A DNA stretch of 64,000 nt from a virus: the IMG/VR virus record IMGVR_UViG_3300020045_002314, positions 26,193 through 90,192 of that record. The stretch is one strand, 5' to 3'. Positions 1-64,000 of this stretch are shown here, in pieces (positions within the stretch are counted from its first letter, which is position 1; each line of letters opens with the position of its first letter). The notes beneath the pieces were generated by a model. That model had not been told where the DNA came from. It did not search any database and saw nothing but the letters and a program-made list of their open reading frames with translations. The position numbers were made by a program, and so were the translations under genes.

Positions 1-3000
1 TTGCAAAACAATACTCAATATGCTAATAATCCTTCTGAATTCTTAAAGCATTTATCTAATTCATTTAGTGGTAAAAATGCAGCTAAAGGTAAGAATGTAG
101 ATTTCTTAACTAGAATATATAATGATGCAATAACATCACAAGAAATTATAAAATCATTAACAACACAAGATAAAGTTAATTTAAAATATGTAAAATCATC
201 ATCAGGACAATATAATAAATCTAATAAACAAAGACCTTTATTTGAAGTATTTGATAAAACTAAAGGTAGATTAGCACATTATTCTAATGGTATATTACAA
301 TATAGAAATAGTGATGGAACAACGGATGCTGTGTATAATCAACAATTAATTGATACAGTACAGAAATTTAAAAAACCTAATGGTTATTATTGGGTTACTA
401 CTGAAAACTTTAATAAATCTGAATTTCCTATTAAATTAGGACAACGTAATATAACTACAGATGAAGCTTTAAATATATATAATGAATTATTAAAGAATAA
501 TTATAATCCTATATATAAATTATTAACTACTAATAAAATAAAAGATTTATTAAAACAAGTATCAGGTATAGATAAAGATATTAAATCGTATACTAGTCAA
601 GATTTAGATAAAACTAAATTTATGGAATTAGCAACTAATACATTTGTTGATTTTATATTTGGTAATGATAACGTAAAACATAATAGAAGTTCTTATGATA
701 ATTTAGGAAGTATATTTACAACTGATGTAAATTATGTATTAGATAATGAAGGTAATAAAATAGGAGTTACTACACCATTTGCTAGTACAACAAATATTTC
801 ATATGTTGAAAGAGCATTTACATTAATTTTAGAATTAGATAATACACAAGTTAATAATATAACTAAATTTGATAATACTAATCTTAATAATATTAAAAAT
901 GGTGTAGAAGAATTATTTAATTCTAATCCTGATTTAGCAAATATTGGTACACAAGAACAATACTCTGCTTATCTTGATACTATATTTCCTGATAGTAAAG
1001 TTAAAGATGTTGTTTATCATGGAGCTAATGAACCTATTGAAGGAGATAAATTTGTTGTAAGACCTGGTGCAACAGGTAATGGTATATGGTTTTCAGGTTC
1101 TAAACGATATGCCACACAAGTATTAAATAGAGCACCTCAGCAAGAATCTTTACTTGGAAGAAAGCTAAGAGGTGAACCTACAATGTATAGTGCTATATTA
1201 AATATTATAAACCCTAAACATTACAAAGATGCAAGTGGAGCAATATTAGCACAAAGCCCTGAAAGATTTCTAGAAGGAAAAATAGAAGAATATAGATTAC
1301 ATGGTAATGAACAATATAATAAAGATATAGATGACGGTGCATTATTTCATCATCCTAATTCAAAGAAACCAGATACAAGTGATTCTGCTGAACAAGTTGT
1401 AGTATTTAATCCTGACCAAATACATATTCTAGGTTCTAAACAAGATATTGAAGGATTTAAAGAATTTATAAATGATACTCCAATAATTACAGATATTTCA
1501 GTACAAGAATTAGAAGATATTTTAGATAAAGAAAAGCAAAAATTGTTAAACCCTTTAATTGAAGAGAAACAAGAATTAGAAACATTATTAGAAGAATATG
1601 AAGAATTTAAAAATATTAATAATATTAAAATAAAAGAACTTATTTTTTCTAATGAAATAAATATAAATTCTATTATTACTGATAATGTTACAGAAATAGA
1701 AATAGAAGAAATTGCTAAAGAAGAATATATTAAAATTGAAGAAGTTAAACCATTAATTGAAAAAACTTTAAATACTGTATTAAATGATAAACGTAAACTT
1801 ACTAATTTAAATTCAAAATTAAAAACTATAATCTCAAAAATATTAAAAACAATATTAACATTAGGTATTATATTTACATTACATACAAATTTTAAAAATG
1901 ATATTAAAGAATACAAAATAAAAGAAGTTATTAAAACTGAAGTAAATATAGATACTATTGATAATAGCTATGATAAATTAACTAATGATGGTAAAATAGC
2001 GTATTTACAAGAAAAACAAAATAATAAAGCATTTATAATAATTGATAAACCTACAGCAACTGCATACATATATGATAAAGATGGTAAACTAATAAAATAT
2101 TTTCCTGTATTATTAGGACAAAGTATTGGCGATGAAATAAGTAAATCAGATGCAAATTCGGATGTAGCCGAAAATGCTTTTACAACAAGTGGACGATATG
2201 TATTACAAGCTGCTCCTGAAAAAGTTTTAAGTGAATACAATAATAGACTTATGTATATAGATTCTGAAACAGGATTGGCTATACATGAAACTTATAAAGG
2301 TGAATTAAAAGAACGTACTAAAGCTTTAAATACTCCAACTATAGATGATAATCGTAAAACATGGGGATGTGTTAATGTAAGTTCTGAAAATTATGATATT
2401 TACTTAGCTCCTCATATACAACCAGGAAGTGTTATTATTATAACACGAGATTTTCAAAATAATATTGTTAAACCTATAAATATACAAGAATCTAAAAAAA
2501 CTTCTAAACAATCAAATGTTAGTTTTAATATTTTAGCATTATTAGGATTATCTTCATTATTACGTAAAAAACAAATATCAAATTTATCAGAACAAGATAT
2601 TGAATCTTTAAAAAATAGAATTATAGATATTAATAATAAAATTAATGAAATTAAAACCTATTATGCTAATATACGAATTAATAATAATTTAATACAAGAA
2701 TTAGAAGATGATGATTTACCTGATGTATTTCGTAGAACACCTATTAATCAAAAAGAAATTAATATTAAATCATCTTATGAATCAGCTAAACAATATCTTG
2801 AAGAAAGATTAGGTAATGTTAAATTTAATTGGTTAAATGAATATGTTGAAAGAATACCTGATGTAAAAACACATGGGTTTGTAAGTAATGCTGCTATAAC
2901 CTTAATAGAAGGTGCAGCATATGGTACAGAATATCATGAAGCATTTGAATATGTATTTAAATATTTAATTGGAGATACATATAAAAGTGAAGTTATTTCC

Positions 3001-6000
3001 GAAGCATCTAAATATTATAAAACAGATGATGTTAATTTATTAAGAGAACAACTTGCAGAAGATTATAGATTATATGAAATATTAAGAAATGAAGAGAATA
3101 AACCTAAAACAATTATAGATTTCTTTAAACATCTATTTAAAACACTTAGAGAATTTATATCACTTAGTCCATATACTAAAAGATTATTTGAAGATATTTA
3201 TAATGGTAGATTTGTTAATAAAGAAATATTGACAAATAATGAAAATGTAGGAATTATAGCTAATAATTATTTAAATTCAATTAAAGGATTTACACCTAGT
3301 AATTTAGATAGTAGTATAAATCTTACAGTAGCCTTGATGGTAGCTGCTCAAAATCATACTCAAATTATAAATGGTAAGCGTGTTAAATTATCAGATATAT
3401 CTATCGAAACAATTGTTACTAATAAAACTGATGATGGTTCGTTTAATAATAAATATAATATTAAACACGTAGTTATTAATATATTAGCTAAAAAGATTAA
3501 TACAATGTTTAAAGATAAATCAGAAGTATATAAAATTACTTATGATAAATTTAATGAACAATATATTACATCTTTAGATACTATTGAAGCAATTACATTT
3601 ACTAATTATTTAAATAATAATACAGCTATCCTAAATGATTTAAAATATAATAATACAGATGTATCAATATATTCTTTAGCTAGAAAATATATGAATGATA
3701 AATTATTTACATCATTTTATGATATTAATGATTTAGAAGAAATTAAAGATAATAGAGTAAATGCTTTAACTAAAATGTATGATGAAAATATATTTTCAGA
3801 ATCACATTCTTATAACTTTAGTCCTATTGTTAAACAATATCTTGCATCTATTAAAGAAAAAACATTTGATATAAATGGTGGAGTTATAGATAAATTAGAT
3901 GATTTTACAGGACTACCTAAATTTATAGATTTTGAAATATTATATAATAAATTAATTGATATTTTAGCAGGTACTCATACTATAGATGAAAAACTTAATG
4001 TACTTAAAACACATTCTAATTTTCATCCTACACTTAAAGAAATATATAATAAACTTACAGAATTACAAGATAATAAATTAGCCAATGAAGATTTATATAA
4101 TGCTTTTATGTCAGATTTTACAGGTACATACTTTGATGAATATGCTACTAATCTTACAGAAGAAGCTATATATTTAAATAAATTAAATCAGACACCTAAA
4201 GAAAATATATTAAATACTATTAAAGGAAATATATATTCTAATCAAGCTATTACTAAACTTACTATAGAAGATTTAAAAGGATATTTAACTATTATAAATT
4301 CTAGTACTAACAATTCTGAAATTATGGATATGTTAGTTAAAATATTTAATTATATATCTGTACCTATTACTAAAGATATTTTATATAGTTATATAAAAGA
4401 TGAAACTATTAATATAGATAATAAAACTACTTTATTAAAATCATTAGTCACAGAAGATAAATTAAATGGATTACTTAAAGTTGTTAATTCTAGTAATAAT
4501 AATAATAAAGATATTAATATCTATTTAGAAAAATATTCTGAAATGATTAATAAATATTCTTTAGCTAAATTAGAATTATCATATACCGATATTAATGGTA
4601 ATAAGAAATATTCATTTAGAAAATATAATACAATTAATGAATTCTTTAGTAAATTAAAATCTAAACATGAACCAAATCAAAATAGTGTTAAAGAATATTT
4701 AATGGAATTAATGTTAGATAATTCATATCATTATTCTAATTGGTTATTTAATAATAAAGGATTATTAGTTAAAGAAGGTAGTAGAGTTTCATTAAATACA
4801 AATCTTGTATCTAATTTTGATATAGCTTTATATGGAGGTAGTAAAAATGCTACTGGACAAACAAGTGGTTATCTTAGAGAAACTCACTTTGAACAAGCTA
4901 TCAATAATTTATCATGGTATATGAATTCAAAATTTATATCACCTATGCCTTTTGGAGATAGTACAAATCATTATATGATTAAAGCTATTAACTTTAAATT
5001 ATTACCTAATGATATAACCATTAAAGATAAATCAATTATATTAAGTGATAAATCAGATATATTTATAGCTTTACGTAATGTTATATTACAAGAGAAAATA
5101 AGAATGAGTGAAGCTAAAATGTATATGTATAATAAGGATGGTAAGTTAAAACCAGATTATGAATTAGAACAATTAAACCTTATTGAAAATGTACATTATA
5201 AAGTTGATAAATCAGGTAATAGAATTTATAGAGATGAAAAAGGAAATCCTGTAGGTAATATATTTAAATTTAATAATATAGAACTTACAGAAGATATTAT
5301 TTATAATGGTGAAGTACAACTTAATTTAGTCAATGAACAAGTTATTAATGATGCTATTCAGAAGCTTATTAATAATGAAATGAATTCAAACTTAGGTGTA
5401 TTGTATAAATCATTAAACTCTGAATTCCCTACTATATCTGATACAGAATTTAATAATATTATTTTAGAACTATTAATGAATACATTAATTACTAATGTTG
5501 AAATTGGTAATTTCTTCAATGGTAATATCATGCAACAAAGTAAAGTCGCAGGTGTTAATAAAAGAGCTAAAAAAGGTATTCAATTTGGTTATAATTTATA
5601 TAGTAATTCAACATTATCTACAATTGTAGTAAATGATAGAATGATTAATTTAAATACCAAAGGTGAATCTAATCGTAAAGAAACATATACTAATATTATA
5701 AATAGAGTATCTACTATTGTAAATACTAATTATAATAATAAATATAAAGATATTATATTAGCTAATATTAAATCTCAATATAGTGCTGATATTAATTCTA
5801 CAGATGGTTGGTCTATAATGACTATAGACGGATATGTAAAAATGTATTTAGAAGGTAAAGGTAGATTTAACGATTATAGATATTTATTTAATTATACTAA
5901 TGGTAAATATACACTTAAATCTAATTTATCTAAACAAGATATAAAAGCTGTATTACAAGTTATTAAACCTATTATGGTTGATATGAAATCTAATATTATA

Positions 6001-9000
6001 AAAGATGATAAAACTGAATATCGTGTAAATGTAGCACGTTATGAAAAACTATCAATCTTTATAATAGATGAATTATTTGTACAACCTGATAGTGAAATGC
6101 AAGAATTACTTACAGCGATGAATGAAGGTATTGATGGTAAACCTATAGACAGAATTATATTTGCATCAGGTAAGAAAGATGGTAACGTAAAAAGATATTC
6201 TATCTTTGATGAAAATGCTAAATTTAATAAAGATTTATTTAAAGCACAACCACATATTGTAGAAGATATACCAGTATCAAAATATAAAATACAATTAGAA
6301 GTACCTGATGATATTAGAGATAAAGAAATAAAAGTAGGAGTACAATTATATAAACATATAGCTAGTAATATAAATAATATACATTCTTACAAACCTTCTT
6401 TTTTAATTTCTAAAAATGATATATCAGGTAAACAATTAAAACAAGAACATCAAAATACATTTAGTTCTATAATTAAGAAACAATCAACTAATTTATTAAA
6501 AACATTATATGATAATTTAAATCTTAGAGATAATGCAGACCATACATTGATTTATAATAATTTAGTAAGAGCATTACAAGATAGAAATATACCTAATGAT
6601 ATTATTAAATCTATTAAATTAATTAATAAAAAGATTGTTACAGATTTAGGTGCTAATGGTATAAATGATAAAATAGTACCAGTTATTAATTCATTATTTA
6701 GAAATAATATAACAGATACTAAATTAGAAGGTGGACATACTGTTATTTTATCTGATGCTTTTTCTAATACAAGTTTAAAAGATGCAGAATATTCTGATGA
6801 TTTAAAATGTTATGCAGATGAAAATGGTAATTGGGTTGTAGAAGTATATATGCCTGTATGGAATTCTGAATTATTAGATGAATTAGGTAATCCAGTTGAT
6901 ATATCTAAATTAGATAATAAATTATTAAATGGGATTGGTTATCGTGTACCTATTACATCACAACATAGTATGGTTACATATAAAGTAAAAGGATTTACAC
7001 CTCCAACATCAGGTAGTGTAATTACATTACCTTCTAATTTAATAACACAAACAGGATGGGATTTTGATGTTGATAGTATTTATTTATTAACTAAAACCAT
7101 AAAGAAGATAAAAGGTAGATATTATGCTAATAGTTATAAACGTATAACTTATCAAGATTATTTAAATAATTCTATACTTGAAAATTATAACTTATCTGAA
7201 TTAACTGAAATATCAGCTAAATATATAAGTTTAGATTCTGAATTAAAAACATTAAATAAATCTTTAGATAATGCTGAATTAAAAACATCTACTAATTATA
7301 AAGAAAATTATAATAAATTACAATATCTATTAGAACGATATAATAAAGAGATAGATGTAGACAAAAAACAGAAGATGGAGAAAAGTCTATATAATTTAAG
7401 AGTTATGTTATTAATGGATGCTGCATTAGAAATAAATACAAATGTAGATGAAGAATTTAAATCTAAGTTTAAAACACTTAAAGATGAAAAAGATAAATAT
7501 TTTAAAGAGATAACTAAATTATTAATTAATAAAGGTTTAATTTATAAAGAAAGTAAGTTTGAAGAATTAGTTAAATCAGATATAACTACTGTACTTACTA
7601 TAGAACAATTACAAAATAGAATGATTGATATATGGACAGATATGTTAAGTCAAAATAATGGTTTTATAGCAATGGTTACATCTTCTACAATTAAACCTAA
7701 TGAATTAATTAGAGATGAAATAAATACTATATTTGAAAGTAATAAAGTAAGTAAAAGCCCTATATTAGCTAGTAATAATTTTAATACAAGAATTAATACA
7801 ACATCAGGAAAAGAGATGTTAGGTATTGCAGCTAATAGTGGTTCGATTATAACTATATTAGAAGAAGGTAGTGCAGTATTAAACTATGATTTACAAATAC
7901 CTTATTATATTGAATATAATGATGTAAATTTAAATAATGTACAAAATGATTATGGTAATTATGAAGTTATTACATTTAATAATCGTAAGTATATTAAAAC
8001 TAAATTTAAAAATATAGGTTGGAACGATAGTGGAGATACTAGAATGTTAACTAAATTATATGAAGATAATAACGATGTTGAATATACATATACTATTTCA
8101 GAATCTATAGGTTGGGATACAGACCATTCAGTAGATATTAATTCATCGTTAATGCCTAGAAATATAAATCGTAATACAATAGGTACTAATATTGCAGCTA
8201 AAATGTTGAAATTACCACCTAGATATATTACATTATTATTTAATCAAAAAATCATAGATGATATGTTAAATTTAATAAATAAACATAATCCTAATGATGG
8301 TAGATTAAATGCAAAAACAGCTATCGAAGATATTTATTTTACAATGTTATTTAAGAAATTAGCATATACTGATAATAAATTTAATAATAATGTTGAGTAT
8401 GTAGAAATGAATAGAGATTATATTAAACATAATACTGTATTATCGAATAAGTTATATAATGATAATAAAAGTGTATATGATATATTCAATATTGTAGATG
8501 AACCTTTTGATGAAGTTGATTTAAAAAACTTTATAATTGAAGGATTAGATATTCAAAAACAGCCAGTAGATAAACAAGTAGAGTTTATTAAGAAGCAACT
8601 TAATGTATTTAAAATGTATAAATATTTGAATAGTACATCAGAAGCAATGTTAGGTGAAACATCTAAAATGAATGCTGATAAAATAGATTCAGGTATAACA
8701 TTTGATGCTGTTACAGATTTAATTAAAGCTGTAGATAGTAAAGATAAAGTTGTTATATATACAAATACAGGTAAACCATTCTTAAAAGAATTATATAGTA
8801 ATCCTGATTTATATAAATTAATGTATACATATTATAAAGAAGGAGTTGAGAATTTATATAATATAGCTAAAGATTTATTTGGTTATTTAACACCTACTTT
8901 AAAAACTGAAATAGATGGATTCCATGAATTATATCCTTATGCTAGAAGAGAAGTTTATAAATTTATAAGAAGTATATATTATAGTATATATAAAGATTTT

Positions 9001-9840
9001 AATTTATTTAAATTAGCTAATGATGAAGTTAATCAAAATTTATATAACTTAAAAAATGATAATAGTTTAGTATCAAGAATAGTTAAATTAAAAAGTAAAC
9101 CTGAAAATCAACAACCTATTTGGTTACAATATATAAATGTTGTACCTTTTAGAAATAATCAAAACTACGCATATTTAACATTTACTAATTATAATAATAA
9201 AATGTTAAATTATATACATGATAGTTTTAATAATTATATAGATGAAAACATAGAAGATAATTATACACTTGTTGAAGATTTAGTTAAATATGCTTATTTC
9301 AAAGAAGGATTTACATATAAATATAGTAATATTTCTAATTTATTAACAGATTTTACATTTACTATTTTAGGTTTTAATGATTATAAAATAAATGCTTTTA
9401 ATAAAATTAAAACAGATACTTTAAATTTAGATACAAATAATATATTATTATCATTCTTATTAACTAATAGATATGATAATCAGTTTGTACCTAAAGTAAA
9501 AGTAACTAAAAAGAATAAAACATGGGATGTATTAAATGGTAATAAGATAAAGAATATTATTACTATTGATGCTACAAGTTATGCAAGATTATATAGTAAT
9601 ATTCAAAATGCTCCTATTGTTAGGCGAACAATTAAATATAATAATAAGTTTATAGATTTATTTTATTATAAAACATTTGATGAAGTTAATAAAATACATG
9701 AATATAAATTATTAGATACTAAAAAACTATTACCTTATACTAATATATCTTTAAATAATATTAATAATATAGATAATGTAGCAGGTGTTTCTTTTTATGA
9801 TAACGATGATATGTCAGTTGAATTATATTGTAACAATTAA
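1..9840 (+). CDS. Giant virion-associated RNA polymerase polyprotein, crAss-like, probably 5'-truncated by the window edge. It carries ART-like, L,D-transpeptidase-like and zincin-like domains.
   Basis: 3279-aa ORF open from base 1. Two-barrel RNAP metal-binding motif in TQTGWDFDVDS (DFDVD at nt 7060-7074), preceded by GYRVP. HEAFE zincin-like motif near nt 2935. IHET...TWGCVNV LDT-like motif near nt 2280-2380. VYHG...GIWFS...EQVVVFNPDQI ART-like segment at nt ~1000-1430. Confidence 0.85.
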   Translation: MQNNTQYANNPSEFLKHLSNSFSGKNAAKGKNVDFLTRIYNDAITSQEIIKSLTTQDKVNLKYVKSSSGQYNKSNKQRPLFEVFDKTKGRLAHYSNGILQYRNSDGTTDAVYNQQLIDTVQKFKKPNGYYWVTTENFNKSEFPIKLGQRNITTDEALNIYNELLKNNYNPIYKLLTTNKIKDLLKQVSGIDKDIKSYTSQDLDKTKFMELATNTFVDFIFGNDNVKHNRSSYDNLGSIFTTDVNYVLDNEGNKIGVTTPFASTTNISYVERAFTLILELDNTQVNNITKFDNTNLNNIKNGVEELFNSNPDLANIGTQEQYSAYLDTIFPDSKVKDVVYHGANEPIEGDKFVVRPGATGNGIWFSGSKRYATQVLNRAPQQESLLGRKLRGEPTMYSAILNIINPKHYKDASGAILAQSPERFLEGKIEEYRLHGNEQYNKDIDDGALFHHPNSKKPDTSDSAEQVVVFNPDQIHILGSKQDIEGFKEFINDTPIITDISVQELEDILDKEKQKLLNPLIEEKQELETLLEEYEEFKNINNIKIKELIFSNEININSIITDNVTEIEIEEIAKEEYIKIEEVKPLIEKTLNTVLNDKRKLTNLNSKLKTIISKILKTILTLGIIFTLHTNFKNDIKEYKIKEVIKTEVNIDTIDNSYDKLTNDGKIAYLQEKQNNKAFIIIDKPTATAYIYDKDGKLIKYFPVLLGQSIGDEISKSDANSDVAENAFTTSGRYVLQAAPEKVLSEYNNRLMYIDSETGLAIHETYKGELKERTKALNTPTIDDNRKTWGCVNVSSENYDIYLAPHIQPGSVIIITRDFQNNIVKPINIQESKKTSKQSNVSFNILALLGLSSLLRKKQISNLSEQDIESLKNRIIDINNKINEIKTYYANIRINNNLIQELEDDDLPDVFRRTPINQKEINIKSSYESAKQYLEERLGNVKFNWLNEYVERIPDVKTHGFVSNAAITLIEGAAYGTEYHEAFEYVFKYLIGDTYKSEVISEASKYYKTDDVNLLREQLAEDYRLYEILRNEENKPKTIIDFFKHLFKTLREFISLSPYTKRLFEDIYNGRFVNKEILTNNENVGIIANNYLNSIKGFTPSNLDSSINLTVALMVAAQNHTQIINGKRVKLSDISIETIVTNKTDDGSFNNKYNIKHVVINILAKKINTMFKDKSEVYKITYDKFNEQYITSLDTIEAITFTNYLNNNTAILNDLKYNNTDVSIYSLARKYMNDKLFTSFYDINDLEEIKDNRVNALTKMYDENIFSESHSYNFSPIVKQYLASIKEKTFDINGGVIDKLDDFTGLPKFIDFEILYNKLIDILAGTHTIDEKLNVLKTHSNFHPTLKEIYNKLTELQDNKLANEDLYNAFMSDFTGTYFDEYATNLTEEAIYLNKLNQTPKENILNTIKGNIYSNQAITKLTIEDLKGYLTIINSSTNNSEIMDMLVKIFNYISVPITKDILYSYIKDETINIDNKTTLLKSLVTEDKLNGLLKVVNSSNNNNKDINIYLEKYSEMINKYSLAKLELSYTDINGNKKYSFRKYNTINEFFSKLKSKHEPNQNSVKEYLMELMLDNSYHYSNWLFNNKGLLVKEGSRVSLNTNLVSNFDIALYGGSKNATGQTSGYLRETHFEQAINNLSWYMNSKFISPMPFGDSTNHYMIKAINFKLLPNDITIKDKSIILSDKSDIFIALRNVILQEKIRMSEAKMYMYNKDGKLKPDYELEQLNLIENVHYKVDKSGNRIYRDEKGNPVGNIFKFNNIELTEDIIYNGEVQLNLVNEQVINDAIQKLINNEMNSNLGVLYKSLNSEFPTISDTEFNNIILELLMNTLITNVEIGNFFNGNIMQQSKVAGVNKRAKKGIQFGYNLYSNSTLSTIVVNDRMINLNTKGESNRKETYTNIINRVSTIVNTNYNNKYKDIILANIKSQYSADINSTDGWSIMTIDGYVKMYLEGKGRFNDYRYLFNYTNGKYTLKSNLSKQDIKAVLQVIKPIMVDMKSNIIKDDKTEYRVNVARYEKLSIFIIDELFVQPDSEMQELLTAMNEGIDGKPIDRIIFASGKKDGNVKRYSIFDENAKFNKDLFKAQPHIVEDIPVSKYKIQLEVPDDIRDKEIKVGVQLYKHIASNINNIHSYKPSFLISKNDISGKQLKQEHQNTFSSIIKKQSTNLLKTLYDNLNLRDNADHTLIYNNLVRALQDRNIPNDIIKSIKLINKKIVTDLGANGINDKIVPVINSLFRNNITDTKLEGGHTVILSDAFSNTSLKDAEYSDDLKCYADENGNWVVEVYMPVWNSELLDELGNPVDISKLDNKLLNGIGYRVPITSQHSMVTYKVKGFTPPTSGSVITLPSNLITQTGWDFDVDSIYLLTKTIKKIKGRYYANSYKRITYQDYLNNSILENYNLSELTEISAKYISLDSELKTLNKSLDNAELKTSTNYKENYNKLQYLLERYNKEIDVDKKQKMEKSLYNLRVMLLMDAALEINTNVDEEFKSKFKTLKDEKDKYFKEITKLLINKGLIYKESKFEELVKSDITTVLTIEQLQNRMIDIWTDMLSQNNGFIAMVTSSTIKPNELIRDEINTIFESNKVSKSPILASNNFNTRINTTSGKEMLGIAANSGSIITILEEGSAVLNYDLQIPYYIEYNDVNLNNVQNDYGNYEVITFNNRKYIKTKFKNIGWNDSGDTRMLTKLYEDNNDVEYTYTISESIGWDTDHSVDINSSLMPRNINRNTIGTNIAAKMLKLPPRYITLLFNQKIIDDMLNLINKHNPNDGRLNAKTAIEDIYFTMLFKKLAYTDNKFNNNVEYVEMNRDYIKHNTVLSNKLYNDNKSVYDIFNIVDEPFDEVDLKNFIIEGLDIQKQPVDKQVEFIKKQLNVFKMYKYLNSTSEAMLGETSKMNADKIDSGITFDAVTDLIKAVDSKDKVVIYTNTGKPFLKELYSNPDLYKLMYTYYKEGVENLYNIAKDLFGYLTPTLKTEIDGFHELYPYARREVYKFIRSIYYSIYKDFNLFKLANDEVNQNLYNLKNDNSLVSRIVKLKSKPENQQPIWLQYINVVPFRNNQNYAYLTFTNYNNKMLNYIHDSFNNYIDENIEDNYTLVEDLVKYAYFKEGFTYKYSNISNLLTDFTFTILGFNDYKINAFNKIKTDTLNLDTNNILLSFLLTNRYDNQFVPKVKVTKKNKTWDVLNGNKIKNIITIDATSYARLYSNIQNAPIVRRTIKYNNKFIDLFYYKTFDEVNKIHEYKLLDTKKLLPYTNISLNNINNIDNVAGVSFYDNDDMSVELYCNN

Positions 9841-9850
9841 TTAAGTAATT

Positions 9851-12800
9851 ATGATTTGTCCTAATTTAAAAAACAAAGAAGTTAAAATAGAATTTATGAA
9901 GATTTCAAATCTTATAGGTAGTAACAATGCTTATAAGGTTTGGAATTTAAATAATGGTAATCCATTACATTTAAATTCAGATGGTAGCCCTAGTCAAACT
10001 TATAAAGATTTAATGAATAAGTTAATAAATGATGAAGAACTTGTTATTAAAAAGATAAGTGAAAATTTATTAAATAATGAAATAATTATTGAACCTAATG
10101 AACTTCAAAAACAATCATTTATAGCATTTAATGAAATAGCTACTGAACAATATACAAATAAAGTTAAAGATTTATTATTATATAATTTTAGTAAAATAGG
10201 TTTAAATAACATTAACGTAATAGCGGATACTACATTAAAAGATAATGCCAGTGTAGAGAAAATAGATGGTGTTATAACAATTAAATTCAATCCTAATAAA
10301 ATTAAAAACGATAGTATATTTCATGAATTTGGACATATCTATATAGACTTAATAGAAGATAAAGTATTTATACAAAATATTATAGATAAACTTAAAGGTA
10401 CTGATTTATGGTATAAAATAGCTTTATTATATCCTGAACTTACAGAAGAACAATTAGGTAAAGAAGTATTAACTACTGCTATAGGAATGAAAGCAAAAGA
10501 AATATATAATACAAGTGAAGATGTTTCATGGTGGAAATTTATAGTTAATTTAATTAAATCTAAGTTACAAGAATTATTTAATACTAAAGAACATCAAATT
10601 GAACAATTAGCTAATGATTTAATAACAGGTGATTTTAGTAAACAAATAAATCATAATTATGATATATTATTACAACATCAAAAAGATGCTATTGATATTA
10701 ATTCATTAAAAGATTGGACAGAAGCAATACAATCACAATCTAATAAACTACAATCGTTAATAAAACAATATAAAGATTTAGGTATAAGACCTGAGGAAGT
10801 TAATGATAGTATTAAAGTAAAAGCTAAATATGATAGATATTTAAATCATTTAAATAATACTAATTTAACTAATATGTTTGAAGCTTGTGTATCAATGTTA
10901 GAATTTGATAAAACAACTTTAATAACAGTAGAACAAGATATTGAAAAACTTAAAAAAGTATTTAATAAAAACTTTACACCTGAAACAATAACTTTAGATG
11001 AATTTAATTATTTAAATCAACGTATAAACTTTGCACGTAATTTTGTTAATTCAATAATTGATATATCTAATATAACAAATCCATTATTAGCTACAGATTT
11101 AGATTTTATTAATGGAGAATTATCTCAAGAAGAAGTTACATATATAAATAATATTAATAATTCATATTTAAAATTAATGCAATCTGTTGATATTAAAAGT
11201 TTTGATAGACGTGTTAAAGAAATTAATATGGTTTTAGATAAGTTTAGACAAATATCTATGACTTGGGTTTTACAATTAAGTAGTAATCCTAGATATGAAA
11301 AGTTTGAACAATCAGATTGGATGGATTTATATAAAACTGGATTAGTAGATGAAACAACAATGCAATTATATTTCGATTCTATATTTGATAGTAGTAATTC
11401 ATTCTTAGCTAATTTTGCTAAATATGAAATGTTTAATTATTCCTTTATGAATGATGAAATAAGAAGATTAAAAATAGAATTTAATAAACAATTAAAAACA
11501 GCAGGTGGAAATGATGTTTATGATAAGATTATAGAAAATGGTAGATTAATACAAAAATATAAATTTAGTGAATTTTGGACAGACTTAAATAAAGCTTTAA
11601 CAGAAGGTAATAAAAATGATGCATGGAATATTAAATTAAAGTATGCAAATATTGCTACACCTGATGAATTTAATAAAGCTATTGTTAATATGCGTTCTAA
11701 AGTTAAAGATGATTTAGATTTAAAACAAATGTCTGTAGAAGAAGCTAGTAATTATATTACAGAAGAAGAATGGAATCTATGGATTAAAGATAACTTTCAT
11801 CAAAAATCAGATGGTACTTATATACCTAGAATAGGAGGATTATATGCTTTACCTAAAGATACTTATATAAATCCTAAATGGGAAACGTTACAATCTAATC
11901 CTATAACTAAAGAATTTCATGGATATATGGTAGAATTAATGCGTAAACTTACAAGTCATGCTTCTAATTCACCACAGTATAAAGGTTATATGGCTGCTAT
12001 ATCTAAAACTAAATTAAATAAAGTAAAAGTAGAAAAGTTAGATGAAGAGTTTTCAGATATGGATGGTAATAAATTATATACTATCCCATTCCCATTTTTA
12101 GGTTATTTAAGTAATGAAACTAAAATACCAATTCGTCAACAAGTTACTGATGAAACAGATGAAATGTATGAAAAAAGTATAGTTGACTATGCTAATCTTT
12201 TATTTAAAGATAAAGTTGGATTTGTACCTTTTACAACATTAAAAGAAATATTAAAAGAAAATGATAATATTGAAAAACGTAATAAAGAATTTCATAAAGA
12301 ACACGTTAATACAGATTTAAAATATACAATGGATTTATTTATTGAATCAGCTATTACTAATAAATATAAAGCTAGAATGTATGATAGTGTTATGTTAGCA
12401 TTATATTCATTTGAAAATGATACATTAATAAATACAAATAATAAAGGTAAAAATGTTATTGATAAGTTAAAGTATGCAATAGGTTTAACAGATTCAGGAG
12501 AAATTAATAGACAACCAAACACCTATCTTACTAAAGGGGTCTTAACCAAATCAGCTAAACATCTTCGTAAAAAGATTGAAATGACTTTCTTTGATATGTT
12601 TACTAAACCTAATGATTATAATGATGTTCTACAAAAGTTTAAAAATTATACATCTTTAATTGGTATAGGTTTTAATGGTTTAGCAGCATTTAAAAATGTT
12701 ACATATGGTGGTTATATGTCATTAATAGAAAGTAGTTGTAAACAATTTATATCTTTTAAATCATTAGATAAAGGTGCTAGATTATATCATTCAGGATTAG

Positions 12801-14128
12801 TAGATTATTTCTCTACAATGAATAGTGAAACTAGTAATACTTTAGTAGGTGCTTTAATTAAACGCTTAAATATTATAGAAAACTATACAGACTTATTAGA
12901 AAAACAATCACCTAGTTTACATGAAAATAAATTACATAAATTATTTATATCTACAGCTTATGCAGGTACTACAATGGGTGAACATATGATGCATAATACT
13001 GTATTAATGGCTATGTTAAATGAGTATAAATTAATTGATGGTAAACTTACAAATTATAAAGATTATAGTAGGAAATTGATTAAAAAAACTGAAACAGATA
13101 ATATTGATGAAATTGATAAAAAAAACAAAGATTTATTAGATACATTCAATAATACACCTAGTTTAATAAATATGTTTGAATTAATAGATGGTGTAGCTGA
13201 AATTAAAAAAGATGAAAATGGTAAACCATTAATATCAGATATTCAATATGCTCAATTTAAATCATTAGTAAAAGGTGTTAATCAACATCTTCATGGTATT
13301 TATAATAAAGAAGATAAAGGTATTATTGAGAATAATGTTTTAGGTCAATTATTAATGCAATTTAGACATTGGATGCGACCAGGTTGGAATAAGAGGTTTA
13401 ATAGTAGAGGAGTACCATACATCTTTCAAATATGGAATAGTAAAGAATTTGGTGAAAATCAAAACTATTGGAATGAACGTAGAAATGTTGAATCTTATGG
13501 AGATTATAATAGTTTAACTAAAGCATTAACTAGTGGTATTAAAGAACAATATATTGAACATCTTAATAATAAAATAGTAGATAATAAATTAGGTAATAAA
13601 TCTTTAGCTATACTTTCAAGTATTTCATTAGGTATGTATAAACAAATAGTAAATGCTAGAATGTATTGGAATACAATGAATGATGAAGAAAAGTCAGGTG
13701 CTATAAGAGCAATTGCAGAATTAGGTATGGTTGCATTATTAATAACTGTTTATAGTTTAGCATTTGACGACGACGATGATGATAAATACTTTGGTAAAGA
13801 TTTTCTTATATATCAATTAGATGCTTCTATTACAGAGTTATTAAGTTATGTACCTTTATACGGATGGGTTAACGAAGGTCTTAAAGTAACTGCAAATCCT
13901 ACTGGAACATGGTCTACAATGTTAAAGTTATTTAAATTAACTAAAGAATTAGTAGAGTATCCATTTGTAAAAGAAGATGAACTTTATTATAAAAGAGGTG
14001 TACATAAAGGAGAATTACAATTAAAATGGATGTTTATAAACGTAGTACCAATTGGAGGACAAATAAATAGATGGATGAAGTTAGACGACCAAAACAAAGC
14101 ATATAAGCAATGGGGAATGCCACAATAG
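9851..14128 (+). CDS. Large virion/ejection protein with N-terminal zincin-like domain
   Basis: 1425 aa, directly after the RNAP gene. HEFGH (HExxH) motif and a C-terminal hydrophobic helix. Position is typical of crAss-like cargo proteins. Confidence 0.65.
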   Translation: MICPNLKNKEVKIEFMKISNLIGSNNAYKVWNLNNGNPLHLNSDGSPSQTYKDLMNKLINDEELVIKKISENLLNNEIIIEPNELQKQSFIAFNEIATEQYTNKVKDLLLYNFSKIGLNNINVIADTTLKDNASVEKIDGVITIKFNPNKIKNDSIFHEFGHIYIDLIEDKVFIQNIIDKLKGTDLWYKIALLYPELTEEQLGKEVLTTAIGMKAKEIYNTSEDVSWWKFIVNLIKSKLQELFNTKEHQIEQLANDLITGDFSKQINHNYDILLQHQKDAIDINSLKDWTEAIQSQSNKLQSLIKQYKDLGIRPEEVNDSIKVKAKYDRYLNHLNNTNLTNMFEACVSMLEFDKTTLITVEQDIEKLKKVFNKNFTPETITLDEFNYLNQRINFARNFVNSIIDISNITNPLLATDLDFINGELSQEEVTYINNINNSYLKLMQSVDIKSFDRRVKEINMVLDKFRQISMTWVLQLSSNPRYEKFEQSDWMDLYKTGLVDETTMQLYFDSIFDSSNSFLANFAKYEMFNYSFMNDEIRRLKIEFNKQLKTAGGNDVYDKIIENGRLIQKYKFSEFWTDLNKALTEGNKNDAWNIKLKYANIATPDEFNKAIVNMRSKVKDDLDLKQMSVEEASNYITEEEWNLWIKDNFHQKSDGTYIPRIGGLYALPKDTYINPKWETLQSNPITKEFHGYMVELMRKLTSHASNSPQYKGYMAAISKTKLNKVKVEKLDEEFSDMDGNKLYTIPFPFLGYLSNETKIPIRQQVTDETDEMYEKSIVDYANLLFKDKVGFVPFTTLKEILKENDNIEKRNKEFHKEHVNTDLKYTMDLFIESAITNKYKARMYDSVMLALYSFENDTLINTNNKGKNVIDKLKYAIGLTDSGEINRQPNTYLTKGVLTKSAKHLRKKIEMTFFDMFTKPNDYNDVLQKFKNYTSLIGIGFNGLAAFKNVTYGGYMSLIESSCKQFISFKSLDKGARLYHSGLVDYFSTMNSETSNTLVGALIKRLNIIENYTDLLEKQSPSLHENKLHKLFISTAYAGTTMGEHMMHNTVLMAMLNEYKLIDGKLTNYKDYSRKLIKKTETDNIDEIDKKNKDLLDTFNNTPSLINMFELIDGVAEIKKDENGKPLISDIQYAQFKSLVKGVNQHLHGIYNKEDKGIIENNVLGQLLMQFRHWMRPGWNKRFNSRGVPYIFQIWNSKEFGENQNYWNERRNVESYGDYNSLTKALTSGIKEQYIEHLNNKIVDNKLGNKSLAILSSISLGMYKQIVNARMYWNTMNDEEKSGAIRAIAELGMVALLITVYSLAFDDDDDDKYFGKDFLIYQLDASITELLSYVPLYGWVNEGLKVTANPTGTWSTMLKLFKLTKELVEYPFVKEDELYYKRGVHKGELQLKWMFINVVPIGGQINRWMKLDDQNKAYKQWGMPQ

Positions 14129-14148
14129 GTATAAATGTTATAAAAAAT

Positions 14149-14181
14149 AAAGCTGTTAGAAATGAATCTAACAGCTTTTTT
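14149..14181. terminator. Bidirectional intrinsic terminator between convergent modules
   Basis: AAAGCTGTTAGA-aatgaa-TCTAACAGCTTT hairpin flanked by A and T tracts. Confidence 0.85.
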
Positions 14182-14201
14182 AATGAAGAATAATTACAGG
14201 A

Positions 14202-14702
14202 TTATTTACCTGTACTACCTAAACCACCATCACCCCTAAGTGTATCACTTAATTCATCAACTTCAATTACCTTTACTTGTACATAAGGTACAACTTCAAT
14301 TTGTCCTATACGTTCATGATGTCTAATTATTAAATCACATCGTTTACTATTATATGCACCTATTAATAATTCTCCACGATAATCATTATCTATTAATCCA
14401 ATTGCATTAGAAAACATTAAACCTTCTTTAATAGATTTACCACTTCTAGGTCTTAAATCAACTTTATAACCTTCAGGTGGTTCTATTGCAATTCCTGTAT
14501 GAATTATCGCAGTTGTAAAAGGAGGTACTATAATTGTACCATTTGAATTAACATTTAATACACCTTTAATATTATATGCATCATAACATTCTATAATTTC
14601 ATATGAAGATATATCTACACAAACATCCATAGCTGCTGCAAAAGGTGTTTGATATTTAGGTATTATAGCATCTACTGCTAATCTTTTAATTTTTAATTCC
14701 AT
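14202..14702 (-). CDS. dut: dUTPase (trimeric type)
   Basis: Motifs AAMD, RPRSG, GLIDNDYRGE, RIGQ, RGDGGLGSTG. Confidence 0.95.
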   Translation of the reverse strand: MELKIKRLAVDAIIPKYQTPFAAAMDVCVDISSYEIIECYDAYNIKGVLNVNSNGTIIVPPFTTAIIHTGIAIEPPEGYKVDLRPRSGKSIKEGLMFSNAIGLIDNDYRGELLIGAYNSKRCDLIIRHHERIGQIEVVPYVQVKVIEVDELSDTLRGDGGLGSTGK

Positions 14703-14927
14703 TTATTTTACTTTTTCATATTCATAATTATTTTTAATACTATTAAAATATTTTCCTACACTAGTAGATGTTTTTAAAGTATTATATATTTCTTTTTCTA
14801 CATCAAAATATCTAAATGTAGAATCATTTTTAAAAGTAATATATAATATACTCTTATCTTCATCATATCCTATATAAGATATTTGAGAAGATTGTACAGG
14901 AAACATTGATACACTATTTGTTTTCAT
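14703..14927 (-). CDS. KTSC-domain protein
   Basis: VQSSQISYIGYD...L.ITF...Y.Y.DV...SVGKYFN pattern, 74 aa. Confidence 0.85.
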   Translation of the reverse strand: MKTNSVSMFPVQSSQISYIGYDEDKSILYITFKNDSTFRYFDVEKEIYNTLKTSTSVGKYFNSIKNNYEYEKVK

Positions 14928-14930
14928 AAT

Positions 14931-15482
14931 CTAATCTAATTGTGATTGTTTTAATTTAAATAATTCATGTATTATTTTAGCTTCATGATAAGCATCATCA
15001 TATGCTCTATGTTGTTCTAAATAATCTGTATTAGGAAAGAAATAATCCCATGCTTCTTGTACCTTAGGGTATTTATAGCCTGACATCTTTGTATTAGGTA
15101 ACTTCATAATTGGTGTTAATTCTAACATAGGACAAGGATATAAACCTTTATTAAATTTAAATCCACGCATCTCAAAGAATCCTATATCAAAATTTCTATT
15201 AAATGCAGTACATTCATAATTATCAAATATATGTTGTAAAGATTTATTAATATATTTTATATTAACTCCATATCTTATTTCATCTATTGTTAAATTTGAA
15301 TTTTGTATTATCCAACTATTAGCTATCTTTTCTTTAGTTATACCATCTTCATTAGTAACAAAGTTCATTAAGGCTTTAATTTCTCCTGTTTCTAAATCTA
15401 ATGTACATATACCAATTTCTACAATTGCATCAAATTCTTTACTAAATCCTGTTGTTTCAATATCTATTACTGCTATCTCCAT
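14931..15482 (-). CDS. DEDDh 3'-5' exonuclease (DnaQ-like)
   Basis: IDIETTG (ExoI), AFNRNFD (ExoII), HRAYDDA (ExoIII). Confidence 0.9.
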   Translation of the reverse strand: MEIAVIDIETTGFSKEFDAIVEIGICTLDLETGEIKALMNFVTNEDGITKEKIANSWIIQNSNLTIDEIRYGVNIKYINKSLQHIFDNYECTAFNRNFDIGFFEMRGFKFNKGLYPCPMLELTPIMKLPNTKMSGYKYPKVQEAWDYFFPNTDYLEQHRAYDDAYHEAKIIHELFKLKQSQLD

Positions 15483-15484
15483 AT

Positions 15485-15745
15485 TTAAATTATATTAGGT
15501 ACTATAAATATCTTTTCAGGTTTATCATAACTTCTATCAAAATATTCATTTACACCATCCCATTCAGGAGATAACCAATCATATTGCTCAATAGCTTCAT
15601 CTACATCTACAATACTACATTCTCTAATACCATCTGTATTATCATCATTAATCCATATAGGATTATAACCCATAAATACTGTAGGTAATTTCATTATATC
15701 TTCAAATGTTAATGAAGATACTTCAATCCATGTATTTGTTTCCAT
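15485..15745 (-). CDS. Hypothetical protein
   Basis: 86-aa ORF tightly packed in the operon. Confidence 0.6.
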   Translation of the reverse strand: METNTWIEVSSLTFEDIMKLPTVFMGYNPIWINDDNTDGIRECSIVDVDEAIEQYDWLSPEWDGVNEYFDRSYDKPEKIFIVPNII

Positions 15746-15754
15746 ATAATTTTA

Positions 15755-16429
15755 TTATTTAATTCTTAATCCTTCTGTACTAATTAGTTTAGGTTCTTTA
15801 GCTAAATATTCTTGATAATCTTCAACAGTTTCAAAATCACTTTCTGTTTTAGTAGATGTATAAGTACCTGTTTTTAAATCATCTTTTAATTTAGTTTTAT
15901 CTAAAGTATCTGTAATATTAATATCTACATTACAATCTAATTCTGTAATTAAATTACTAATATCGGTTGTAATATCTGCTTTAATTATTTTAAATTTATA
16001 TTCTTTTTTAATATAACTATCATGTTCCCATGTTTCATTTATATCTAAAGATTGTGATTTACTTGTATAAAATCTATATTCAGGTGTTTCAATAACTTTA
16101 TTACCTGTTTTACCTGTAGTACCAAATTTTAATACAATACCTAAAATTAATTCTTTTAGCTTTTTAACTTTCTTATCATTTGATTCTATCTTAGAATTAT
16201 ATAATGATATTCTATTTTTATAATAAGTAGTATTATTTTCTAAATGGTCTATAAACTCTGCAAATTGTGGTAATCGTTCTTTAATTTCTTTTTCACTACC
16301 AAATAAACTTGCTTCTAATTCAGGTGTCATTTCACCTTCATTACTTTCTATTTCATTAAGTACTTCAAAATATTGTTCAATTAATTTAAACATATGATAA
16401 GCACTTGGTTCTTGTATATTATTTTCCAT
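15755..16429 (-). CDS. Gp157-like coiled-coil protein
   Basis: N-terminal L.EIE.NEGE.TPELE followed by a long coiled coil, resembling siphovirus Gp157/Mu Gam-like proteins. Confidence 0.55.
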   Translation of the reverse strand: MENNIQEPSAYHMFKLIEQYFEVLNEIESNEGEMTPELEASLFGSEKEIKERLPQFAEFIDHLENNTTYYKNRISLYNSKIESNDKKVKKLKELILGIVLKFGTTGKTGNKVIETPEYRFYTSKSQSLDINETWEHDSYIKKEYKFKIIKADITTDISNLITELDCNVDINITDTLDKTKLKDDLKTGTYTSTKTESDFETVEDYQEYLAKEPKLISTEGLRIK

Positions 16430-16682
16430 AAGGATTTAAATGTTTAGGAAATGTTAACTCTGTTAATTGATTAAAAAATTCATATTTTTCTTCATATGTT
16501 TTTAATGATATATAAATATTAAAATCATCATTATAGACACCTACATAATCTAATATAATAGTTGATTTTAATTCATATTTTATACAAATTGTAAGAAAGA
16601 ATTGCCATTCTTTATATTCATTTATAAGGGGTATATATTTATTACAAAATGATATTAACCCTATTGCTTTAAAATCTATCAT
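16419..16682 (-). CDS. Hypothetical protein
   Basis: 87-aa ORF overlapping or abutting its neighbours. Confidence 0.55.
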   Translation of the reverse strand: MIDFKAIGLISFCNKYIPLINEYKEWQFFLTICIKYELKSTIILDYVGVYNDDFNIYISLKTYEEKYEFFNQLTELTFPKHLNPYGK

Positions 16683-17672
16683 TTAATTAAATTTAAAAGG
16701 TGTTATTTCTAATTCTTTTTCATTGATTTCTTTAGTAACATTAGCTAATGTAAATTGACTTAATGTTCTTTCAAAATCATTTTGTTTACTAGTGTATTCA
16801 TATCTCGAATATATATAATTTCTAAAACCTATTCTATTATTATATAATATCTTTGATGTTGAAAGTGTCATATTAGATGGACTACCCATTACACTAACTA
16901 AAGTTTTATTAAAATTAAAATTATTAAATAATTTAAAATTATCATTCATTATTTTAAATTCAACTTTGTTAATATATATTTTGTAAGTTTCCATATCTAA
17001 TACAGGTGTTACAAAAATAAGTGTATTTATTAGATTTCTATAATTATTAAAATCAAATTCTTTATAATCTAATATACTACTAAATATAATATTAAATTTT
17101 TTAATATTTCTTGTTTCTTTAAAATTATTTAATATTAAATAATCAGTAGGATTGTCATAAATATAAGTAAATGTATTAACTGGATAGTCACCATTTAAAT
17201 AATATTGATAATTATATTTAGTAAGGATAATTGTATTAGTTTCTATATTTCTATAGTCAGTTCTATTAATATCTAATTGCGTAGTTATATCATTAAATGC
17301 TGCTTCATCTATTATATATACTTTAGCTTTATTATTATTATTTAATATAGTATCTATTGTAGTTATATAACTATAATATAATTCTTCAATAAATATAACA
17401 TCACATTTACTAGCAAAGTTATTTATATCTATTACATTATTTAATGAACCATTTAATAATTTATTTAAATATAATATATTTATTTTACAATTAGTATTAC
17501 CTTTTAATACAGCAGGTAATTGATAAGGATTACTTATCATTAATTTTTGATAATCAATATTAAAATGTTTATTAATTTGATTATAATAATTAAGATGTTG
17601 TAAGTTTATATAAAAAGAATTATCTAAAAATATAAATCCAACTGTAGTATTAGCGTTTATTGAATTAAGCAT
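16683..17672 (-). CDS. Hypothetical protein
   Basis: 329-aa ORF in operon, no motif recognised. Confidence 0.65.
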   Translation of the reverse strand: MLNSINANTTVGFIFLDNSFYINLQHLNYYNQINKHFNIDYQKLMISNPYQLPAVLKGNTNCKINILYLNKLLNGSLNNVIDINNFASKCDVIFIEELYYSYITTIDTILNNNNKAKVYIIDEAAFNDITTQLDINRTDYRNIETNTIILTKYNYQYYLNGDYPVNTFTYIYDNPTDYLILNNFKETRNIKKFNIIFSSILDYKEFDFNNYRNLINTLIFVTPVLDMETYKIYINKVEFKIMNDNFKLFNNFNFNKTLVSVMGSPSNMTLSTSKILYNNRIGFRNYIYSRYEYTSKQNDFERTLSQFTLANVTKEINEKELEITPFKFN

Positions 17673-18040
17673 AAAGTTTTATTATTTCTTATATCGTTTA
17701 GTAATTCTTTTTGTTCTTTAACACAATTTGTATAAAAACTATTAAAATAATTAGTATAACTTAGTGCAACTTGTTTTTTACAACCTAATGTACTTCTTAA
17801 AACATTATATAAATTTCTATAAAATAGATTAGGTATTTCATTGTATGTAACTAATTCATCACCTACATATAATTCAACATTTTTAACTATAAATTTATTA
17901 TATGTATCAATCATAAATTCAATTTTATAATTTACAATAACATCACTTAATGTTTTAGAAAATTCAATTGTTAAATTAGCAGGTATTAAATTATTACTTA
18001 TAGCGTAGTTTAATATTTTATCTTTAATATTATTGTTCAT
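17657..18040 (-). CDS. Hypothetical protein
   Basis: 127-aa ORF. Confidence 0.6.
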   Translation of the reverse strand: MNNNIKDKILNYAISNNLIPANLTIEFSKTLSDVIVNYKIEFMIDTYNKFIVKNVELYVGDELVTYNEIPNLFYRNLYNVLRSTLGCKKQVALSYTNYFNSFYTNCVKEQKELLNDIRNNKTLCLIQ

Positions 18041-18052
18041 ATTTATAAAATT

Positions 18053-18078
18053 AAAAAGGGTATATTTCTATACCCTTT
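18053..18078 (-). terminator. Intrinsic terminator
   Basis: AAAGGGTATA-tttc-TATACCCTTT hairpin with T tract on the minus strand. Confidence 0.75.
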
Positions 18079-18092
18079 AATGATGTTAATGT

Positions 18093-18278
18093 TTAACCAT
18101 TAGCTGTAGTTAGCATAATGTTTATCTTATCTATTCTTGATTGAATTCTACAACGTACTAGTTTAATTTCAGTACTAAATGGTATTGATTCTTTATCTGT
18201 TGTTTCAAAATCATTATCTAATATATTTTGTAATACAGATTTAACTGCTTGTAATTCATTTGTTGTTAAATGTTCCAT
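18093..18278 (-). CDS. Hypothetical protein
   Basis: 61-aa ORF, start overlaps the upstream stop. Confidence 0.55.
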   Translation of the reverse strand: MEHLTTNELQAVKSVLQNILDNDFETTDKESIPFSTEIKLVRCRIQSRIDKINIMLTTANG

Positions 18279-18529
18279 TATAAATAATTTAAAATTATTA
18301 ATTCATCTTCTTTTATATAATTTGTAACTGTTGTATTTTTGATTATATAAAAATCATCTTTTAAGGGGTCTTCAAATCCTTTACTATGACAATAATAAAT
18401 TTGTATTACATTATTACTATCTACTTCAATAATTGGCACAATATCGAATGACCCACCTATATAATTATTAGTTTGTCCTAAAACAAAACTTGACAAAAAT
18501 ACAAAAAATATTAATATTAATTTCTTCAT
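18278..18529 (-). CDS. Small secreted/membrane protein
   Basis: MKKLILIFFVFLSSFVLGQ signal-peptide-like N-terminus. Confidence 0.6.
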   Translation of the reverse strand: MKKLILIFFVFLSSFVLGQTNNYIGGSFDIVPIIEVDSNNVIQIYYCHSKGFEDPLKDDFYIIKNTTVTNYIKEDELIILNYL

Positions 18530-18544
18530 AATTGTTAATTTTTG

Positions 18545-18757
18545 TTAAAAGTCTTTTAGTGCATAACAATATTTACAATGTCTATATTGTTTATGACTAT
18601 CACTTGTTGTATCTATAAAACCATCAAAATGATTATTATCTTTACAAAATTGTTGATTAACTTCTACAGCTTTATTAATAAGATTTATTTTATCTTGTGC
18701 TATTTTTAAATCTCCTTCTAATGCAACTGATATAAATTGTATTTGTTCTTTAGTCAT
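18545..18757 (-). CDS. Hypothetical protein, possible Zn-binding
   Basis: 70 aa, C..H and CxxC near the C-terminus. Confidence 0.55.
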   Translation of the reverse strand: MTKEQIQFISVALEGDLKIAQDKINLINKAVEVNQQFCKDNNHFDGFIDTTSDSHKQYRHCKYCYALKDF

Positions 18758-19916
18758 GATTAAATTTGTTTATAAATAATTCTAAAACTTCATCTCTAAA
18801 CTTAATATCAATTGGTCTTAAATTAATACCTTGTTGTCCATCATTGTTTTCATCTTTATAATTAGTATAATAAGTATAATTGATAGTATAAATTTCATTA
18901 ATATATTTTTTAAGAAATTGATAAGTATTAAAATAACTTTTATCTGTTTCATCAGGATTACCAATAATAATATTTAATATTGGTTTAGCACATGAATTTA
19001 CAACATTACTAAAAGCTTTATTAAAAGTTCTAATATTAAAAGGTTTATTGTATTTTTGTAAAATGAAATCATTATAACTTTCTAATCCTATTTCTACAAA
19101 TTTAATATTAGTATTCATAAATACATTCTTTATATTTTCATGCACTAAATATTTAGGAGAAGTTTGAATTATATATCCACAATAATGGTCATGAAAATTA
19201 GAATGATGTAATTGATAATCTGCTAAAGTTAAGTTTTCATTCCATTTTTTATCTTGAAAAAATGTTTTATCATCAATATAAATTAATTTATGATTTAATT
19301 TATTAATTCCATTACACTGATTTATAATTTGAGAATGACTTAATGATACAACTCCTTTATCAATAGTACAAAAACTACAATGAAAATTACAATTTTTACT
19401 TAGTTGTAATCTAGGTATAGTAGGTTCATTATTAAATAAAGAATAATCTAAACCATAATAATAATCAACTCCTAGTAATTTACACATAGTTTCAATAGAA
19501 TCTACATTAGATATATTAACATATTGGTGAATACCTTGAAATGTATCATCTTCAATAATTGTATAACCGCCCATTATAAATTTAGTTTTAGTACTACAAA
19601 ACATATTTTGTTCTATAAATCTTTTTATAATATGTTTATTACAATCCATTACTGAAAATAAAATATAATCATACCTATTTAAATTAGGTATTTTATTAAA
19701 ATTATCAATAGTTATAATTTTAAATTCTAATTCAAAACTATTTTTTAAAGTATAAGTACATTCAGCTACCCATCTAGGTAATTCATAATAATCTTTATGT
19801 TTATAATAACCATCTTTCTGTGCATATTTGAAGAAACTATCTTCAAATTCTTGTTCTAATTCATTATTTGTTTTAATTAAAGTAGAACTTATTTGCAACA
19901 TTAATATTTTACTCAT
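18750..19916 (-). CDS. Radical SAM protein with N-terminal cobalamin-binding-like region
   Basis: CNFHCSFC (CxxxCxxC), IDDKTF, IGLES, IIGNPDET; N-terminal ...FIMGG resembles the B12-binding domain of class B radical SAM enzymes. Confidence 0.85.
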   Translation of the reverse strand: MSKILMLQISSTLIKTNNELEQEFEDSFFKYAQKDGYYKHKDYYELPRWVAECTYTLKNSFELEFKIITIDNFNKIPNLNRYDYILFSVMDCNKHIIKRFIEQNMFCSTKTKFIMGGYTIIEDDTFQGIHQYVNISNVDSIETMCKLLGVDYYYGLDYSLFNNEPTIPRLQLSKNCNFHCSFCTIDKGVVSLSHSQIINQCNGINKLNHKLIYIDDKTFFQDKKWNENLTLADYQLHHSNFHDHYCGYIIQTSPKYLVHENIKNVFMNTNIKFVEIGLESYNDFILQKYNKPFNIRTFNKAFSNVVNSCAKPILNIIIGNPDETDKSYFNTYQFLKKYINEIYTINYTYYTNYKDENNDGQQGINLRPIDIKFRDEVLELFINKFNHD

Positions 19917-21066
19917 AATCTCTAACTATTATAAAATTACTATGAAAAGGTACTTTTTTACTACTACTACGTTCATAATAAGATACTGTACCAAGTTTAC
20001 CACGAACTTCATTACGGTCGTTATATAATTTTAACTTTCTATCATTACTCCATTCTTTTACTAAGTCACCTGGAATAGATATAAATGTTTCATTATTAAT
20101 ATCATTTTTAAGTAATACTTTAACAACTTCTACACCGTTCTTATTACCTTCATATATAACATCTATAATTCTAAATTCAGAATCTTTTAATTTTTTAAAT
20201 TTATACATTCTAGAATCACGTTTACCATAATTATATTCAGTATATAAACTACGTATTATTAAACCTTCATATTTTAAGTCTATAAACTTATCTCTTAATT
20301 CAACAAGTTCATCTAATGTTATTAAAGTTTCTAATAATAATGGTAATGAATATATTTTAGGTGAGAAGTTAAAAAACAATCTATTTAATAATAACAATCT
20401 TAATATTTGTGGTAATGGTATATCTAAATTTAAATCATATAATACATAATCAATATGTTTAGAATCACCTGTATGTTTATAAGGAATACCTGTTGTACTA
20501 GAAATTAAAGGTACACAATTTTTAATATCTGTTAGTGAATATCCATGTTTATAGAATTCTCCATCTAATTCAATATTAAATTTAAGTTTATTATATACAG
20601 TTGTTAATAATAAATCTTCTATAACTGGCATATAATATTCATTACCTTCTTTAGTATTAAATATTAATTTATATTCAGGGTCGAATAAACCTACTGTTGT
20701 TTGTTTAACTTTTCTAGTTTTACAACGTACACCATTTAATTTATATTGATATGCATATGCAAATTCATTTAATTGTTTATGAATTAGCATTAAAGGATTA
20801 TACTTTTTTGCTAACATTGGGAGTTTTATATTTTCTACATTATTTATATAAGGTTTACTAAAATCTAATTCATCTATAGATTCTGTAGTTAACCATTTAC
20901 CATGTTTAAAATATAATTCTAAATCAGAAGTAATTCTTTTATTACATGGTACAAAGAAGTTTTGTAAATGTAATAATACATCTTTAGAATTATTTATAAT
21001 TACAAATAATTCTCTCTCGATATTTACACATATAGCAATATCTTTTGTAGTCTTATAATAATACAT
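19909..21066 (-). CDS. ATP-dependent DNA ligase
   Basis: PMLA, QYKLNGVRC (motif I), LDGEFY, YEGLIIR, YKFK, and a C-terminal OB-fold ending in VRDYE. Confidence 0.85.
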   Translation of the reverse strand: MYYYKTTKDIAICVNIERELFVIINNSKDVLLHLQNFFVPCNKRITSDLELYFKHGKWLTTESIDELDFSKPYINNVENIKLPMLAKKYNPLMLIHKQLNEFAYAYQYKLNGVRCKTRKVKQTTVGLFDPEYKLIFNTKEGNEYYMPVIEDLLLTTVYNKLKFNIELDGEFYKHGYSLTDIKNCVPLISSTTGIPYKHTGDSKHIDYVLYDLNLDIPLPQILRLLLLNRLFFNFSPKIYSLPLLLETLITLDELVELRDKFIDLKYEGLIIRSLYTEYNYGKRDSRMYKFKKLKDSEFRIIDVIYEGNKNGVEVVKVLLKNDINNETFISIPGDLVKEWSNDRKLKLYNDRNEVRGKLGTVSYYERSSSKKVPFHSNFIIVRDYE

Positions 21067-21613
21067 CTTCTGATTCTTTTATAGTATTTAAATTAATAAA
21101 TAACATATGAGTATATCTTGATTCTAAACTATGTAATACATTTTTAAGTACACTGTTAGCATCTTCAAACTTTATTAAAGATTTATTTATATGAAATTTA
21201 TTTTTAATAATATCAAAATAACTTTTACAAGGTCTGTCATTAACATCTTGCATAAAAACATAAGGTAAATGTTTAAAACCATCCATTATATTTTTATCTT
21301 TAACTGTTCCATCACCTATTATACTATTTTGAGTAAAATAATATTTATTATAAAAATCTTTAATAGGTAATTCATTATCTTCTTTAATATTTTCATATTC
21401 TTCTTTAGTTATTAGAAGTAATATAATTTTAATATCTATATGGTGTATTTGAAATCTTCCATATTTAGGATTACGTACATATAGAAATGTTTCATCACCA
21501 TTTTCTATTTGTAAAACATCTGATTTATCAGACAATATTGTATCAGGGGTAAAATAACTAAAGTTGTATGCTTTAGGATATTTTGTTTGTAATAAGTTTA
21601 CTAGGTGTTTCAT
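21053..21613 (-). CDS. Hypothetical protein
   Basis: 186-aa ORF between primase and ligase. Confidence 0.6.
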   Translation of the reverse strand: MKHLVNLLQTKYPKAYNFSYFTPDTILSDKSDVLQIENGDETFLYVRNPKYGRFQIHHIDIKIILLLITKEEYENIKEDNELPIKDFYNKYYFTQNSIIGDGTVKDKNIMDGFKHLPYVFMQDVNDRPCKSYFDIIKNKFHINKSLIKFEDANSVLKNVLHSLESRYTHMLFINLNTIKESEDVLL

Positions 21614-22826
21614 AATAATTAATTATTAATTTATAAAGTTTATCAACATATCTAAATCCTTTTACTTTGAATAAATCAGCAATATCTTTTAAACCTTTAA
21701 AATAAGGTCTATATTTATAATTTACACAAAAGGATGTAAAATCCATAACATCTAAATCCTTATTTAGAAGTTTTGCAGTTTTATTTACAATAGAAGTTAT
21801 TTCACTATATGTAAATATAATATTTTCAAATTTTAATCCATTAATATATAGTAATATTAAATTAGGGTCTAACATCTTATAATAAAATCCAGTTAATAAA
21901 CCTTGTTTATCATAATCTAAAACCATAATTGTTTTCTTATCACTATATAATTGTTCATTGTTGTAGTCTAAACTATTTAAAATAATTGATTCAGACTGTA
22001 ATACTTTGATGTTTAAGTTTTTCTCTAAACCCCCATAGAAAGATAAGGTAGAAGTTAGGATACGTTCTTTTTGAGATTTTACATATATAATTCTATCACA
22101 ATAATAATTTTTATTATCTTCTATTGGAGAATGTCCATTAGTAATAAATCTTACAACATTTTTTACTTTTAATCTATCAGGAAAATAAGCTTTTATTATA
22201 TCTATATTATGTTCATCTTTACCTAAATAATAAACATAACATCTATCTTTAAGTCTATATTCATATACTACATTATTAAAAGTACTTATTTTTTTAACAA
22301 CATATACTTTACTATTAAATAATGTATCTAGTAAAACTTTACTAAATTCTTTATCATTTGAATATTGATGCCAATACATAAAGTCATGAGTTGTCCAATC
22401 TTTTAGTTCTATAAAATATTGTATTGTTTTTTGTTCAGTTATAACTTTATTTTTAACTGTAATAGACCTTGTAAGTTTACTATTATTTTCTTTATTAAAT
22501 ACTAATGAATTTATAATATCGTTACATACATATACAAAATCTTCTTTATTATAAATATTCTTATTTAATGTCAATGCAGCAATGTCATAACAATCACCAT
22601 TATATATACTACAAGCAAAATCTTTACATCTTAGTTTTATACCATATTTAGTATTTTGTAATTTAAAACCTAAAGATGGTTTTTTATCATCTCTTAATGG
22701 ATTACGTATTTTGTTAAGTGTATTTTCTAAACAGTATTCAATATCAGCTATATCTACTCTCATATAATGAGTAAATATATCAAATTGACTTACGCCTGAA
22801 TCTTCAATTAATTTTATTAATGACAT
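21573..22826 (-). CDS. DNA primase (crAss-like DnaG/TOPRIM type)
   Basis: N-terminal NPLRDDKKPS...KDFA...GDC, TOPRIM-like KSQKE and DYDKQG, C-terminal KDIAD. Confidence 0.75.
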   Translation of the reverse strand: MSLIKLIEDSGVSQFDIFTHYMRVDIADIEYCLENTLNKIRNPLRDDKKPSLGFKLQNTKYGIKLRCKDFACSIYNGDCYDIAALTLNKNIYNKEDFVYVCNDIINSLVFNKENNSKLTRSITVKNKVITEQKTIQYFIELKDWTTHDFMYWHQYSNDKEFSKVLLDTLFNSKVYVVKKISTFNNVVYEYRLKDRCYVYYLGKDEHNIDIIKAYFPDRLKVKNVVRFITNGHSPIEDNKNYYCDRIIYVKSQKERILTSTLSFYGGLEKNLNIKVLQSESIILNSLDYNNEQLYSDKKTIMVLDYDKQGLLTGFYYKMLDPNLILLYINGLKFENIIFTYSEITSIVNKTAKLLNKDLDVMDFTSFCVNYKYRPYFKGLKDIADLFKVKGFRYVDKLYKLIINYYETPSKLITNKIS

Positions 22827-22838
22827 ATTAAATAGATA

Positions 22839-22874
22839 TAAAAAAAGGGCTATAAATTAATATAACCCTTTTTT
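22839..22874 (-). terminator. Intrinsic terminator
   Basis: AAAAAAGGG...CCCTTTTTT hairpin downstream of 22889..23650. Confidence 0.7.
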
Positions 22875-22888
22875 AAAATTAGAAACAA

Positions 22889-23650
22889 TTAAACATCGTC
22901 AATGTTTACGTTTCCACGTGGTTTAGAAGCTGCAATATCATCACCTGCGGAAGGATTGACTTTTACATAAGTAATTGCTTCGTTTGCATATACTTCTAAA
23001 CTTGTAACTAGGCGTGTGCCATTCATTACTAACGGTTCAATAAAACCTTTACCTACGAAATTAGGGAATTCAAATTTATTATTTAAACTACCATCTTTTT
23101 TCTTAGCATAAATTAATTTCATGATTTGTTTTTTACCTGTAAAGATAGGATTACCATCTGTACCTTTATTAAAGTAATTTACAAATGCTTCATAAAATGC
23201 TTTAAAACTAGCTAATCTTTCAGCAGCAGGTAAACTAAAATCAATATCAGGAATAACAACTTTAGCATTATAATTAGCTACAGCTTTGTAACTACTTAAA
23301 ATATGCATAAGTCTTTTGTATTGTTCCATCATAAGTGATTCCAATTTATCATCTTCAATAGGTTCACCTGCGTTTGTAACTGCTACGATAGGATTTTCAA
23401 TATGTTTATAGATACGGTCACGACCATCTACATTTTGTTTGAACTCGATTAGAATAGATGATACATTCATACCATGATATTCATAATCTTCTTTACTATC
23501 TGTTGATAGTTTTTCAATAAGTTCTACACGTTTGATAGTTCCACTACAAAGATTATTTAATTCAGGTTGTGCTTTAAAACCTAATACCTGTACTACTTCT
23601 TCTTCTGTATTAAAACTAATACGTTTCTTGTTTTCAACTGTTTTTGCCAT
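22889..23650 (-). CDS. Replication-module protein, putative ssDNA-binding protein
   Basis: 253 aa between recombinase-like gene and primase, with an acidic C-terminus; function inferred from position. Confidence 0.4.
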   Translation of the reverse strand: MAKTVENKKRISFNTEEEVVQVLGFKAQPELNNLCSGTIKRVELIEKLSTDSKEDYEYHGMNVSSILIEFKQNVDGRDRIYKHIENPIVAVTNAGEPIEDDKLESLMMEQYKRLMHILSSYKAVANYNAKVVIPDIDFSLPAAERLASFKAFYEAFVNYFNKGTDGNPIFTGKKQIMKLIYAKKKDGSLNNKFEFPNFVGKGFIEPLVMNGTRLVTSLEVYANEAITYVKVNPSAGDDIAASKPRGNVNIDDV

Positions 23651-23697
23651 ACTATGTTAATTTAAAATTATTGATGTTTGATTAAGTGATAAAAATA

Positions 23698-23727
23698 AAG
23701 TGTAGTATTATTACAATACTACACTCT
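23698..23727 (-). terminator. Intrinsic terminator-like hairpin
   Basis: AGTGTAGTATT-attac-AATACTACACT inverted repeat. Confidence 0.65.
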
Positions 23728-23743
23728 AAACTAAAAATGGTGA

Positions 23744-24304
23744 TTAATCTTCTGCTACGTCATTATCTTCATCCATATCTACAACTTCGTCAGTTGTATC
23801 TACAGTTACATCAGCGTTTTCTTTTGCAGTTCTACGAGTTACAGCTTTTTGAGTACGTTCTGTCAACATAAACATTTCAACTGTTTCACCTTCGTAAGTA
23901 AATGTACCTACACTTACTGGTTTGTATGTAAGAGCAAATGCTAATACATCTTTATCTAAAAGAACTCCTAGTTCTTGAAGAATTTCAATACCACCTTTTA
24001 CACATTTTGGGTCGTCACTAAAGAATGGTGCAAATCCACCTGCGTATGTAAATGTATATTTTGTACCTGCAAGAGTAAGTTTAGCACCTATTTCTCCTGT
24101 TGTTTTATATACAAAAAACTTATCGTTTAAGCCTTCTGCATCTTCATTGTAGATGATACGTACTTTATCACCTTTTTCTAAACCCATTATTTTAGCAGCA
24201 GGTTCATTAATTTCAAAACGATTGAAACTAGATGTTGCTTTGAAAATTGGATTTGTTTCTACTGGTTTTTGACCTGGTGTAATTGAACCGAAATTAAAAT
24301 TCAT
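23744..24304 (-). CDS. Hypothetical replication protein with acidic tail
   Basis: 186 aa ending DEVVDMDEDNDVAED. Confidence 0.55.
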   Translation of the reverse strand: MNFNFGSITPGQKPVETNPIFKATSSFNRFEINEPAAKIMGLEKGDKVRIIYNEDAEGLNDKFFVYKTTGEIGAKLTLAGTKYTFTYAGGFAPFFSDDPKCVKGGIEILQELGVLLDKDVLAFALTYKPVSVGTFTYEGETVEMFMLTERTQKAVTRRTAKENADVTVDTTDEVVDMDEDNDVAED

Positions 24305-24357
24305 AATACTTGTTGTTTTTAATTGTTAATAAAAAATTGTTAGTTAAAAAATTGTTA

Positions 24358-25299
24358 TTATTTATCCGTTTGTATAGGATTTCCTGTTTTGTCTAATATA
24401 GTTGTTACACTACCTGTTTCTGGATTTACATCATAATTTCTACCTTCTAAATCTAATAATTCAGAATAGTCATAAACTCCCATTAATAAATCACTAGCTA
24501 TTTCTCTAGAACCATATGTAAAAGCTCTTGTAGCAATCATTAAAGATGTGTATTTAGTCCAGGGGGAGTACGCATTACTAGGATATAAACCAGCTTGTTT
24601 AGCATCGTTTAAACTAAATCTACCATATTTAACATCTGTATACCAAGTACCATCTATGTCTTGTTTCTTACGAGTAAATGTATATTCTGTTAAATAATCA
24701 TATATTAGTCCATTGCCTTTATCGTCTTTATCTAAGAATACAACTGGGTAATTACCATCTGCTATAACTCTTGATACTACAGCTTCATTATCTTTAAACT
24801 TATCTATAACAAAATAATTACTAGGTACATTAGTAGAATCATGTTGTATTAATTCTACACCACGTTTATGTAAATATCTATAAATAGGTTGATAATTTCG
24901 TGTACATTCAAATCGTACACCTGCGGATGGTTTAGTAAGTAATGCTTTTACTATATGAATATCTATACCTGTTTTACCATTTATTAAATGTATATGAGGT
25001 AAAGCATTAGCAAATCCTATATTTAATTCTTTAGCTTTTAATAAAACTAAAGCACCTTCCCCTACTGTTTTTATACCTGAACTTTTACTACCTACTAAAG
25101 ATTGAATTATATCACCCCAATTAGTAAATGAAAAGTTATTGTTTATAACAGCAACATTTGAAGGACGTTCATCTAATGAATCAGTTTTAATTATTTCTTC
25201 TGCAACTTCTTGAATTGCATCATTAATAATTTCAATATTTTCATTAGGATTTTTAGAGATTTCTCCCTTAGAATCATTATTATTGTTTTCTGTTGACAT
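24358..25299 (-). CDS. RecT/Bet-like single-strand annealing protein
   Basis: KAKELNIGFANAL..IHLINGK and FSLNDAKQAGL...W.KY...M...RA patterns. Confidence 0.6.
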   Translation of the reverse strand: MSTENNNNDSKGEISKNPNENIEIINDAIQEVAEEIIKTDSLDERPSNVAVINNNFSFTNWGDIIQSLVGSKSSGIKTVGEGALVLLKAKELNIGFANALPHIHLINGKTGIDIHIVKALLTKPSAGVRFECTRNYQPIYRYLHKRGVELIQHDSTNVPSNYFVIDKFKDNEAVVSRVIADGNYPVVFLDKDDKGNGLIYDYLTEYTFTRKKQDIDGTWYTDVKYGRFSLNDAKQAGLYPSNAYSPWTKYTSLMIATRAFTYGSREIASDLLMGVYDYSELLDLEGRNYDVNPETGSVTTILDKTGNPIQTDK

Positions 25300-25320
25300 T
25301 TTTAATAAATGATTAGGTTA

Positions 25321-25353
25321 CAAAGATAATAAATTTATAGTAGTAAATGCAAA
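25321..25353 (-). promoter_or_regulatory. Bacteroidota housekeeping-sigma promoter
   Basis: Minus strand TTTG-N21-TATCTTTG matches the -33/-7 consensus TTTG/TAnnTTTG, 21 nt upstream of the 25299 start. Confidence 0.7.
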
Positions 25354-26928
25354 TTAATCAAGGATTATTTCAGAAATACTTTTTATGTATTGTGGTGGAT
25401 AACTATTTTCCTTTTGTCTAGTTTGTAATTTAACTTTATCCCTAGATGAATATTTAACATCATCATTAGTAAAGTCATCAAAATAAACATTTACAATACC
25501 TACAGTTTCATTTTCATTAAAAGGATTAATAGTATTTACTCTATTCTTACGTTGTTTATATGAAACTGGATTAGTACTACCACTACCTACAATTGCAAAA
25601 TTCATATCTGCAATATCTAAACCTTCATCTAATGAATTTACAGTTACTAATATCGAATATTTATTATATTTAAAGCCATCTATTGTTAAATTTCTAAGAC
25701 TTGTTTTACCAAACATCTTAGGTTTACCAATATTATTACCTGTTTTATAACATATAATCTCTCCATTATCATCTTTTAATACTGTAGATTCTATCTTAGA
25801 ATGAAAGCATATAGCTTTATTACCATGTCGACTATTTATCATATCAGTAATATAATTTGCAGTAGGGATACTACCACAAAATATAATTATCTTTTTATCA
25901 ATAAATGTATCTACTAATTCTAATATAGCTAATTTTTTAGTTATTGAATCATTTATAATACTATTTCTTTTATCAATATAAAATTTAAATTTATCACTTC
26001 GAGTTTCAATATATAAAGGATTAAATATATCATTTATTGTTTTATTATATTGTGTATCTAATGGTAAATCTTTATGCCAACCTTTTGTATAAGCAATCAT
26101 TTTACGTACTTTATCAGGTTTGATAAAATAATTTAAATGTTCTACCCAATAACCTGATTGACATTTTATTAATAATTCAAAAGTATTTTTAAATTGTATC
26201 TTACTACTTTGTAATCCAACTTGTGTATTAAAGTCCCATGTAATATTTTGCATTTCTGCATTAACAGAATCAAATAATTTTAATGTTTCTGTAATATATT
26301 CAGTGTATTTAATATAAGCTAATTCTTCATCTTCTGAAAAATTAATTCTATAATTAAATTCTTTATAGTTAGAAATCCATTTATTCTTTCTAGCATCTTC
26401 TTCAGTTATAACATCTATAATAGGATATACTTTATAAAATTCTTCATTATCTTTAACAGGTGGTAATGTACCACTTAATCCTATTATAGACAATCTTAAT
26501 TTTCTTACAATATTTCCTAATTCAATTATAAAATTATAAGCATCTTCACTAGTATATTTATGAATTTCATCTAATATATACATATCAGATTCAGATACTT
26601 CAAAACTATTATCTTTATATTTATTTAATATAGTATTAATAGTATATACTTTAAAGTTATGTATTTGATATTCATAAGGGACTGTATTATTATAAAATAA
26701 TATACTATCTTCCCATTGGTGTAATAATACTTCTTTAGATACAATTATACGAATATTAAATGTATCTGTATAACTTTTATCTATTTTAAATTTAGAAGCA
26801 CATTTTAAGGCAGTTAACGTCTTACCAAAACGAGGTACATAATCAAATATACCTATGTAATTTAGTTCAACATATCTTGCGACACCCCTTGATTGTCGCA
26901 TTGTTTTCGATTCTATTTCATAGTTCAT
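25354..26928 (-). CDS. Superfamily 2 helicase
   Basis: PRFGKT (Walker A), LDEIH, GLSGT, SLDEGLD, QRKNR. Confidence 0.85.
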   Translation of the reverse strand: MNYEIESKTMRQSRGVARYVELNYIGIFDYVPRFGKTLTALKCASKFKIDKSYTDTFNIRIIVSKEVLLHQWEDSILFYNNTVPYEYQIHNFKVYTINTILNKYKDNSFEVSESDMYILDEIHKYTSEDAYNFIIELGNIVRKLRLSIIGLSGTLPPVKDNEEFYKVYPIIDVITEEDARKNKWISNYKEFNYRINFSEDEELAYIKYTEYITETLKLFDSVNAEMQNITWDFNTQVGLQSSKIQFKNTFELLIKCQSGYWVEHLNYFIKPDKVRKMIAYTKGWHKDLPLDTQYNKTINDIFNPLYIETRSDKFKFYIDKRNSIINDSITKKLAILELVDTFIDKKIIIFCGSIPTANYITDMINSRHGNKAICFHSKIESTVLKDDNGEIICYKTGNNIGKPKMFGKTSLRNLTIDGFKYNKYSILVTVNSLDEGLDIADMNFAIVGSGSTNPVSYKQRKNRVNTINPFNENETVGIVNVYFDDFTNDDVKYSSRDKVKLQTRQKENSYPPQYIKSISEIILD

Positions 26929-26933
26929 TGTTT

Positions 26934-29027
26934 TTAGTCAAAAAGTGTACCACTTCTAGCATTTTGTTTTTTGTTTGAATTTTTAAGTTTCTTAGTAATT
27001 AAATTGTGAATATCATCAATTATATCTTGTGTTTGTTTTATATAAAATAAATAATTAATATTATAATCTTTAAAATCATCATATAATATTAAATCATTCA
27101 TAATTGTAACATATTGTTTTTTTAATAATGAGGAACTACGTTCTTTATTATCACCTAATGATTTACTTTTTATTAATACACTACCTGATTTACTTGCATA
27201 AAATCTAATAGTATGTTGTAATTCATATTCATTAATTAATACTTCATCTTCACCAAAATTAATAAGATTTATTTCTTTAGGAGAATAACCACGACCTATC
27301 TTTTGTGCTATAAAAAAATCATGTATATCTTTATGATTTTTAATAGTATCTATAATAGGTTTATTGTTTACAAAGTACTCATATAAGGCTATAGAGATAA
27401 TAGGCATATTATATCCTTTTTTAAGATAATCATGTAATTTAGTTTTATCTTTTGTAAAGATACCTTTTTCTTTTACACTATCATCTTCTTTAATTGCAAT
27501 ATAATTATTTACATCTCTACCAATATATTTTTTATATTTAACAAATTCTAATTCATAATCTAAATATTCAGACCATTTATTACAAATAGAATAATATAAT
27601 TCAGCTTTATCTTTAGGTACTTTAGATAAAATACCATCTGTATTTGCAGATATGACTTGAAATCCATTTTCTGTTAATTCTTCAACTAACATCATAAGTG
27701 ATAATTGTCCTGTAATTGTTACCGCATACATTATTTTCATATCATAAAATGGAGAATATTCATCACCAAGTTTACCAAAAATAATATTAACAACAATCTT
27801 AAGAATATCTGCTTTTGAGGATAAATCTGTTCTTGTAGCTTCGTCTAAAGTTCTATCTTTAGCTTTATGTTTACTATCTAATCTTTCATCTCTTATTAAT
27901 TTTACAGTAGGTACAAAATACTTTTTAGGTATATGTTCAGGAGATAATCCATTATTAATAATAATTGTAGGATAATAGGAACTAACATCAGCATCTATTA
28001 TATCAAATTCATCTGTTGCTGTTATAATTTTAGGTCTATCTTCTGAATGGATACCACCTGTTGCAAAATTATATTTAACGTCATTATGTATAAATGATAA
28101 TGTAAATCTTTTTTTAGAACCTACTCTAATAGTTGTATTAAATATTGTACTAAATAATTCTTTAAATTTATCTGTTCTAAAAACAATAAGAAAAGGAATT
28201 ATATCTGAAAACTTAACTGTATATCTTTCAGTTTGTAAATTTCTATCTAATGCTCGTCCACTAATTTGTTTATAATATTTAGCTAATATTTCAGTTGCTA
28301 ATTTACTTCTACTATAACTTTCAGAATATAAACCATATAATTTATTAGCATCTAATCTTGACTTTAATTCTTTATTTCCATAATGTAATAATTTCTTAGT
28401 TATTAATACGTCATTAATATTATAATCTATTACATTACTTATTTCAGTACTACTAAAATTAGATTTAGTATGTTCATATGGTAAATCTTGTATTCTATAA
28501 TGTTTTAATAAAACAGCTATAAATTTAAGACTTACTGTATTAATATGATTTAGTTTCTGTAAATCAACAGTAAAATACTTAGCATTAAATCTACGTATAT
28601 TACCTAATCGTGTATTTATATCCCAACCTTTATCTTTACCTTCAATAATATCATTTGATATACCTTTAATAAAAGTATTAAAGTTTTTCTTACTACATTT
28701 ATCACTACCATAATATAGTAATATAGTATTTAATAGTAAATCATCATAATCATGATTATTATAACCATATAAAGTAATTGGTTGATTTATAAAATCTACT
28801 AATGGTCTTAAATTAAAATTATTCTCTTCTACTATAAATATTTTACCACCTATAGATTCAATGTATTTTATCTTATCGCTAATTAGAAATTCAGAATGTA
28901 CACCATTTACACAAGTATCATATTGTTCATATGTTACTAATTTATCATTAAGTGTTTTACTAGCAGGAATAAATGTAGCTGTAAATAAAGAATTAAAACA
29001 TTCTAAATCATAAACATAAGCACTCAT
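26934..29027 (-). CDS. polB: DNA polymerase family B
   Basis: YDLEC and YNNHDYD exonuclease motifs; DVSSYYP, KIVVNIIFGK, NTDG polymerase motifs. Confidence 0.92.
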   Translation of the reverse strand: MSAYVYDLECFNSLFTATFIPASKTLNDKLVTYEQYDTCVNGVHSEFLISDKIKYIESIGGKIFIVEENNFNLRPLVDFINQPITLYGYNNHDYDDLLLNTILLYYGSDKCSKKNFNTFIKGISNDIIEGKDKGWDINTRLGNIRRFNAKYFTVDLQKLNHINTVSLKFIAVLLKHYRIQDLPYEHTKSNFSSTEISNVIDYNINDVLITKKLLHYGNKELKSRLDANKLYGLYSESYSRSKLATEILAKYYKQISGRALDRNLQTERYTVKFSDIIPFLIVFRTDKFKELFSTIFNTTIRVGSKKRFTLSFIHNDVKYNFATGGIHSEDRPKIITATDEFDIIDADVSSYYPTIIINNGLSPEHIPKKYFVPTVKLIRDERLDSKHKAKDRTLDEATRTDLSSKADILKIVVNIIFGKLGDEYSPFYDMKIMYAVTITGQLSLMMLVEELTENGFQVISANTDGILSKVPKDKAELYYSICNKWSEYLDYELEFVKYKKYIGRDVNNYIAIKEDDSVKEKGIFTKDKTKLHDYLKKGYNMPIISIALYEYFVNNKPIIDTIKNHKDIHDFFIAQKIGRGYSPKEINLINFGEDEVLINEYELQHTIRFYASKSGSVLIKSKSLGDNKERSSSLLKKQYVTIMNDLILYDDFKDYNINYLFYIKQTQDIIDDIHNLITKKLKNSNKKQNARSGTLFD

Positions 29028-29908
29028 TATATAGCTACTTCTAATTCTAGTTTATTAACAATTGTATTAAATGCTAAATTAGGTTTTGTGAATTCAGTAC
29101 CACTTGTAGGAATATAATCTATATTACTAGAATATAACTTAGTAAATCCATTAAATAAACCCCAAGCTGTACTACCTTTTTCTAACATTTCTTTTTGTAT
29201 AGATTTATTTATATCTATTAATTGATTTTGTTTTCTTGTAGATAATTCTGATTTAGTTGGATTACGTAAATAATAATCATATACTTGTTCATCAACATTT
29301 TCTACATTAGCAATAATAGATTGTACAAACTTAGATGTAATAGGTATATTATTCATAGTCTTAAATATTTTAATTAATTCTAATTCATATTTAAGAATAT
29401 TATTAATACCTTCTGTATAATTATTTAGTTTATTTACATTAGTTTCAGTATGTTTAAATCTAGTAGCTTCTTTATAAACTTTATTAAATGTATTTTTACA
29501 ACTAACAACTGTATTAGTTGCAGCGAATCCAATACTCATAGTTCCATCATTAGAATTTAAAATACTAATTCTACGATTAATAATATCTTTATAATTAAAG
29601 TTATAATTTTCAATACCAACTGGTTGTAATAATAATTGTAGATATGTTAACCTACCTTCATCTTGATAACCACCTGTAACAGAATATGGTAGATTTAAAT
29701 CTTTGATAGAGTTTAAAAGTAATTCAATCATGTCTTCATTTTGTAAAGGTTTATATACACCTTTAACAACTCCTAAACATATTTTATCTTTAAATAAACC
29801 AAATGATTTTGAATGTCTATTATCTTCTGTAATTAATGGTAACTTTTCTATTTTCCAATTTAAATTACATTGTGTTAACAATGAATTTTTAATTTCATCA
29901 TATGTCAT
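29027..29908 (-). CDS. DUF932/DUF945-like protein
   Basis: LNW.IEK.PL, LGVV...Y.PLQN, NSNDG, V.C.NTF, TAWGLFNGFT. Confidence 0.75.
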   Translation of the reverse strand: MTYDEIKNSLLTQCNLNWKIEKLPLITEDNRHSKSFGLFKDKICLGVVKGVYKPLQNEDMIELLLNSIKDLNLPYSVTGGYQDEGRLTYLQLLLQPVGIENYNFNYKDIINRRISILNSNDGTMSIGFAATNTVVSCKNTFNKVYKEATRFKHTETNVNKLNNYTEGINNILKYELELIKIFKTMNNIPITSKFVQSIIANVENVDEQVYDYYLRNPTKSELSTRKQNQLIDINKSIQKEMLEKGSTAWGLFNGFTKLYSSNIDYIPTSGTEFTKPNLAFNTIVNKLELEVAI

Positions 29909-30150
29909 ACTTTTAATATTTCGTTAGTTATTTCTTTTATTTCTTTTTCAAATCGTAAAAGATTAGTATCTTTAAAAGTTAACACATACTTATTACGTTT
30001 TGCAAATTCAGAATATTTAATAATATTAGTACTTATTAACTGACTAACTTTTATATCTATATATGTTTTACCAATAGATACTTCAAAATTATTATTAATA
30101 GTTATAATAAAACTAAGTATTTTTGTTTTATCTTTTAATTCTATTTCCAT
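29905..30150 (-). CDS. Hypothetical protein
   Basis: 81-aa ORF overlapping its neighbours' start and stop. Confidence 0.55.
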   Translation of the reverse strand: MEIELKDKTKILSFIITINNNFEVSIGKTYIDIKVSQLISTNIIKYSEFAKRNKYVLTFKDTNLLRFEKEIKEITNEILKV

Positions 30151-30719
30151 AAAGTTTTTAAATATTCATAATCAGTATTAATTTTAGTAGTATAAATATT
30201 ATAAACTTTTTCAAAAAACTTATAATATAAAGAGTGTAAATGAGGATTATTTATAATATACATAGGATGATATATGGTAAATATATATGTACCTTTTTTA
30301 GTTATAAATACTTTGTTTTTATTAAATGAAATCATAGGTTCTTTATTAAATATTGCATTATGTGCTACTCTACCAAGTAATATTATTACTTTAGGTTTAA
30401 GTGTTTCTAATTCTATATTTAATAATTCTGAACAATTTCTTAATTCAACAATAGTAGGTTTTCTATGATTAGGTACTTTACATTTAACTGAATATGTAAA
30501 ATAAATATTAGATAAATTAAATCCTACTTGTGTTAATAAAAGTCTTAAATAAGCAGCTGATTTATTATTAAAATTAATACCTGTTTTATCATCTTGATAA
30601 GATGGACTTTCAGATAAAATTACAATATCAGAATACTTACTATCAGTACTTAGAATAACACAATTTCTATTTCTAGATACATCACACTTTGTACAATTTT
30701 TATAATCAGATAACAACAT
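30141..30719 (-). CDS. Uracil-DNA glycosylase, family 4-like
   Basis: CTKC, ESPS, VKC..P..RKP....C, LLGRVA, YHP. Confidence 0.85.
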   Translation of the reverse strand: MLLSDYKNCTKCDVSRNRNCVILSTDSKYSDIVILSESPSYQDDKTGINFNNKSAAYLRLLLTQVGFNLSNIYFTYSVKCKVPNHRKPTIVELRNCSELLNIELETLKPKVIILLGRVAHNAIFNKEPMISFNKNKVFITKKGTYIFTIYHPMYIINNPHLHSLYYKFFEKVYNIYTTKINTDYEYLKTLWK

Positions 30720-32124
30720 AATTATTTTTATTTGCTCTACTTAAAGCTACATATAATAATTTATTACGTAATTCTTCTGCTTTAGGATTATAATAATTAT
30801 TCTTAACTAATTTACCATTAGTAAAATAAATAATATCATGTATATCAGTAAATACATTTGTAAATGTACTACCTTGTGATTTATGCGCTGTTATACTATA
30901 GTTATAATTTAAATCTCTATTAGCATATGTAGTTTTACCATGAGGTGTAGATATAGGTATATCAATCATTGTTAGAATACTATTTTTAAAATCATAATAT
31001 TCTTTCCATTTATCACGTCTAGCACCATGTGTAGCTTTAACAGCAGAGGTGTGTAACGTAGTTAATTTATTAGTATATTTAACTAATGATTCATAATGTT
31101 TATGATTTAATACTTGAAATGTATATTGAGTACTTGCAAATTCAGATTTTAATTTAATATAAAATACTTCATAACCATAATCATTAATACCTTTTACTAC
31201 ATTTGTAACTTCATATGTTTCAGAGTTAATTAAAACTAATGTTAGAAAATCATCATATATATTATTATATCCCATTAGTAAATCACCTTTTACTAGTATG
31301 TCAGTTGATTGAGTTATTTCACGTCTTATATCATAAGCGTAGTTATTAACTGTTTCATTCTTCCATGCTATATATTGAAATTCTTTAGGATTAGATGTAA
31401 ACTTTTTATATAATAATGAATTAAAATCTTCTCTATTTAAAATTATTAATCCTTCATTAGTTTCTTTATTATGATATTTAAAAGCATCACAATATGTTAC
31501 TTCCTTTAAGAATGTATCTCTTGATTTCTCAATATCATATCTTAACATTTGTAATAAATCTATTACAGGATTTGTATCTTTTTGTCGAACTATCTCTTTT
31601 AATTCTACACCATTTTCACTAAATGTAGAAGATATAGTTTCATTAATTGGAGGTAATTGATATTTATCTCCTACATATATAATTTTTACATTATATAATC
31701 TAGCTTTAGATTCATTTAATTGTTTAAGACTTCTATTCACTTGTGAACATTCATCTACTACTAATAAGTTAAAGTATTGTATTTGAGGATTACCAAAAGG
31801 GTCAAATTGAGGATTACTAATATCAAAATTAGCTAAATCAGTATTAGGTCTAAGACCATGTAATGAATGTAAAGTTTTACCTGTAAACCCTGTTATCTTT
31901 TCAACAATTCTTACAGCTTTATGAGTAGGAGCAGTTACAGCTATTTTTAAATGACTACATTGATTATTTAAAAATTCATTTAAAACTGTTGTCTTTCCTG
32001 TACCAGCAGAACCACTTAATGTAAATATTAAATTTTTACTTTTTATAAATTCATTAAGTTTTGTGAATGCTGTACGTTGGTCTTGTGTATATGTTATGTT
32101 ACTTTTTAAGTTTAGATTAGCCAT
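30706..32124 (-). CDS. SF1 helicase (Dda/RecD-like)
   Basis: GSAGTGKT, APTHKA, VDECSQ, GDKYQLPP, TAHKSQGSTF, YVALSRA. Confidence 0.9.
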   Translation of the reverse strand: MANLNLKSNITYTQDQRTAFTKLNEFIKSKNLIFTLSGSAGTGKTTVLNEFLNNQCSHLKIAVTAPTHKAVRIVEKITGFTGKTLHSLHGLRPNTDLANFDISNPQFDPFGNPQIQYFNLLVVDECSQVNRSLKQLNESKARLYNVKIIYVGDKYQLPPINETISSTFSENGVELKEIVRQKDTNPVIDLLQMLRYDIEKSRDTFLKEVTYCDAFKYHNKETNEGLIILNREDFNSLLYKKFTSNPKEFQYIAWKNETVNNYAYDIRREITQSTDILVKGDLLMGYNNIYDDFLTLVLINSETYEVTNVVKGINDYGYEVFYIKLKSEFASTQYTFQVLNHKHYESLVKYTNKLTTLHTSAVKATHGARRDKWKEYYDFKNSILTMIDIPISTPHGKTTYANRDLNYNYSITAHKSQGSTFTNVFTDIHDIIYFTNGKLVKNNYYNPKAEELRNKLLYVALSRANKNNYVVI

Positions 32125-32126
32125 AT

Positions 32127-32486
32127 TTAAAATACTTCATTGTTAAAATGTTTAATTAATTGTTTAAAAAAATAAGTAACTGCTAAATCGTAGTTAGTTA
32201 AAATTCTATCTTTGTTATCTTTCATATAACAAACATATTTTGTAGTATCAGTAGGACTTTCTATACCTATTTTGTATTTATCATTATTATACGTATAAAT
32301 AGAATATCCTACTGCGGAAGCAATAATTGTATAACCTAATTGTTCTAAATAATCTATTAAAAAACCTAATTGTACTACAAAGTCTTTATTCAATAAAGTT
32401 TCAGTTTTAATAGAATATTTACTATCTAGGAATAAAGATAAATGAGTATTTACCTTGTCAGATTTTTTAATAATTTCATATTTCAT
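32127..32486 (-). CDS. Hypothetical protein
   Basis: 119-aa ORF. Confidence 0.6.
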   Translation of the reverse strand: MKYEIIKKSDKVNTHLSLFLDSKYSIKTETLLNKDFVVQLGFLIDYLEQLGYTIIASAVGYSIYTYNNDKYKIGIESPTDTTKYVCYMKDNKDRILTNYDLAVTYFFKQLIKHFNNEVF

Positions 32487-32812
32487 TTCTTAACTACATC
32501 ATATTTAGTAACTATATTAAGTTTATTAATTGTAAAACTTACAGTAATACCTGGTTTAATATCAGCCCAATACTTTTGTAAATATGCTATAGCTGATGTA
32601 TTAACACCTGTATTTTCTTTTCTAGTCCATTCTGAATATACTTTATTTTCAGGTCTAGTATATAGAACTTTACTTTTAAGATTTATTATTTCATCAGGTA
32701 ATAAATAAATTGTATTATTAGATGATTTAATATGAAAATTATTATTTAAATATATGACTTTACCTTTTTTTATACTTCCTTTAAGCTCTACTGCATTAAA
32801 TTTAAAGTTCAT
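32483..32812 (-). CDS. Hypothetical protein
   Basis: 109-aa ORF. Confidence 0.6.
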   Translation of the reverse strand: MNFKFNAVELKGSIKKGKVIYLNNNFHIKSSNNTIYLLPDEIINLKSKVLYTRPENKVYSEWTRKENTGVNTSAIAYLQKYWADIKPGITVSFTINKLNIVTKYDVVKK

Positions 32813-32814
32813 AT

Positions 32815-33240
32815 TTATGTTTGATTTTTAAGAACAGCTGTTTGATTTTCTTCAAGCTTTTGATTTATAACATTTGCTATTGATTTAATATCATAATCAT
32901 TACCTGCAATATAAATAATTAATGCAAATAATATTTTACTTATTTCAAATGTTTTATTTAAATCAGTTACACTTAAAGCTAATTCTTTAGCGTGTTCAAG
33001 GTTTTTCAACTTATCTTCATCTGATAGATAGGATAATAAAATTGTTGCTTTATCAACTAAATCTTCATAATAAGATATATTTACATTTAAAACAAAAGAA
33101 GTTTGTAAATTAATTATTAATACTGAAGTTAAATTATTACGTTGTGTCATAATTATTGCTTCTTCTAATGTAGAATATTTACAAACTTCTTCATTTTCTT
33201 TATGTAATTCTAATGTTTCTTTTAATAAAATTATATACAT
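32815..33240 (-). CDS. Hypothetical protein
   Basis: 141-aa ORF. Confidence 0.6.
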   Translation of the reverse strand: MYIILLKETLELHKENEEVCKYSTLEEAIIMTQRNNLTSVLIINLQTSFVLNVNISYYEDLVDKATILLSYLSDEDKLKNLEHAKELALSVTDLNKTFEISKILFALIIYIAGNDYDIKSIANVINQKLEENQTAVLKNQT

Positions 33241-33689
33241 TTTTTTATTATTATTTGTCCATTACCATTATATAAATACATACCTTCTGATATTAATAAA
33301 TCTATACTATGTTTGTATCGTTTATTCATAATATCATGAATTATATATTTACCATCGTAAATCCATGTTCCTGTTAATTCAATAGTATCTCCATAATTAA
33401 ATCCTTGTTTTAACAAATCTCTACTTATAGCACACCATTTATTTGAAAAAGGGTCGTCTTTAATTATACTACCATCAGCTGTTATATTAGGTGTATTATC
33501 ACATTGCCAAACTGTAGGATAATAAACTGATACATCAACATTTAAAGTATCTGTAATAATATTAGATAATTTACCTTCTATATTTACCACACCAACTTCC
33601 TTGTCCATAGGTAATACGTAAAAGGAAAGCCATATTAATATACTTCCTATACTCAGTATCATTAAGATTTTCAATATTGTTTGTTTCAT
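33231..33689 (-). CDS. Membrane-anchored 3D-domain (MltA-like) cell-wall protein
   Basis: Probable start MKQTILK followed by a TM helix; YYP...CD..P.ITADG, AISRDL, YGD, DIMNKRY...IDL (three-Asp 3D pattern). Confidence 0.75.
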   Translation of the reverse strand: MKQTILKILMILSIGSILIWLSFYVLPMDKEVGVVNIEGKLSNIITDTLNVDVSVYYPTVWQCDNTPNITADGSIIKDDPFSNKWCAISRDLLKQGFNYGDTIELTGTWIYDGKYIIHDIMNKRYKHSIDLLISEGMYLYNGNGQIIIKKCI

Positions 33690-34083
33690 GTTCTTGATAT
33701 TTAATTGATATTGCTCTATATAAAATTCCATTAAATCTATAAATACTTCCTATTAAAACATCTTTATGTGTTTCTTTAGTCATATAATTATAATCAAAAC
33801 GATAACCATTTGATTTTCTTTTATAACTATAAGTACGATTATCGAAATATCTATAACTACGGTTAGTTCGTATTTTGTTTACACTTTTATATGTAACTGT
33901 ACGATAATGTTTACTAATTTTACGACTTCCACCACCATTACAACTATTAGATTGTTCTATATAATAAGGTTCTATATATAATTTCTTATCAACTATAATA
34001 GGTTTATTATAACGATATGGAATAAATCGTACAGTTGCTTTAGAACTATACGATTTATCCAATGGTCTAAAGTTCTGACCCAT
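33571..34083 (-). CDS. Basic hypothetical protein
   Basis: 170 aa; 3' end overlaps the next gene by ~120 nt. Confidence 0.45.
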   Translation of the reverse strand: MGQNFRPLDKSYSSKATVRFIPYRYNKPIIVDKKLYIEPYYIEQSNSCNGGGSRKISKHYRTVTYKSVNKIRTNRSYRYFDNRTYSYKRKSNGYRFDYNYMTKETHKDVLIGSIYRFNGILYRAISIKYQEHETNNIENLNDTEYRKYINMAFLLRITYGQGSWCGKYRR

Positions 34084-34085
34084 AT

Positions 34086-34634
34086 TTATATTTTCTTATG
34101 AGTTATTACTTTAGGATTTAATAGTTTTTCTTTCTTATATCGTTTCTTTAATTGACCTGATTTAGTTGTGTACCATACACCTTCATCTTTCTTACCATCA
34201 CGTATTTTAATATGGTTAACAACTTGTTTAGTTTTTTGAAAACCTTTTAATTCAGATTCAGGTTTATTATGTTTACGACTATATTGTTCACTAGGAACTG
34301 TATAATTACAAGGTTCTGTTACTTCAACACCTTCACTATTCATAAAAGTTCTACTAAACTTAACTTCAAAGCCTTGTTTATATCTTTCATAAATATCACG
34401 ATATGTAAATTGTAATTCATTATCAGGAGTACCACCTACATTTAACTTAGCTTTAATTAATTCTAATTTAGTTAAACATTCTATTACACCTGTTTTAATA
34501 TTACATATATAAAATTTTTTATTTTTATCTTTAATAAAAACTTCATGTATATTATCTACATTAGGCATTTCAACTTCCATTGTTTCACTAGTAGTTTCTA
34601 CTTCTTGAGTAGTTTCTAAATCTTGTTTTTCCAT
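34086..34634 (-). CDS. Hypothetical protein
   Basis: 182 aa with acidic N-terminus and basic C-terminus. Confidence 0.6.
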   Translation of the reverse strand: MEKQDLETTQEVETTSETMEVEMPNVDNIHEVFIKDKNKKFYICNIKTGVIECLTKLELIKAKLNVGGTPDNELQFTYRDIYERYKQGFEVKFSRTFMNSEGVEVTEPCNYTVPSEQYSRKHNKPESELKGFQKTKQVVNHIKIRDGKKDEGVWYTTKSGQLKKRYKKEKLLNPKVITHKKI

Positions 34635-34651
34635 TGTTTTAAATTTAATTA

Positions 34652-34789
34652 TTAATTACACATTTCTATTAATTCTAATACATAGTCAGGTTCTAATCCT
34701 TGTTCGTATAAAACATTTTCAGGATTCTCACCATTTTCTACATCTTCAATCATGTTATTTAATATTTCATCTACTATTTCAGGATTCAT
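34652..34789 (-). CDS. Small acidic protein (45 aa, not in ORF track)
   Basis: MNPEIVDEILNNMIEDVENGENPENVLYEQGLEPDYVLELIEMCN; starts 1 nt after the upstream stop and fills the gap exactly. Confidence 0.7.
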   Translation of the reverse strand: MNPEIVDEILNNMIEDVENGENPENVLYEQGLEPDYVLELIEMCN

Positions 34790-34790
34790 A

Positions 34791-35846
34791 TTATTTTGAT
34801 TTAATAAAGCTTCTCTTAGTTTCATATTCTGATTTTAATTTTTTAATAATTATATTAATATCTTCTTTTAATTCATTATTAGAATAATATTTATTTTTAA
34901 GTTCTTTAAGTAATGTAAAAATACTTTTACGTTTAGCTTTAAGTTCTTTTTCTTTAATTATTGTTCTTCTTGATACAGGTTTATTATGAATTTTATGTTT
35001 CTTTAAAGCATTAATAATAGTATTATTATGTAATAAAGTTTTTGTTTCTTTATGTACAAATACTGTATTACCATCTATAATCTTTTTATTATATTCTTTT
35101 GCTTTATCTTCTGTTACATTTTCAATATATTTAGTATCGTCATACGTAGTATCTTGATGTTTCCATTCATACTTTTCATTAAGTTTAGAAGTATGATATG
35201 TAACATCCCAACTTTGAGGAAGACATCTATCTCTATCTAAAGGTAGTTGACTAGGTTTAATATTATAACTTTTAGATAATACATCAAGGTTACACACAAA
35301 TAAATTACCTGAATATAAATTTCCTTTAGGTTTATTTACTATACTACCATGATAATTATCACTATATATAATATCTTCTTTTGTAATAATATTATTAATA
35401 AAATTATAATATTCTTCTTTTTTACAAGTAAAAGTTGTTACAAAATTATTATAATTATTTTCATTTTTAATATATACTATTTCTAAAGTATTACCTATAT
35501 TTGTATCTTCTTTTAATCTAGGATATAATATAAAATTTTTAGTATAAATATTCATACTATATCCTAATCTTAAAAATATAAGAAATGCTAATTTTAAACC
35601 TTCTCCATGATGTCCTATAGCATCAACATTACCATTTTTATTAGAATTACCAATACGCAAAAACTCTAATGAATTAGGGATATAAGAATTAAGAATAGCT
35701 ACTTTAATCATATCATTTGGTAATAATTTTACTTTAGTTGTATAAATACCATAATCCATATAATTTTGATATATTTCTCTTAATGCTTCATTTATACCCC
35801 ATTTAGGTAAATATTCTATTCCAAAGCCATAATTAATAGTATTCAT
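34791..35846 (-). CDS. GHKL/MORC-like ATPase-domain protein
   Basis: EALREIYQNYMD (N-box), IGNSNK, IGHHGEGLK (G-box). Confidence 0.7.
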   Translation of the reverse strand: MNTINYGFGIEYLPKWGINEALREIYQNYMDYGIYTTKVKLLPNDMIKVAILNSYIPNSLEFLRIGNSNKNGNVDAIGHHGEGLKLAFLIFLRLGYSMNIYTKNFILYPRLKEDTNIGNTLEIVYIKNENNYNNFVTTFTCKKEEYYNFINNIITKEDIIYSDNYHGSIVNKPKGNLYSGNLFVCNLDVLSKSYNIKPSQLPLDRDRCLPQSWDVTYHTSKLNEKYEWKHQDTTYDDTKYIENVTEDKAKEYNKKIIDGNTVFVHKETKTLLHNNTIINALKKHKIHNKPVSRRTIIKEKELKAKRKSIFTLLKELKNKYYSNNELKEDINIIIKKLKSEYETKRSFIKSK

Positions 35847-35849
35847 AAT

Positions 35850-36941
35850 TTAATCAATTTTAATATTATCAAAAATACCTACATATCTACTTTGAAATTC
35901 CTTTAACATCGGAATCATTATCTCTCTCATTTGAGGATGTGCTGCTTTACTTGTACGTTGTGTAAATATATGATGCCATTCTTGTAAATTAGCAATCATA
36001 TTAATTTCAGTTTTAAGAGAATTAGGAAGTACACTTCTAGCTATTTGAGGAGGTTCACCTGCTGCAATTAATTTATTATAAGCAATTTCACAATAAGTTA
36101 TTGTATCTAACCATATATTTAAACTTTCTAATGGGTTTTTTAAATGAGGATAAATATCAATATATCCAACTTCACCTATTTTACCATCTTCGCTATAATT
36201 ACAATATCTAGTAGATTCTTGTGCATATCCAACAGGACGATGTCTTACTAATTCATGACTAACTCCCCTATCACAAGTAATAAGATAATGTTCTCTTATA
36301 TGATGTACTGTTTCAAATATAGATAAATCATCAGTAGATATAAGTACTATACTATTTCCTAATTTTTCAGTATTATATTCAACTATTTCATATAAATCTT
36401 CAAAAAGAAATTTATAATTACTATATAATAAATGAAATAATTCAATATCATATAATTCTACATTGTTAGTTTTAATAAAATATTTAAAATATTCTCTATA
36501 AGTTCTAATACTAGCAGATATTAAATATCTATTTTTAAATTCATCGTATGTAAATGTAAAATATTTAGAATTAATTTCTTCTATATCTAATTCATTTTCT
36601 AAATAGTTAGTAAATTGCATATCATTGATTATAATATCATAATATTCTTTAGGTAAAGAAATAATGGGATGATATCCAAATTCAAGAACTGCTAAATGTC
36701 CCCTATCTATAATAGTATTTTTAAGTAGTTTACGACCACTAATAGCATTTTTAATAAAAGGTACAACTGTAGTAAAATCAGCATCTGTAATTCTACCTTC
36801 CCAATCATCTACTTCTCCAATACATTCAAACTTACCTTCTGACTTATAACAAGTTCTTGCAGCTTGTTCAATATTTACTATCATACCTTCTTCATAATCT
36901 AGAAGAGGTATATGTTGAAATTTAGGTTTTATTAATTTCAT
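35850..36941 (-). CDS. thyX: FAD-dependent thymidylate synthase
   Basis: AARTCYKS, GH.AVLEF, SHELVRHR...QESTRY, ARSVLPN, AHPQMRE. Confidence 0.95.
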   Translation of the reverse strand: MKLIKPKFQHIPLLDYEEGMIVNIEQAARTCYKSEGKFECIGEVDDWEGRITDADFTTVVPFIKNAISGRKLLKNTIIDRGHLAVLEFGYHPIISLPKEYYDIIINDMQFTNYLENELDIEEINSKYFTFTYDEFKNRYLISASIRTYREYFKYFIKTNNVELYDIELFHLLYSNYKFLFEDLYEIVEYNTEKLGNSIVLISTDDLSIFETVHHIREHYLITCDRGVSHELVRHRPVGYAQESTRYCNYSEDGKIGEVGYIDIYPHLKNPLESLNIWLDTITYCEIAYNKLIAAGEPPQIARSVLPNSLKTEINMIANLQEWHHIFTQRTSKAAHPQMREIMIPMLKEFQSRYVGIFDNIKID

Positions 36942-36958
36942 TTTTTTATTTATTAAAT

Positions 36959-37234
36959 TTAAACTTCTTTACTTAAAATATAAGAATTATATTCTTGTTC
37001 AATAGGCACTTTAATAACTTTTAAAGTATTTAGACTAGATTCTAAATATAATATTTTAGCATCATTAGATAAAAATTCTATACGTCCACATAATTCTTTA
37101 GCTATTGAACTATAAGGTGACTTGTTATTTTTAAGTCTATCTAAATCTTCTTCAAGTTGTGCTATAGCTTTATTTAAATTTTCTAAATTACTATTTAGTT
37201 TATTTATATATTCTAATTTTTCTTTTGTAATCAT
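36959..37234 (-). CDS. Hypothetical coiled-coil protein
   Basis: 91-aa ORF. Confidence 0.55.
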   Translation of the reverse strand: MITKEKLEYINKLNSNLENLNKAIAQLEEDLDRLKNNKSPYSSIAKELCGRIEFLSNDAKILYLESSLNTLKVIKVPIEQEYNSYILSKEV

Positions 37235-37242
37235 TTTTATTT

Positions 37243-37893
37243 TTATTTAAGTTTCCAATTATGATTAATTAAATCATCTTTAGTTATATAACATTGTGGG
37301 TTATTAACCATTAATTTTACAAGATATTCATTATTATTTAAAACAGAATAAATAAGTAATTCATTAGAATCATCGTCGATATCCACTATTATATTATTTT
37401 TATATAAGTTTTGATTTGAATATATAATGAAAGGTTTACGATACAAACCTAAATTTAAAGTTTCATCTTTAGTTGTAATTTTTATAATATGTTCAATATT
37501 ATGAATAGAAGATTTAATATCTAATGTTTTAATAAGTTGTATAAATTTACCATCATCTGAATTAACAAAATAATCAAAATAATTATTATTATTATACCAT
37601 TGGTGCATCCATGATTTATTAATAACAGATAAACTAATAAACATTATATTGTGTTCTTTAGCATACTTTTCACATTCTAATAATAATGTATTTCCAATAC
37701 CTTGTCTTTGAAAATCTTCATATACATATAAATCACTAATCCATATAGAATTAGGACTATTATCATATAATGTAAGTTTAACAATTCCTAAAGTTATTAA
37801 TAAAACAGTATCTAAATATGTAATATAAATATATTTATTATTATCATCATTAAATTTACATTCTAGGATATTTATTTTAGTATTTCGTTTCAT
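37243..37893 (-). CDS. GNAT-family acetyltransferase
   Basis: ISDLYV.EDFQRQGIGNTLL (acetyl-CoA-binding motif A). Confidence 0.8.
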   Translation of the reverse strand: MKRNTKINILECKFNDDNNKYIYITYLDTVLLITLGIVKLTLYDNSPNSIWISDLYVYEDFQRQGIGNTLLLECEKYAKEHNIMFISLSVINKSWMHQWYNNNNYFDYFVNSDDGKFIQLIKTLDIKSSIHNIEHIIKITTKDETLNLGLYRKPFIIYSNQNLYKNNIIVDIDDDSNELLIYSVLNNNEYLVKLMVNNPQCYITKDDLINHNWKLK

Positions 37894-38909
37894 ATTATTT
37901 TTTCTGTAATTAATATTAATTTAACAGCTTCGATTAATTCTTCAATAGTACCATTATTATCAATAGTATAATCAAAATCATAATTATCTAAAGCTGTTTC
38001 AGATTCATGAGAACTTCTTATTAAATGTACATCATCAGCATAAGATTTAAAGATTCTTTCTCCTGTATCTTTAAGAATTTCTTTTTCTAATTCTAACCAT
38101 GTATAAGTATCTCCTAAATATGTATATAGAGGTCTATTAACTCTAATTATAATCCCATCTCTATCTTTAATAGCTTTAGCTTCATTTTCAAAACGACAAT
38201 CTGTAATAATCCAATTATCTTTAGGAGTATCAACACCATATCCGTCTACAACTCTTCCACAATGTTCACAAAAATGGTCTTTAATACCTGGTGTATAATC
38301 AATACGTTTGTTACAGTTAGAACACCTATAGTAAGAATCTTCATACTGATTCATCAACGCATTAACCCAAATATTAGGATGAATTATATTTCTACCACAT
38401 TCAGTTCCTAATAATTGAAGTAAAAGTCTAGGTGTTAATATTTCTTTTGTTACAAGAGATTCACTAAGAGATAATGAAAATTCTTTATGACTATCTTTAT
38501 AAAAAGTAGCATCGTTAATATTACTAAATAAAGGAGTTATTCTTCTATTATAATAACTATCCATACCTTTATAACCACCTTTATAATAATAAACTGCCCA
38601 TTCTTCACCTAATTCTTTATTCTTAAAATCAATATCTTCTAATTGTTCTCTAGTACATCCTGTTAAAAGACATACTATATCTTTAAGAGTATCTGCAAAT
38701 TTATATATTTGCCAATTAGACTTAATGGATAATTGCCCTATTACAAAACCATTAGTATTATTAAGTTTAAGAAATTCTTCAATTGGGTATGGTTCACCAC
38801 AATTATTAACTGGATTTCTCCATGTATAATAATCATTAGTAAGATATTGTATAATCTTACCTACTGTATCTTTTCCTGAACCTATTTTTCCACTTATTCC
38901 TATTATCAT
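37890..38909 (-). CDS. Deoxynucleoside monophosphate kinase
   Basis: GISGKIGSGKDT, FADTLK, R.LLQ.LGTE.GR, ITDCRFENE, H.SE..LD. Confidence 0.9.
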   Translation of the reverse strand: MIIGISGKIGSGKDTVGKIIQYLTNDYYTWRNPVNNCGEPYPIEEFLKLNNTNGFVIGQLSIKSNWQIYKFADTLKDIVCLLTGCTREQLEDIDFKNKELGEEWAVYYYKGGYKGMDSYYNRRITPLFSNINDATFYKDSHKEFSLSLSESLVTKEILTPRLLLQLLGTECGRNIIHPNIWVNALMNQYEDSYYRCSNCNKRIDYTPGIKDHFCEHCGRVVDGYGVDTPKDNWIITDCRFENEAKAIKDRDGIIIRVNRPLYTYLGDTYTWLELEKEILKDTGERIFKSYADDVHLIRSSHESETALDNYDFDYTIDNNGTIEELIEAVKLILITEKII

Positions 38910-38921
38910 ATTATAATCTCC

Positions 38922-39326
38922 TTATGTATTTTTAGTTAAATCTAATTTATTAATTTGTTTATTTTTAATTCTTTCTTGAATTAAGTTATAAATATCTTCA
39001 CCAGTCCAATCAGGATTAAATCCTAATGCTGTATCATCTATAAGTAAATCCCAATAAGGTTTAACAGGATTAAATATAGTTGATGGATTAATGTTAGTAT
39101 TAATAGTATCATATTGAACTCCATTATTTTCTAATGAATTAATCATTTTATGATAAGCATTAAAAGCTGCTACATTATTTGTAGCTCTACAACTATATAT
39201 AATTATAAAATGACCTTCATCTGAAAGTGCATTAATACAATCTACAATACCTTCTCTATATTGTCCACAATGAGGATATAAGTTTTCTTTAGTTATTGTA
39301 CCATCAAAATCAAAAGCTAGTATCAT
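38922..39326 (-). CDS. HAD-superfamily hydrolase (BT0820-like)
   Basis: AFDFDGTI, IIYSCR, KP..DL.IDD. Confidence 0.8.
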   Translation of the reverse strand: MILAFDFDGTITKENLYPHCGQYREGIVDCINALSDEGHFIIIYSCRATNNVAAFNAYHKMINSLENNGVQYDTINTNINPSTIFNPVKPYWDLLIDDTALGFNPDWTGEDIYNLIQERIKNKQINKLDLTKNT

Positions 39327-39351
39327 TATTAATATTTTTAAAATTAAAAAT

Positions 39352-39378
39352 AAAAGGTAGAGAATTAACTCTACCTTT
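39352..39378 (-). terminator. Intrinsic terminator
   Basis: AAAGGTAGAG-aattaa-CTCTACCTTT hairpin with T tract. Confidence 0.8.
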
Positions 39379-39379
39379 A

Positions 39380-39500
39380 TTACAACTTATATAGAATTAA
39401 TTAGAATCTTAATTAATTCCTTGATTATCTATTAGTTTCCCAATAATAGAAAGTATCACTAGTAGTTGTCAAACTAGTACAGTTTACTAACTGCGCAAAA
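39380..39500 (-). ncRNA. Candidate small structured RNA or 3'-UTR element
   Basis: Four consecutive hairpins in an ORF-free gap, followed by a terminator. Confidence 0.35.
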
Positions 39501-39505
39501 TATCT

Positions 39506-39685
39506 TTATTTAGTAAAAGTATTAATAGCATTACTATCTATTTCTTCTATTGTATATTGTATACCATAAGAATATTTAAGTAAATAATAATTTCCATTTT
39601 TATCTTTTACAACTTTACCATTATGTTCTTTATGGCAACTATAAAGTAAAGAACTTATAACTATTAAAAATATTAGCTTTTTCAT
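39506..39685 (-). CDS. Small lipoprotein (59 aa, not in ORF track)
   Basis: MKKLIFLIVISSLLYSC-HKEHNGK...; lipobox-like Cys after a hydrophobic stretch. Confidence 0.7.
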   Translation of the reverse strand: MKKLIFLIVISSLLYSCHKEHNGKVVKDKNGNYYLLKYSYGIQYTIEEIDSNAINTFTK

Positions 39686-39695
39686 GTTATTAATG

Positions 39696-40025
39696 TTAAG
39701 TGTTTAATCCATTTTGTTTAGCATATTCAAGTAATAAATTATATTTATATAAACTTAATTTATTAATACTTAAACTCATCTTTTGTTCAGGTATATTATG
39801 CATACACCAATTATGAAAAGAATAATAATGAGTATCTTTCCATTCAAGTAGTTTATAATATTCATCAGCATTTACTAGAATACCTGATAATAAAGTTTTA
39901 TTCATAGGTTTTAAATTATTTTTATAAATGTATTTTCTTTTTGTAGTTTTATTAAAAGCAGATATAATACAACTATTGATATTATCTAATTTTATCTTTC
40001 TTAAATCTCCAATATCATCAGTCAT
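39696..40025 (-). CDS. Hypothetical protein
   Basis: 109-aa ORF. Confidence 0.55.
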   Translation of the reverse strand: MTDDIGDLRKIKLDNINSCIISAFNKTTKRKYIYKNNLKPMNKTLLSGILVNADEYYKLLEWKDTHYYSFHNWCMHNIPEQKMSLSINKLSLYKYNLLLEYAKQNGLNT

Positions 40026-40026
40026 A

Positions 40027-40311
40027 TTATTTAGATTTATTAAATTTATACTTTTTAAATCTTTTATTAGTTAATATACTTAACATTATAGGAGGATATT
40101 CACTTTTTGTAAGATTTTCAATAGTAAATATCATACCTTTACCAGCAGGAGATACAAATTCTTCACGATTACCTAATGTAATAGGTTTTATAATACGTGT
40201 AGAATTAGTTTCATTAAGTTTAATTAATTCAATTATATTAGGATTAGTAAAGCAAACTTTACCTAAGTAAGTAGCACCTATAATCCCTACTTTAATATTA
40301 TCTTCTTCCAT
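40027..40311 (-). CDS. Hypothetical protein
   Basis: 94-aa ORF. Confidence 0.55.
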   Translation of the reverse strand: MEEDNIKVGIIGATYLGKVCFTNPNIIELIKLNETNSTRIIKPITLGNREEFVSPAGKGMIFTIENLTKSEYPPIMLSILTNKRFKKYKFNKSK

Positions 40312-40316
40312 AAGTT

Positions 40317-40547
40317 TTAAATTTTGATTATTACTTTAATAGGATAATTATAAGGTTCTATTAATTTTTGTATTATTCTTGGTTTAGAAAATACAAATAT
40401 TCTTTTATCTGCAATTCTTTTAATCTTTTGAATAGCTTTAATACGCTTTAATAACTTTAAAACTTTATCTTCATCCATAGTTCCTTCATAACTAATTATC
40501 TTAGATTCTATAGTTAAATGAATTTTAGGCTTAACTTTCTTTTTCAT
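40317..40547 (-). CDS. Small basic hypothetical protein
   Basis: 76-aa Lys-rich ORF. Confidence 0.5.
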   Translation of the reverse strand: MKKKVKPKIHLTIESKIISYEGTMDEDKVLKLLKRIKAIQKIKRIADKRIFVFSKPRIIQKLIEPYNYPIKVIIKI

Positions 40548-40577
40548 ATATTAAATATATAATTAATTATTTATATT

Positions 40578-40608
40578 TAAAAGGGGACTACTATCTTCAT
40601 CCCCTTTA
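40578..40608 (-). terminator. Terminator closing the tmRNA coding piece
   Basis: AAAGGGGA...TCCCCTTTT hairpin a few nt after the tag stop codon. Confidence 0.8.
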
Positions 40609-40879
40609 TAGTTCTTATGCAGCTGCTTTTACAGGTGCGAACATGAATTGATTACTGTTTCCAGTTATTGTTTACTTTAACTCTATTTATACATACTTCA
40701 AATGCTGTCAAAACCAAGATGCCCCTATTTAAATAAGAGTAGATATTTTACTACCTACTCTTTCAACATACGTTGTTGATTGACGTTCAATTGACAAACC
40801 TACTTAAAAGGTTGTGGAGCATTAGGGAATCGAACCCTAGTCCAAACATTAAGTATTATAACTTAACAAGTTAAAATAG
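40578..40879 (-). ncRNA. ssrA: Circularly permuted (two-piece) tmRNA
   Basis: Minus-strand order: acceptor piece ...GGAC-TAGGG-TTCGATT-CCCTA-ATGCTCC-A (ends 40815); then an 89-nt spacer; then the coding piece GGGGCAT-CTTGGTTTTGACAG (starts 40725). The 7-bp acceptor stem has G3:U70. ATAACT resume context, then tag ORF 40662-40615 encoding GNSNQFMFAPVKAAA*. Confidence 0.9.
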
Positions 40880-40940
40880 TAGGGATAGTAGGATTTGAAC
40901 CCACATCTTCGAGTGTAATAACCAGTTATACTATATCCCT
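40880..40940 (-). ncRNA. tRNA-like element lacking an anticodon arm
   Basis: AGGGATA/TATCCCT acceptor stem, TA, D-arm GTATAACTGGTTATTAC, only 10 nt (ACTCGAAGAT) before T-arm GTGGG-TTCAAAT-CCTAC, discriminator A. Confidence 0.7.
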
Positions 40941-40956
40941 TACCAATATTATATAC

Positions 40957-41484
40957 TTAACTTCTATTTCTAGTAGTAGGTATTTTAGGTTTTGGTAAAC
41001 CTTTAATCATTTCTTCAATTCTATTTAATTGTTCTTGTTGTTCTTTCTGCATCATCCACATTTCTTTTAATATAGTTTGGTCATTAACAACTTTATTAAT
41101 TGAAGCTAATACTTCAGAATTATCTTTATGTAAAGCTTCAATATTTTTAAACTGTGAAATTACAGAACTATGATTAGCTTTAAGTGTACTATTAAGATTA
41201 TTCTGATTAGTATCTAAAATATTAATAATTCTATCTCTAGATTTAATAACATTAGCATCAAGTAATTCAAACTTGTTTAATACAGTTTTTAACATATTAT
41301 CAATATAATTTCTCACATTGATTTTTACATTATTAATAATAGGTTCTAATAAATTATAATAATATTTATTAGATGCTTGAATACTATTTGAAATAGTAGT
41401 CTTACAGCCTTTAATATCAACTACAATTATAATTGTAGCTACAAGAACGAGTACTAAAATTAGTACATTTAGAAAATTTGTCAT
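40957..41484 (-). CDS. Membrane-anchored coiled-coil protein
   Basis: N-terminal TM helix followed by heptad-rich sequence. Confidence 0.6.
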   Translation of the reverse strand: MTNFLNVLILVLVLVATIIIVVDIKGCKTTISNSIQASNKYYYNLLEPIINNVKINVRNYIDNMLKTVLNKFELLDANVIKSRDRIINILDTNQNNLNSTLKANHSSVISQFKNIEALHKDNSEVLASINKVVNDQTILKEMWMMQKEQQEQLNRIEEMIKGLPKPKIPTTRNRS

Positions 41485-41542
41485 AATAAATTGTTTTAAT
41501 TAATAAATAAATATTTAAGTTGTTTATAAAAATTGTTTAATA

Positions 41543-41968
41543 TTATTTTAATAAGTTTAAAATTTTAATTATATCTACAAGTATAGCTTTTTCATAAATA
41601 GTAGAATAGAATAAACCTATTGTGTCATTATCATCTTCTCTTAATACAGCTATATTAATTTCATCATGATATAAATTAATTTTAAATCCTTCAAAGTATA
41701 AAGTAGTTATTTTTAAACCACATATGTTATTTTCTATATTTAATAATTTACATTTATCTGATTTAAGGTATTTATGTAAAATCCTTCTATTTCTATAATA
41801 TTTATATTCAAAAAAGAAATCATAAAGTTTATTAAATACAAGACCAAACGTAAGTATCATTATAATTATAAATAATATTGTTAATAATAATTTTATTATT
41901 ATATTTAAATCTCTTATAAAAATTGTTTTCATATTGTTAAGTTTAAAGGTTTTGTTCAATCCATTCAT
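41543..41968 (-). CDS. Membrane protein; true start probably MKTIF
   Basis: N-terminal TM helix. Confidence 0.55.
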   Translation of the reverse strand: MNGLNKTFKLNNMKTIFIRDLNIIIKLLLTILFIIIMILTFGLVFNKLYDFFFEYKYYRNRRILHKYLKSDKCKLLNIENNICGLKITTLYFEGFKINLYHDEINIAVLREDDNDTIGLFYSTIYEKAILVDIIKILNLLK

Positions 41969-42644
41969 CTATATAATTAACAGGACATACTGTTTGTTTC
42001 TCAATATCATTAATATTTACACCAAATAAATGTAATAAATTAATAACTTCTTCTCTACTCCAACTATCTTTAATTGATTTAATTGTAATAGTATTATCTT
42101 TATCTCTCTTAAGTTCATAAGTAGTGTATTTACCAGTAGGGTCATTCATTTCTAAAAATTCATTATACTCAACCATAACTTTAGTAATAGGTTTACCATT
42201 ATTATAAGCTTCAATATAAGCTTTAATAAATTGAGTTGAAGGTTGTGGTAATTGACATCTACCAAGTATTTCATCATCTTTATCTTTATAAATTAAAGAT
42301 TTATCAGTAGTAGCAATGATTTTCTTACAATTATTTATATCAATAGATTGAATAGAAGAATTATATTTAATAATATCATTTTTTAATAAATCTTTATGAG
42401 ATTTAATTATTAATATATTATCACCATCTTTAATTTCTTCATCAGAAGTAATATAAAGATGTTGAGAACTTAAATTACTATTTTTTAAATACGCTTGAGT
42501 AAAGTATTTATTATTAAAATATTCTAAATGTTTACTACCACGTAAATTTAGTAATAGTAAAGCATTATCAGCTACATTAGTAGTAACCATAACTACTTCA
42601 GCAGGTTTATAATACCTACCATTAATTTCTTTTAACTGTGCCAT
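41943..42644 (-). CDS. Hypothetical phage protein
   Basis: 233 aa containing QHLYITSDEEIKDGD...KKIIATTD...LPQPS. Confidence 0.65.
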   Translation of the reverse strand: MAQLKEINGRYYKPAEVVMVTTNVADNALLLLNLRGSKHLEYFNNKYFTQAYLKNSNLSSQHLYITSDEEIKDGDNILIIKSHKDLLKNDIIKYNSSIQSIDINNCKKIIATTDKSLIYKDKDDEILGRCQLPQPSTQFIKAYIEAYNNGKPITKVMVEYNEFLEMNDPTGKYTTYELKRDKDNTITIKSIKDSWSREEVINLLHLFGVNINDIEKQTVCPVNYIDEWIEQNL

Positions 42645-42674
42645 TGGTCTTTAGTTTTAAGATTAATAATTTAT

Positions 42675-42863
42675 TTAATTATAATAACAATCATCATTTT
42701 CATCTAAAGAATAATATAAACTTTTACCAAATTGTTTTTGTTGTTCATATTCTTGTTCATGTAATTTTCTATTGCTATAATATATTCTAGCACTTTCTTT
42801 ATTTTCAGCTTTTCTTGATTTAGCTTTGTTTATTTGTTTACGAACTGATTCTCTCCAACCCAT
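42675..42863 (-). CDS. Hypothetical protein
   Basis: 62-aa ORF. Confidence 0.5.
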   Translation of the reverse strand: MGWRESVRKQINKAKSRKAENKESARIYYSNRKLHEQEYEQQKQFGKSLYYSLDENDDCYYN

Positions 42864-42895
42864 TATATTTATTTTTAAGATTAATAATTTAATTA

Positions 42896-43845
42896 AAATA
42901 AGTGAAATTAATAATAATTAAGATTGTACTTCATATAGTAAGAGTTTTTACTAATATATAACTCAGCCCCTATGTTCCTATAATTACGTTTGGCTTGAAC
43001 TTATCTTTATTATTAATATTCACTTATTCTGTAATATCTCCTAGTATCTCTACTAGGTCGCACAATGCAAACTTTGTTGCTACTATACTTATATTACTAT
43101 AAGTAAGGCATAATTATAACTTTGTTCCTAAGATTACGTCTAATCTTATTTAAGTAGGTACTCAACCATATTTAATTATGCTGCCACCATTATAAATTAA
43201 ATTATTAACTATAATAATTGATAATTTATAACTTTATATTACTCTACCTAACAATATTAGGTATGTATTATAAGCACGGCATTATAACCAATAGTAATGG
43301 TATTCACTTCCTGCCGTATGTACTACTTCATATACTCTTGCTAATATATGGTACAAGTTAAAACTTCTTTATAATTAATGTAATCGTGTCATAATATTTA
43401 GTATTAGTTAATTATAAACATATACTTATGTTTATTTTATATCCAATATGCAAATACGATTATATAAATTTATTATTATTATATCTATAAATACTTCTTT
43501 ATAGTAAGTTGCAGTACTAGTTGTAGTACATTTTGCATTAACACTTGATTGTTAAGAAAGCTTTATATTACAAATATAATTAATAACATCTCTTGCTATT
43601 CTAGTAATAACTACAGGATACTACCTTAGAGAATTAGTAGTTACGCCTATCTCATACCTAGACAGATAATATAATTCTAACATATTATGGTGTAAAACAG
43701 TGACACCATGCAGTAGTGGAGTTTCCAAATGAGTTGTGCAATCTGTAAATACATTATAATTTCTTTTACTAGAAAAAAGAATAATATAAACAACCCATAT
43801 AATTATAATTACCTGCATGATAAACATTCCTAGTTTAACCATACA
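42896..43845 (-). ncRNA. Candidate large (~950 nt) highly structured non-coding RNA
   Basis: More than 15 nested or adjacent helices in a nearly ORF-free region; GNRA tetraloops, G:U pairs and an AGUA/GAA module all read correctly on the minus strand. Confidence 0.6.
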
Positions 43846-43860
43846 ATTAATTTAAAGTAA

Positions 43861-44046
43861 TTATTTATCTTTAATGTCAAAATATCCAACTATACTACCA
43901 AGACCTGTTACAGCAGCAGCAGTATAAATTATTTCAGCTTTACCAATTGGTTCCCAATTACAAGTAACAGCTTTATATATACAACGACATTCACCATATA
44001 TTATAGCTATGGTAAAAATAAATAATACTATTGATTTTGTTTTCAT
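43861..44046 (-). CDS. Small membrane protein
   Basis: 61 aa with two hydrophobic segments. Confidence 0.6.
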   Translation of the reverse strand: MKTKSIVLFIFTIAIIYGECRCIYKAVTCNWEPIGKAEIIYTAAAVTGLGSIVGYFDIKDK

Positions 44047-44061
44047 ATGTATAAGTTTAAA

Positions 44062-44406
44062 TTAATTAATATATTCATTTTCTTCACTTCTTTCTAAATC
44101 AATATGGTATTTAATAACTTTAATAACTCTATTGATTATATAGACAATAAATAATAAAATTATAAAACCAATTAAATAAGTAAGTAAAGGTGATATACCA
44201 TATGATACTTCAACTGCTTCACAAGATGTTAAAGATATTAATAGTACAATTGGCATAAATTTATTAAGTTCAATACCATTTTTAAAAACACTTTTAATAT
44301 TATCAAGTATAACACCTAATAAATAAATAAGTATAAATAAAGGCATTAGTAATCCTATAATTATTGAAGTTAAATGTTTTACAATAAAATTTAATAATCT
44401 CTTCAT
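44062..44406 (-). CDS. Membrane protein
   Basis: Three hydrophobic segments and an internal LTSC lipobox-like motif. Confidence 0.55.
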   Translation of the reverse strand: MKRLLNFIVKHLTSIIIGLLMPLFILIYLLGVILDNIKSVFKNGIELNKFMPIVLLISLTSCEAVEVSYGISPLLTYLIGFIILLFIVYIINRVIKVIKYHIDLERSEENEYIN

Positions 44407-44417
44407 GATATTTTATA

Positions 44418-44768
44418 TTAAAATGAATACTCTAGTTTGACATTAGGTGATGTAGTTATATTACTATATATGTTTTTAACTAATACTCCATCTACATATA
44501 ATTTAATAGTAATTTTATGAGCTGTTGTAGAAGTATAATAAGCATTAATATAATAATTAAAATGTTCAGGATATTCATCTTCTATTGTATATACACCTGA
44601 TTGTATATTCATATTATATAAACTAATATTACCATCTTCAGGACTTGAATAAATAATATTACAAGTAGATTGAGAAGTATATATTTCAGCTTTTACAATA
44701 TGTGTATTAGAATCTTTCTTACAACTAAATAATAATAGTAATAAGAATATAATTAATAGTTTCTTCAT
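44418..44768 (-). CDS. Lipoprotein
   Basis: MKKLLIIFLLLLLFSC-KKD, a Bacteroidota-type lipoprotein signal. Confidence 0.75.
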   Translation of the reverse strand: MKKLLIIFLLLLLFSCKKDSNTHIVKAEIYTSQSTCNIIYSSPEDGNISLYNMNIQSGVYTIEDEYPEHFNYYINAYYTSTTAHKITIKLYVDGVLVKNIYSNITTSPNVKLEYSF

Positions 44769-44773
44769 AATAA

Positions 44774-45022
44774 TTAAAATTTATGTAAATCTTGTTGTGT
44801 ATAACCTTTTGTAATTGCAAGTACAACTAAATGTATAAAAGATGATAAAAGATATAATATAATATATAATGGATACATACATATTTCGATGTAAGAATCT
44901 ACTATATTATATATTCTATTTAATAATCTTAAAAGTTTCTTTGTAGCATAATTTGTTAATATACCAATAACTAGTAATATTACAAATGCTATTACTAAAT
45001 AAATAATAATAAATGTTGTCAT
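44774..45022 (-). CDS. Small membrane protein
   Basis: Two TM helices. Confidence 0.55.
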   Translation of the reverse strand: MTTFIIIYLVIAFVILLVIGILTNYATKKLLRLLNRIYNIVDSYIEICMYPLYIILYLLSSFIHLVVLAITKGYTQQDLHKF

Positions 45023-45309
45023 GATTGTTGTGATTTAAGTTTTTTAATAAGACGAGTTAAATATGCTTTACGTAAAGGTTTGTTACGAGGTTTAAAATAA
45101 TACATACTAACTTTATAATATTGTGTAGGGTTTATATCTATTATTGCTCTAATGTTACTACATTCCTGTATTGTAACTATATTATGAAAATATAAGTCAG
45201 TACTTAATTTACATAATCCTGTAACTAAATGTTTATCTATATTATCTCTTAATATAGTTAATAATTCTATATCTGTTCTCATAATTATTTTTAAATGTAT
45301 ATTTATCAA
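45019..45309 (-). CDS. Hypothetical protein; start probably MRTDIE
   Basis: ORF overlapping its neighbours. Confidence 0.5.
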   Translation of the reverse strand: MINIHLKIIMRTDIELLTILRDNIDKHLVTGLCKLSTDLYFHNIVTIQECSNIRAIIDINPTQYYKVSMYYFKPRNKPLRKAYLTRLIKKLKSQQS

Positions 45310-45541
45310 TACTATCTAATTGTAATTGTGTTAATTGTACATAATAATTTTTAATCATTAATGTAACAATAGGTGTAGGTATTATATCTCCATTACTATC
45401 GTAAAATATAGTTTGATTGTTAATAGGTTTAGATATAATAGTAGAATTAGATTTATTATTTAAAGAGTGAACTCCTATATATGTATATAATACAATCATA
45501 GTATATATAAATATTGCAATAAATGTTTTAATAAAAGACAT
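45242..45541 (-). CDS. Membrane-anchored hypothetical protein
   Basis: N-terminal TM helix. Confidence 0.5.
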   Translation of the reverse strand: MSFIKTFIAIFIYTMIVLYTYIGVHSLNNKSNSTIISKPINNQTIFYDSNGDIIPTPIVTLMIKNYYVQLTQLQLDSIDKYTFKNNYENRYRIINYIKR

Positions 45542-45833
45542 AATGAATTGTTTTAAATAAAATGAATAAAATAATAAATTGATAAATAAGTATATAAAAA
45601 TATAAATAAAATAATTAATAGTTCTAATACTGCTAGTCTTATAAATTATAAATATAATATAAAATGGTAAATAGTATATTTAGAGAATTTATTTTAGGAC
45701 TGTAATGTGACACCTATATTAATTATTTTAATATTGTTATATGTAATAAAAAAAAGATAAATAAAAGATAAATAAATAAAATATATTAATAATGTAAAAT
45801 ATATAGAATTTATATAAAATATAAAGCTGATGA

Positions 45834-46076
45834 TTAATAAAGATGAGTGTTAGTAAATCTATTTATTATATTTTTACATCCTAATAAATCTTCAATAGTT
45901 TTAATACCTTGTGAAGAATTATCTAATGCTTCTATTTTAGTATCTAAAGGTAATAGATATACAAGAGGATTAAATATAGTAATTTCTATTTCTTTGTTAC
46001 CTATTCCCCTACGATGTGCAATTTCTATAGTTTCAGATATAGGTTTAGGTATGTAAATTCCAAATGTTGTTGACAT
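45834..46076 (-). CDS. Hypothetical protein
   Basis: ATG at 46076 (MSTTFG...) is a better start than the track's upstream start. Confidence 0.6.
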   Translation of the reverse strand: MSTTFGIYIPKPISETIEIAHRRGIGNKEIEITIFNPLVYLLPLDTKIEALDNSSQGIKTIEDLLGCKNIINRFTNTHLY

Positions 46077-46254
46077 AATAAATAAATTTAAATAATTAAT
46101 AAAATAAAAAAAATACACGCTTTATATTAAATACCTATAATAATAATAGTTTATAAACTAAACGACACAATGTCTTTCACATATAGTTTAATATATTGTC
46201 ACTTATAAAGCGGTATTTTATAGAGTAAATATAAATAAATAAAAATAATTAATA

Positions 46255-46434
46255 TTAAATAGTATAAAGAATTAATGCACGAATTGGAAATAAAGTATAT
46301 TGTTTAGTATTACTACTATAAGAAGAAGCATATTTTAATATAGTTATAGAAGTTATTTTAGCATTACGATTAAGTAATAATTGAATGTTATCTTCTAATG
46401 AACCATCGTGGTCGTTATAATCCCAGTATTTCAT
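46255..46434 (-). CDS. Small hypothetical protein (59 aa, not in ORF track)
   Basis: MKYWDYNDHDGSLEDNIQLLLNRN...LYTI*. Confidence 0.45.
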   Translation of the reverse strand: MKYWDYNDHDGSLEDNIQLLLNRNAKITSITILKYASSYSSNTKQYTLFPIRALILYTI

Positions 46435-46474
46435 AGTTATTAAAATTTAAAAAGTTAAAAAGTTATTAAAATAA

Positions 46475-46648
46475 TTAATAAAGATAAAATAGCACTATTA
46501 TTAATAACCAATCTATAATATATAATATTGTTACTAATTTATAAGTAATTTTAAAATTAGATAAATATAATTTTAAACATAGTAATTTAAATATAATTGA
46601 AAATATTGCTATTAAAGCTGATGCTAAAAGTATTGTTGTAATAGTCAT
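46475..46648 (-). CDS. Small membrane protein (57 aa, not in ORF track)
   Basis: MTITTILLASALIAIFSIIF...WLLIIVLFYLY*, two TM segments. Confidence 0.45.
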   Translation of the reverse strand: MTITTILLASALIAIFSIIFKLLCLKLYLSNFKITYKLVTILYIIDWLLIIVLFYLY

Positions 46649-47131
46649 AATATTAAATATAATGTAAATAAATATTAAAATAAATATAAAATAATTAATA
46701 AAGATAAGTAAGGATGAAAGACACTGTTAAAGAAATATAGGATAGAATAGAAGGATTTAATGAAATATTTAGTAGTATAGATAGTGGTGCATCTTCACAA
46801 TCACTTAATGTTTCTTAAAATAATTATACAATCATACGATAATATTTCCGAAACATTCACTTTATACAAATCATTTAATTTCTAAAACATTATAAATAAC
46901 ATTCCCTTCTTTACTACATTATTATAAAATAACTACATTTAATATCTTACTAAACATAACTATACACACATTATAATAATCTTCATTAAATCAATATAAA
47001 TAATATTTAATACTACCTATACATCATTCTATTCTACCTATATTATCTTCATCATTATTAACCTAAAACTTCATCTTTTTTATATTATGTATCAAATGTT
47101 TCTAGATGTTCTGTAAGCCCATAAAAACAAC

Positions 47132-47164
47132 AAAGAGTTGCACTCGTAATAAGCACAACTCTTT
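47132..47164 (-). terminator. Intrinsic terminator
   Basis: AAAGAGTTG...CAACTCTTT hairpin downstream of 47172. Confidence 0.7.
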
Positions 47165-47171
47165 CTGTTTG

Positions 47172-47615
47172 TTAACCATTAGCTGCAAGATTAGCTGCAT
47201 ACTGTTCGGCATTAATACGTTTTTGACTTAACTCAAACGTAATAAAGTCTTCAGGTACAAGACCAGAATAAGAATATTCCAATTCACTTCCGTCTTCACC
47301 TGTGATAACATTACCTAATTTATCTGTAATTTTATCATGCTCGTTCACTGGTGCAAACAAACCTGTAATACTACTTTTAATAAGGTGTTGAGGTTTAAAA
47401 GTGAATTCATCCATTCCACTATTCTTCAAATCTATAGCGAAAGCTTTTTCATTTCTTGGTATAACTACTTTTTTACCATTTTCAGTAACAGCATTAATAA
47501 GATAGTATGAACGTGGTTTGCCGTTCTTATCTGTACTTGTCAATAAGCTACTAACATTTAGTACAGTCAAATCCATAAGTTTAAATTCCATTGTTGTAAA
47601 TTTATAATTAAACAT
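47172..47615 (-). CDS. Hypothetical early protein; start probably MEFKL
   Basis: 147-aa ORF with its own terminator. Confidence 0.65.
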   Translation of the reverse strand: MFNYKFTTMEFKLMDLTVLNVSSLLTSTDKNGKPRSYYLINAVTENGKKVVIPRNEKAFAIDLKNSGMDEFTFKPQHLIKSSITGLFAPVNEHDKITDKLGNVITGEDGSELEYSYSGLVPEDFITFELSQKRINAEQYAANLAANG

Positions 47616-47666
47616 TTAATAACATCAATTACCATGACTTTTCTATGTGCGAATTATTAAAAAAAA

Positions 47667-47697
47667 TAAGTTGTTATACATTACATACAACAACTTA
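47667..47697 (-). terminator. Intrinsic terminator
   Basis: TAAGTTGTT...AACAACTTA hairpin followed by a T tract on the minus strand. Confidence 0.6.
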
Positions 47698-47709
47698 CTT
47701 TAATATACT

Positions 47710-48018
47710 TTAAAAATTATTATGAGTAAGTATTTTACTACTCTCTAATAATTGTTTAGATATAGCTTGAAATCTTACTTTACCTAATACATTGTTATCA
47801 GCATTAATAACTTTACACCATTGATTAAATACTTTATCATTAGGTGCGAATTCAAACCCTGATATAACAATAACATTACGTCTTACCTTTTCGTAACGTA
47901 TAAGTCTTACTACATAATTACATACGAAACCTAATTCATCTGTAATATCAATTGTAAAGATTCTAGCTGTTCTACCTGAACCTTTACCTTGTCCTGTTGC
48001 TATTTTGATTATACTCAT
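47710..48018 (-). CDS. Hypothetical protein
   Basis: 102-aa ORF. Confidence 0.6.
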   Translation of the reverse strand: MSIIKIATGQGKGSGRTARIFTIDITDELGFVCNYVVRLIRYEKVRRNVIVISGFEFAPNDKVFNQWCKVINADNNVLGKVRFQAISKQLLESSKILTHNNF

Positions 48019-48083
48019 ATGATTAAGGTTTATTCCATACTACCTTTAAAGACCTTAGTTGTTACTCAAAGGACATGACTTAT

Positions 48084-48320
48084 CTATGTCCTATATCTTA
48101 TACTAACATATATTAATAATACTGCTTTAATCAACATAAGTATAAGAACTAAATCGAATAATATAGTTCTTGCATACTTTAATATATCTATGTTAAGAAT
48201 ATTGTACAACATATACATATCTATTAACATTAAGATAAAAATAGTTATAAGAATGATAGTTAATTGTTTCATAATTAATAAGATTAGATGTGTATAATAA
48301 AGCGACAATTCTCTGTACAA
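48084..48320 (-). CDS. Small membrane protein; start probably MKQLT
   Basis: Two TM helices. Confidence 0.5.
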   Translation of the reverse strand: MYRELSLYYTHLILLIMKQLTIILITIFILMLIDMYMLYNILNIDILKYARTILFDLVLILMLIKAVLLIYVSIRYRT

Positions 48321-48795
48321 TTTATGAATTCCTAATACGATGTTTCAAAATAATTGTTGACGGGAGGTATTTCACTTCAAATACCATGAGTGTCCTATGT
48401 GCGAGGTGGTTCTCTAATACAATTTTTTACAGTATAAATTGAACGTATTAAAATATTAATATAAGACCTTCTCTTTAACTTCCTATTAATCCTTCACTAA
48501 CTTTTATAAAACTTCGTCCTTATCTTTCTAAAGGGGTCTTTTAAAAATCTATAAAAAGGGTGTACCTAGATACCTTACCTCATCTTTTAAATTAACTCTT
48601 TAACCTTCTACTAATTCTTCTATTAATATCTTTATTTTATTATATATTTTACTATATCTTTTTACATTATTAAATATACCTATAAATCTTATTATTTTTG
48701 TATATATTACAAGATTATTAAATATTTATATAAATTTATATATTAATTTACAAATGTTAAAAAATGTTAAAAGATTAATAATAATTACAGATATA

Positions 48796-48827
48796 TTTGC
48801 TTTGTATTGAAAAAAAGGTTAGCTTTG
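48796..48827 (+). promoter_or_regulatory. Bacteroidota-type promoter, distal, for the structural module
   Basis: TTTG-N20-TAGCTTTG. Confidence 0.55.
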
Positions 48828-48996
48828 TGCATTCTTAAAGCAAACAGCAAGCTATATAAACAATTTTACACCTTATTATATATAGCATTCAATTTTCTAA
48901 AATCTTTCATTAAATAATCTAATTTTATAAAATATCATTAAGATATTGTAATATATAATAAAAATTATTATATTTATAAAAAAAATACATTATTTA

Positions 48997-49029
48997 CTTG
49001 ACAATGTATATACAATTAGATTACATTTG
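48997..49029 (+). promoter_or_regulatory. Bacteroidota-type promoter, proximal, for the structural module
   Basis: cTTG-N21-TACATTTG, ~50 nt upstream of ATG 49081. Confidence 0.6.
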
Positions 49030-49080
49030 TCTTACAATTAAAAACAACTAAAATTATAACACTAATTAAAAATTCAAACA

Positions 49081-49728
49081 ATGGAATTAAAATTAAATGA
49101 TTATTTTACACTAACTATAATTGAAAAAGATAATACTGTTAAATCAGATATTATAGTAGGAGTAGATACAAATATTAAAATACCAAAAGGTGGAACTGCT
49201 AAAGAACAACTTTTAGTTACAGATAAAGGTATTGAAATATCTAAAGTAGATAAAGTATCAGCACAGACTTCTAATAGAAATAGAATGGCTGTTAAAAATG
49301 TAAATGATTATGATGTTAATTTAAATATTGATGTAGAAAGTTTTAAACAATGGTTAGATAAAGACTTTATATTAAAAGATACTAATTATGTAATCGTTGA
49401 AAGAAAAGTATATATATCTATGATAGATGTATATCACCAAGCTAGAATAGGTGAATTTCCTGAAAGAGTAATTAGAGGTGTAGAAAATACAATTATTAAA
49501 TCTACAACTCCTGAATTAGTAGGAAAGAAATATATTGTAGGAATGATGGATGCTGATAGAATTTTAGATAAACAATTTAATCAAGTTGGAACAATAGCAT
49601 TAGTAGATTTTATTAATACACTTCATCCATCTGATAAATTGTTATTAGCACAGTGTAAACATTTAGAGAATTTAGTTATATCTGATTTCTATACTTTAAA
49701 TGTTACACATATTGTAGGAACTTATTAA
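49081..49728 (+). CDS. Hypothetical protein, first gene of the late module
   Basis: 215-aa ORF. Confidence 0.65.
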   Translation: MELKLNDYFTLTIIEKDNTVKSDIIVGVDTNIKIPKGGTAKEQLLVTDKGIEISKVDKVSAQTSNRNRMAVKNVNDYDVNLNIDVESFKQWLDKDFILKDTNYVIVERKVYISMIDVYHQARIGEFPERVIRGVENTIIKSTTPELVGKKYIVGMMDADRILDKQFNQVGTIALVDFINTLHPSDKLLLAQCKHLENLVISDFYTLNVTHIVGTY

Positions 49729-49746
49729 ACTTTAAATAAGCTAATT

Positions 49747-50325
49747 ATGTTAATTGATTATGATGTAGAAGTAAATAGTAAGATTGGTATTATAAACAAA
49801 TATACAACCAATCCTGAATTAGAATATCTTAATTTAAATCCTAAAGGTAGGAATGTACAAACAGAATCAAGAGAATCTATAACACTTAATAATGTTATCA
49901 ATCTTACTATTTCAAAATTTGATAATATCAAAGCATCTACAGATAAGCAAGATATACAAGAATTAGAAAGAATTAAATCTTTAGATAATGCTGATAAATA
50001 CTTTTTAATTAAGGAATTATTAAGATTTCAAGCATGGGTTGTTAGAAAATATATTTATAAGAATATAAATATAAGTTTACCAAAGTTAGGTACATTTGTA
50101 TTTAATCATTATAAAATGATAGCAATAAATGTAACAGATAAATTTAAAGATATTGAAGATTATGATATACATAATTTAATAAAAGGTGAATTTAAAAAAC
50201 ATTATGATTTACAACAAGAATATAAAATGTTAAAGAAATCAAGTTTTAATTTTACACCACTTACAGGTATTAATTTATTAAATTATAATGTAGATATTAA
50301 ACCAACATTTATTAAATATTATTAA
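49747..50325 (+). CDS. Possible HU/IHF-like DNA-binding protein
   Basis: NISLPKLGTF resembles the HU/IHF beta-strand signature; similar genes lie near the terminase in crAss-like phages. Confidence 0.4.
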   Translation: MLIDYDVEVNSKIGIINKYTTNPELEYLNLNPKGRNVQTESRESITLNNVINLTISKFDNIKASTDKQDIQELERIKSLDNADKYFLIKELLRFQAWVVRKYIYKNINISLPKLGTFVFNHYKMIAINVTDKFKDIEDYDIHNLIKGEFKKHYDLQQEYKMLKKSSFNFTPLTGINLLNYNVDIKPTFIKYY

Positions 50326-50326
50326 A

Positions 50327-50977
50327 ATGTTAGATGTATTAACACCAAATACAGGAAGTTATATTATAAACTTAGATAGTGGAAGTGCTACTGTTAGCCT
50401 TCCACTTTTAGTTAAAGAAATAAGGGACGTATATAATAAATATAAAAATAAAGATGAAGCTTTAAAATATATTTCCTATGCTTTATATATGAAACATTAT
50501 AGAAGTGAAGGAAATATACAAGGGCTTACAGAAAATGAAAAACATAAACGTGCTTGTTATAATTTAGAACTACCAAATGAATATAAACCAACAGAGGATA
50601 TAATTCAATTAATGGAGTATATTAATTATGACATGACTAAAGGTATTTATGGTTTATTAATTCAAACTAATAAGAATTTTGAATTAACTAGACAAACTGT
50701 AGTATTATTAAATAAAGCTTCTGAAATTCAATTAGAAGCTATTACTGCAATATTAGATAAAAATGTAATAACAAAAGAAGAAGCAATTCAGTTATCTACA
50801 GCTAGTAAAGAATTATTAGGTAATTTAAAAGAAGCTAGAAATTTAAATTTAACACTAGATGGAGATATTAAAGTATATAAAGAATTAGTTGCTAAATTAA
50901 TTAAGACTGAAACAAATATTGCATTAGCACATGGTGGAGGTCAAATACCTGAAACTGCAATTCCTAGAAGAAAATAA
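50327..50977 (+). CDS. Hypothetical packaging-module protein
   Basis: 216 aa, helical, upstream of the nuclease and terminase. Confidence 0.55.
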   Translation: MLDVLTPNTGSYIINLDSGSATVSLPLLVKEIRDVYNKYKNKDEALKYISYALYMKHYRSEGNIQGLTENEKHKRACYNLELPNEYKPTEDIIQLMEYINYDMTKGIYGLLIQTNKNFELTRQTVVLLNKASEIQLEAITAILDKNVITKEEAIQLSTASKELLGNLKEARNLNLTLDGDIKVYKELVAKLIKTETNIALAHGGGQIPETAIPRRK

Positions 50978-50978
50978 T

Positions 50979-51965
50979 ATGGATTATTCAAATTTTAAAT
51001 TAAAATTCAATCCTGACTTCCATAAATATATAGATAATAATGGTGGAGTATATACAAGTATGACTACTGTTATTGGTAAATATGTTCCTAAGTTTGAAAG
51101 TGAAAAAGTAGCTTTAGCTTGTAGTCGTAAACGTGGACATAGATATTATGGTAAATCAGTAAAAGAAATATTAGAGATTTGGGGTGAATATACAGATGTT
51201 GCTTTAGAAAAAGGTAATAGAACTCATAATCATTTAGAATCAATTGTTAAACAATCTACTAATTTTAAATTTGTAGAAGTAATAGATTCTAAAAAATATC
51301 AAACTTTATATACAATTACAGATGTATTAACAGGAGAACATAAAGGTATCTTAGATGTTGATTTATTCTTAGGTTCAGGTATTAAAGATAAATATCCTAG
51401 AATTTATAGATTGTTTATGAAGTTACATGAAATGGGTTATTCATTCTTTAGTGAATTAGGTGTATTTTCATTAGAACATTATATATCAGGATTAATAGAT
51501 ATTATTGCTATTAATCTTACAACTAAAACATTTATTATAGTTGACTGGAAAACTAATAAAGATAAATTAATACCATTAAGTAATTATTCATTAAGATTAA
51601 AAAGTGGTTATTATGAAAAAGATAAGTTTGGTAATCAAACTGAAAATTATATATTCACAAATAAGAAATTCCATAGTCCTTTAATACAACTTGAAACATC
51701 TACTTATAATAAGTATAATCTACAATTATCAGGTTATGCAAATTTAGCTAGTAGATTTGGATTAACTTGTGAAGGATTATATCTATGTCATATATTAGAA
51801 AATTATAAGTATTCTGAAACAGATATTGAAGTTCAAAGATTTAATGATTTATTAGGTAAAGATAGAACTGATATTTATGAAATGGAAGATTATAATCCTT
51901 ATGTTATACAAATGTTTAATCATTTTAAAACTACAAACCAATTTCAATCAGTATTACAATTATGA
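50979..51965 (+). CDS. PD-(D/E)xK nuclease
   Basis: H.Y...Y.SMTTVI, GN.TH, SGLID...IVDWKT, Y.LQLS.Y; ATG at 50979 follows the upstream stop. Confidence 0.8.
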   Translation: MDYSNFKLKFNPDFHKYIDNNGGVYTSMTTVIGKYVPKFESEKVALACSRKRGHRYYGKSVKEILEIWGEYTDVALEKGNRTHNHLESIVKQSTNFKFVEVIDSKKYQTLYTITDVLTGEHKGILDVDLFLGSGIKDKYPRIYRLFMKLHEMGYSFFSELGVFSLEHYISGLIDIIAINLTTKTFIIVDWKTNKDKLIPLSNYSLRLKSGYYEKDKFGNQTENYIFTNKKFHSPLIQLETSTYNKYNLQLSGYANLASRFGLTCEGLYLCHILENYKYSETDIEVQRFNDLLGKDRTDIYEMEDYNPYVIQMFNHFKTTNQFQSVLQL

Positions 51966-54253
51966 TAGATGATGAAGTATTAGATGTAGAAGCAATAGAA
52001 GAAATAGATTTAGAACCATTTAAGAAATATATAGATGAAGATAAATCTAAATATAAACGTGCTTGTGATTGTATTAATCCTAAGACTAGAAAGAATTATA
52101 TAGATAAAGATAATGATTTCTTAGTAGGAGAATCAGGTGGTTTTCTTTTAAATATAAATTTTACATTTGTTAATACACATCTATTTAGAGAAGTTGGTAG
52201 GTTTTATGAAGAACATGGTAGTTTTACATTAGCTGATGAAGGTACTATCGAATATAGACAATTTATAGATAGAGAAGAAGATAGACGTTTTTATGGTATT
52301 ACAAGACCTTGTAAAAAGTTAAAAGATGGTACAATTGTAGATTTAAGAATTACAGGTAATCATTATAACTTTGTTAACTATGGTCGTATAAAGAAATATG
52401 ATAGACGTAAAAAGAAATCTTCTGATGATGCTAAAAAGATATTTGGTACACCTGAATTCTTTGATAGTCAATATTGGGTATTTAAAATTAAAGAATTTTG
52501 TAAAGCAAATGGATTTAATTATATAATACTAAAGTCAAGACGTAAAGGGATGTCTTATATAGAAGGTGTAGATAGTGCTAATATATTAAATCTAAACCCT
52601 GATAGTGTTATTATTCATGCTGCTTATGATACTAAATATTTAACTAAAGCAGGTGCTATTACTAATATGGCACAACGACAATTAAATTTTTATGAATTAA
52701 TAACACCTTTTAAAAGAGGTGCATTAGATAAAAATGGAAATCCTAAAGGTTTATTAAAGAAAGAAATAACTAACTTAATAGTAGGTTATAAAGATGCAAA
52801 TAATAATGATGCAGGTTACTTAAGTACATTGTTTACAGTTAGTACTAATGGTAATCCTGATGCTGCATCAGGTAAAGATGCTGTAGAAATTAAATGTGAT
52901 GAATTAAATACATTTCCTAATTTTACAGATTTTATGACTATGACAAATCCTACAACAACAACTGGTGCTTTTAAAACAGGAGTTATTTCTGCTTTTGGTA
53001 CAGGTGGTACAAAAGAAGGTAATTGGCAAGAATTTGAAAAACATTTCTTAGACCCAAATAATATGGACTTTATGCCATTTGAAAATGTATGGGATGAAAA
53101 TAGTCGTAATGAAGTTACAGGTTTCTTTTTACCTTATTGGTGGGGATTAGAAGGTACAGATGAAAATGATGAATGGAGTATAGATATAGATGGTAATACA
53201 AATTATAATATTGCTTTAAATGTATCTAACTATGAACGTGCAATTAAATTACAACGTGTTGGTTTAACAAGTGATTATATTTCATATGTATCACAATTTT
53301 GTAATCGAGCAGGTGAAGCATTTAATTCAGGTTCAGAAAAGATATTAAGTTCTTTAGAATTAAAAGAACATATAAATGATTTAAAAACAAATAGTGATTA
53401 TAAGTATTATATGGATGGTACTGTAATTACTACTAAACTAGGTGTAGCATTTAAAACTAATGCTCAATTAAATGAAATTGATAAGAAGTTAGTACATCCT
53501 TTTATAGATAAAGTTCCATTTGATAGTAATGACGATATTAAAGGTTGTGTTAGAATTTATAGAATACCTTATCGTGATATAGAAGGTAATGTACCACAAA
53601 GAGTATATTTTGTAACATATGACCCTTATGGTGCAAGTATTGAACAAGGTGAAATAACAGATAAACATTCATTAGCTTCTATTCAAGTATGGACTTATCC
53701 TAATGCTTATAATATTACAGATAGAATTATAGTAGCTGAATACAGAGGTAGATTAAATACTACAGAAGAATGTGATGAATTATGTATTAAAATAGCTGAT
53801 TATTATAATGCTAAAATATTAGCTGAAATGGATAGAGGTACTATGTTAGCTACTTGTAAGAAATTAAAGAAATTAAATATATTATTAAGTGACCCTACAG
53901 ATGCTACTAAAAGTAGAAGTAGGAAAAGTAAAAAGAATACTAATTATGGTATGGTATTAGGTTCTACTAAACGTAAATTTGATGGTATAATATTTTTAAA
54001 AGATTTATTATATGAACCTATATCTATAGGTGAAGATGGTATGAGATTTAGAAGATTTCATAATATACATTCTTTAGTATTTTGTAGAGAATGTGATAAG
54101 TTTTCTAATAAAGGAAACTATGATACTGTAAGTACAGGTATATTAGCAGGTTATGAATTAAATAATTTTGCAGTACATAGTAAGATTAAAACTACTAATG
54201 TTGATAGTAGTGTAAAGAAATTAAGCCAATTGTTATTAAAAAATAAAAATTAA
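51962..54253 (+). CDS. terL: Terminase large subunit
   Basis: LKSRRKGMSY (Walker A region), CDE (Walker B), FGTGG, and nuclease-domain TYDPY. Confidence 0.88.
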   Translation: MIDDEVLDVEAIEEIDLEPFKKYIDEDKSKYKRACDCINPKTRKNYIDKDNDFLVGESGGFLLNINFTFVNTHLFREVGRFYEEHGSFTLADEGTIEYRQFIDREEDRRFYGITRPCKKLKDGTIVDLRITGNHYNFVNYGRIKKYDRRKKKSSDDAKKIFGTPEFFDSQYWVFKIKEFCKANGFNYIILKSRRKGMSYIEGVDSANILNLNPDSVIIHAAYDTKYLTKAGAITNMAQRQLNFYELITPFKRGALDKNGNPKGLLKKEITNLIVGYKDANNNDAGYLSTLFTVSTNGNPDAASGKDAVEIKCDELNTFPNFTDFMTMTNPTTTTGAFKTGVISAFGTGGTKEGNWQEFEKHFLDPNNMDFMPFENVWDENSRNEVTGFFLPYWWGLEGTDENDEWSIDIDGNTNYNIALNVSNYERAIKLQRVGLTSDYISYVSQFCNRAGEAFNSGSEKILSSLELKEHINDLKTNSDYKYYMDGTVITTKLGVAFKTNAQLNEIDKKLVHPFIDKVPFDSNDDIKGCVRIYRIPYRDIEGNVPQRVYFVTYDPYGASIEQGEITDKHSLASIQVWTYPNAYNITDRIIVAEYRGRLNTTEECDELCIKIADYYNAKILAEMDRGTMLATCKKLKKLNILLSDPTDATKSRSRKSKKNTNYGMVLGSTKRKFDGIIFLKDLLYEPISIGEDGMRFRRFHNIHSLVFCRECDKFSNKGNYDTVSTGILAGYELNNFAVHSKIKTTNVDSSVKKLSQLLLKNKN

Positions 54254-54254
54254 T

Positions 54255-56636
54255 ATGAAAAAACTTAACAGTTATGTTGACCACAATGTATCAAATAATG
54301 AGAAGGATAAACCTACATGGTATATTCCTGCTATAGATTATTATATAGATTTAGCTAACACTTTATCTAATCATTCAGATACAACAATGAATTTAAATAA
54401 CGCTAATGCTATATTTGATAAGAAAACATTTGAGGTAGTATTACAAACTTTAAATTCTACTAATTTTAAAGATGATTTTGAACAAATAGGAGTGTTCAAA
54501 GATATTGATTTAATAACCCCTATTAAAGAAAGATATTTGGGAGAATATATAAGACAACCTGATTTATACACTGTAACTGTAGAAGATGATATTGCAGATA
54601 TTAAACATAATACAGAAGCAGCTGTTAGAATTAAAAATATATTAGTTACAAAATTAGTAGCACTTATAAATCAAAAACGAGAACAAGAACAACAATCTCA
54701 AATTGATGGTGGTGATATGACTATGGCTGATATAGATATTGCAGCAGAATCTAAACGTATTAAAGAAGAATACTTTAATGAGCGTTCAGAAGAAGCTATG
54801 AATATTATAGAATTAATTAAAACTGAATCAAGAGCAAGTGAATTGCTAATACAGAACTTCTTTTATTTATGGGCAACAGAACACGTATATTTTAAAATTA
54901 TACCTACATTAAATAAAGTTGTAATAGAAGTAATACCTCCTTATGAATATAAAAGAATTCCTAATAGTAGTACAATATTTACAGAAGATGATAACGGTGG
55001 AGTACATTCATATAAAATGTCATATGAAGATATATTAAATACATTTAAATCTAAGTTGAAAAAAGAAGATATTGAATATTTAAAAACATTACAAAGTAAA
55101 AATACTAATAGTGGTTTAAATAGAAATAATCTTACACAATTATTAAATAGTAGATATATAGATATAGATAGTGATTTAATTCATAAAGATGGATATATAA
55201 CATCTAATATATCTAATATAAATGATTACAGTGGTAATGTATTTAGCAGTGATAGATTAAGTTATAATGTAGAAGAAGTATATTTTAAAACTAATATTAA
55301 AATAGGTATTTTAACTTATTTAGATAATGTTGGACAAGAACAATCTATGGAAGTTTCTTCTGATTATAAACTTAATAAAGAAAATGGAGATATAAGTATT
55401 GATATTATTGAAAAAGAAGTATTAAGAATAGCTTATAGAATAGGTGGTAAATTAACAGGTATTTATATTAAACCTGAGGGCTTTGCTGTACAACGTAATG
55501 AATTAGAAAATAGATATTCTAGTAAGTTACCAATCATAGGAGTATCTAATTTATTAGTAGATTATAATAAGAAACCTATCCCTACAAGAGTAATGCCTTA
55601 TCATATATTTTATATATTGTTAACAATAAGAATTAATCAAGAGATTGCTAGGTTTAATGGATATATAAATTTATTACCTGATTCTATATTTGAAGATAAT
55701 GACCATTTTACAAAGACTGAAAGATTAAACTATATGTTTCAATCTAGATTATTAATGTTTAATGATGAAGAAGTAGATTTAAATGTTTTAAATGCAATGA
55801 AATCTATAGGTAATGATTCTTTTAATTATCTTAAAACATTATATGAAGTACGAGATAACTTTAAAAAAGAAGCATGGGATGTAGCAAATATGAATGATGC
55901 TAGATATGGTGATATTGATACACGTGGTGGTAAAGGTAATACACAAGAAGCAATTATTAGAATGAGTACTGCATCTTTATTATTATTTTCAACCTATGAT
56001 TATGTTAAAGAAAGATTATATCAAGCTATTGCTGATTATGGTAGATTAGTATATGTAGATGGTATTAAAAAGAGTTTTAAAAATAAAGATGGTAAGATAG
56101 TAAATCTTAATGTTACACATGAAGAATTATTATATAAAGAAATAGGAATTAATGTAACTTTATCACAACAAGAATTAGAGAAGATTAATTTCTTAAAACA
56201 AAATATACCACAAGCTGCTATGCAAAATAATGAATATCGTTTAGCAATAGAAGCTAGTGTTAGTGATAATCCTGGTGAATTACGTAAACTTGTAACACAA
56301 TTAGATGAAGCTAATAAGAAACGTGAATTATATAAAGAACAATTAAAAGCAGAAGTAGAAAAATATAAAGAAGAATCACAAAATAAACGTAGTGAATTTG
56401 AATATAATAAAGCTATTGATGTTGAAACTTTAAAAGGTGAATATGGATTATTAGAGAAAGATAAAGATATTCTTATGAAGATGGTTGAATTTAATTCATT
56501 TAATCCTGATAGTAATTTATATACAGCAGATGCTAATCAATTAGAAGAAGAAATTAAACGTAAGAAATCAATGTTATTAGATATGGAAATGAAACTTAAA
56601 AATAAACAAATAAATGAAAAGAAAGGAGGAAGTTAA
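54255..56636 (+). CDS. Portal protein
   Basis: 793 aa directly after terL, with coiled-coil C-terminus; matches crAss-like gene order. Confidence 0.75.
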   Translation: MKKLNSYVDHNVSNNEKDKPTWYIPAIDYYIDLANTLSNHSDTTMNLNNANAIFDKKTFEVVLQTLNSTNFKDDFEQIGVFKDIDLITPIKERYLGEYIRQPDLYTVTVEDDIADIKHNTEAAVRIKNILVTKLVALINQKREQEQQSQIDGGDMTMADIDIAAESKRIKEEYFNERSEEAMNIIELIKTESRASELLIQNFFYLWATEHVYFKIIPTLNKVVIEVIPPYEYKRIPNSSTIFTEDDNGGVHSYKMSYEDILNTFKSKLKKEDIEYLKTLQSKNTNSGLNRNNLTQLLNSRYIDIDSDLIHKDGYITSNISNINDYSGNVFSSDRLSYNVEEVYFKTNIKIGILTYLDNVGQEQSMEVSSDYKLNKENGDISIDIIEKEVLRIAYRIGGKLTGIYIKPEGFAVQRNELENRYSSKLPIIGVSNLLVDYNKKPIPTRVMPYHIFYILLTIRINQEIARFNGYINLLPDSIFEDNDHFTKTERLNYMFQSRLLMFNDEEVDLNVLNAMKSIGNDSFNYLKTLYEVRDNFKKEAWDVANMNDARYGDIDTRGGKGNTQEAIIRMSTASLLLFSTYDYVKERLYQAIADYGRLVYVDGIKKSFKNKDGKIVNLNVTHEELLYKEIGINVTLSQQELEKINFLKQNIPQAAMQNNEYRLAIEASVSDNPGELRKLVTQLDEANKKRELYKEQLKAEVEKYKEESQNKRSEFEYNKAIDVETLKGEYGLLEKDKDILMKMVEFNSFNPDSNLYTADANQLEEEIKRKKSMLLDMEMKLKNKQINEKKGGS

Positions 56637-56773
56637 TGAAACGATATACAGTAATGTTCTAAGTGAATTGAGAATAATTTTATGACAAAATATAAGAATT
56701 TATAATACCTTATTATATTATAAATTTGTAGATACATATATAAATAAAAACTAATACACAAAAGTAAAAATTT

Positions 56774-57967
56774 ATGGTTACAATAGAAAATGTAGAATAT
56801 AAAGTTGATGAAACAACTGGAGATATTCTAAATCAAGATGGTACAGTATTCAAAACTAAAGCAGATTATGAAGCATCTATAAATCAATCAGCAGATAACG
56901 ATGATGTTGATATTATTAAAATAGATGGAGTTGAATATAAATTTAATGAAACAGGTGATGCATTAAATGCTGATGGTACAGTATTTAAGACAAAAGCTGA
57001 ATTAGATAAACTTATAGAAGATTATGAAAATTCTACTTTAGATATTAATAAAATAGCTGACCAAACTAATTTGTTCATTGAAAAAGATGGTGCTAAAGTC
57101 GTATATGAAAATACAGCAGAAGGTATTGCTACTTATACTAACGATGTATATTTAAAAGGTAAAGAAGAAGCAGCTAAAGAAACTCTAACAGGGTTATTTA
57201 ATGAAATGCCAATTGTTAAATCTTTTATTGATTATGTTACAGTAAAAGGTACACATGAAGGTTTTGGAGAAACTGTTAAATATACAAATTTTGAAGTTAC
57301 AGATAAAACTGATGCTTATACTTTAGAATCTATTATTAAAAATAGTAGATTGAAAAAAGGAGATACAGAAGAACAAGCTGATAGATATGTTAAATATGTT
57401 AAAAGTGATAACAAAACATTAGAAGAAGCTAAAGTAGAATTAGCATATTTACAAAAGATTGAGAAATCAATTAATGATAATAATGCTAAAATTATTGCAG
57501 ACCAAGAACAAGCTAAAGTTGATAGTTATAATAAAGTTAAAAATGATTTTATTAATTCTGTAAAATCAGGTGTATATAAGTTAAATAATACTGAATATGC
57601 AATACCTCAACAATTAAAAGTACGACAAGAAAATGGCACAACTACTGTTGTACCTAGAGAAGCTTTAATAGACTATATGTTTAAAGAAGTAGATATAGAT
57701 ATAAATGGTAAAAGAGTTAAAGCTACTAAATATGAATTCGATACATATCTTAGAGAAAAGAATAGGAGTATTGGTGATGATATTTATGAAGCTTTAAAAT
57801 TATTTACTAAGAGTTTAGATAATGAACTATTAGATAATGTTATTAAAACTAAAAAAGCTAAAGAAATTAGAGAAATAATTACAACTAATTTAAATAAAAG
57901 TGGTAATAATAACAATAACAATAATAACAATTCAAGACCCAAGATTATATTAACTCATGGGAAATAA
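56774..57967 (+). CDS. Putative scaffold/capsid-assembly protein
   Basis: Acidic 397-aa protein between portal and capsid genes, with an N-terminal tandem repeat. Confidence 0.5.
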   Translation: MVTIENVEYKVDETTGDILNQDGTVFKTKADYEASINQSADNDDVDIIKIDGVEYKFNETGDALNADGTVFKTKAELDKLIEDYENSTLDINKIADQTNLFIEKDGAKVVYENTAEGIATYTNDVYLKGKEEAAKETLTGLFNEMPIVKSFIDYVTVKGTHEGFGETVKYTNFEVTDKTDAYTLESIIKNSRLKKGDTEEQADRYVKYVKSDNKTLEEAKVELAYLQKIEKSINDNNAKIIADQEQAKVDSYNKVKNDFINSVKSGVYKLNNTEYAIPQQLKVRQENGTTTVVPREALIDYMFKEVDIDINGKRVKATKYEFDTYLREKNRSIGDDIYEALKLFTKSLDNELLDNVIKTKKAKEIREIITTNLNKSGNNNNNNNNNSRPKIILTHGK

Positions 57968-57993
57968 ATAATAAATTAATAAATTAATTAAAA

Positions 57994-59472
57994 ATGAGAG
58001 AACTTAGAAATCAAGAATTTAATAATGCTGAATATGTAGATGAAAATTTCTTATATTCAGGTAAATTATTAGGCGTTGATACTATAGGTAAAGAACTTAC
58101 TTACTTACAAGGTAAAGATACAGATATGTATCCTCTTACTTTTTTAACAGAAGGTTCAGGAAATATAGTATCTAAGAAACTTGCTCTAAATGATACCCAA
58201 TATACTTGGGATGTTATGGGTAAGATGAAATATACAAATCGTGTTGTAGGACTTTATGATAGTAATGTTACAACAGCTGGTAAAGGACATACTCCTTTTA
58301 AAGTTTATTTTGAAACAGCACAATTTCCTAAAGACCATACAGCATTAACTCCTGACCATGCTCATTTAGTACGTATTCAAGGTGAACCACAGAAACTTGC
58401 TAATAACAAGTTTTTATATACTATGGTAATTATTAGTGCAGACCCTAGTGAGTATATTTCTTTAGATAACTTCTTAGCAGGTAATGCATGGGTTATGAAC
58501 TCACCTATTGTAGCTTTAAGTAAATCTACTGGTAATAGAAGTAATAGAACAACTCCTGGTAAACTTACTAATCAAATGTCTTTACATAGACATAGTTTAG
58601 AAATTGCAGGTAATATTTCTAATAAAGCTACTGTATATGAATTTGATACAGAAGGTGGTGGTAAAACTAAAATGTGGATGCCCGAAGAAATGCGTCAATT
58701 TAACATTACTCGTAAAGTAATGGATGAACAGAACTTATGGATTAGTAAATATAATCGTAATGAGTTTGGTGTAATTACAACAATTGATGATGAAACTGGA
58801 CAACCTATTCCAATGGGAGCAGGTGTTAAAGAACAAATTAAAGCATCAGGTAATTATAGTACATATACTGAATTATCTATTGATATGCTTGAAAGTATGA
58901 TTGATAGAATTTATATGAATCGTACTAGTGAAGGTGACCCTGAAATCGTAATTTATGCAGGTAAAGGGTTTAAACGTATGTTTCATGATGCAATTAAATC
59001 TAAAGCTACAAATGGTAGTACTTATTATGAAAGATTAGGTGATGCTGAAATTAAAGAATTAGGTTTAAATTTACAATATGGTAGATATTTTAATTCTTAT
59101 AGAACTATAGACAATCGTATTATTACAATTGCTGATTGTGGTGTATTTGATAAAGGTGCTATTGCACAAATGGATATTGAGAATAATAATACTTATCGTA
59201 ATCTTGCTATAGATTCTTATACAGGTATTTTCTTAGACCATTCATTAGATTCTGAATCAGGTTCTAATAATATTCAAATGGTAACTGAAAAAGGTAGAGA
59301 ATTGTTAACAGGTATTTATAGAGGTATGTCACCACTTCCAGACGTATGGGGTGCAGTACCACAAGGTACTTTAGGAACAACTAAAGATATTGCTTCTTAT
59401 GAAATGATGTATAGTCGTGGTATTGCAATGAAAAATAATACTACTTCTTTCATGTGGGAATTTGGAAGATAA
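57994..59472 (+). CDS. Major capsid protein
   Basis: 492 aa; YPLTFLTEG, YTW..MG, IP.GAG..EQI features; position two genes after the portal as in crAss-like phages. Confidence 0.8.
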   Translation: MRELRNQEFNNAEYVDENFLYSGKLLGVDTIGKELTYLQGKDTDMYPLTFLTEGSGNIVSKKLALNDTQYTWDVMGKMKYTNRVVGLYDSNVTTAGKGHTPFKVYFETAQFPKDHTALTPDHAHLVRIQGEPQKLANNKFLYTMVIISADPSEYISLDNFLAGNAWVMNSPIVALSKSTGNRSNRTTPGKLTNQMSLHRHSLEIAGNISNKATVYEFDTEGGGKTKMWMPEEMRQFNITRKVMDEQNLWISKYNRNEFGVITTIDDETGQPIPMGAGVKEQIKASGNYSTYTELSIDMLESMIDRIYMNRTSEGDPEIVIYAGKGFKRMFHDAIKSKATNGSTYYERLGDAEIKELGLNLQYGRYFNSYRTIDNRIITIADCGVFDKGAIAQMDIENNNTYRNLAIDSYTGIFLDHSLDSESGSNNIQMVTEKGRELLTGIYRGMSPLPDVWGAVPQGTLGTTKDIASYEMMYSRGIAMKNNTTSFMWEFGR

Positions 59473-59533
59473 TATATACTTTAATTATTAAAGTTAAAAA
59501 AGGAATAAACTTAAAAAACATATAATTATATAA

Positions 59534-60490
59534 ATGAAAAATATAGAACGTAGTGTAAGATTAATGATTGTACCTAAGACATCTACTTTTTTAAAACAGA
59601 ATTCAGCTGTTTTAGGTATAATCAGTAATTATTTAGGTTCATCAGAAAGAGCCTATAAAATATTGAATAGTAGAAATGATTTAATGGAAGCTTTGTTACC
59701 TGACATTATAGGTGTTGGAAAAACAGATGTTGTATTTAAATCATTAAGTTCTAAATATCTACATGAAGTAGGAGTAAATACATTAATTGATTTAAATGGT
59801 AAGAAACTAGATATTTCAATAGAAGTAGATATACATGACCATAGAACTAAAGCAAACATTGAAGCGTTAAAACTTAAAGAAGTAACTGATGAAACAGTTA
59901 GTGAATATATTTTAAAATCTATTGCAGAAATTGATATATTTAAATATGCAAGTCCTGTAAATAAAGAAGATTATATTTTATATTTATTTGCTTTAAATCA
60001 TTCTCGTGTAGCACCAACTCCTGATAAAGCACACAGTAGTGATAAAATAGATTACTATTTATTAAGAGATTCTGATATTGCAGATACTAAACGTAAATCA
60101 TTAAATACAGCTAAATCATTAAGACAAGCATTGAATAAGATAGATGATGATAAAGATTTATTTAAGAACTTATGTTTATATTTTAATATTAATGGTAGTA
60201 TGTTAGATAAAACTTTAGAATTAGAAACTAAAGCAACAACAACTCCTGAATTATTCTTAGAAGCATATAATGATACAAATTTATTATTCAAAGTTGAAAT
60301 AAAAAGAATGATAAATGCAAACATTCTTAAACGAATGCCAAATACAGAAATGCACGTAGACGTAGATGACCCTTCAATTGTTTTAGGGTTATCTGAAAAT
60401 GAAGTAGTATCTTATTTAAGTTCAGCAAATAATGCTGCTTATTTAAATTCATTACGTGCTAAATTACAAATGCAAGAAAAACGTAAATAA
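59534..60490 (+). CDS. Conserved post-capsid virion-module protein
   Basis: 318 aa; gene order. Confidence 0.55.
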   Translation: MKNIERSVRLMIVPKTSTFLKQNSAVLGIISNYLGSSERAYKILNSRNDLMEALLPDIIGVGKTDVVFKSLSSKYLHEVGVNTLIDLNGKKLDISIEVDIHDHRTKANIEALKLKEVTDETVSEYILKSIAEIDIFKYASPVNKEDYILYLFALNHSRVAPTPDKAHSSDKIDYYLLRDSDIADTKRKSLNTAKSLRQALNKIDDDKDLFKNLCLYFNINGSMLDKTLELETKATTTPELFLEAYNDTNLLFKVEIKRMINANILKRMPNTEMHVDVDDPSIVLGLSENEVVSYLSSANNAAYLNSLRAKLQMQEKRK

Positions 60491-61521
60491 TGTATAATAC
60501 TGTAACAGAAATACATACCGCTATAATATTAGGGCTACAACAAGTAAATAATAATCGTTTACGTAATCTTGAAAGTCCTCAATTAGATTTAATCTTTAAT
60601 AGAGTTATGTATAAATACATTGATTCTAGAATTAAAGAAGATGGACAAGCTGTTACAAAATATAAAGATTTACAAGAATTATATGTAGATTACTCTACTA
60701 GATTAATAAAACTATCTAGTAGAGAATCTTATATAAATCTTCCTTATACTTATAAAGATTTTATAAAAGGTAGTTTGGATTTATATCATAATTGTAATAA
60801 AGTTGTTACTGGTGAAGAAGAAACAAGTATTACAAGATATTTTCAATTTAAATTAATAGATACTAGTGGTTTAAATGGTGTATATTTTAAAGACTTTAAA
60901 ATTACAGCTATTACCAATACTAATACATCTATCACATTATTTGATATAGCACAATATACTAAATTAGAAAGTTTTCAAAGTGATGATGCTAAGTTTATGT
61001 TATTACATATTTTAGAACAAGCTTTTTTAAATTCTGATTTTGAATATAAATATGAAATATTTGATGGATATATTCAGGAGAATATAATTTTGATTGATAA
61101 ATATAAAAAATATAAATCAATTACTGTATCATTTAAAAATGTATTTACTACATATTTATATACTGATAAGATATTAACACATAATAAAGTTACAACTAAT
61201 CTTACAAAACCTTTAGATTTATCTTTAGATAATGATACAATAGATTATAGTAATAACTATTATTATAATAAAAATAGACATGAAAATCCTATAGGTGTTA
61301 TTAAGAATAATAATCTTAATATTTACAATACAGATACATTTATTCCTGCAACTTGTAAAATAACATATTTAAGTAAACCTAGATTAATGAATAGTTTTAC
61401 AAATACTATGCCTTCTTTAATTAGTAAACTTGAAGATTTAGTAGATTTAACTATACAAGAATGTATGATTTATTTAAGTAATAATTTAGAAGCAACTCTA
61501 TTAAATAATAAAAATATTTAA
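60490..61521 (+). CDS. Putative head-tail ring/connector protein
   Basis: N-terminal ...EIH......LQ...S.....D...N and C-terminal Y..KP motifs; gene order. Confidence 0.5.
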   Translation: MYNTVTEIHTAIILGLQQVNNNRLRNLESPQLDLIFNRVMYKYIDSRIKEDGQAVTKYKDLQELYVDYSTRLIKLSSRESYINLPYTYKDFIKGSLDLYHNCNKVVTGEEETSITRYFQFKLIDTSGLNGVYFKDFKITAITNTNTSITLFDIAQYTKLESFQSDDAKFMLLHILEQAFLNSDFEYKYEIFDGYIQENIILIDKYKKYKSITVSFKNVFTTYLYTDKILTHNKVTTNLTKPLDLSLDNDTIDYSNNYYYNKNRHENPIGVIKNNNLNIYNTDTFIPATCKITYLSKPRLMNSFTNTMPSLISKLEDLVDLTIQECMIYLSNNLEATLLNNKNI

Positions 61522-61523
61522 CT

Positions 61524-61565
61524 ATGGGAAAATGTGGTGGTAAAAAAAGAGGTACTAAGAAGTAA
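61524..61565 (+). CDS. Tiny basic peptide MGKCGGKKRGTKK
   Basis: ATG 2 nt after the upstream stop; GC-richer than the flanking intergenic DNA. Confidence 0.45.
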   Translation: MGKCGGKKRGTKK

Positions 61566-61606
61566 CTCTAATTAAATTAATTATTTATTCATTAAATTAA
61601 AAAACA

Positions 61607-62584
61607 ATGAAACAAGTATTTTTCGTATCGTCTGATACATATGCAGCAAATGGTGGAACAGCTGCATCAACTATTGATAAAATTAATAACTTATCAACAG
61701 GTGTAATTGCATTATATGGAGGTAGTTCAGGTGGAACTGGTTCATCTACTTCTTTAGAAGCATTAATTCCATCTGATGCTACAGCTATTTTAGGAAGTTC
61801 TATACGTTTTGTAAGTGCTACAGCATCTATGAAACATATTTCTCCTGATATAGATAGAGCAAGTTTTTCATATATTAAACAAGCTTATACAGCTCCTGTA
61901 AAGAAAATTATGTATGTAAGTGGTGATGGTAATACAGCATCTAGTGCATCTACTCTTCCGACAGCTTATGCTTATTATGCTCAAGTTAATATTGTAAATA
62001 AACAAAAAAGTAGAACTAGTAAAAATGTTGTATCTTATTCTGTACCTACAACTACAGCAAGTACAGCTACAACTATTATAGATGCATTAGTTGCTAAAAT
62101 TAATGCAGATAGTACACGTATTGTAAATGCTGCTAAAGTAGGTTCAACTACAACTTTAGGTATGTCGTTAACAGCTGTTAATTTTGAAGAAGATTTTGAA
62201 GTATCAGTAGAAGGACTTATTGCAGATTTTGCAGTACGTCAATATGGTTTTGTATCTAAAGTTCCAACATCAGGTTATACTTATGCAACTGCTTATAAAA
62301 AAGGTACAGGTACAGTAAAACAAGCTTTAGAAGCTGAAAGAGAATTTCATGCAGAACTTGGTAATGCAAATTATCAAAATATGAATAACAATGAAATCTT
62401 TACTTTGCCATCAGCCGTAGTTGCAGGTAAAACATATACTATTTATACTATTAGTTATAAAACTATAGATAATAAAAAATTACAACATGGTGGAGAACCT
62501 TATATTAAAACTATAGAAATATATGTTGAAAGTGGATTATCTACTGTAATGGGTGTACTTGATACTTTGCTTGCTCTAGTATAA
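61607..62584 (+). CDS. Putative auxiliary capsid/structural protein
   Basis: 325 aa, Ala/Thr/Ser-rich, followed by a terminator; gene order. Confidence 0.55.
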   Translation: MKQVFFVSSDTYAANGGTAASTIDKINNLSTGVIALYGGSSGGTGSSTSLEALIPSDATAILGSSIRFVSATASMKHISPDIDRASFSYIKQAYTAPVKKIMYVSGDGNTASSASTLPTAYAYYAQVNIVNKQKSRTSKNVVSYSVPTTTASTATTIIDALVAKINADSTRIVNAAKVGSTTTLGMSLTAVNFEEDFEVSVEGLIADFAVRQYGFVSKVPTSGYTYATAYKKGTGTVKQALEAEREFHAELGNANYQNMNNNEIFTLPSAVVAGKTYTIYTISYKTIDNKKLQHGGEPYIKTIEIYVESGLSTVMGVLDTLLALV

Positions 62585-62606
62585 ATTTTAATTGTAATTG
62601 TAAATG

Positions 62607-62636
62607 AGTAGAGGTGTAACAACCTCTACTTATTTT
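62607..62636 (+). terminator. Intrinsic terminator
   Basis: AGTAGAGGT-gtaaca-ACCTCTACT followed by TATTTT. Confidence 0.75.
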
Positions 62637-62649
62637 AATAAAATAATAT

Positions 62650-63030
62650 ATGGAAAATTTTAAAGATAGAAATTATTATCCTGTAGCATGGAATAAAATG
62701 TGTGTAACTAGTACTAGTACTAGTGGAGCAATTATTATAGATGGTACTAATACATTAAATAATAAATATGCAATTTTATATAAAAGTGATGATGGTGATG
62801 ATATTGGAAGTGTAGGAAGTATATATATTGGAACAGGTGTAACATTCGCAGCAGGTACAACACCTACACAAATTATAGATGTTACAACAGGAGTTGGATT
62901 AGAACAAAGTTTCTATAACAATTCAGAATTAGTATTTAAATGGGTATCTGTTTATAATACAGATGGTCAACTAATTAATTTTAAAATAGTAAACGCAGCA
63001 GGTATAGAATTTAATGCTGTAGAAATTTAA
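62650..63030 (+). CDS. Hypothetical structural protein
   Basis: 126 aa, beta-rich. Confidence 0.6.
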   Translation: MENFKDRNYYPVAWNKMCVTSTSTSGAIIIDGTNTLNNKYAILYKSDDGDDIGSVGSIYIGTGVTFAAGTTPTQIIDVTTGVGLEQSFYNNSELVFKWVSVYNTDGQLINFKIVNAAGIEFNAVEI

Positions 63031-63032
63031 TT

Positions 63033-63242
63033 ATGACATTAATAAGAGATTCATATGGTAATGGTAGATTAAATCCATTTGGGTTTAGTAAATCTATTAA
63101 TCCTATGGAAGGAGGTGGTAGTACACCAATTCCTTCAATAACACTTGTTTATTATGATATAACAAAAGTAAATATGATTTTATCTAAATCATCTTTTACA
63201 CAATTACAAGTAAACAGTTTATCTAAAATAATAAAATTATAA
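63033..63242 (+). CDS. Hypothetical protein
   Basis: 69-aa ORF tightly packed between neighbours. Confidence 0.5.
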   Translation: MTLIRDSYGNGRLNPFGFSKSINPMEGGGSTPIPSITLVYYDITKVNMILSKSSFTQLQVNSLSKIIKL

Positions 63243-63246
63243 TAAT

Positions 63247-64000
63247 ATGGTACAACATAATAGTACAACAACTTTAGAAACTTCGTTATATACTGTTACA
63301 TTAAATACAATAACTTTAAATTTTGTTTTACCACAAAATCTATTATCGTATGTAATGAATATAACTCAAAATAAAATATTATATGCTCCTGTAAAAGATA
63401 TGGTTGGTGCTATTAGTAGCTATACTGTAGGAGCATCAACAACAACAATTGTATTTTCAGCAGGGTATGTAGCACTAAATGATGTTGTACATATTCAAAT
63501 GTTTGAAAAAGATAATCCTGTTAATTTCCATATGATTACTCATTGGAGCCCTAATGATGGTACTGTAGTTTATGCTTCTAGTTCAACATTAACTGCATCT
63601 GCATTTCCATTTACAGTTGATGATTCTAGTTGTTTTATAGCTTCTATTACAATTCAAAATGCTGCTAATGTAATTACTAAGTATGAGAATGGTAGAAATG
63701 GTATTTCAATTTATTCTACAAATGATGTAATTACTATTATAGGAGCAACTCCATTTTTAGCAACTGATTTAAAATATAGAGTAGCAATTTCAGCTAATCA
63801 ACAGACAATAGATAAATCACTTGATAGTGAGAAAGTATTAATTCAAAATCCTGATAAAAATAATTATCTTTTACAATCATTAGAAGATACTACAAATGTT
63901 GCTGCTGCAACTAATTATTATCCTTCAGCTTTAGGTATGCCTATAGATACAGCAAAAGCAAGTCTAGGAGTATCATTTAAAATGATTGATGCAGATGGAA
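63247..64000 (+). CDS. 3'-truncated beta-rich virion protein (fibre/spike-like), not in ORF track
   Basis: ATG at 63247 (MVQHNSTTTLETS...), open to the window end, Thr/Ser-rich. Confidence 0.6.
   Translation, partial: MVQHNSTTTLETSLYTVTLNTITLNFVLPQNLLSYVMNITQNKILYAPVKDMVGAISSYTVGASTTTIVFSAGYVALNDVVHIQMFEKDNPVNFHMITHWSPNDGTVVYASSSTLTASAFPFTVDDSSCFIASITIQNAANVITKYENGRNGISIYSTNDVITIIGATPFLATDLKYRVAISANQQTIDKSLDSEKVLIQNPDKNNYLLQSLEDTTNVAAATNYYPSALGMPIDTAKASLGVSFKMIDADG

Follow-up and report, generated by a model that had tools for sequence, protein, structure and literature searches.

The window analyzed here, a stretch of 64,000 nucleotides (positions 26,193 to 90,192 of the IMG/VR virus record IMGVR_UViG_3300020045_002314), carries on its minus strand a gene for a circularly permuted, two-piece tmRNA. 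Two independent detectors found it. ARAGORN called "tmRNA, Permuted" at 40524-40906 with the tag GNSNQFMFAPVKAAA and a stop, and a search of the whole window against 4227 Rfam families matched the tmRNA_permuted model RF04321 at 50.2 bits (E = 7e-07), a narrow margin of only 3 bits over the gathering cut-off of 47. The gene combines a tRNA-like domain (TLD), an alanine identity pair, the permuted gene order, a helix 2 and a tag frame with this above-threshold score. A preliminary description made from the sequence had proposed a phage-encoded, circularly permuted and minimal tmRNA; both of the permuted-gene checks it called for bear this out, and all of the coordinates and helices it gave are present in the sequence.

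The acceptor piece (40815-40879, minus strand; 65 nt before CCA addition), delimited using ARAGORN, Rfam and RNAcofold, begins on its 5′ side with an extension through which it pairs with the coding piece, and continues with the 3′ half of the TLD: GGAC (40843-40840), the T stem TAGGG/CCCTA (40839-40835 and 40827-40823) around the T loop TTCGATT (40834-40828), the acceptor 3′ strand ATGCTCC (40822-40816) and the discriminator A (40815). Its 5′ end, which we placed from the end of an adjoining tRNA-like element, probably lies at 40879. CCA is not encoded, because the discriminator A is followed by CAA; the absence of an encoded CCA, like the possession of a tag of its own, agrees with the preliminary description. 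A spacer of 89 nt (40726-40814), presumably excised, separates this piece from the coding piece. The spacer contains an 11-bp hairpin (about 40762-40735) whose end is 9 nt away from the coding piece's G1, and it folds with a minimum free energy of −21.7 kcal/mol (z = −3.74), a value reached by none of 200 shuffles. Spacers of relatives measure 71-214 nt and show no sequence kinship.

The coding piece (40580-40725, about 146-150 nt), outlined from ARAGORN, Rfam and the relatives, opens with the acceptor 5′ strand GGGGCAT (40725-40719), followed by GGTTTTGAC and the strand of helix 2; a 10-nt linker then leads into the tag frame, and a 3′ hairpin closes the piece, whose 3′ end probably lies close to 40580. 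In the Rfam alignment, the 5′ half of the TLD carries GGnUUnGAC, whose GAC reads directly at 40709-40707, a GGGUUCGAnUCCC-type T loop follows GGAC, and there is no anticodon arm. GGGGCAT pairs with ATGCTCC over 7 of 7 bp, and direct reading of the sequence shows the G3:U70 alanine identity pair and the discriminator A, so the alanine-type acceptor stem proposed earlier is present.

The tag frame (40615-40662, minus strand), as called by ARAGORN, comprises the resume codon GGA (40662-40660), preceded by ATAACT, 15 codons in all (GNSNQFMFAPVKAAA) and the stop TAA (40617-40615), where the Rfam alignment of the window tmRNA also stops. Seven nucleotides later comes a 9-bp hairpin (40580-40607) that closes a loop of 10 nt and after which the sequence reads TTAAAT; the hairpin is visible in the fold and has counterparts in relatives. 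The preliminary description had placed a terminator here: the hairpin is present, but a simple terminator scan did not call it (its loop is 10 nt and only 4 T follow). "Terminator" is therefore our own reading, and the hairpin may be either a terminator-like end or a stabilizing end of the coding piece. A 12-nt string, TGAAGATAGTAG, runs across the hairpin loop in the window and in three metagenomic relatives (L143, L157 and L079), and the stems differ. We also considered an 8-nt complement of the loop, CTACTATC, located in the tRNA-like element, and treated it as chance: the same search in these three relatives found no 8-nt complement there, and 7-nt complements occurred once each in L143 and L157, elsewhere, and not in L079. 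A scan for sigma-70 promoters and terminators gave nothing above chance and called no terminator. TAnnTTTG, which we take to be the Bacteroidota −7 promoter motif, occurs 100 times in the window against 120 expected and is therefore uninformative; one copy lies in the spacer (40802-40795).

The preliminary description had found no room for pseudoknots pk2-4 and no evident pk1. Judged from the space available, the RNA has no room for any pseudoknot: the distal helix and the resume codon are separated by only 10 nt (40672-40663), where described two-piece forms have PK1, and the stop and the hairpin by only 7 nt, where such forms usually have PK2.

Four helices between the two pieces had been proposed. 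RNAcofold of the pieces recovered three of them (AGTTAAA/TTTAACT, TATAA/TTATA and AAGTAT/ATACTT), and the distal one is formed by the acceptor-piece strand TATTTTAACTT (40868-40878, minus strand) pairing with 40673-40683. At the fourth site the cofold instead paired GACA with TGTT; here the proposed register, CAGCATT/AATGTTTG, agrees with the Rfam alignment and with anchored pair counts in relatives. We counted covariation in 29 sequences at positions left free by the search patterns; the constancy of G1-G4, C69-C72, G3:U70 and GGG/CCC is uninformative because those patterns imposed it. Acceptor pairs 5-7 were paired in 27/29 relatives with 4-6 pair types, T-stem pairs 1-2 in 29/29 with 4 types, and helix 2a pairs 3-6 in 20 to 26 of 29. 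Across helix 2a pairs 3-8, 121 of 174 cells were paired, as against 55-77 of 174 with a slid partner. On alignment A1 (23 sequences), where the acceptor stem was 96.3% paired, the covariation score was 0.336 versus 0.138 (SD 0.012) for shuffles, none of 500 reaching it, and slid partners scored at most 0.163. The acceptor stem, T stem and helix 2a are thus supported by compensating changes, as expected under the covariation check that had been suggested. None of the 29 relatives encodes a full CCA; the two that start with CC read CCT and CCC.

For the distal helix we used a register-free test, in which the best 7-mer score was at least 6.5 in 12 of 23 cognate and 47 of 506 non-cognate pairs (Mann-Whitney p = 1.1e-5); the window itself scored 7/7 for TTTAACT/AGTTAAA. 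This test took the place of free duplex energy, which is too permissive in AT-rich sequence and discriminated weakly (cognate −11.6 versus non-cognate −10.3 kcal/mol, with the window matched by 59 of 1000 shuffles). On a MAFFT alignment the middle and distal helices were paired in 46-55% of cells, a low figure because that alignment is out of structural register. The middle segment of helix 2 is backed solely by the fold of the window itself.

The host phage is known from a complete record of 90,192 bp with direct terminal repeats; its genome is densely packed and has 23% GC. PHROG matches identified a terminase (1.2e-98), a portal (1e-43) and a head protein (4.7e-75), and in a tblastn search with the large terminase the best of 144 records were crAss-like phages at 35-40% identity. 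By its sequence, then, the phage is crAss-like (Crassvirales), as had been suggested, with a large terminase no more than 40% identical to those of other Crassvirales. It uses the standard code. The absence of smpB, previously noted for the window, extends to the complete 90,192-bp genome. The seven flanking proteins nearest the tmRNA gene matched no Pfam family (20 window proteins were scanned), and nine flanking proteins had no relative by tblastn in any of the family loci compared.

No close relative of the window came to light. The tmRNA locus had no blastn match among GenBank phages, the exact 29-nt TLD pattern was found 0 times in IMG/VR, the capsid protein had no relative there, and a neighboring dNMP-kinase-like protein led to two weak loci, neither with a tmRNA above cut-off. 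Conservation could consequently be judged at the level of the family only. A pattern scan of IMG/VR returned at least 120 stretches, and 110 of the 120 matches listed received a permuted tmRNA call from ARAGORN; among these matches, 32 loci (20 distinct sequences) stand closest to the window in blastn and have tags that differ from those of the beta and cyano types. A narrower pattern retrieved 28 metagenome stretches. The permuted order is real, recurring on independent contigs, and the homologs keep both stem and tag frame (27/29 for the free acceptor pairs, 21/21 for the frames). These sequence comparisons place the window gene, as a divergent member, in a family carried by phages and present on contigs from IMG/VR and from metagenomes. 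The preliminary description had postulated an independent permutation in a crAss-like phage; in that form the idea finds no support, since the gene belongs to a widespread phage family that has the same order, resume context and helix layout, and any permutation event is older than the window phage.

The family includes TAG-recoded crAss-like genomes, and some members are already labeled in public records: "tmRNA, SsrA" features are annotated in the GenBank/RefSeq Suoliviridae genomes cr125_1 (NC_055900), cr114_1, cr60_1, cr52_1, cr115_1, cr50_1 (MT774375) and cr10_1 (MT774382). The find is hence sound but not new. Within the literature searched, tmRNAs in crAss-like phages surfaced only as mentions in methods and not as a description, and work on permuted or two-piece phage tmRNAs yielded no description of the window's family. 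In a collection of 185,579 bacterial species, the family pattern matched one stretch. We rejected a bacterial gene as its explanation and read it as a binned phage contig, because it probably shares a 100-kb contig (C19) with a crAss-type large terminase that contains 11 in-frame TAG codons in the same assembly.

The Suoliviridae tmRNAs resemble that of the window in their permuted order (ARAGORN "Permuted" in 3/3 examined), in the same TLD, in the resume context (ATAACT/TTAAAT, then GGC AAY), in the way helix 2 is laid out around a TGTTAGG-type internal loop, in tags that begin G-N, and in the phage order, Crassvirales. They differ in that their phages read TAG as sense (the large terminases of their IMG/VR relatives contain 5-11 in-frame TAG), whereas the window phage uses the standard code; in coding pieces that extend at least 60 nt past the stop to reach a tRNA or tRNA-like element, whereas the window has its hairpin 7 nt past the stop; and in sequence, identity with the window extending over no more than ~35 nt in the TLD and another ~25 nt from the 5′ end onward.

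The minimal build itself is common to many relatives (L022/L139, L024, L079/L135, L134, L142, L143, L152, L155, L157 and others): the resume codon comes after ~63 nt, pseudoknots would not fit, and a hairpin directly follows the tag. In these minimal metagenomic relatives 56-64 nt separate the 5′ end from the resume codon, the tags run to 8-17 codons and end in (R/K)-x-x-A or MAA, and the hairpin follows 7-20 nt past the stop. Their tag layout is that of the window, as in GKTINFSNAPLRAVA, the closest to GNSNQFMFAPVKAAA. A tRNA adjoins the acceptor piece in L079, L119 and L138, as the tRNA-like element does in the window; where present, these upstream tRNAs are canonical, whereas that of the window has no anticodon arm. 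A crAss-like affiliation, seen in the window phage, could not be demonstrated for the minimal relatives; in the five IMG/VR records examined (three fragments and two that are 91-94% complete), nothing matched the large terminase, the DNA polymerase or the capsid protein of the window.

Two-piece tmRNAs are known from Alphaproteobacteria, one betaproteobacterial lineage, cyanobacteria and their phages (Keiler 2000, Sharkady & Williams 2004, as cited in PMC3985003 and PMC11915505), and PMC9004378 gives 53 of 133 unique phage tmRNA structures as two-piece. Like the window gene these are circularly permuted, with acceptor and coding pieces joined by the acceptor stem and helix 2; their processing is attributed to RNase P and tRNase Z. 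According to PMC3985003, a two-piece coding piece "typically" retains PK1 and PK2, whereas the window tmRNA has no pseudoknot at all. Tags of the alpha, beta and cyano forms begin A-N-D or A-N-N, those of the window family G-N or G-K. On the window, the alpha model (RF01849, cut-off 50 bits) gave 6.4 bits at another place, the beta model (RF01850, cut-off 84) gave 25.3 bits over the TLD only, and the cyano model (RF01851, cut-off 70) had no match at E ≤ 10. All three stayed below cut-off in 20/20 family loci, and the positive controls passed (AND-tag phage tmRNAs at ~150 bits on beta_tmRNA; ANNIVAFSR types at 83-116 on cyano_tmRNA). The family may have an origin separate from the alpha, beta and cyano lineages; only these lineage-specific models speak for it. 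Two bolder readings go further. The family could represent one more origin of split tmRNA, in Bacteroidota phages rather than in a cellular lineage, and function without any pseudoknot; and its pieces could be released by tRNA-processing enzymes that flanking tRNAs guide, a helper reduced in the window phage to a 61-nt anticodon-less element that serves as a cutting signal alone. We consider these readings rather doubtful.

We were concerned that the gene might be a decaying relic, a captured tmRNA gene drifting without function, which would owe its remaining recognizability solely to a short TLD that is GC-rich within a genome of 23% GC. The marginal Rfam score would fit such decay (50.2 bits on RF04321, compared with 57-74 for most minimal relatives), as would the tRNA-like element next door, whose missing anticodon arm could be a product of decay and whose fold is not unusual (z = −0.67). 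Against this, every stem is intact (acceptor 7/7 with G3:U70, T stem 5/5), all segments of helix 2 are there, the tag frame still runs to its stop, and the genome is densely packed. The distal helix reads TTTAACT/AGTTAAA in the window and ATTGACT/GGTCAAT in the family; its sequence has changed and its complementarity has been kept, which argues for selection and not drift. We regard a relic as most improbable.

An RNA that binds host SmpB, AlaRS or stalled ribosomes without tagging, and so shuts down trans-translation, is a second way to account for a gene like this. The TLD-only RNA of mycobacteriophage DS6A has been proposed to act in this way, and tmRNA is strongly inhibited by a similar molecule (PMC4131195 and PMC11915505); the window tmRNA is likewise phage-carried and without any pseudoknot, and its phage has no smpB of its own. 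Reduced, pseudoknot-free forms also include the CDS-less tmRNAs of jakobid mitochondria and some plastids. According to PMC4131195, PMC11915505 and PMC3985003, the DS6A, jakobid and some plastid forms have no tag frame, whereas the window retains a full one. A decoy needs no frame, and yet a tag frame was present in all 21 relatives examined, starting 56-64 nt from the 5′ end (82 nt in one) and running for 8-17 codons to a stop that follows small C-terminal residues (most end AA, VA or TA, two SA and GA). In the Suoliviridae set the tag lengths vary by whole codons and the tag core DYT is encoded by four synonymous codon combinations, changes that also go against a decoy, and the ATAACT-type resume context is retained upstream of the tag. 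We therefore judge an inhibitory role very unlikely.

What is new at this locus is the 61-nt tRNA-like element without an anticodon arm that directly adjoins the acceptor piece (40880-40940, minus strand). It combines D and T arms with a 7-bp acceptor stem (G3:C70) and a discriminator A, and about 4 nt replace its anticodon stem-loop. The Rfam tRNA model RF00005 matched it at 46 bits (gathering cut-off 29), with 2 nt in place of the model's 15 of the anticodon arm; ARAGORN called no tRNA there. It does not form a full cloverleaf, so we class it as tRNA-like and not as a decoding tRNA. Nothing else in the 90-kb genome, the tmRNA excepted, matched an Rfam family. A candidate SpF41_sRNA over the same stretch was discarded at 27.1 bits (cut-off 52).

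We propose that this element acts as a processing signal and so defines where the acceptor piece starts. It could instead be an RNA in its own right, acting as a decoy for tRNA-cutting defense nucleases or tRNA-binding enzymes, or a dead tRNA gene. It does score as a tRNA, with D and T arms retained, and it is the sole tRNA-like sequence in a genome otherwise without tRNA; phage tRNA genes often adjoin tmRNAs of this family anyway, so the adjacency may reflect only a former tRNA cluster. The spacing favors the processing signal: the element ends 36 nt before GGAC, and the canonical tRNAs of L119 and L138 end 34-35 nt before theirs. A decoy for anticodon nucleases would also require the anticodon loop that the element does not have, and cr10_1 has a similar tRNA-like element (66 nt, with a 4-nt "anticodon" loop) 28 nt past its coding piece. 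An independent RNA or dead gene nevertheless remains a serious contender, at somewhat less than even odds.

Taken as a whole, we read the locus as a working two-piece tmRNA gene in a lytic crAss-like phage, run on host proteins, with a probability of about 0.78. Its anatomy, conservation and covariation are directly observed; transcription, cleavage, charging and tagging would follow by analogy with known tmRNAs. A single minus-strand precursor would contain the tRNA-like element, acceptor piece, 89-nt spacer and coding piece. Host RNase P would cleave 5′ of the tRNA-like element and 5′ of G1 (40725), a tRNA 3′-end nuclease of the RNase Z type would cleave after both discriminator As (40880 and 40815), and the CCA-adding enzyme would complete the acceptor piece. 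The pieces would be held together by the 7-bp acceptor stem and by helix 2, which is long (about 29 bp) and interrupted. Charged by host AlaRS via G3:U70, the tmRNA would be brought by host SmpB and EF-Tu to ribosomes stalled on broken mRNA, translation would resume at GGA, and the nascent chain would gain (A)GNSNQFMFAPVKAAA before its release. The phage would probably gain extra ribosome-rescue capacity during infection, with a tag of its own.

The window adds to its family a very divergent, non-recoded member and the idea of punctuation, not a new type of system. If the cutting-signal reading is true, the element would be a bacterial-virus counterpart of tRNA punctuation, and the anticodon-less element makes it possible to test directly how precursors of split RNAs are cut. 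According to PMC3985003, PK1 is important for E. coli tmRNA, and a pseudoknot-free tmRNA is not known to work in bacteria; if functional, the RNA described here would bear on the debated role of PK1 and the pseudoknot ring. At ~215 nt it would then show what trans-translation really needs: a TLD and a single long helix, together with a short linker, a tag frame and a hairpin at the end. In that case, phages abundant in the gut and in the environment would supply their own rescue RNA and degradation tag and borrow SmpB and AlaRS from the host, a little-studied route for taking over host translation quality control.

The gene under study lies on the minus strand of the window (40879..40580), and its sequence matches exactly the layout given in the preliminary description. 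The acceptor piece contains GGAC (40843-40840), the T arm TAGGG-TTCGATT-CCCTA directly after it, and the acceptor 3′ strand ATGCTCC with discriminator A (40815); the next bases are CAA, so CCA is indeed not encoded. After a spacer of 89 nt, the coding piece starts at 40725 with GGGGCAT-CTT-GGTTTTGAC, carries a tag frame running from GGA to GCA TAA (40662-40615) with ATAACT just upstream, and has a 9-bp 3′ hairpin (40607-40580). Both programs proposed for checking it recognized the gene: ARAGORN called a permuted tmRNA with the tag GNSNQFMFAPVKAAA ending at a stop, and the Rfam permuted model (RF04321, tmRNA_permuted) scored 50.2 bits (gathering score, 47; E = 7e-07 for the whole window). Three of the four proposed inter-piece helices were recovered by RNAcofold, while the fourth folded as GACA/TGTT instead; the register originally proposed for this fourth helix is that of the Rfam alignment and of motif-anchored counts. 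The observation of a permuted tmRNA gene is thereby confirmed.

The parent virus record (90,192 bp) has direct terminal repeats and is rated 100% complete. GC content is 23.6%, and PHROG profiles recognize a large terminase, a portal and a head protein. A tblastn search with the terminase matched 144 phage records; identity is 35-40% in the best of these, which are crAss-like phages of Bacteroides, Flavobacterium and Cellulophaga, and we conclude that this virus is a very divergent crAss-like phage. The standard code leaves the long genes of the window open. The lack of smpB, first claimed for the window, holds for the whole phage genome, where ARAGORN found no tRNA genes and where the single Rfam match besides the tmRNA is a tRNA-like element beside it. 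Two giant plus-strand frames, at 1-9840 (>3279 aa, open at the window start) and 9851-14128 (1425 aa, without PHROG or Pfam match), are presumed to encode large virion proteins of the kind that crAss-like phages typically have. Minus-strand genes include a 363-aa protein (35850-36941) with a ThyX-type thymidylate synthase domain in its C-terminal half (Pfam Thy1, 1.5e-31), a GNAT acetyltransferase (37243-37893, 1.2e-09), and a weak radical-SAM match (18750-19916, 23 bits, under the cut-off of 29.5). Three stretches of 520-760 nt in this tightly packed genome (42864-43620, 46649-47171, and 48443-49080) contain neither a frame of ≥50 aa nor an Rfam family; the last is the switch point from minus-strand to plus-strand genes.

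We searched IMG/VR with a pattern consisting of T arm, acceptor end, 65-95 nt, and 5′ end, which matched at least 120 stretches; 110 of the 120 matches listed contain a permuted tmRNA according to ARAGORN. Most of the matches listed have either A-N-D...ALAA tags, with ~150 bits on Rfam beta_tmRNA in five loci tested and 101 in a sixth (L074), or ANNIVAFSR-type tags, with 83-116 bits on cyano_tmRNA in two loci tested. A third set among the matches listed, comprising 32 loci (20 distinct sequences) with tags such as GNTSYVTDYTRLVA, GNFYVTDYTRIAA, and GKTINFSNAPLRAVA, is the closest to the window by blastn. When third-set records were searched with the window terminase, eight of 16 had a crAss-type terminase with 5-11 in-frame TAG; these eight are TAG-recoded crAss-like phages, and four of them are 99-100% complete at 96-99 kb. 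Against GenBank phages, two family members matched 14 and 4 records by blastn, and the Suoliviridae phages cr125_1, cr114_1, cr60_1, cr52_1, cr115_1, cr50_1, and cr10_1 are annotated “transfer-messenger RNA, SsrA” under the match; ARAGORN called the gene permuted in all three Suoliviridae phages examined with it. Of 20 family loci, 18 scored above the RF04321 cut-off, and none reached that of the alpha, beta, or cyano Rfam model. In the metagenome collection a narrower pattern matched 28 stretches, which included many further tag variants; with a wider spacer range, it matched one stretch among 185,579 species genomes. Because that single match fell in an assembly with a crAss-type terminase (11 in-frame TAG, contig C19), probably on the same 100-kb contig as the tmRNA, the family looks phage-borne. 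TAG-recoded crAss-like relatives also have RAGATH-9, RAGATH-22, RAGATH-6, RAGATH-7, and Hatchet ribozyme matches close to their tmRNA genes (L026 1624-1758 and 3162-3337; L129 1304-1472; L130 878-1044; L131 127-305; L160 5-587, 4767-4899, and 6427-6594), with RAGATH-9 at most ~180 nt upstream of the tmRNA in cr125_1 and L160; Rfam found neither RAGATH nor Hatchet ribozymes in the window.

Covariation in relatives, which the preliminary description had proposed to look for, was found. The constancy of G1-G4, C69-C72, G3:U70, and GGG/CCC is no evidence, these being set by the search patterns, and compensating changes were counted only at pattern-free positions in 29 sequences. Acceptor pairs 5-7 are paired in 27/29 (via C:G, A:U, U:A, and G:C) and T-stem pairs 1-2 in 29/29 (four pair types). 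In segment 2a of the inter-piece helix, which has one bulged U, pairs 3-6 form in 20-26 of 29, and pairs 3-8 are paired in 121/174 cells versus 55-77/174 with slid partners. When 23 sequences were aligned with MAFFT, the covariation score was 0.336 versus 0.138 for shuffles (sd 0.012; 0/500 as high) and ≤0.163 with slid partners. The middle and distal helices were paired in only 46-55% of cells on this alignment because it is out of structural register, and we therefore used a register-free test, taking the best complementary 7-mer between the acceptor-piece 5′ end and the stretch upstream of the resume codon. Scores of ≥6.5 were reached by 12/23 cognate versus 47/506 non-cognate pairs (p = 1.1e-5); a looser duplex-energy test of distal pairing gave a weak result. 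The distal partners vary in sequence yet stay complementary, TTTAACT/AGTTAAA in the window and ATTGACT/GGTCAAT, AAATAAA/TTTATTT, ATTGAAT/ATTCAAT, and TTAGTTC/GAACTAA in relatives. The gene might alternatively be a decaying relic, but its stems are intact and compensated, which argues against that explanation. By eye, an internal loop between the middle and distal helices is kept in all family members, with an acceptor-piece strand (~40859-40867, minus) of YGTTGA, TGTTAGG, or GATGAAG type (TTGTTAAGT in the window) and a coding strand (~40682-40686, minus) of (A/G)GAGA(A) (ATAGAG in the window).

The coding piece is small. Across the 21 genes examined, the distance from the 5′ end to the resume codon is 56-64 nt, apart from a single case of 82 nt (window, 63 nt). 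In the window the resume codon follows the distal helix after just 10 nt, and the terminal hairpin follows the stop after 7 nt; there is therefore no room for pseudoknots PK1 or PK2-PK4, as had been noticed at the outset. Judged from sequence, this minimal build is a trait of the family, whereas, according to a review (PMC3985003), described two-piece tmRNAs typically retain PK1 and PK2 in the coding piece, and plastid tmRNAs have few or no pseudoknots. A hairpin follows shortly after the stop in 14/21, the window included; five Suoliviridae-type genes continue to a tRNA or tRNA-like element, and L029 and L141 follow neither pattern. The 12-nt string TGAAGATAGTAG spans the loop of the window hairpin (40580-40607, minus), and near-identical strings (TGAAGATAGTAA, TGAATAATAGTAG, and GTGAAGTATAGTAGC) occur in three unrelated minimal relatives (L143, L157, and L079) within differing stems (GGGGA/TCCCC, CAGGG/CCCTG, and AAGGG/CCCTT), which suggests a conserved motif; GCGAAA-type loops occur in other relatives. 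The loop GATAGTAG (40589-40596) also perfectly complements 8 nt, CTACTATC, in the 3′ strand of the tRNA-like element, and a 7-nt complement spans the junction of that element with the acceptor piece (both within 40876-40890, minus). This pairing is probably due to chance, as no 8-nt complement occupies the tRNA-like position in three relatives, two of which have one 7-nt match each, elsewhere.

Across relatives the tag frame and tag ends are kept while tag lengths vary by whole codons, and the DYT core of the Suoliviridae-set tags is written in four synonymous codon combinations. The RNA might instead be a decoy that blocks host rescue, but the kept tag frame argues against this. Full CCA is encoded in 0/29 (two start CC), and canonical phage tRNAs adjoining family tmRNA genes likewise lack it; host CCA addition is therefore the norm for the family.

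The tRNA-like element (40940-40880, minus) scores 46 bits on the Rfam tRNA model against a cut-off of 29, and ARAGORN does not call it a tRNA. It has a 7-bp acceptor stem (G3:C70), D arm, T arm, and discriminator A, with 2 nt where the model has the 15 of the anticodon arm, and its 3′ end lies one base upstream of the acceptor piece and 36 nt upstream of GGAC. In the relatives L119 and L138, canonical tRNAs stop 34-35 nt before GGAC, a distance that is 54 nt in L079; on the other side, a tRNA or tRNA-like element lies 28-34 nt after the coding piece in L119, L155, cr50_1, and cr10_1 (66 nt in cr10_1, with an “anticodon” loop of 4 nt); and in three marine lineages the spacer is an entire tRNA-Ala gene. 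We give roughly even odds to the reading that tRNA-processing enzymes cut the precursors at flanking tRNA shapes and that this tRNA-less phage retains the shape minus its decoding part; alternatively, the element could be a dead tRNA left from a former cluster. Inside the spacer, a strong 11-bp hairpin (40735-40762, minus) stops 9 nt short of G1 in the coding piece, and the fold of the complete spacer has a z score of -3.74 (0/200 shuffles as stable). By eye, a hairpin also marks the 3′ end of the otherwise unrelated spacers in several relatives.

By analogy with tmRNA action in other systems, RNase P and an RNase Z-type enzyme would free a 65-nt acceptor piece and a ~150-nt coding piece; the acceptor piece would then receive CCA, be charged by host AlaRS via G3:U70, and be delivered to stalled ribosomes by host SmpB and EF-Tu, where resumption at GGA would append the tag. 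As far as sequence can tell, this is a real, well-formed two-piece tmRNA gene, and its product is probably functional.

Two-piece tmRNAs of phages have been published: a survey counted 133 unique tmRNA structures from 402 phage genomes and classed 53 of them, 50 from aquatic phages, as two-piece (PMC9004378). A 2025 tmRNA database includes 79 sequences of phages, taken from RefSeq viruses, and used alpha, beta, and cyano sequences to build RF04321 (PMC11915505). Our search of full texts found no description of tmRNA in crAss-like phages; in the passages covered, tmRNA is named only in methods, reference lists, or general counts. The family is thus labelled in databases, with no description found in the literature, and, being built without pseudoknots, it differs from the two-piece tmRNAs that have been described. 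The window gene is a new, very divergent, non-recoded member of this phage tmRNA family, and what the window itself contributes is the anticodon-less tRNA-like element.

Follow-up and report, generated by a model that had tools for sequence, protein, structure and literature searches.

An anticodon-less tRNA-like gene in front of a two-piece tmRNA in a crAss-like phage: a candidate transcript-processing signal

A 61-nt gene on the minus strand of a crAss-like phage genome (40880..40940) has the acceptor, D and T arms of a tRNA, has no anticodon arm, and lies immediately in front of a permuted, two-piece tmRNA. Positions, unless given for another locus, are those of the window, the 64,000-nt stretch of DNA that was analysed, which comprises bases 26193-90192 of a 90,192-bp virus record. 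We propose, with moderate confidence, that this mini-tRNA serves as tRNA-derived punctuation, at which cleavage by RNase P and RNase Z here frees the precursor of the tmRNA. It is the acceptor, D and T parts of a tRNA that are recognised by RNase P, RNase Z and the CCA-adding enzyme; the anticodon arm is needed only for decoding. The punctuation role was rated the most likely because the parts that have been kept are the ones that these enzymes read, and because such elements always lie directly ahead of a sequence for which a 5' end has to be made.

The Rfam model RF00005 matches the minus strand from 40940 to 40880 over its complete length (model positions 1-71) with 46.0 bits (E 1.3e-6; the gathering score is 29 bits), and the alignment has 2 nt in place of the 15 model positions of the anticodon arm. 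The acceptor stem (AGGGAUA/UAUCCCU) consists of 7 Watson-Crick pairs and is followed by a discriminator A. U8 and A9 are both present, and the D stem (GUAU/UUAC) has three pairs and a U.U, with GG within the loop AACUGGUUA. A linker of 10 nt, ACUCGAAGAU, stands at the site of the anticodon and variable regions, and the T stem (GUGGG/CCUAC, with one G.U) carries the loop UUCAAAU. CCA is not encoded; the next nucleotides are CUA. The elbow nucleotides are complete, with equivalents of U8-A14, A15-U48, G18 and G19 with the T loop, and T54-A58, at positions that we take to correspond to those of standard tRNA numbering. The preliminary description had read the same anatomy from the letters (a 61-nt element with a perfect 7-bp acceptor stem, a D-arm with GG, a canonical T-arm and a 10-nt gap), and the RF00005 match and the sequence bear it out. 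Compared with a functional decoder, the acceptor, D and T arms with their conserved loop nucleotides are all in place, and the 7-nt anticodon loop and its stem are absent.

ARAGORN makes no tRNA call at the mini-tRNA, and among eight candidates scored in the whole 90,192-bp genome it is the single RF00005 match. The evidence for the gene is this profile match and not stability, since its folding energy is unremarkable against shuffled sequences (z -0.67). Its GC content (37.7%) is in the top 2% of 61-nt windows in DNA of 23.4% GC. Two covariance models were built, R1 from the window element alone and R2 from the mini forms of the window, cr60_1 and G020, and the element scores 97.2 and 72.3 bits with them, respectively.

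The neighbouring permuted tmRNA is real. RF04321 (permuted tmRNA) matches from 40863 to 40615 with 50.2 bits, above its cut-off of 47; ARAGORN calls a permuted tmRNA with the tag GNSNQFMFAPVKAAA, which ends in VKAAA before the stop; and the acceptor stem GGGGCAU (40725-40719)/AUGCUCC (40822-40816) has the G3:U70 pair. From the RF04321 alignment, the sequence and the minimum free energy (MFE) fold, the acceptor piece is predicted at 40815..40879 (minus strand), with the 5' strand of the inter-piece helix, the T arm, AUGCUCC and a discriminator A (40815). The RF04321 insert between the 3' and 5' acceptor strands (40726..40814, minus strand) is an intervening segment that is predicted to be excised and that folds as local hairpins in the MFE structure. 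The coding piece, predicted at 40575..40725 (minus strand) from RF04321, the ARAGORN tag and the sequence, contains the 5' acceptor strand, a D-loop analogue, the 3' strand of the inter-piece helix, the tag frame and a closing hairpin. The tag frame runs from 40662 to 40615 (ARAGORN gene positions 245-292) and stops at TAA. CCA is encoded neither here nor in the four other phage permuted tmRNAs that were read for it (L104-L107).

When 40960->40570 is folded as a whole (MFE, z -3.0), the mini-tRNA forms a structure of its own. The long inter-piece helix opens with an 11-bp helix, whose 5' strand (40868..40878, minus strand) pairs with 40683-40673 and begins 2 nt past the discriminator of the mini-tRNA, so the element abuts the helix, as had been noticed before; the RF04321 model itself starts 16 nt after the mini-tRNA. 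Only 10 nt separate the end of the helix (40673) from the resume codon (40662), which leaves no room for a first pseudoknot and makes this a minimal tmRNA. A hairpin, AAAGGGGA-12 nt-UCCCCUUU, followed by a short U run (40579..40607, minus strand; from the sequence and MFE pairing), forms a terminator-like end of the unit. The terminator scan called no terminator, and it passed over this hairpin because the loop is longer than 8 nt. The span that ARAGORN gives for the tmRNA (40906->40524) overlaps the T arm of the mini-tRNA and was read as a generous upstream margin, since in three annotated loci (L001-L003), too, the ARAGORN call begins 33-36 nt ahead of the Rfam match.

The layout is consistent with the following pathway. 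The mini-tRNA would be transcribed in a long minus-strand transcript behind a 175-aa ORF (40957..41484, minus strand, from the ORF list), which has an N-terminal hydrophobic helix and a stop codon 16 nt before the mini-tRNA, and with which it is probably co-transcribed. The RNA would fold with its acceptor and T arms stacked and its D-loop/T-loop elbow intact, and would be excised by the host enzymes of tRNA maturation. RNase P, cutting at the 5' end (~40940/40941), would detach the upstream mRNA. RNase Z would be expected to cut after the discriminator (40880/40879), as CCA is not encoded, and with this cut the tmRNA acceptor piece would begin 1-2 nt ahead of the inter-piece helix. The remaining ends of the tmRNA would be made by the same enzymes, with RNase Z cleavage and CCA addition at 40815 and RNase P cleavage at 40725, and the unit would end at the hairpin (40579..40607). 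In the accessible part of one report, permuted tmRNA transcripts are described as cleaved by tRNA processing enzymes (PMC11915505).

When the 61 nt were searched by BLAST among GenBank phages, the single match was crAssphage ctbg_1, in which 85% of the element is covered in two pieces. The ctbg_1 element (L110 1499-1607) is a 109-nt RF00005 match of 56.2 bits with arms about 90% identical to those in the window. G2-C71 of the window is replaced by C2-G71, a compensatory change, and pair 51:63 is A-U instead of G.U. At the anticodon site there is a stem with a 44-nt loop, an insert of 50 nt. The element receives no ARAGORN call, has no tmRNA adjacent to it and is followed by a terminator-like hairpin. 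The likeness of the two elements points to common descent and not to two captures of a host tRNA, since the 5' half of the mini-tRNA has neither a match in the genome collection nor a true relative among the pattern hits described below. With terminases that are only 40% identical, the window and ctbg_1 phages keep one tRNA shell, in neither case with a normal anticodon loop. A MAFFT alignment that placed the window D arm on an inner, D-arm-like stretch of the ctbg_1 insert was set aside for the covariance-model alignments.

Searches for closer relatives covered IMG/VR, metagenomes, proteins and prokaryote genomes. Exact patterns of the tmRNA and of the mini-tRNA found three unrelated loci and no locus in IMG/VR, and both neighbour proteins and the terminase found no IMG/VR relative. 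The best homologue of a 233-aa neighbour protein among 5.8 billion proteins is 45-49% identical. With the D-arm pattern, 14 IMG/VR loci were obtained, which are ordinary tRNAs or chance matches in coding sequence. The T-arm/acceptor pattern gave 47 IMG/VR loci, mostly normal tRNAs (many of them tRNA-Pro-like), together with two copies of a 100-nt tRNA-like element and one tRNA-Leu of record G001. The pattern of the 5' half hit 47 JGI metagenome loci with no relative among them, and these 24-25 nt have no match in a collection of 185,579 prokaryote species with one genome each; the pattern of the Buchavirus mini-tRNA, described next, likewise has no match in that collection.

Independent elements of the same architecture are present in three other crAss-like lineages. 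Model R2 was run on 79 whole records, namely 75 of the 81 records G000-G080 (G007, G019, G023, G026, G043 and G050 were left out for their size) and four GenBank genomes, and gave 37 matches in 21 records. Those that are full-length and no longer than 66 nt are in the window, Buchavirus cr60_1 (58 nt), G020 (65 nt) and G069 (59 nt), the last of which lies outside the training set and scores 43 bits; the scan also returned two short sub-alignments inside longer tRNA-like genes. On 14 further GenBank crAss genomes there were eight matches, two of them 58-nt elements (Buchavirus cr109_1 and cr113_1). Clean mini-tRNAs thus number six records from four lineages among the 79 and 14 records, and the class is sporadic. 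With RF00005 on 50 records, three of the 150 matches listed are both full-length and no longer than 66 nt (G018, 64 nt; G020, 65 and 66 nt), at 20-30 bits.

All mini-tRNAs sit between genes of the same strand. The Buchavirus element lies 20 nt before the ATG of the DNA polymerase gene in all three genomes, the G020 element 39 nt upstream of a homologue (L174 1631-2251) of the 233-aa family (phrog_15656), and the G069 element 11 nt after a stop codon and about 62 nt before a same-strand ATG. The ORF that ends before the G069 element (L173 944-1150, minus strand) encodes 68 aa, with a very basic N-terminal half and four Cys. Stem sequences differ completely between the lineages, the discriminators are A, U, C and A, and the third acceptor pair outside the window is C-G or G-C.

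Structure-preserving evolution is seen within Buchavirus. Over 173 nt, cr109_1 and cr113_1 differ at two positions only, which pair with each other in the T stem, as G-C in one phage and A-U in the other. In cr60_1 the sequence upstream of the mini-tRNA cannot be aligned, and the element and the polymerase leader are kept. Across seven mini-tRNAs, pairing holds in 95.5% of the cells and both partners vary in 14 of the 16 pairs, in an alignment that was fitted to the model, in which three of the seven rows (window, cr60_1 and G020) trained that model and the three Buchavirus rows are near-identical, and in which differences between lineages may come from different parent tRNAs. None of 500 shuffles reaches the observed pairing, and slid controls give 43-51%.

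Eight crAss-like permuted-tmRNA loci, the window included, were read for tRNAs. Three Suoliviridae genomes (L001-L003) carry an annotated permuted tmRNA, one (cr114_1, locus L001 1476-1794) with a tRNA-His in the intervening segment and two with a tRNA just downstream; the tmRNA of L002 is immediately followed by an ARAGORN tRNA call with a 2-nt anticodon. Strong RAGATH-9, RAGATH-20 and RAGATH-22 RNAs occur a few hundred nt upstream of the Suoliviridae tmRNA loci. Eighty IMG/VR loci were gathered through an alignment of the 233-aa family, and RF04321 exceeded its cut-off in none of 50 and in three of 30 IMG/VR records. The tmRNAs of L104 and L106 are within a tRNA cluster, and those of L105 and L107 have no adjacent tRNA. 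At L106 (record G069) the distance from the end of a normal tRNA-Arg(ACG) to the RF04321 start is 17 nt, compared with 16 nt for the window element, and the inter-piece helix starts 3-5 nt after the tRNA-Arg. This tRNA shares with the mini-tRNA its place before the tmRNA and the lack of an encoded CCA, and differs in having a normal anticodon arm, with which it is able to decode. A tRNA placed before the acceptor piece is one recurring arrangement. It is not required, as nothing tRNA-like precedes the permuted tmRNA of L104, L105 or L107.

These comparisons support one part of the processing-signal idea put forward in the preliminary description, in which the tmRNA acceptor piece gets its 5' end from cleavage at the 3' end of the mini-tRNA, and not another. 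The intact arms, the missing CCA, the 16-nt and 2-nt spacings and the tRNA-Arg of G069 in the same place agree with it, but the linkage to a tmRNA is not a conserved trait, as no tmRNA lies next to the ctbg_1 element or to any of the mini-tRNAs in Buchavirus, G020 and G069. Nothing speaks specifically for the alternative in the preliminary description, a decoy for tRNA-targeting defence nucleases or uncharged-tRNA sensors.

Among the other explanations, an inert relic is unlikely, though it deserves serious weight. A tRNA next to the tmRNA would have lost its anticodon arm by a deletion on the scale of 13 nt, and the gene would be a pseudogene that has not yet decayed, with any processing incidental. 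A tRNA ancestor is to be expected at this spot, since tRNAs flank or lie inside the permuted tmRNA at five of the eight crAss-like loci including the window (L001, L002, L003, L104 and L106). The phage has no other tRNA, which is consistent with the loss of a tRNA set. The IMG/VR, metagenome and protein searches found no close relative that would show retention in the window lineage, and weaker, partly degraded short tRNA-like matches do exist elsewhere (G018, 30.4 bits with two acceptor mismatches and no GG; a second site in G020). In the window element, however, all stems and elbow nucleotides are intact in a genome of 23% GC, and the deletion takes just the arm, with the 26/44 junction closed by a short cap. 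In ctbg_1, too, the homologue has no normal anticodon loop, has kept its arms and carries a compensatory change, and the same architecture recurs in other lineages, again with a compensatory change in one. tRNA pseudogenes normally carry scattered stem mismatches. The mini-tRNA resembles them in being tRNA-derived and unable to decode, whereas it misses one arm with the rest perfect and has analogous elements that are conserved elsewhere. We infer that the window element is kept by selection and is not just the product of a recent deletion.

It is doubtful that the mini-tRNA is a mimic acting in trans, be it as an uncleavable competitor for anticodon nucleases or defence proteins, as a ligand of SmpB, EF-Tu or the CCA enzyme, or as the substrate of an anticodon-independent synthetase. 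A73, A15-U48 and the intact elbow are elements that LeuRS uses, and the Aquifex enzyme tolerates loss of the anticodon stem-loop: according to the accessible part of the source, deletion of the whole stem-loop lowers affinity only 2.5-fold, with A73 and the D/T tertiary structure being crucial (PMC2377443). The best normal tRNA found by R1 is the tRNA-Leu(UAA) of G001, whose 3' acceptor strand is identical and whose T arm is nearly so. A leucine origin is only a resemblance, G3-C70 excludes alanine identity, and no single synthetase would fit the mini-tRNAs because their discriminators differ.

A phage precedent for such a mimic, and in structure the nearest known RNA, is the tmRNA without a coding sequence, consisting of the tRNA-like domain (TLD) only. 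From the available parts of two sources, TLD-only tmRNAs occur in mycobacteriophage DS6A, some mitochondria and plastids, and a molecule similar to that of DS6A strongly inhibits tmRNA, perhaps by titrating SmpB (PMC4131195, PMC11915505). Like the mini-tRNA, a TLD-only tmRNA is a phage-encoded RNA of ~60-65 nt with an acceptor and a T arm, no anticodon and no message. Its two hallmarks, a G3:U70 pair and a D-loop analogue without a D stem, are both missing from the mini-tRNA, which has G3-C70 and a true D stem with GG and stands beside a complete tmRNA. Titration of SmpB would, moreover, hurt that adjacent tmRNA of the phage itself, and no gene of a partner protein is adjacent, the neighbouring proteins having no informative PHROG or Pfam family and none of them being Cys-rich. 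Decidedly improbable, in our view, is a wider form of the idea, in which phages of the crAss group would keep a class of mini-tRNAs that are released by RNase P and RNase Z, CCA-tailed and perhaps charged by an anticodon-blind synthetase, and that act in trans; in the window phage the mimic would work together with the minimal tmRNA, the two reprogramming host ribosome rescue or blunting tRNA-directed defence. Processing would then be merely how the mimic is made.

That the true genome has a full tRNA, whose anticodon arm was dropped in sequencing or assembly, is hardly credible: the record was met once only, as one contig, but the genome is closed with terminal repeats, the deletion junction is neither a repeat nor a homopolymer, and the same architecture is found in independent assemblies including the three GenBank Buchavirus genomes.

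A role as transcript punctuation, the reading that we prefer, would have counterparts outside the bacteriophages, as tRNA-like punctuation devices are known from organelles, archaea and a herpesvirus. In function the nearest known systems are the t-elements, mascRNA and the herpesviral TMERs. The t-elements are tRNA-like processing signals of plant mitochondria and haloarchaea. They and the mini-tRNA have in common a non-decoding, tRNA-like fold. In t-elements it stands at the boundary of another RNA, whose end it is taken to form by bringing in RNase P and RNase Z; the mini-tRNA has the predicted start of the tmRNA helix 2 nt downstream, and other mini-tRNAs have an ATG 20-62 nt downstream. 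The coaxial acceptor/T-arm fold without decoding that marks a t-element is found here (RF00005 match, fold, no CCA). The mini-tRNA differs from them in belonging to a bacteriophage, in having a full D arm and elbow and not just an acceptor/T minihelix, and in the predicted cleavage, which would release a two-piece tmRNA. MALAT1 mascRNA and, in murine gammaherpesvirus 68, the tRNA-like/pre-miRNA units known as TMERs are tRNA look-alikes of ~60 nt that are cut by RNase P and RNase Z, the cut making the end of a linked non-coding RNA. Unlike the mini-tRNA, they are eukaryotic and nuclear, mascRNA keeps a small anticodon-like arm, and the sequences are unrelated.

In the literature, no anticodon-less tRNA-like genes were found described for crAss-like phages and no tRNA-like transcript punctuation for bacteriophages; one preprint, in its accessible part, mentions only low-scoring pseudo-tRNAs. 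Three things are new here: a mini-tRNA paired with a minimal two-piece tmRNA, its homologue in ctbg_1, and the compensatory change of the Buchavirus element. If the punctuation reading is correct, crAss-like phages carve long transcripts with cut-down tRNAs, and all four ends of the two-piece tmRNA would be matured by host tRNA enzymes alone. Phage annotation loses such genes because tRNA finders miss them or file them as pseudo-tRNAs. The window and ctbg_1 elements, and the Buchavirus element before the DNA polymerase gene, are concrete substrates for RNase P and RNase Z assays.

The virus record has direct terminal repeats and is rated complete, with a GC content of 19-29% and about 23% overall. 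Among the genes in the window are those of a portal protein, a family-B-like DNA polymerase and a terminase of the crAss type. No GenBank phage has a terminase more than 39.9% identical to this one (ctbg_1 being the best match); Intestiviridae crAss-like phages score best and Suoliviridae come next at ~27%, and the window phage is thus a deep, so far single-member branch of the Crassvirales. All genes from ~43.8 kb down to 14.2 kb are on the minus strand with short gaps. The 175-aa ORF before the mini-tRNA has no PHROG match and no Pfam match above the cut-off, and the gene of the conserved 233-aa family (phrog_15656) lies 1 kb upstream of the mini-tRNA (41943-42644). A promoter scan found 38 promoters with 39.6 expected and is uninformative in AT-rich DNA.

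Within the minus-strand array, 757 nt (42864-43620) have no minus-strand ORF of at least 40 aa; the plus strand has one 47-aa ORF there, the repeats are short and imperfect only, and an Rfam scan of 42600-51000 gave no match. On the plus strand of 1-14128 there is a pair of giant ORFs, of 1425 aa and of at least 3279 aa, the longer being open at the window start; both presumably encode crAss-type virion proteins.

Further tRNA shells were noted in the loci that were read. Together with the ctbg_1 element, L125 310-409 and L147 are tRNA-shell RNAs of 100-109 nt with normal acceptor, D and T arms, in which a long stem with a 27-44-nt loop replaces the anticodon arm; they are unannotated and have no ARAGORN call. 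Directly after the tmRNA of L104 (1352-1470, minus strand) there is a 119-nt tRNA match of 55.8 bits, which a weak YrlA match (29 bits) overlaps; its anticodon loop carries an insert of ~45 nt with a T-arm-like hairpin inside. In a crAss-like contig (L102 307-548, record G044), two tandem matches to Dictyostelium Class I RNA (37 and 29 bits) are followed by a YrlA-like tRNA-mimic match (35.9 bits), all below the cut-off.

Follow-up and report, generated by a model that had tools for sequence, protein, structure and literature searches.

It is rare to find a large structured RNA with strong covariation, and RNase P, tmRNA, OLE, GOLLD, ROOL and raiA have each exposed new biology or a new architecture. 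GOLLD is a large multi-helix RNA of phages and prophages that often lies beside tRNA genes, and ROOL, likewise situated close to tRNAs, is an ornate RNA of phages or prophages; the function of both is unknown. GOLLD RNA is among the subjects covered by PMC12286853, and the term 'crAss' does not occur in the accessible text of PMC8040213. For a crAss-like phage, Cellulophaga phage phi14:2, one report describes abundant long non-coding RNAs at the g004-g005 and g005-g006 junctions, regions whose transcription exceeds that of most protein genes at the earliest time point and thereafter (Drobysheva et al., bioRxiv 10.1101/2020.03.07.982082).

Here we analyse the window, a stretch of 64,000 nt from the 90,192-bp genome (23.6% GC) of a crAss-like phage, in which a first-pass annotation had marked about 950 nt as a candidate large non-coding RNA. 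On comparative sequence evidence, a core at 43272-43038 on the minus strand belongs to a conserved structured RNA family. Like GOLLD, this family combines conserved junction blocks with peripheral helices that vary, and reaches 500-730 nt in its long forms; it differs from GOLLD in its conserved sequences and four-way-junction layout, and the window copy measures only about 235-375 nt. It is of the same general kind and context as ROOL, an ornate phage or prophage RNA near tRNAs, but it has no Rfam match and its conserved blocks are unrelated. With phi14:2 the window has in common a crAss-like phage and a gene-free stretch on the gene strand beside a homolog of the same gene (g004 and the window's 233-aa protein are 33% identical, E 9e-28); in phi14:2, however, the gap lies downstream of g004, whereas the window RNA lies upstream of the g004 homolog.

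A gene-free gap within a co-directional gene block

The genome is as tightly packed as the first-pass annotation had described it, with 93.5% covered by ATG ORFs of at least 50 aa. No such ORF occurs on either strand of the 757 nt between 42864 and 43620, which is the sole one of the three genomic gaps longer than 750 nt to lie within a co-directional gene block. Each of the six frames of this gap contains 15-37 stop codons, the minus strand holds no ATG ORF of at least 20 aa, reading TAG as Q or TGA as W (table 4) opened no long frame, and neither a coding signal nor protein homologs were found in any frame. The region comprises the following features:

42873-42888, minus strand: conserved motif AUUAUUAAUCUUAAAA, ahead of the next ORF (62 aa, 42675-42863)
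42897-43029, minus strand: window-specific 3′ domain of ~133 nt; fold z -3.42, no comparative support
43038-43272, minus strand: conserved core of 235 nt, consisting of a 5′ proximal domain and a four-way-junction domain; matched by models R1 and R2, fold z -4.84
43276-43620, minus strand: 5′ flank of 345 nt, non-coding; fold z -1.54
43621-43842, minus strand: ORF of 73 aa with a hydrophobic N-terminus and a 70-aa relative

The proposed absence of a convincing ORF over about 950 nt holds for 42864-43620 but probably not for the last of these segments. The relative of the 73-aa ORF, on a 1,479-bp contig, is 71% identical with an in-frame 3-residue gap, and the ORF is atypical in its codon score (-0.22 per codon vs 0.545 +/- 0.245 in 31 small ORFs). 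Judged from its sequence, 43621-43842 is probably a real small protein gene outside the RNA, and two of the stems originally assigned to the RNA, GTAACTAC/GTAGTTAT and ATGGTGT/ACACCAT, lie within it. A match to the ORF on another metagenome contig (L214; 50% GC, no similarity) was a false positive.

At the other end, the non-coding RNA region stops downstream at the motif AUUAUUAAUCUUAAAA. In the window this motif has two exact 17-nt copies, and in many related loci it stands ahead of homologs of the 233-aa gene. In the window, 2.1 kb and three protein genes separate the RNA from the nearest tRNA-like and tmRNA genes. Scanning for sigma-70-type signals gave 14 promoter-like sites vs 15.0 expected and 0 terminators; a Bacteroidota-type -7 box occurs a single time (TAnnTTTG, 43578-43571; background 0.78 per kb per strand), and no -33/-7 pair was found.

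Comparison with known RNA classes

Searching 42400-44200 on both strands with cmscan and all 4227 Rfam 15 models, including GOLLD, ROOL, OLE, group I/II introns and RNase P, returned 0 matches at E up to 10. At gathering thresholds, only tmRNA_permuted and tRNA were found in the whole window, and the element matched no Rfam family in 11 related loci. Since no Rfam 15 family matches, the RNA is not GOLLD (RF01998) or ROOL (RF03087), neither of which has a covariance-model match in the window or its relatives; OLE, HEARO, raiA, RNase P RNA, group I/II introns and known riboswitches and ribozymes were likewise rejected on the 0 matches in 42400-44200. Of the two identities first suggested, a divergent GOLLD/ROOL-type RNA falls with these searches, whereas a new class is supported by the covariance-model matches and covariation presented below. 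The family is previously uncatalogued: we found no published description of it in the literature, motif lists in supplementary files being outside the scope of that search.

Similarity searches at the DNA level returned no relatives. The segment 42600-44100 had no similarity match among 50,697 GenBank phage records, and when the gap was compared with the 80 loci that surround homologs of the 233-aa gene, blastn returned low-complexity AT-rich matches only and nhmmer none. Exact peptide patterns of the 233-aa neighbour and the capsid protein recovered no close relative among viral contigs.

Folding statistics delimit two stable segments

Because many of its stems are perfect palindromes, the 757-nt gap folds better than dinucleotide shuffles on both strands (z -3.66 for minus, -6.05 for plus; 20 shuffles per strand). 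Every 200-nt window in 42900-43599 reaches z <= -2 on at least one strand; flanking coding windows mostly stay within -2 to +1.8, apart from dips to -2.6 and a single outlier (42400-42599). Resolved by segment on the minus strand, 43030-43275, which contains the core (z -4.84), and 42892-43037 (z -3.42) each fold more stably than all shuffles (0/200 as stable), but the 5′ flank 43276-43620 remains at chance level (z -1.54; 7/100 shuffles fold equally well). The description of the whole region as tiled by helices applies to the first two segments and not to the third.

In the 3′ domain, 43029-43003 and 42924-42897 form a long imperfect stem that encloses a branched interior. The pairing of 42897-42917 with 43007-43028 around a multibranch domain noted at first pass is part of a stable fold but lacks comparative support, and no homologs of 42897-43029 were found in related loci. 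The domain carries a 20-nt repeat of the insert in helix P_a of the core (42970-42989 vs 43120-43139, 85% identical); it would be either a piece of the RNA or an independent stem-loop or terminator. Upstream of 43271, no relative matches the window colinearly, the 5′ domains of other members included, and the stems TACGGCA/TGCCGTG, TAATCGT/ACGATTA and TGCA..GTACTA that had been proposed for the 5′ flank found no comparative support. The flank is possibly a spacer, a promoter region or a divergent 5′ domain.

The core belongs to a covarying RNA family

Two covariance models were built from relatives without the window: R1 describes the junction domain (178 positions, 15 relatives) and R2 the 5′ proximal domain, which contains P1 and P2 (14 relatives). 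MAFFT alignment over whole gaps misaligned the conserved blocks, so anchored sub-regions were aligned instead; members were gathered by motif patterns, a selection that favours sequences close to the consensus. R1 matches 43038-43195 on the minus strand over model positions 1-178 of 178 (88.2 bits, E 2.6e-27), and its second-best match within the 64-kb window scores 12.7 bits. R2 matches 43180-43272 on the same strand with filters off (49.1 bits, E 1.3e-10); default filters miss the window together with three of the model's own training sequences.

In the R1 set of 25 sequences, 94.9% of cells are paired vs 76.8% in shuffles (0/500), a control that ignores phylogeny, and slid controls pair 22-50%. 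Compensatory changes occur in 19/27 modelled pairs of the alignment fitted to the model, and in 14/27 pairs when RNAalifold is applied to a plain MAFFT alignment that was fitted to no model. The corresponding values for the 14 sequences of the R2 set are 82.7% vs 68.3% (0/500, with the same disregard of phylogeny) and 12/20 modelled pairs, again in a model-fitted alignment. Cells that distinguish the strands are asymmetric, with G-U/U-G in 21 cells vs A-C/C-A in 3, which identifies the gene (minus) strand as the RNA sense, in agreement with the orientation first assigned from the flanking genes.

The predicted architecture would comprise the 5′ proximal domain (P1, P2), a four-way junction closed by GCA/UGC with helices P_a, P_b (GUAA) and P_c, and a 3′ hairpin P_d; its junction blocks appear near-invariant and single-stranded, and its peripheral inserts highly variable. 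The elements in the window, all on the minus strand, are:

43262-43257 with 43251-43246: helix P1, between the conserved CAUACC and GGUAGAG blocks
43231-43222 with 43199-43190: helix P2, with family covariation
43180-43188: near-invariant junction strand GGUGGCAGC, of which GCA (43184-43182) pairs with UGC (43062-43060)
43181-43173 with 43116-43108: helix P_a, GCATAATTA/TAATTATGC; 5/7 pairs covary
43083-43107: hairpin P_b with GUAA tetraloop (43097-43094); 7/10 pairs covary
43080-43077 with 43070-43067: helix P_c, GCAA/UUGC, from the covariance-model alignment, followed by the invariant AUUGUGC (43066-43060)
43040-43057: 3′ hairpin P_d, 7 bp with a GAGA loop; a hairpin after AUUGUGC recurs in the family

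Within the family, P1 is paired in 86.7% of cells with compensatory changes in 2/6 pairs, and P2 in 90.2% of cells with compensatory changes in 6/8; in the window, P2 is capped by a short hairpin that replaces the larger inner P3 domain of the family. The GCA/UGC pairing, whose UGC lies within AUUGUGC, closes the four-way junction and is invariant in 25/25 sequences. As these three pairs never vary, they are compatible with the structure and beyond a test by covariation. Only G-N-GGCAGC is invariant among members, and a pairing of UGGUGG with tRNA 3′ ends was dropped for this reason.

Three of the helices first seen in the single sequence turned out to be family helices with covariation support: GCATAATTA/TAATTATGC (43108-43181) is the covarying P_a, the GTAA-capped hairpin (43105-43086) is the covarying P_b in its full extent of 43107-43083, and the GAGA-capped CCTAGTA/TACTAGG (43057-43040) is P_d, which recurs with different stem sequences. 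P_a encloses a 56-nt lineage-specific insert that contains the hairpin AAGAUUA-GACG-UAAUCUU and the module described at first pass as bulged-G/loop-E-like. Across members this insert ranges from 4 to >110 nt and is conserved in neither length nor sequence, and the loop-E-like module was dropped as a conserved motif. P_b is flanked by conserved GCCU and UAGUAG. When its pattern was scanned across the collection, 18/113 matches had 8/8 stem pairs; a downstream AUUGUGC was present in 18/18 of these and in 0/95 of the others. All 7/7 pairs of P_c covary, the window's version being the shortest seen. In the 30 nt after AUUGUGC, a hairpin of at least 4 bp is predicted in 23/23 strong members and adjoins immediately in 22, with differing stem sequences (mean MFE -6.9 vs -2.1 kcal/mol in shuffles). 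The 18-nt palindrome of P_d was of no use as a homology probe, as 10 loci share the palindrome alone by chance. The family signature, GCCU, the 8-bp stem with GUAA loop, UAGUAG, and AUUGUGC with its hairpin, is found in the window at 43107-43040.

Family members and their genomic settings

Strong members (R1 of at least 61.8 bits) are found in 23 records including that of the window, on contigs of 19.7-310 kb. The cultured Leptolyngbya phage Lbo-JY46 carries a further member at about 8442-8924 of PP438436.1 (R1 78.6 bits, R2 86.7 bits); a literature search for this phage found no paper. R1 searches of whole records gave one match each in G000, G001, G002 and G003. G002 and G003 each have a homolog of the crAss-type capsid protein; searches of the complete 172-, 175- and 310-kb records and of Lbo-JY46 detected no such homolog. 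Copies on bacterial chromosomes were rejected: of 4 pattern matches in genome contigs, R1 matches only L210, which belongs to the strong members and is an 86-kb contig assigned to a MAG.

Three loci have tRNA genes directly beside the RNA. It lies between same-strand tRNA-Ile and tRNA-Met genes that are 733 nt apart (L100), between two same-strand tRNAs that are 479 nt apart with a tmRNA upstream (L207), and 9 nt upstream of a same-strand tRNA-Arg (L140). The orientation of the element relative to neighbouring tRNA genes is fixed. Genes downstream of the RNA are not homologous across loci, and an ORF begins 21-42 nt after it in 11/23.

Far-5′ blocks of a long form are colinear in 6/25 sequences, and in these six the conserved colinear stretch extends over 520-666 nt. 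A seventh sequence (L140) has two of the four far-5′ blocks. These blocks are absent from the window, which consequently carries a short form.

In phi14:2 (NC_021806), R1 has no match in the whole record, its best scores with filters off in 1200-4700 being 11 and 10.1 bits. The long non-coding RNAs of this phage were rejected as family members, with R1 at <=11 bits and only the neighbouring gene homologous, and their link to the window is a positional analogy rather than shown homology.

Discussion

Absence of coding capacity, homology, base-pair covariation, strand and a repeated occurrence within phage tRNA/tmRNA clusters are shown by these analyses. From them we consider it probable that 43272-43038 on the minus strand specifies a structured non-coding RNA that is the short version of a conserved and uncatalogued phage RNA family, and that this RNA would act in trans on its own rather than as a leader for one gene. 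The family RNA that can be demonstrated measures 235 nt, not the roughly 950 nt first estimated; it may continue 3′ through the stable stem 43029-42897, which would bring it to about 375 nt, still not 950.

That the whole gap, of 757 nt or about 950 nt, is instead one giant RNA, with the 5′ flank and the 3′ stem as integral lineage-specific domains, seems doubtful to us. Other members are indeed long, as the colinear blocks and the tRNA spacing in L100 illustrate, the gap is free of ORFs, the 3′ stem is stable, and all inspected members have a hairpin before CAUACC that corresponds to ACGGCA/UGCCGU in the window. Yet the 5′ flank folds no better than chance and has no colinear similarity to members, the long-form 5′ blocks are missing, and 43621-43842 is a conserved ORF. 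Size aside, the short distance to a following ORF in nearly half of the loci could indicate a leader that acts in cis, as a riboswitch, thermometer or translational operator, on the gene immediately downstream, the more so as the conserved nucleotides of the four-way junction resemble a ligand pocket and the RNA directly joins the conserved pre-ATG motif in L045 and L066. We regard this as unlikely: the downstream genes are of unrelated families that form two small BLASTP clusters only (7/10 scanned proteins are without a PHROG match), a tRNA rather than an ORF directly follows in L100, L207 and L140, no terminator/anti-terminator or start-codon-sequestering alternative was seen, and about 174 nt separate the window core from the next ORF. 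The palindromic stems and two-stranded folding, together with AT-richness and direct repeats, would also suit an element acting as DNA (an origin of replication, or a site of packaging or recombination), or else a decayed gene or an AT-rich spacer full of hairpins, devoid of RNA function. Such readings are highly improbable, however, as compensatory changes keep pairing across very divergent phages, G-U pairs outnumber A-C mismatches, the GUAA loop and single-stranded blocks are conserved in a fixed orientation to tRNA genes, and no frame shows a coding signal or protein homologs.

For the stand-alone RNA, we propose that it would be co-transcribed with the surrounding same-strand early-region genes and, where tRNAs adjoin it, released by host tRNA-processing enzymes. 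Its recurrent placement in tRNA/tmRNA arrays suggests this release route and may point to a connection with the takeover of translation. The family is shared by phages that lack detectable capsid homology and infect different bacterial phyla, a breadth that speaks for a function useful to phages in general. Since capsids are unrelated and hosts differ, the RNA probably acts on something universally conserved, which could be the machinery of translation or RNA processing or, as for ROOL and GOLLD, the RNA's own fold or self-assembly. A more far-reaching proposal, which we hold to be evenly balanced, is that the window represents, in its minimal form, a new class of large ornate phage RNA, 235-375 nt here and ~480-730 nt where tRNA-bounded, common to crAss-like phages, 170-310-kb phages and a cultured cyanophage. 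Members of such a class would be cut from tRNA/tmRNA transcripts by host enzymes and would serve as a ribozyme, a self-assembling particle like ROOL/GOLLD, or a decoy for some universally conserved factor of translation or RNA processing.

The member in the cultured pair Lbo-JY46 and Leptolyngbya boryana makes expression, processing, structure and knockout phenotype directly testable, and the unusually small version in the window outlines a minimal core that is useful for structure determination.

An intergenic gap with excess folding

The virus record is complete (90,192 bp, with direct terminal repeats; the window is its bases 26193–90192) and the genome has a GC content of 23.6%. The product of its capsid protein gene (57994–59472) reaches no more than 41.6% identity to crAss-like phage capsid proteins, and for the 233-aa protein encoded just downstream of the RNA (41943–42644, minus strand; a match to phrog_15656) a search of 5.8 billion proteins gave no relative exceeding 50% identity. 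From these comparisons we therefore regard the phage as an isolated crAss-like lineage, for which nucleotide-level relatives are not expected; a search for them found none.

ATG ORFs of at least 50 aa cover 93.5% of the genome. The gap at 42864–43620 (757 nt) is one of three longer than 750 nt and the only one within a co-directional gene block. The first-pass annotation had proposed a folded RNA of about 950 nt here (42896–43845), with no convincing ORF. The latter observation holds for 42864–43620, where every frame contains 15–37 stops, the minus strand has no ATG ORF of at least 20 aa, and stop-codon recoding opens no frame. The last 222 nt of the proposed interval are a 73-aa ORF that, despite atypical codon usage, we hold to be a probable gene, because a 70-aa relative shares 71% identity with an in-frame gap of three residues. 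In this only relative, 24 of the last 25 residues are identical (window 43621–43700) while the middle diverges, so that the nucleotide sequence at the 3′ end of the ORF may itself be under constraint, for instance from a promoter or from the downstream RNA's 5′ end.

On either strand, predicted folding of the gap is stronger than that of dinucleotide shuffles (z −3.66 and −6.05), and in 200-nt windows the excess is limited to ~42900–43600. The folding test that the annotation had proposed came out positive for two segments and negative for the 5′ flank:

Folding of segments of the gap against shuffled sequence
43030–43275, minus strand: core; z −4.84, 0 of 200 shuffles fold as well
42892–43037, minus strand: 3′ segment; z −3.42, 0 of 200 shuffles fold as well
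43276–43620, minus strand: 5′ flank; z −1.54, 7 of 100 shuffles fold as well

Separately, a 200-nt segment of the 233-aa gene (42400–42599) folds unusually well (z −4.93 on the plus strand; a moderate −2.51 on the minus strand).

Relatives share a four-way junction

A homolog profile of the 233-aa protein yielded 80 loci from viral contigs. The window and one of these loci (L045) have a common 30-nt hairpin, whose two differences compensate each other, with more shared blocks around it; a fuzzy motif search located the same colinear blocks, always on the gene strand, at L040, L064, L066 and L067. Scanning the collection with the pattern GCCT-N8-GTAA-N8-TAGTAG gave at least 113 matches. Among the 113 listed, 18 pair at all eight stem positions, and every one of these carries AUUGUGC downstream and, in 17 cases, GGCAGC within 130 nt upstream (at −135 in the 18th); the remaining 95 form at most five pairs each and never carry AUUGUGC. 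A narrower pattern added L207, L208 and L210, the last an 86-kb contig assigned to a MAG. The model did not confirm three further pattern matches, from genome contigs, as members.

From 15 relatives aligned simply with MAFFT, RNAalifold predicted a four-way junction with compensatory changes in 14 of 27 pairs:

Elements of the junction domain
Junction closure: GCA of GGCAGC pairs with UGC of AUUGUGC
P_a: junction helix with a variable insert
P_b: junction helix with a GUAA tetraloop
P_c: junction helix with a variable insert

R1, the covariance model of this domain, was built from such an alignment with the window excluded, and matches the window over the full model length at 43038–43195 (minus strand; 88.2 bits, E 2.6e-27); the runner-up in 64 kb scores 12.7 bits. 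Across 25 aligned R1 matches, standard pairs fill 94.9% of cells against 76.8% in shuffles (0 of 500), both sides have changed in 19 of 27 pairs (101 cells), and sliding the 3′ partners by 1–3 columns leaves pairing at only 22–50%; these figures lean toward structure, as the alignment is fitted to R1 and the shuffle control ignores phylogeny, a bias from which the unfitted MAFFT/RNAalifold result and the 18-versus-95 split are free. G-U/U-G cells exceed A-C/C-A cells 21 to 3, so that the RNA sense is the gene strand, in agreement with the minus-strand sense read earlier from the window. Past AUUGUGC, a hairpin of at least 4 bp (P_d) is predicted in all 23 strong members, immediately adjoining in 22, and its stems differ.

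The model of the 5′ proximal domain (R2), likewise built without the window, matches at 43180–43272 (minus strand, 49.1 bits) only with filters off; with default filters it misses the window and three training sequences. Six of eight pairs of P2 covary, support is moderate for P1 and weak for P3, and the window has a short hairpin in place of P3. What the comparisons establish is a non-coding fold that is conserved and strand-specific; its junction strands hardly vary, and its periphery varies freely.

Neither the window's copy of the element nor those at 11 related loci match any family of Rfam 15, which rules out GOLLD, ROOL, OLE, HEARO, raiA, RNase P and introns. Of the earlier suggestion, a divergent GOLLD/ROOL-type RNA or a new class, the R1 and R2 matches and the covariation leave the new class; GOLLD and ROOL are alike in kind only (phage-borne, tRNA-associated, multi-helix, variable periphery). 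We found no published description of the family in the literature, supplements lying outside the search.

Extent of the RNA in the window

The finding is real and smaller than proposed: a member of a new, widespread family of structured phage RNAs. The demonstrable family RNA occupies 43272–43038 (235 nt), the whole member is perhaps ~375 nt long, and the single RNA of ~950 nt is not sustained, given the z of the 5′ flank and the probable gene at its end. Three of the annotated helices correspond to P_a, P_b and P_d; the loop-E-like module is not a family feature, as it belongs to the P_a insert, whose length runs from 4 to >110 nt across members.

Upstream of 43271 the window resembles no member. 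Far-5′ blocks, which span 520–666 nt to the 3′ end in six members and are partial in a seventh, are absent from the window, which thus carries a short form. Downstream of the core, 43029–42897 forms a stable long stem for which no homolog was found; it could be a 3′ domain or else a hairpin resembling a terminator. Part of it recurs in the P_a insert: 42970–42989, in the stem interior, and 43120–43139, in the insert, form a 20-nt direct repeat (85% identity), which suggests that the window-specific 3′ domain arose by partial internal duplication.

At L208, the 5′ block (CAUACC, hairpin, GGUAGAG...AUAAAG) is doubled in tandem at ~9000–9360, upstream of one junction domain, a local duplication inside the RNA gene. 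On an otherwise unrelated 98-kb viral contig (L009), a 3.6-kb stretch contains three copies of the window's 18-nt P_d palindrome (5096–5117, 7109–7126, 8639–8656), possibly a repeated hairpin element of that contig.

Distribution, genomic context and function

Counting the window's, 23 records contain strong R1 matches (61.8–128.7 bits), on contigs of 19.7–310 kb, and there are weak matches at L053 (30.2 bits) and L057 (21.3 bits); the core of L122 is repeated in L177. Four member records searched whole (G000, G001, G002, G003) contain one match each. A distant crAss capsid homolog is present in two members of ~100 kb, and none was found in the complete 172-, 175- and 310-kb records. A complete member (R2 86.7 bits, R1 78.6 bits) lies in an unannotated 593-nt gap of the Leptolyngbya phage Lbo-JY46 (PP438436.1, 125 kb); this phage, which gave no crAss-type capsid match, is in culture and so now opens the function of the RNA to testing.

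At three loci same-strand tRNA genes abut the RNA: tRNA-Ile and tRNA-Met lie 733 nt apart around it at L100, with short ORFs only; two tRNAs lie 479 nt apart around it at L207, with a tmRNA upstream; and tRNA-Arg follows 9 nt downstream at L140. Other loci have tRNA or tmRNA genes ~0.1–1.4 kb away, and Lbo-JY46 has none within 3 kb; the window has its tRNA-like gene and permuted tmRNA (40615–40863) 2.1 kb downstream of the RNA.

The RNA would most likely be a stand-alone molecule, made together with neighbouring genes or tRNAs and, where tRNAs abut, possibly released by tRNA-processing enzymes. An ORF starts 21–42 nt downstream in 11 of the 23 loci, as a cis-regulatory role would have it; the genes after the RNA are unrelated from locus to locus, and we consider such a role less likely. 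A role at the DNA level is disfavoured by the covariation and the strand asymmetry. Because its carriers differ in hosts and have unrelated capsids, a stand-alone RNA would probably have a target that is universally conserved, or act by way of its own fold or assembly. In the crAss-like Cellulophaga phage phi14:2, whose g004 is a homolog of the 233-aa gene, the g004–g006 junctions give very abundant early non-coding transcripts, according to a preprint (bioRxiv 10.1101/2020.03.07.982082); R1 finds no member in that record, searched whole, so the analogy is one of position only.

Genes for tmRNA are at most a few kb from phrog_15656 homologs or from the new RNA at L014, L017, L034, L044, L061, L066, L070 (with a 20-tRNA array in the same neighbourhood), L072, L083, L207 and L057. 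Since they recur there as in the window, an RNA-gene island seems to be conserved in these phages. tRNA-like pieces called by neither ARAGORN nor Rfam are seen just upstream of the RNA at L045 (~4650–4676, a T-arm and ACCA-like end), just downstream at L067 (~4190–4270, cloverleaf-like) and within the variable inner domain at L182 (~3850–3870, a GGUUCGAGUCC T-loop). In Lbo-JY46 (L215 1400–1679; phage ~6996–7275), three tandem sub-threshold matches to Rfam Dicty_Class_I_RNA (39.3, 30.7 and 26.2 bits; gathering threshold 41.5) are probably repeated small intergenic hairpins, which precede the new RNA by ~1.2 kb.

A AUUAAUCUUAAAAAC-like motif precedes the ATG of phrog_15656 homologs by ~10–15 nt in many crAss-like loci, lying just upstream of the gene in L014, L017, L023, L024, L026, L034, L044, L045, L056 and L066, and probably serves as a common promoter or as a signal for translation initiation. 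A related copy is located at G000:C1:4463–4518, and the window has the motif twice in minus-strand reading (42657–42673 and 42875–42891), before the 233-aa and 62-aa ORFs.
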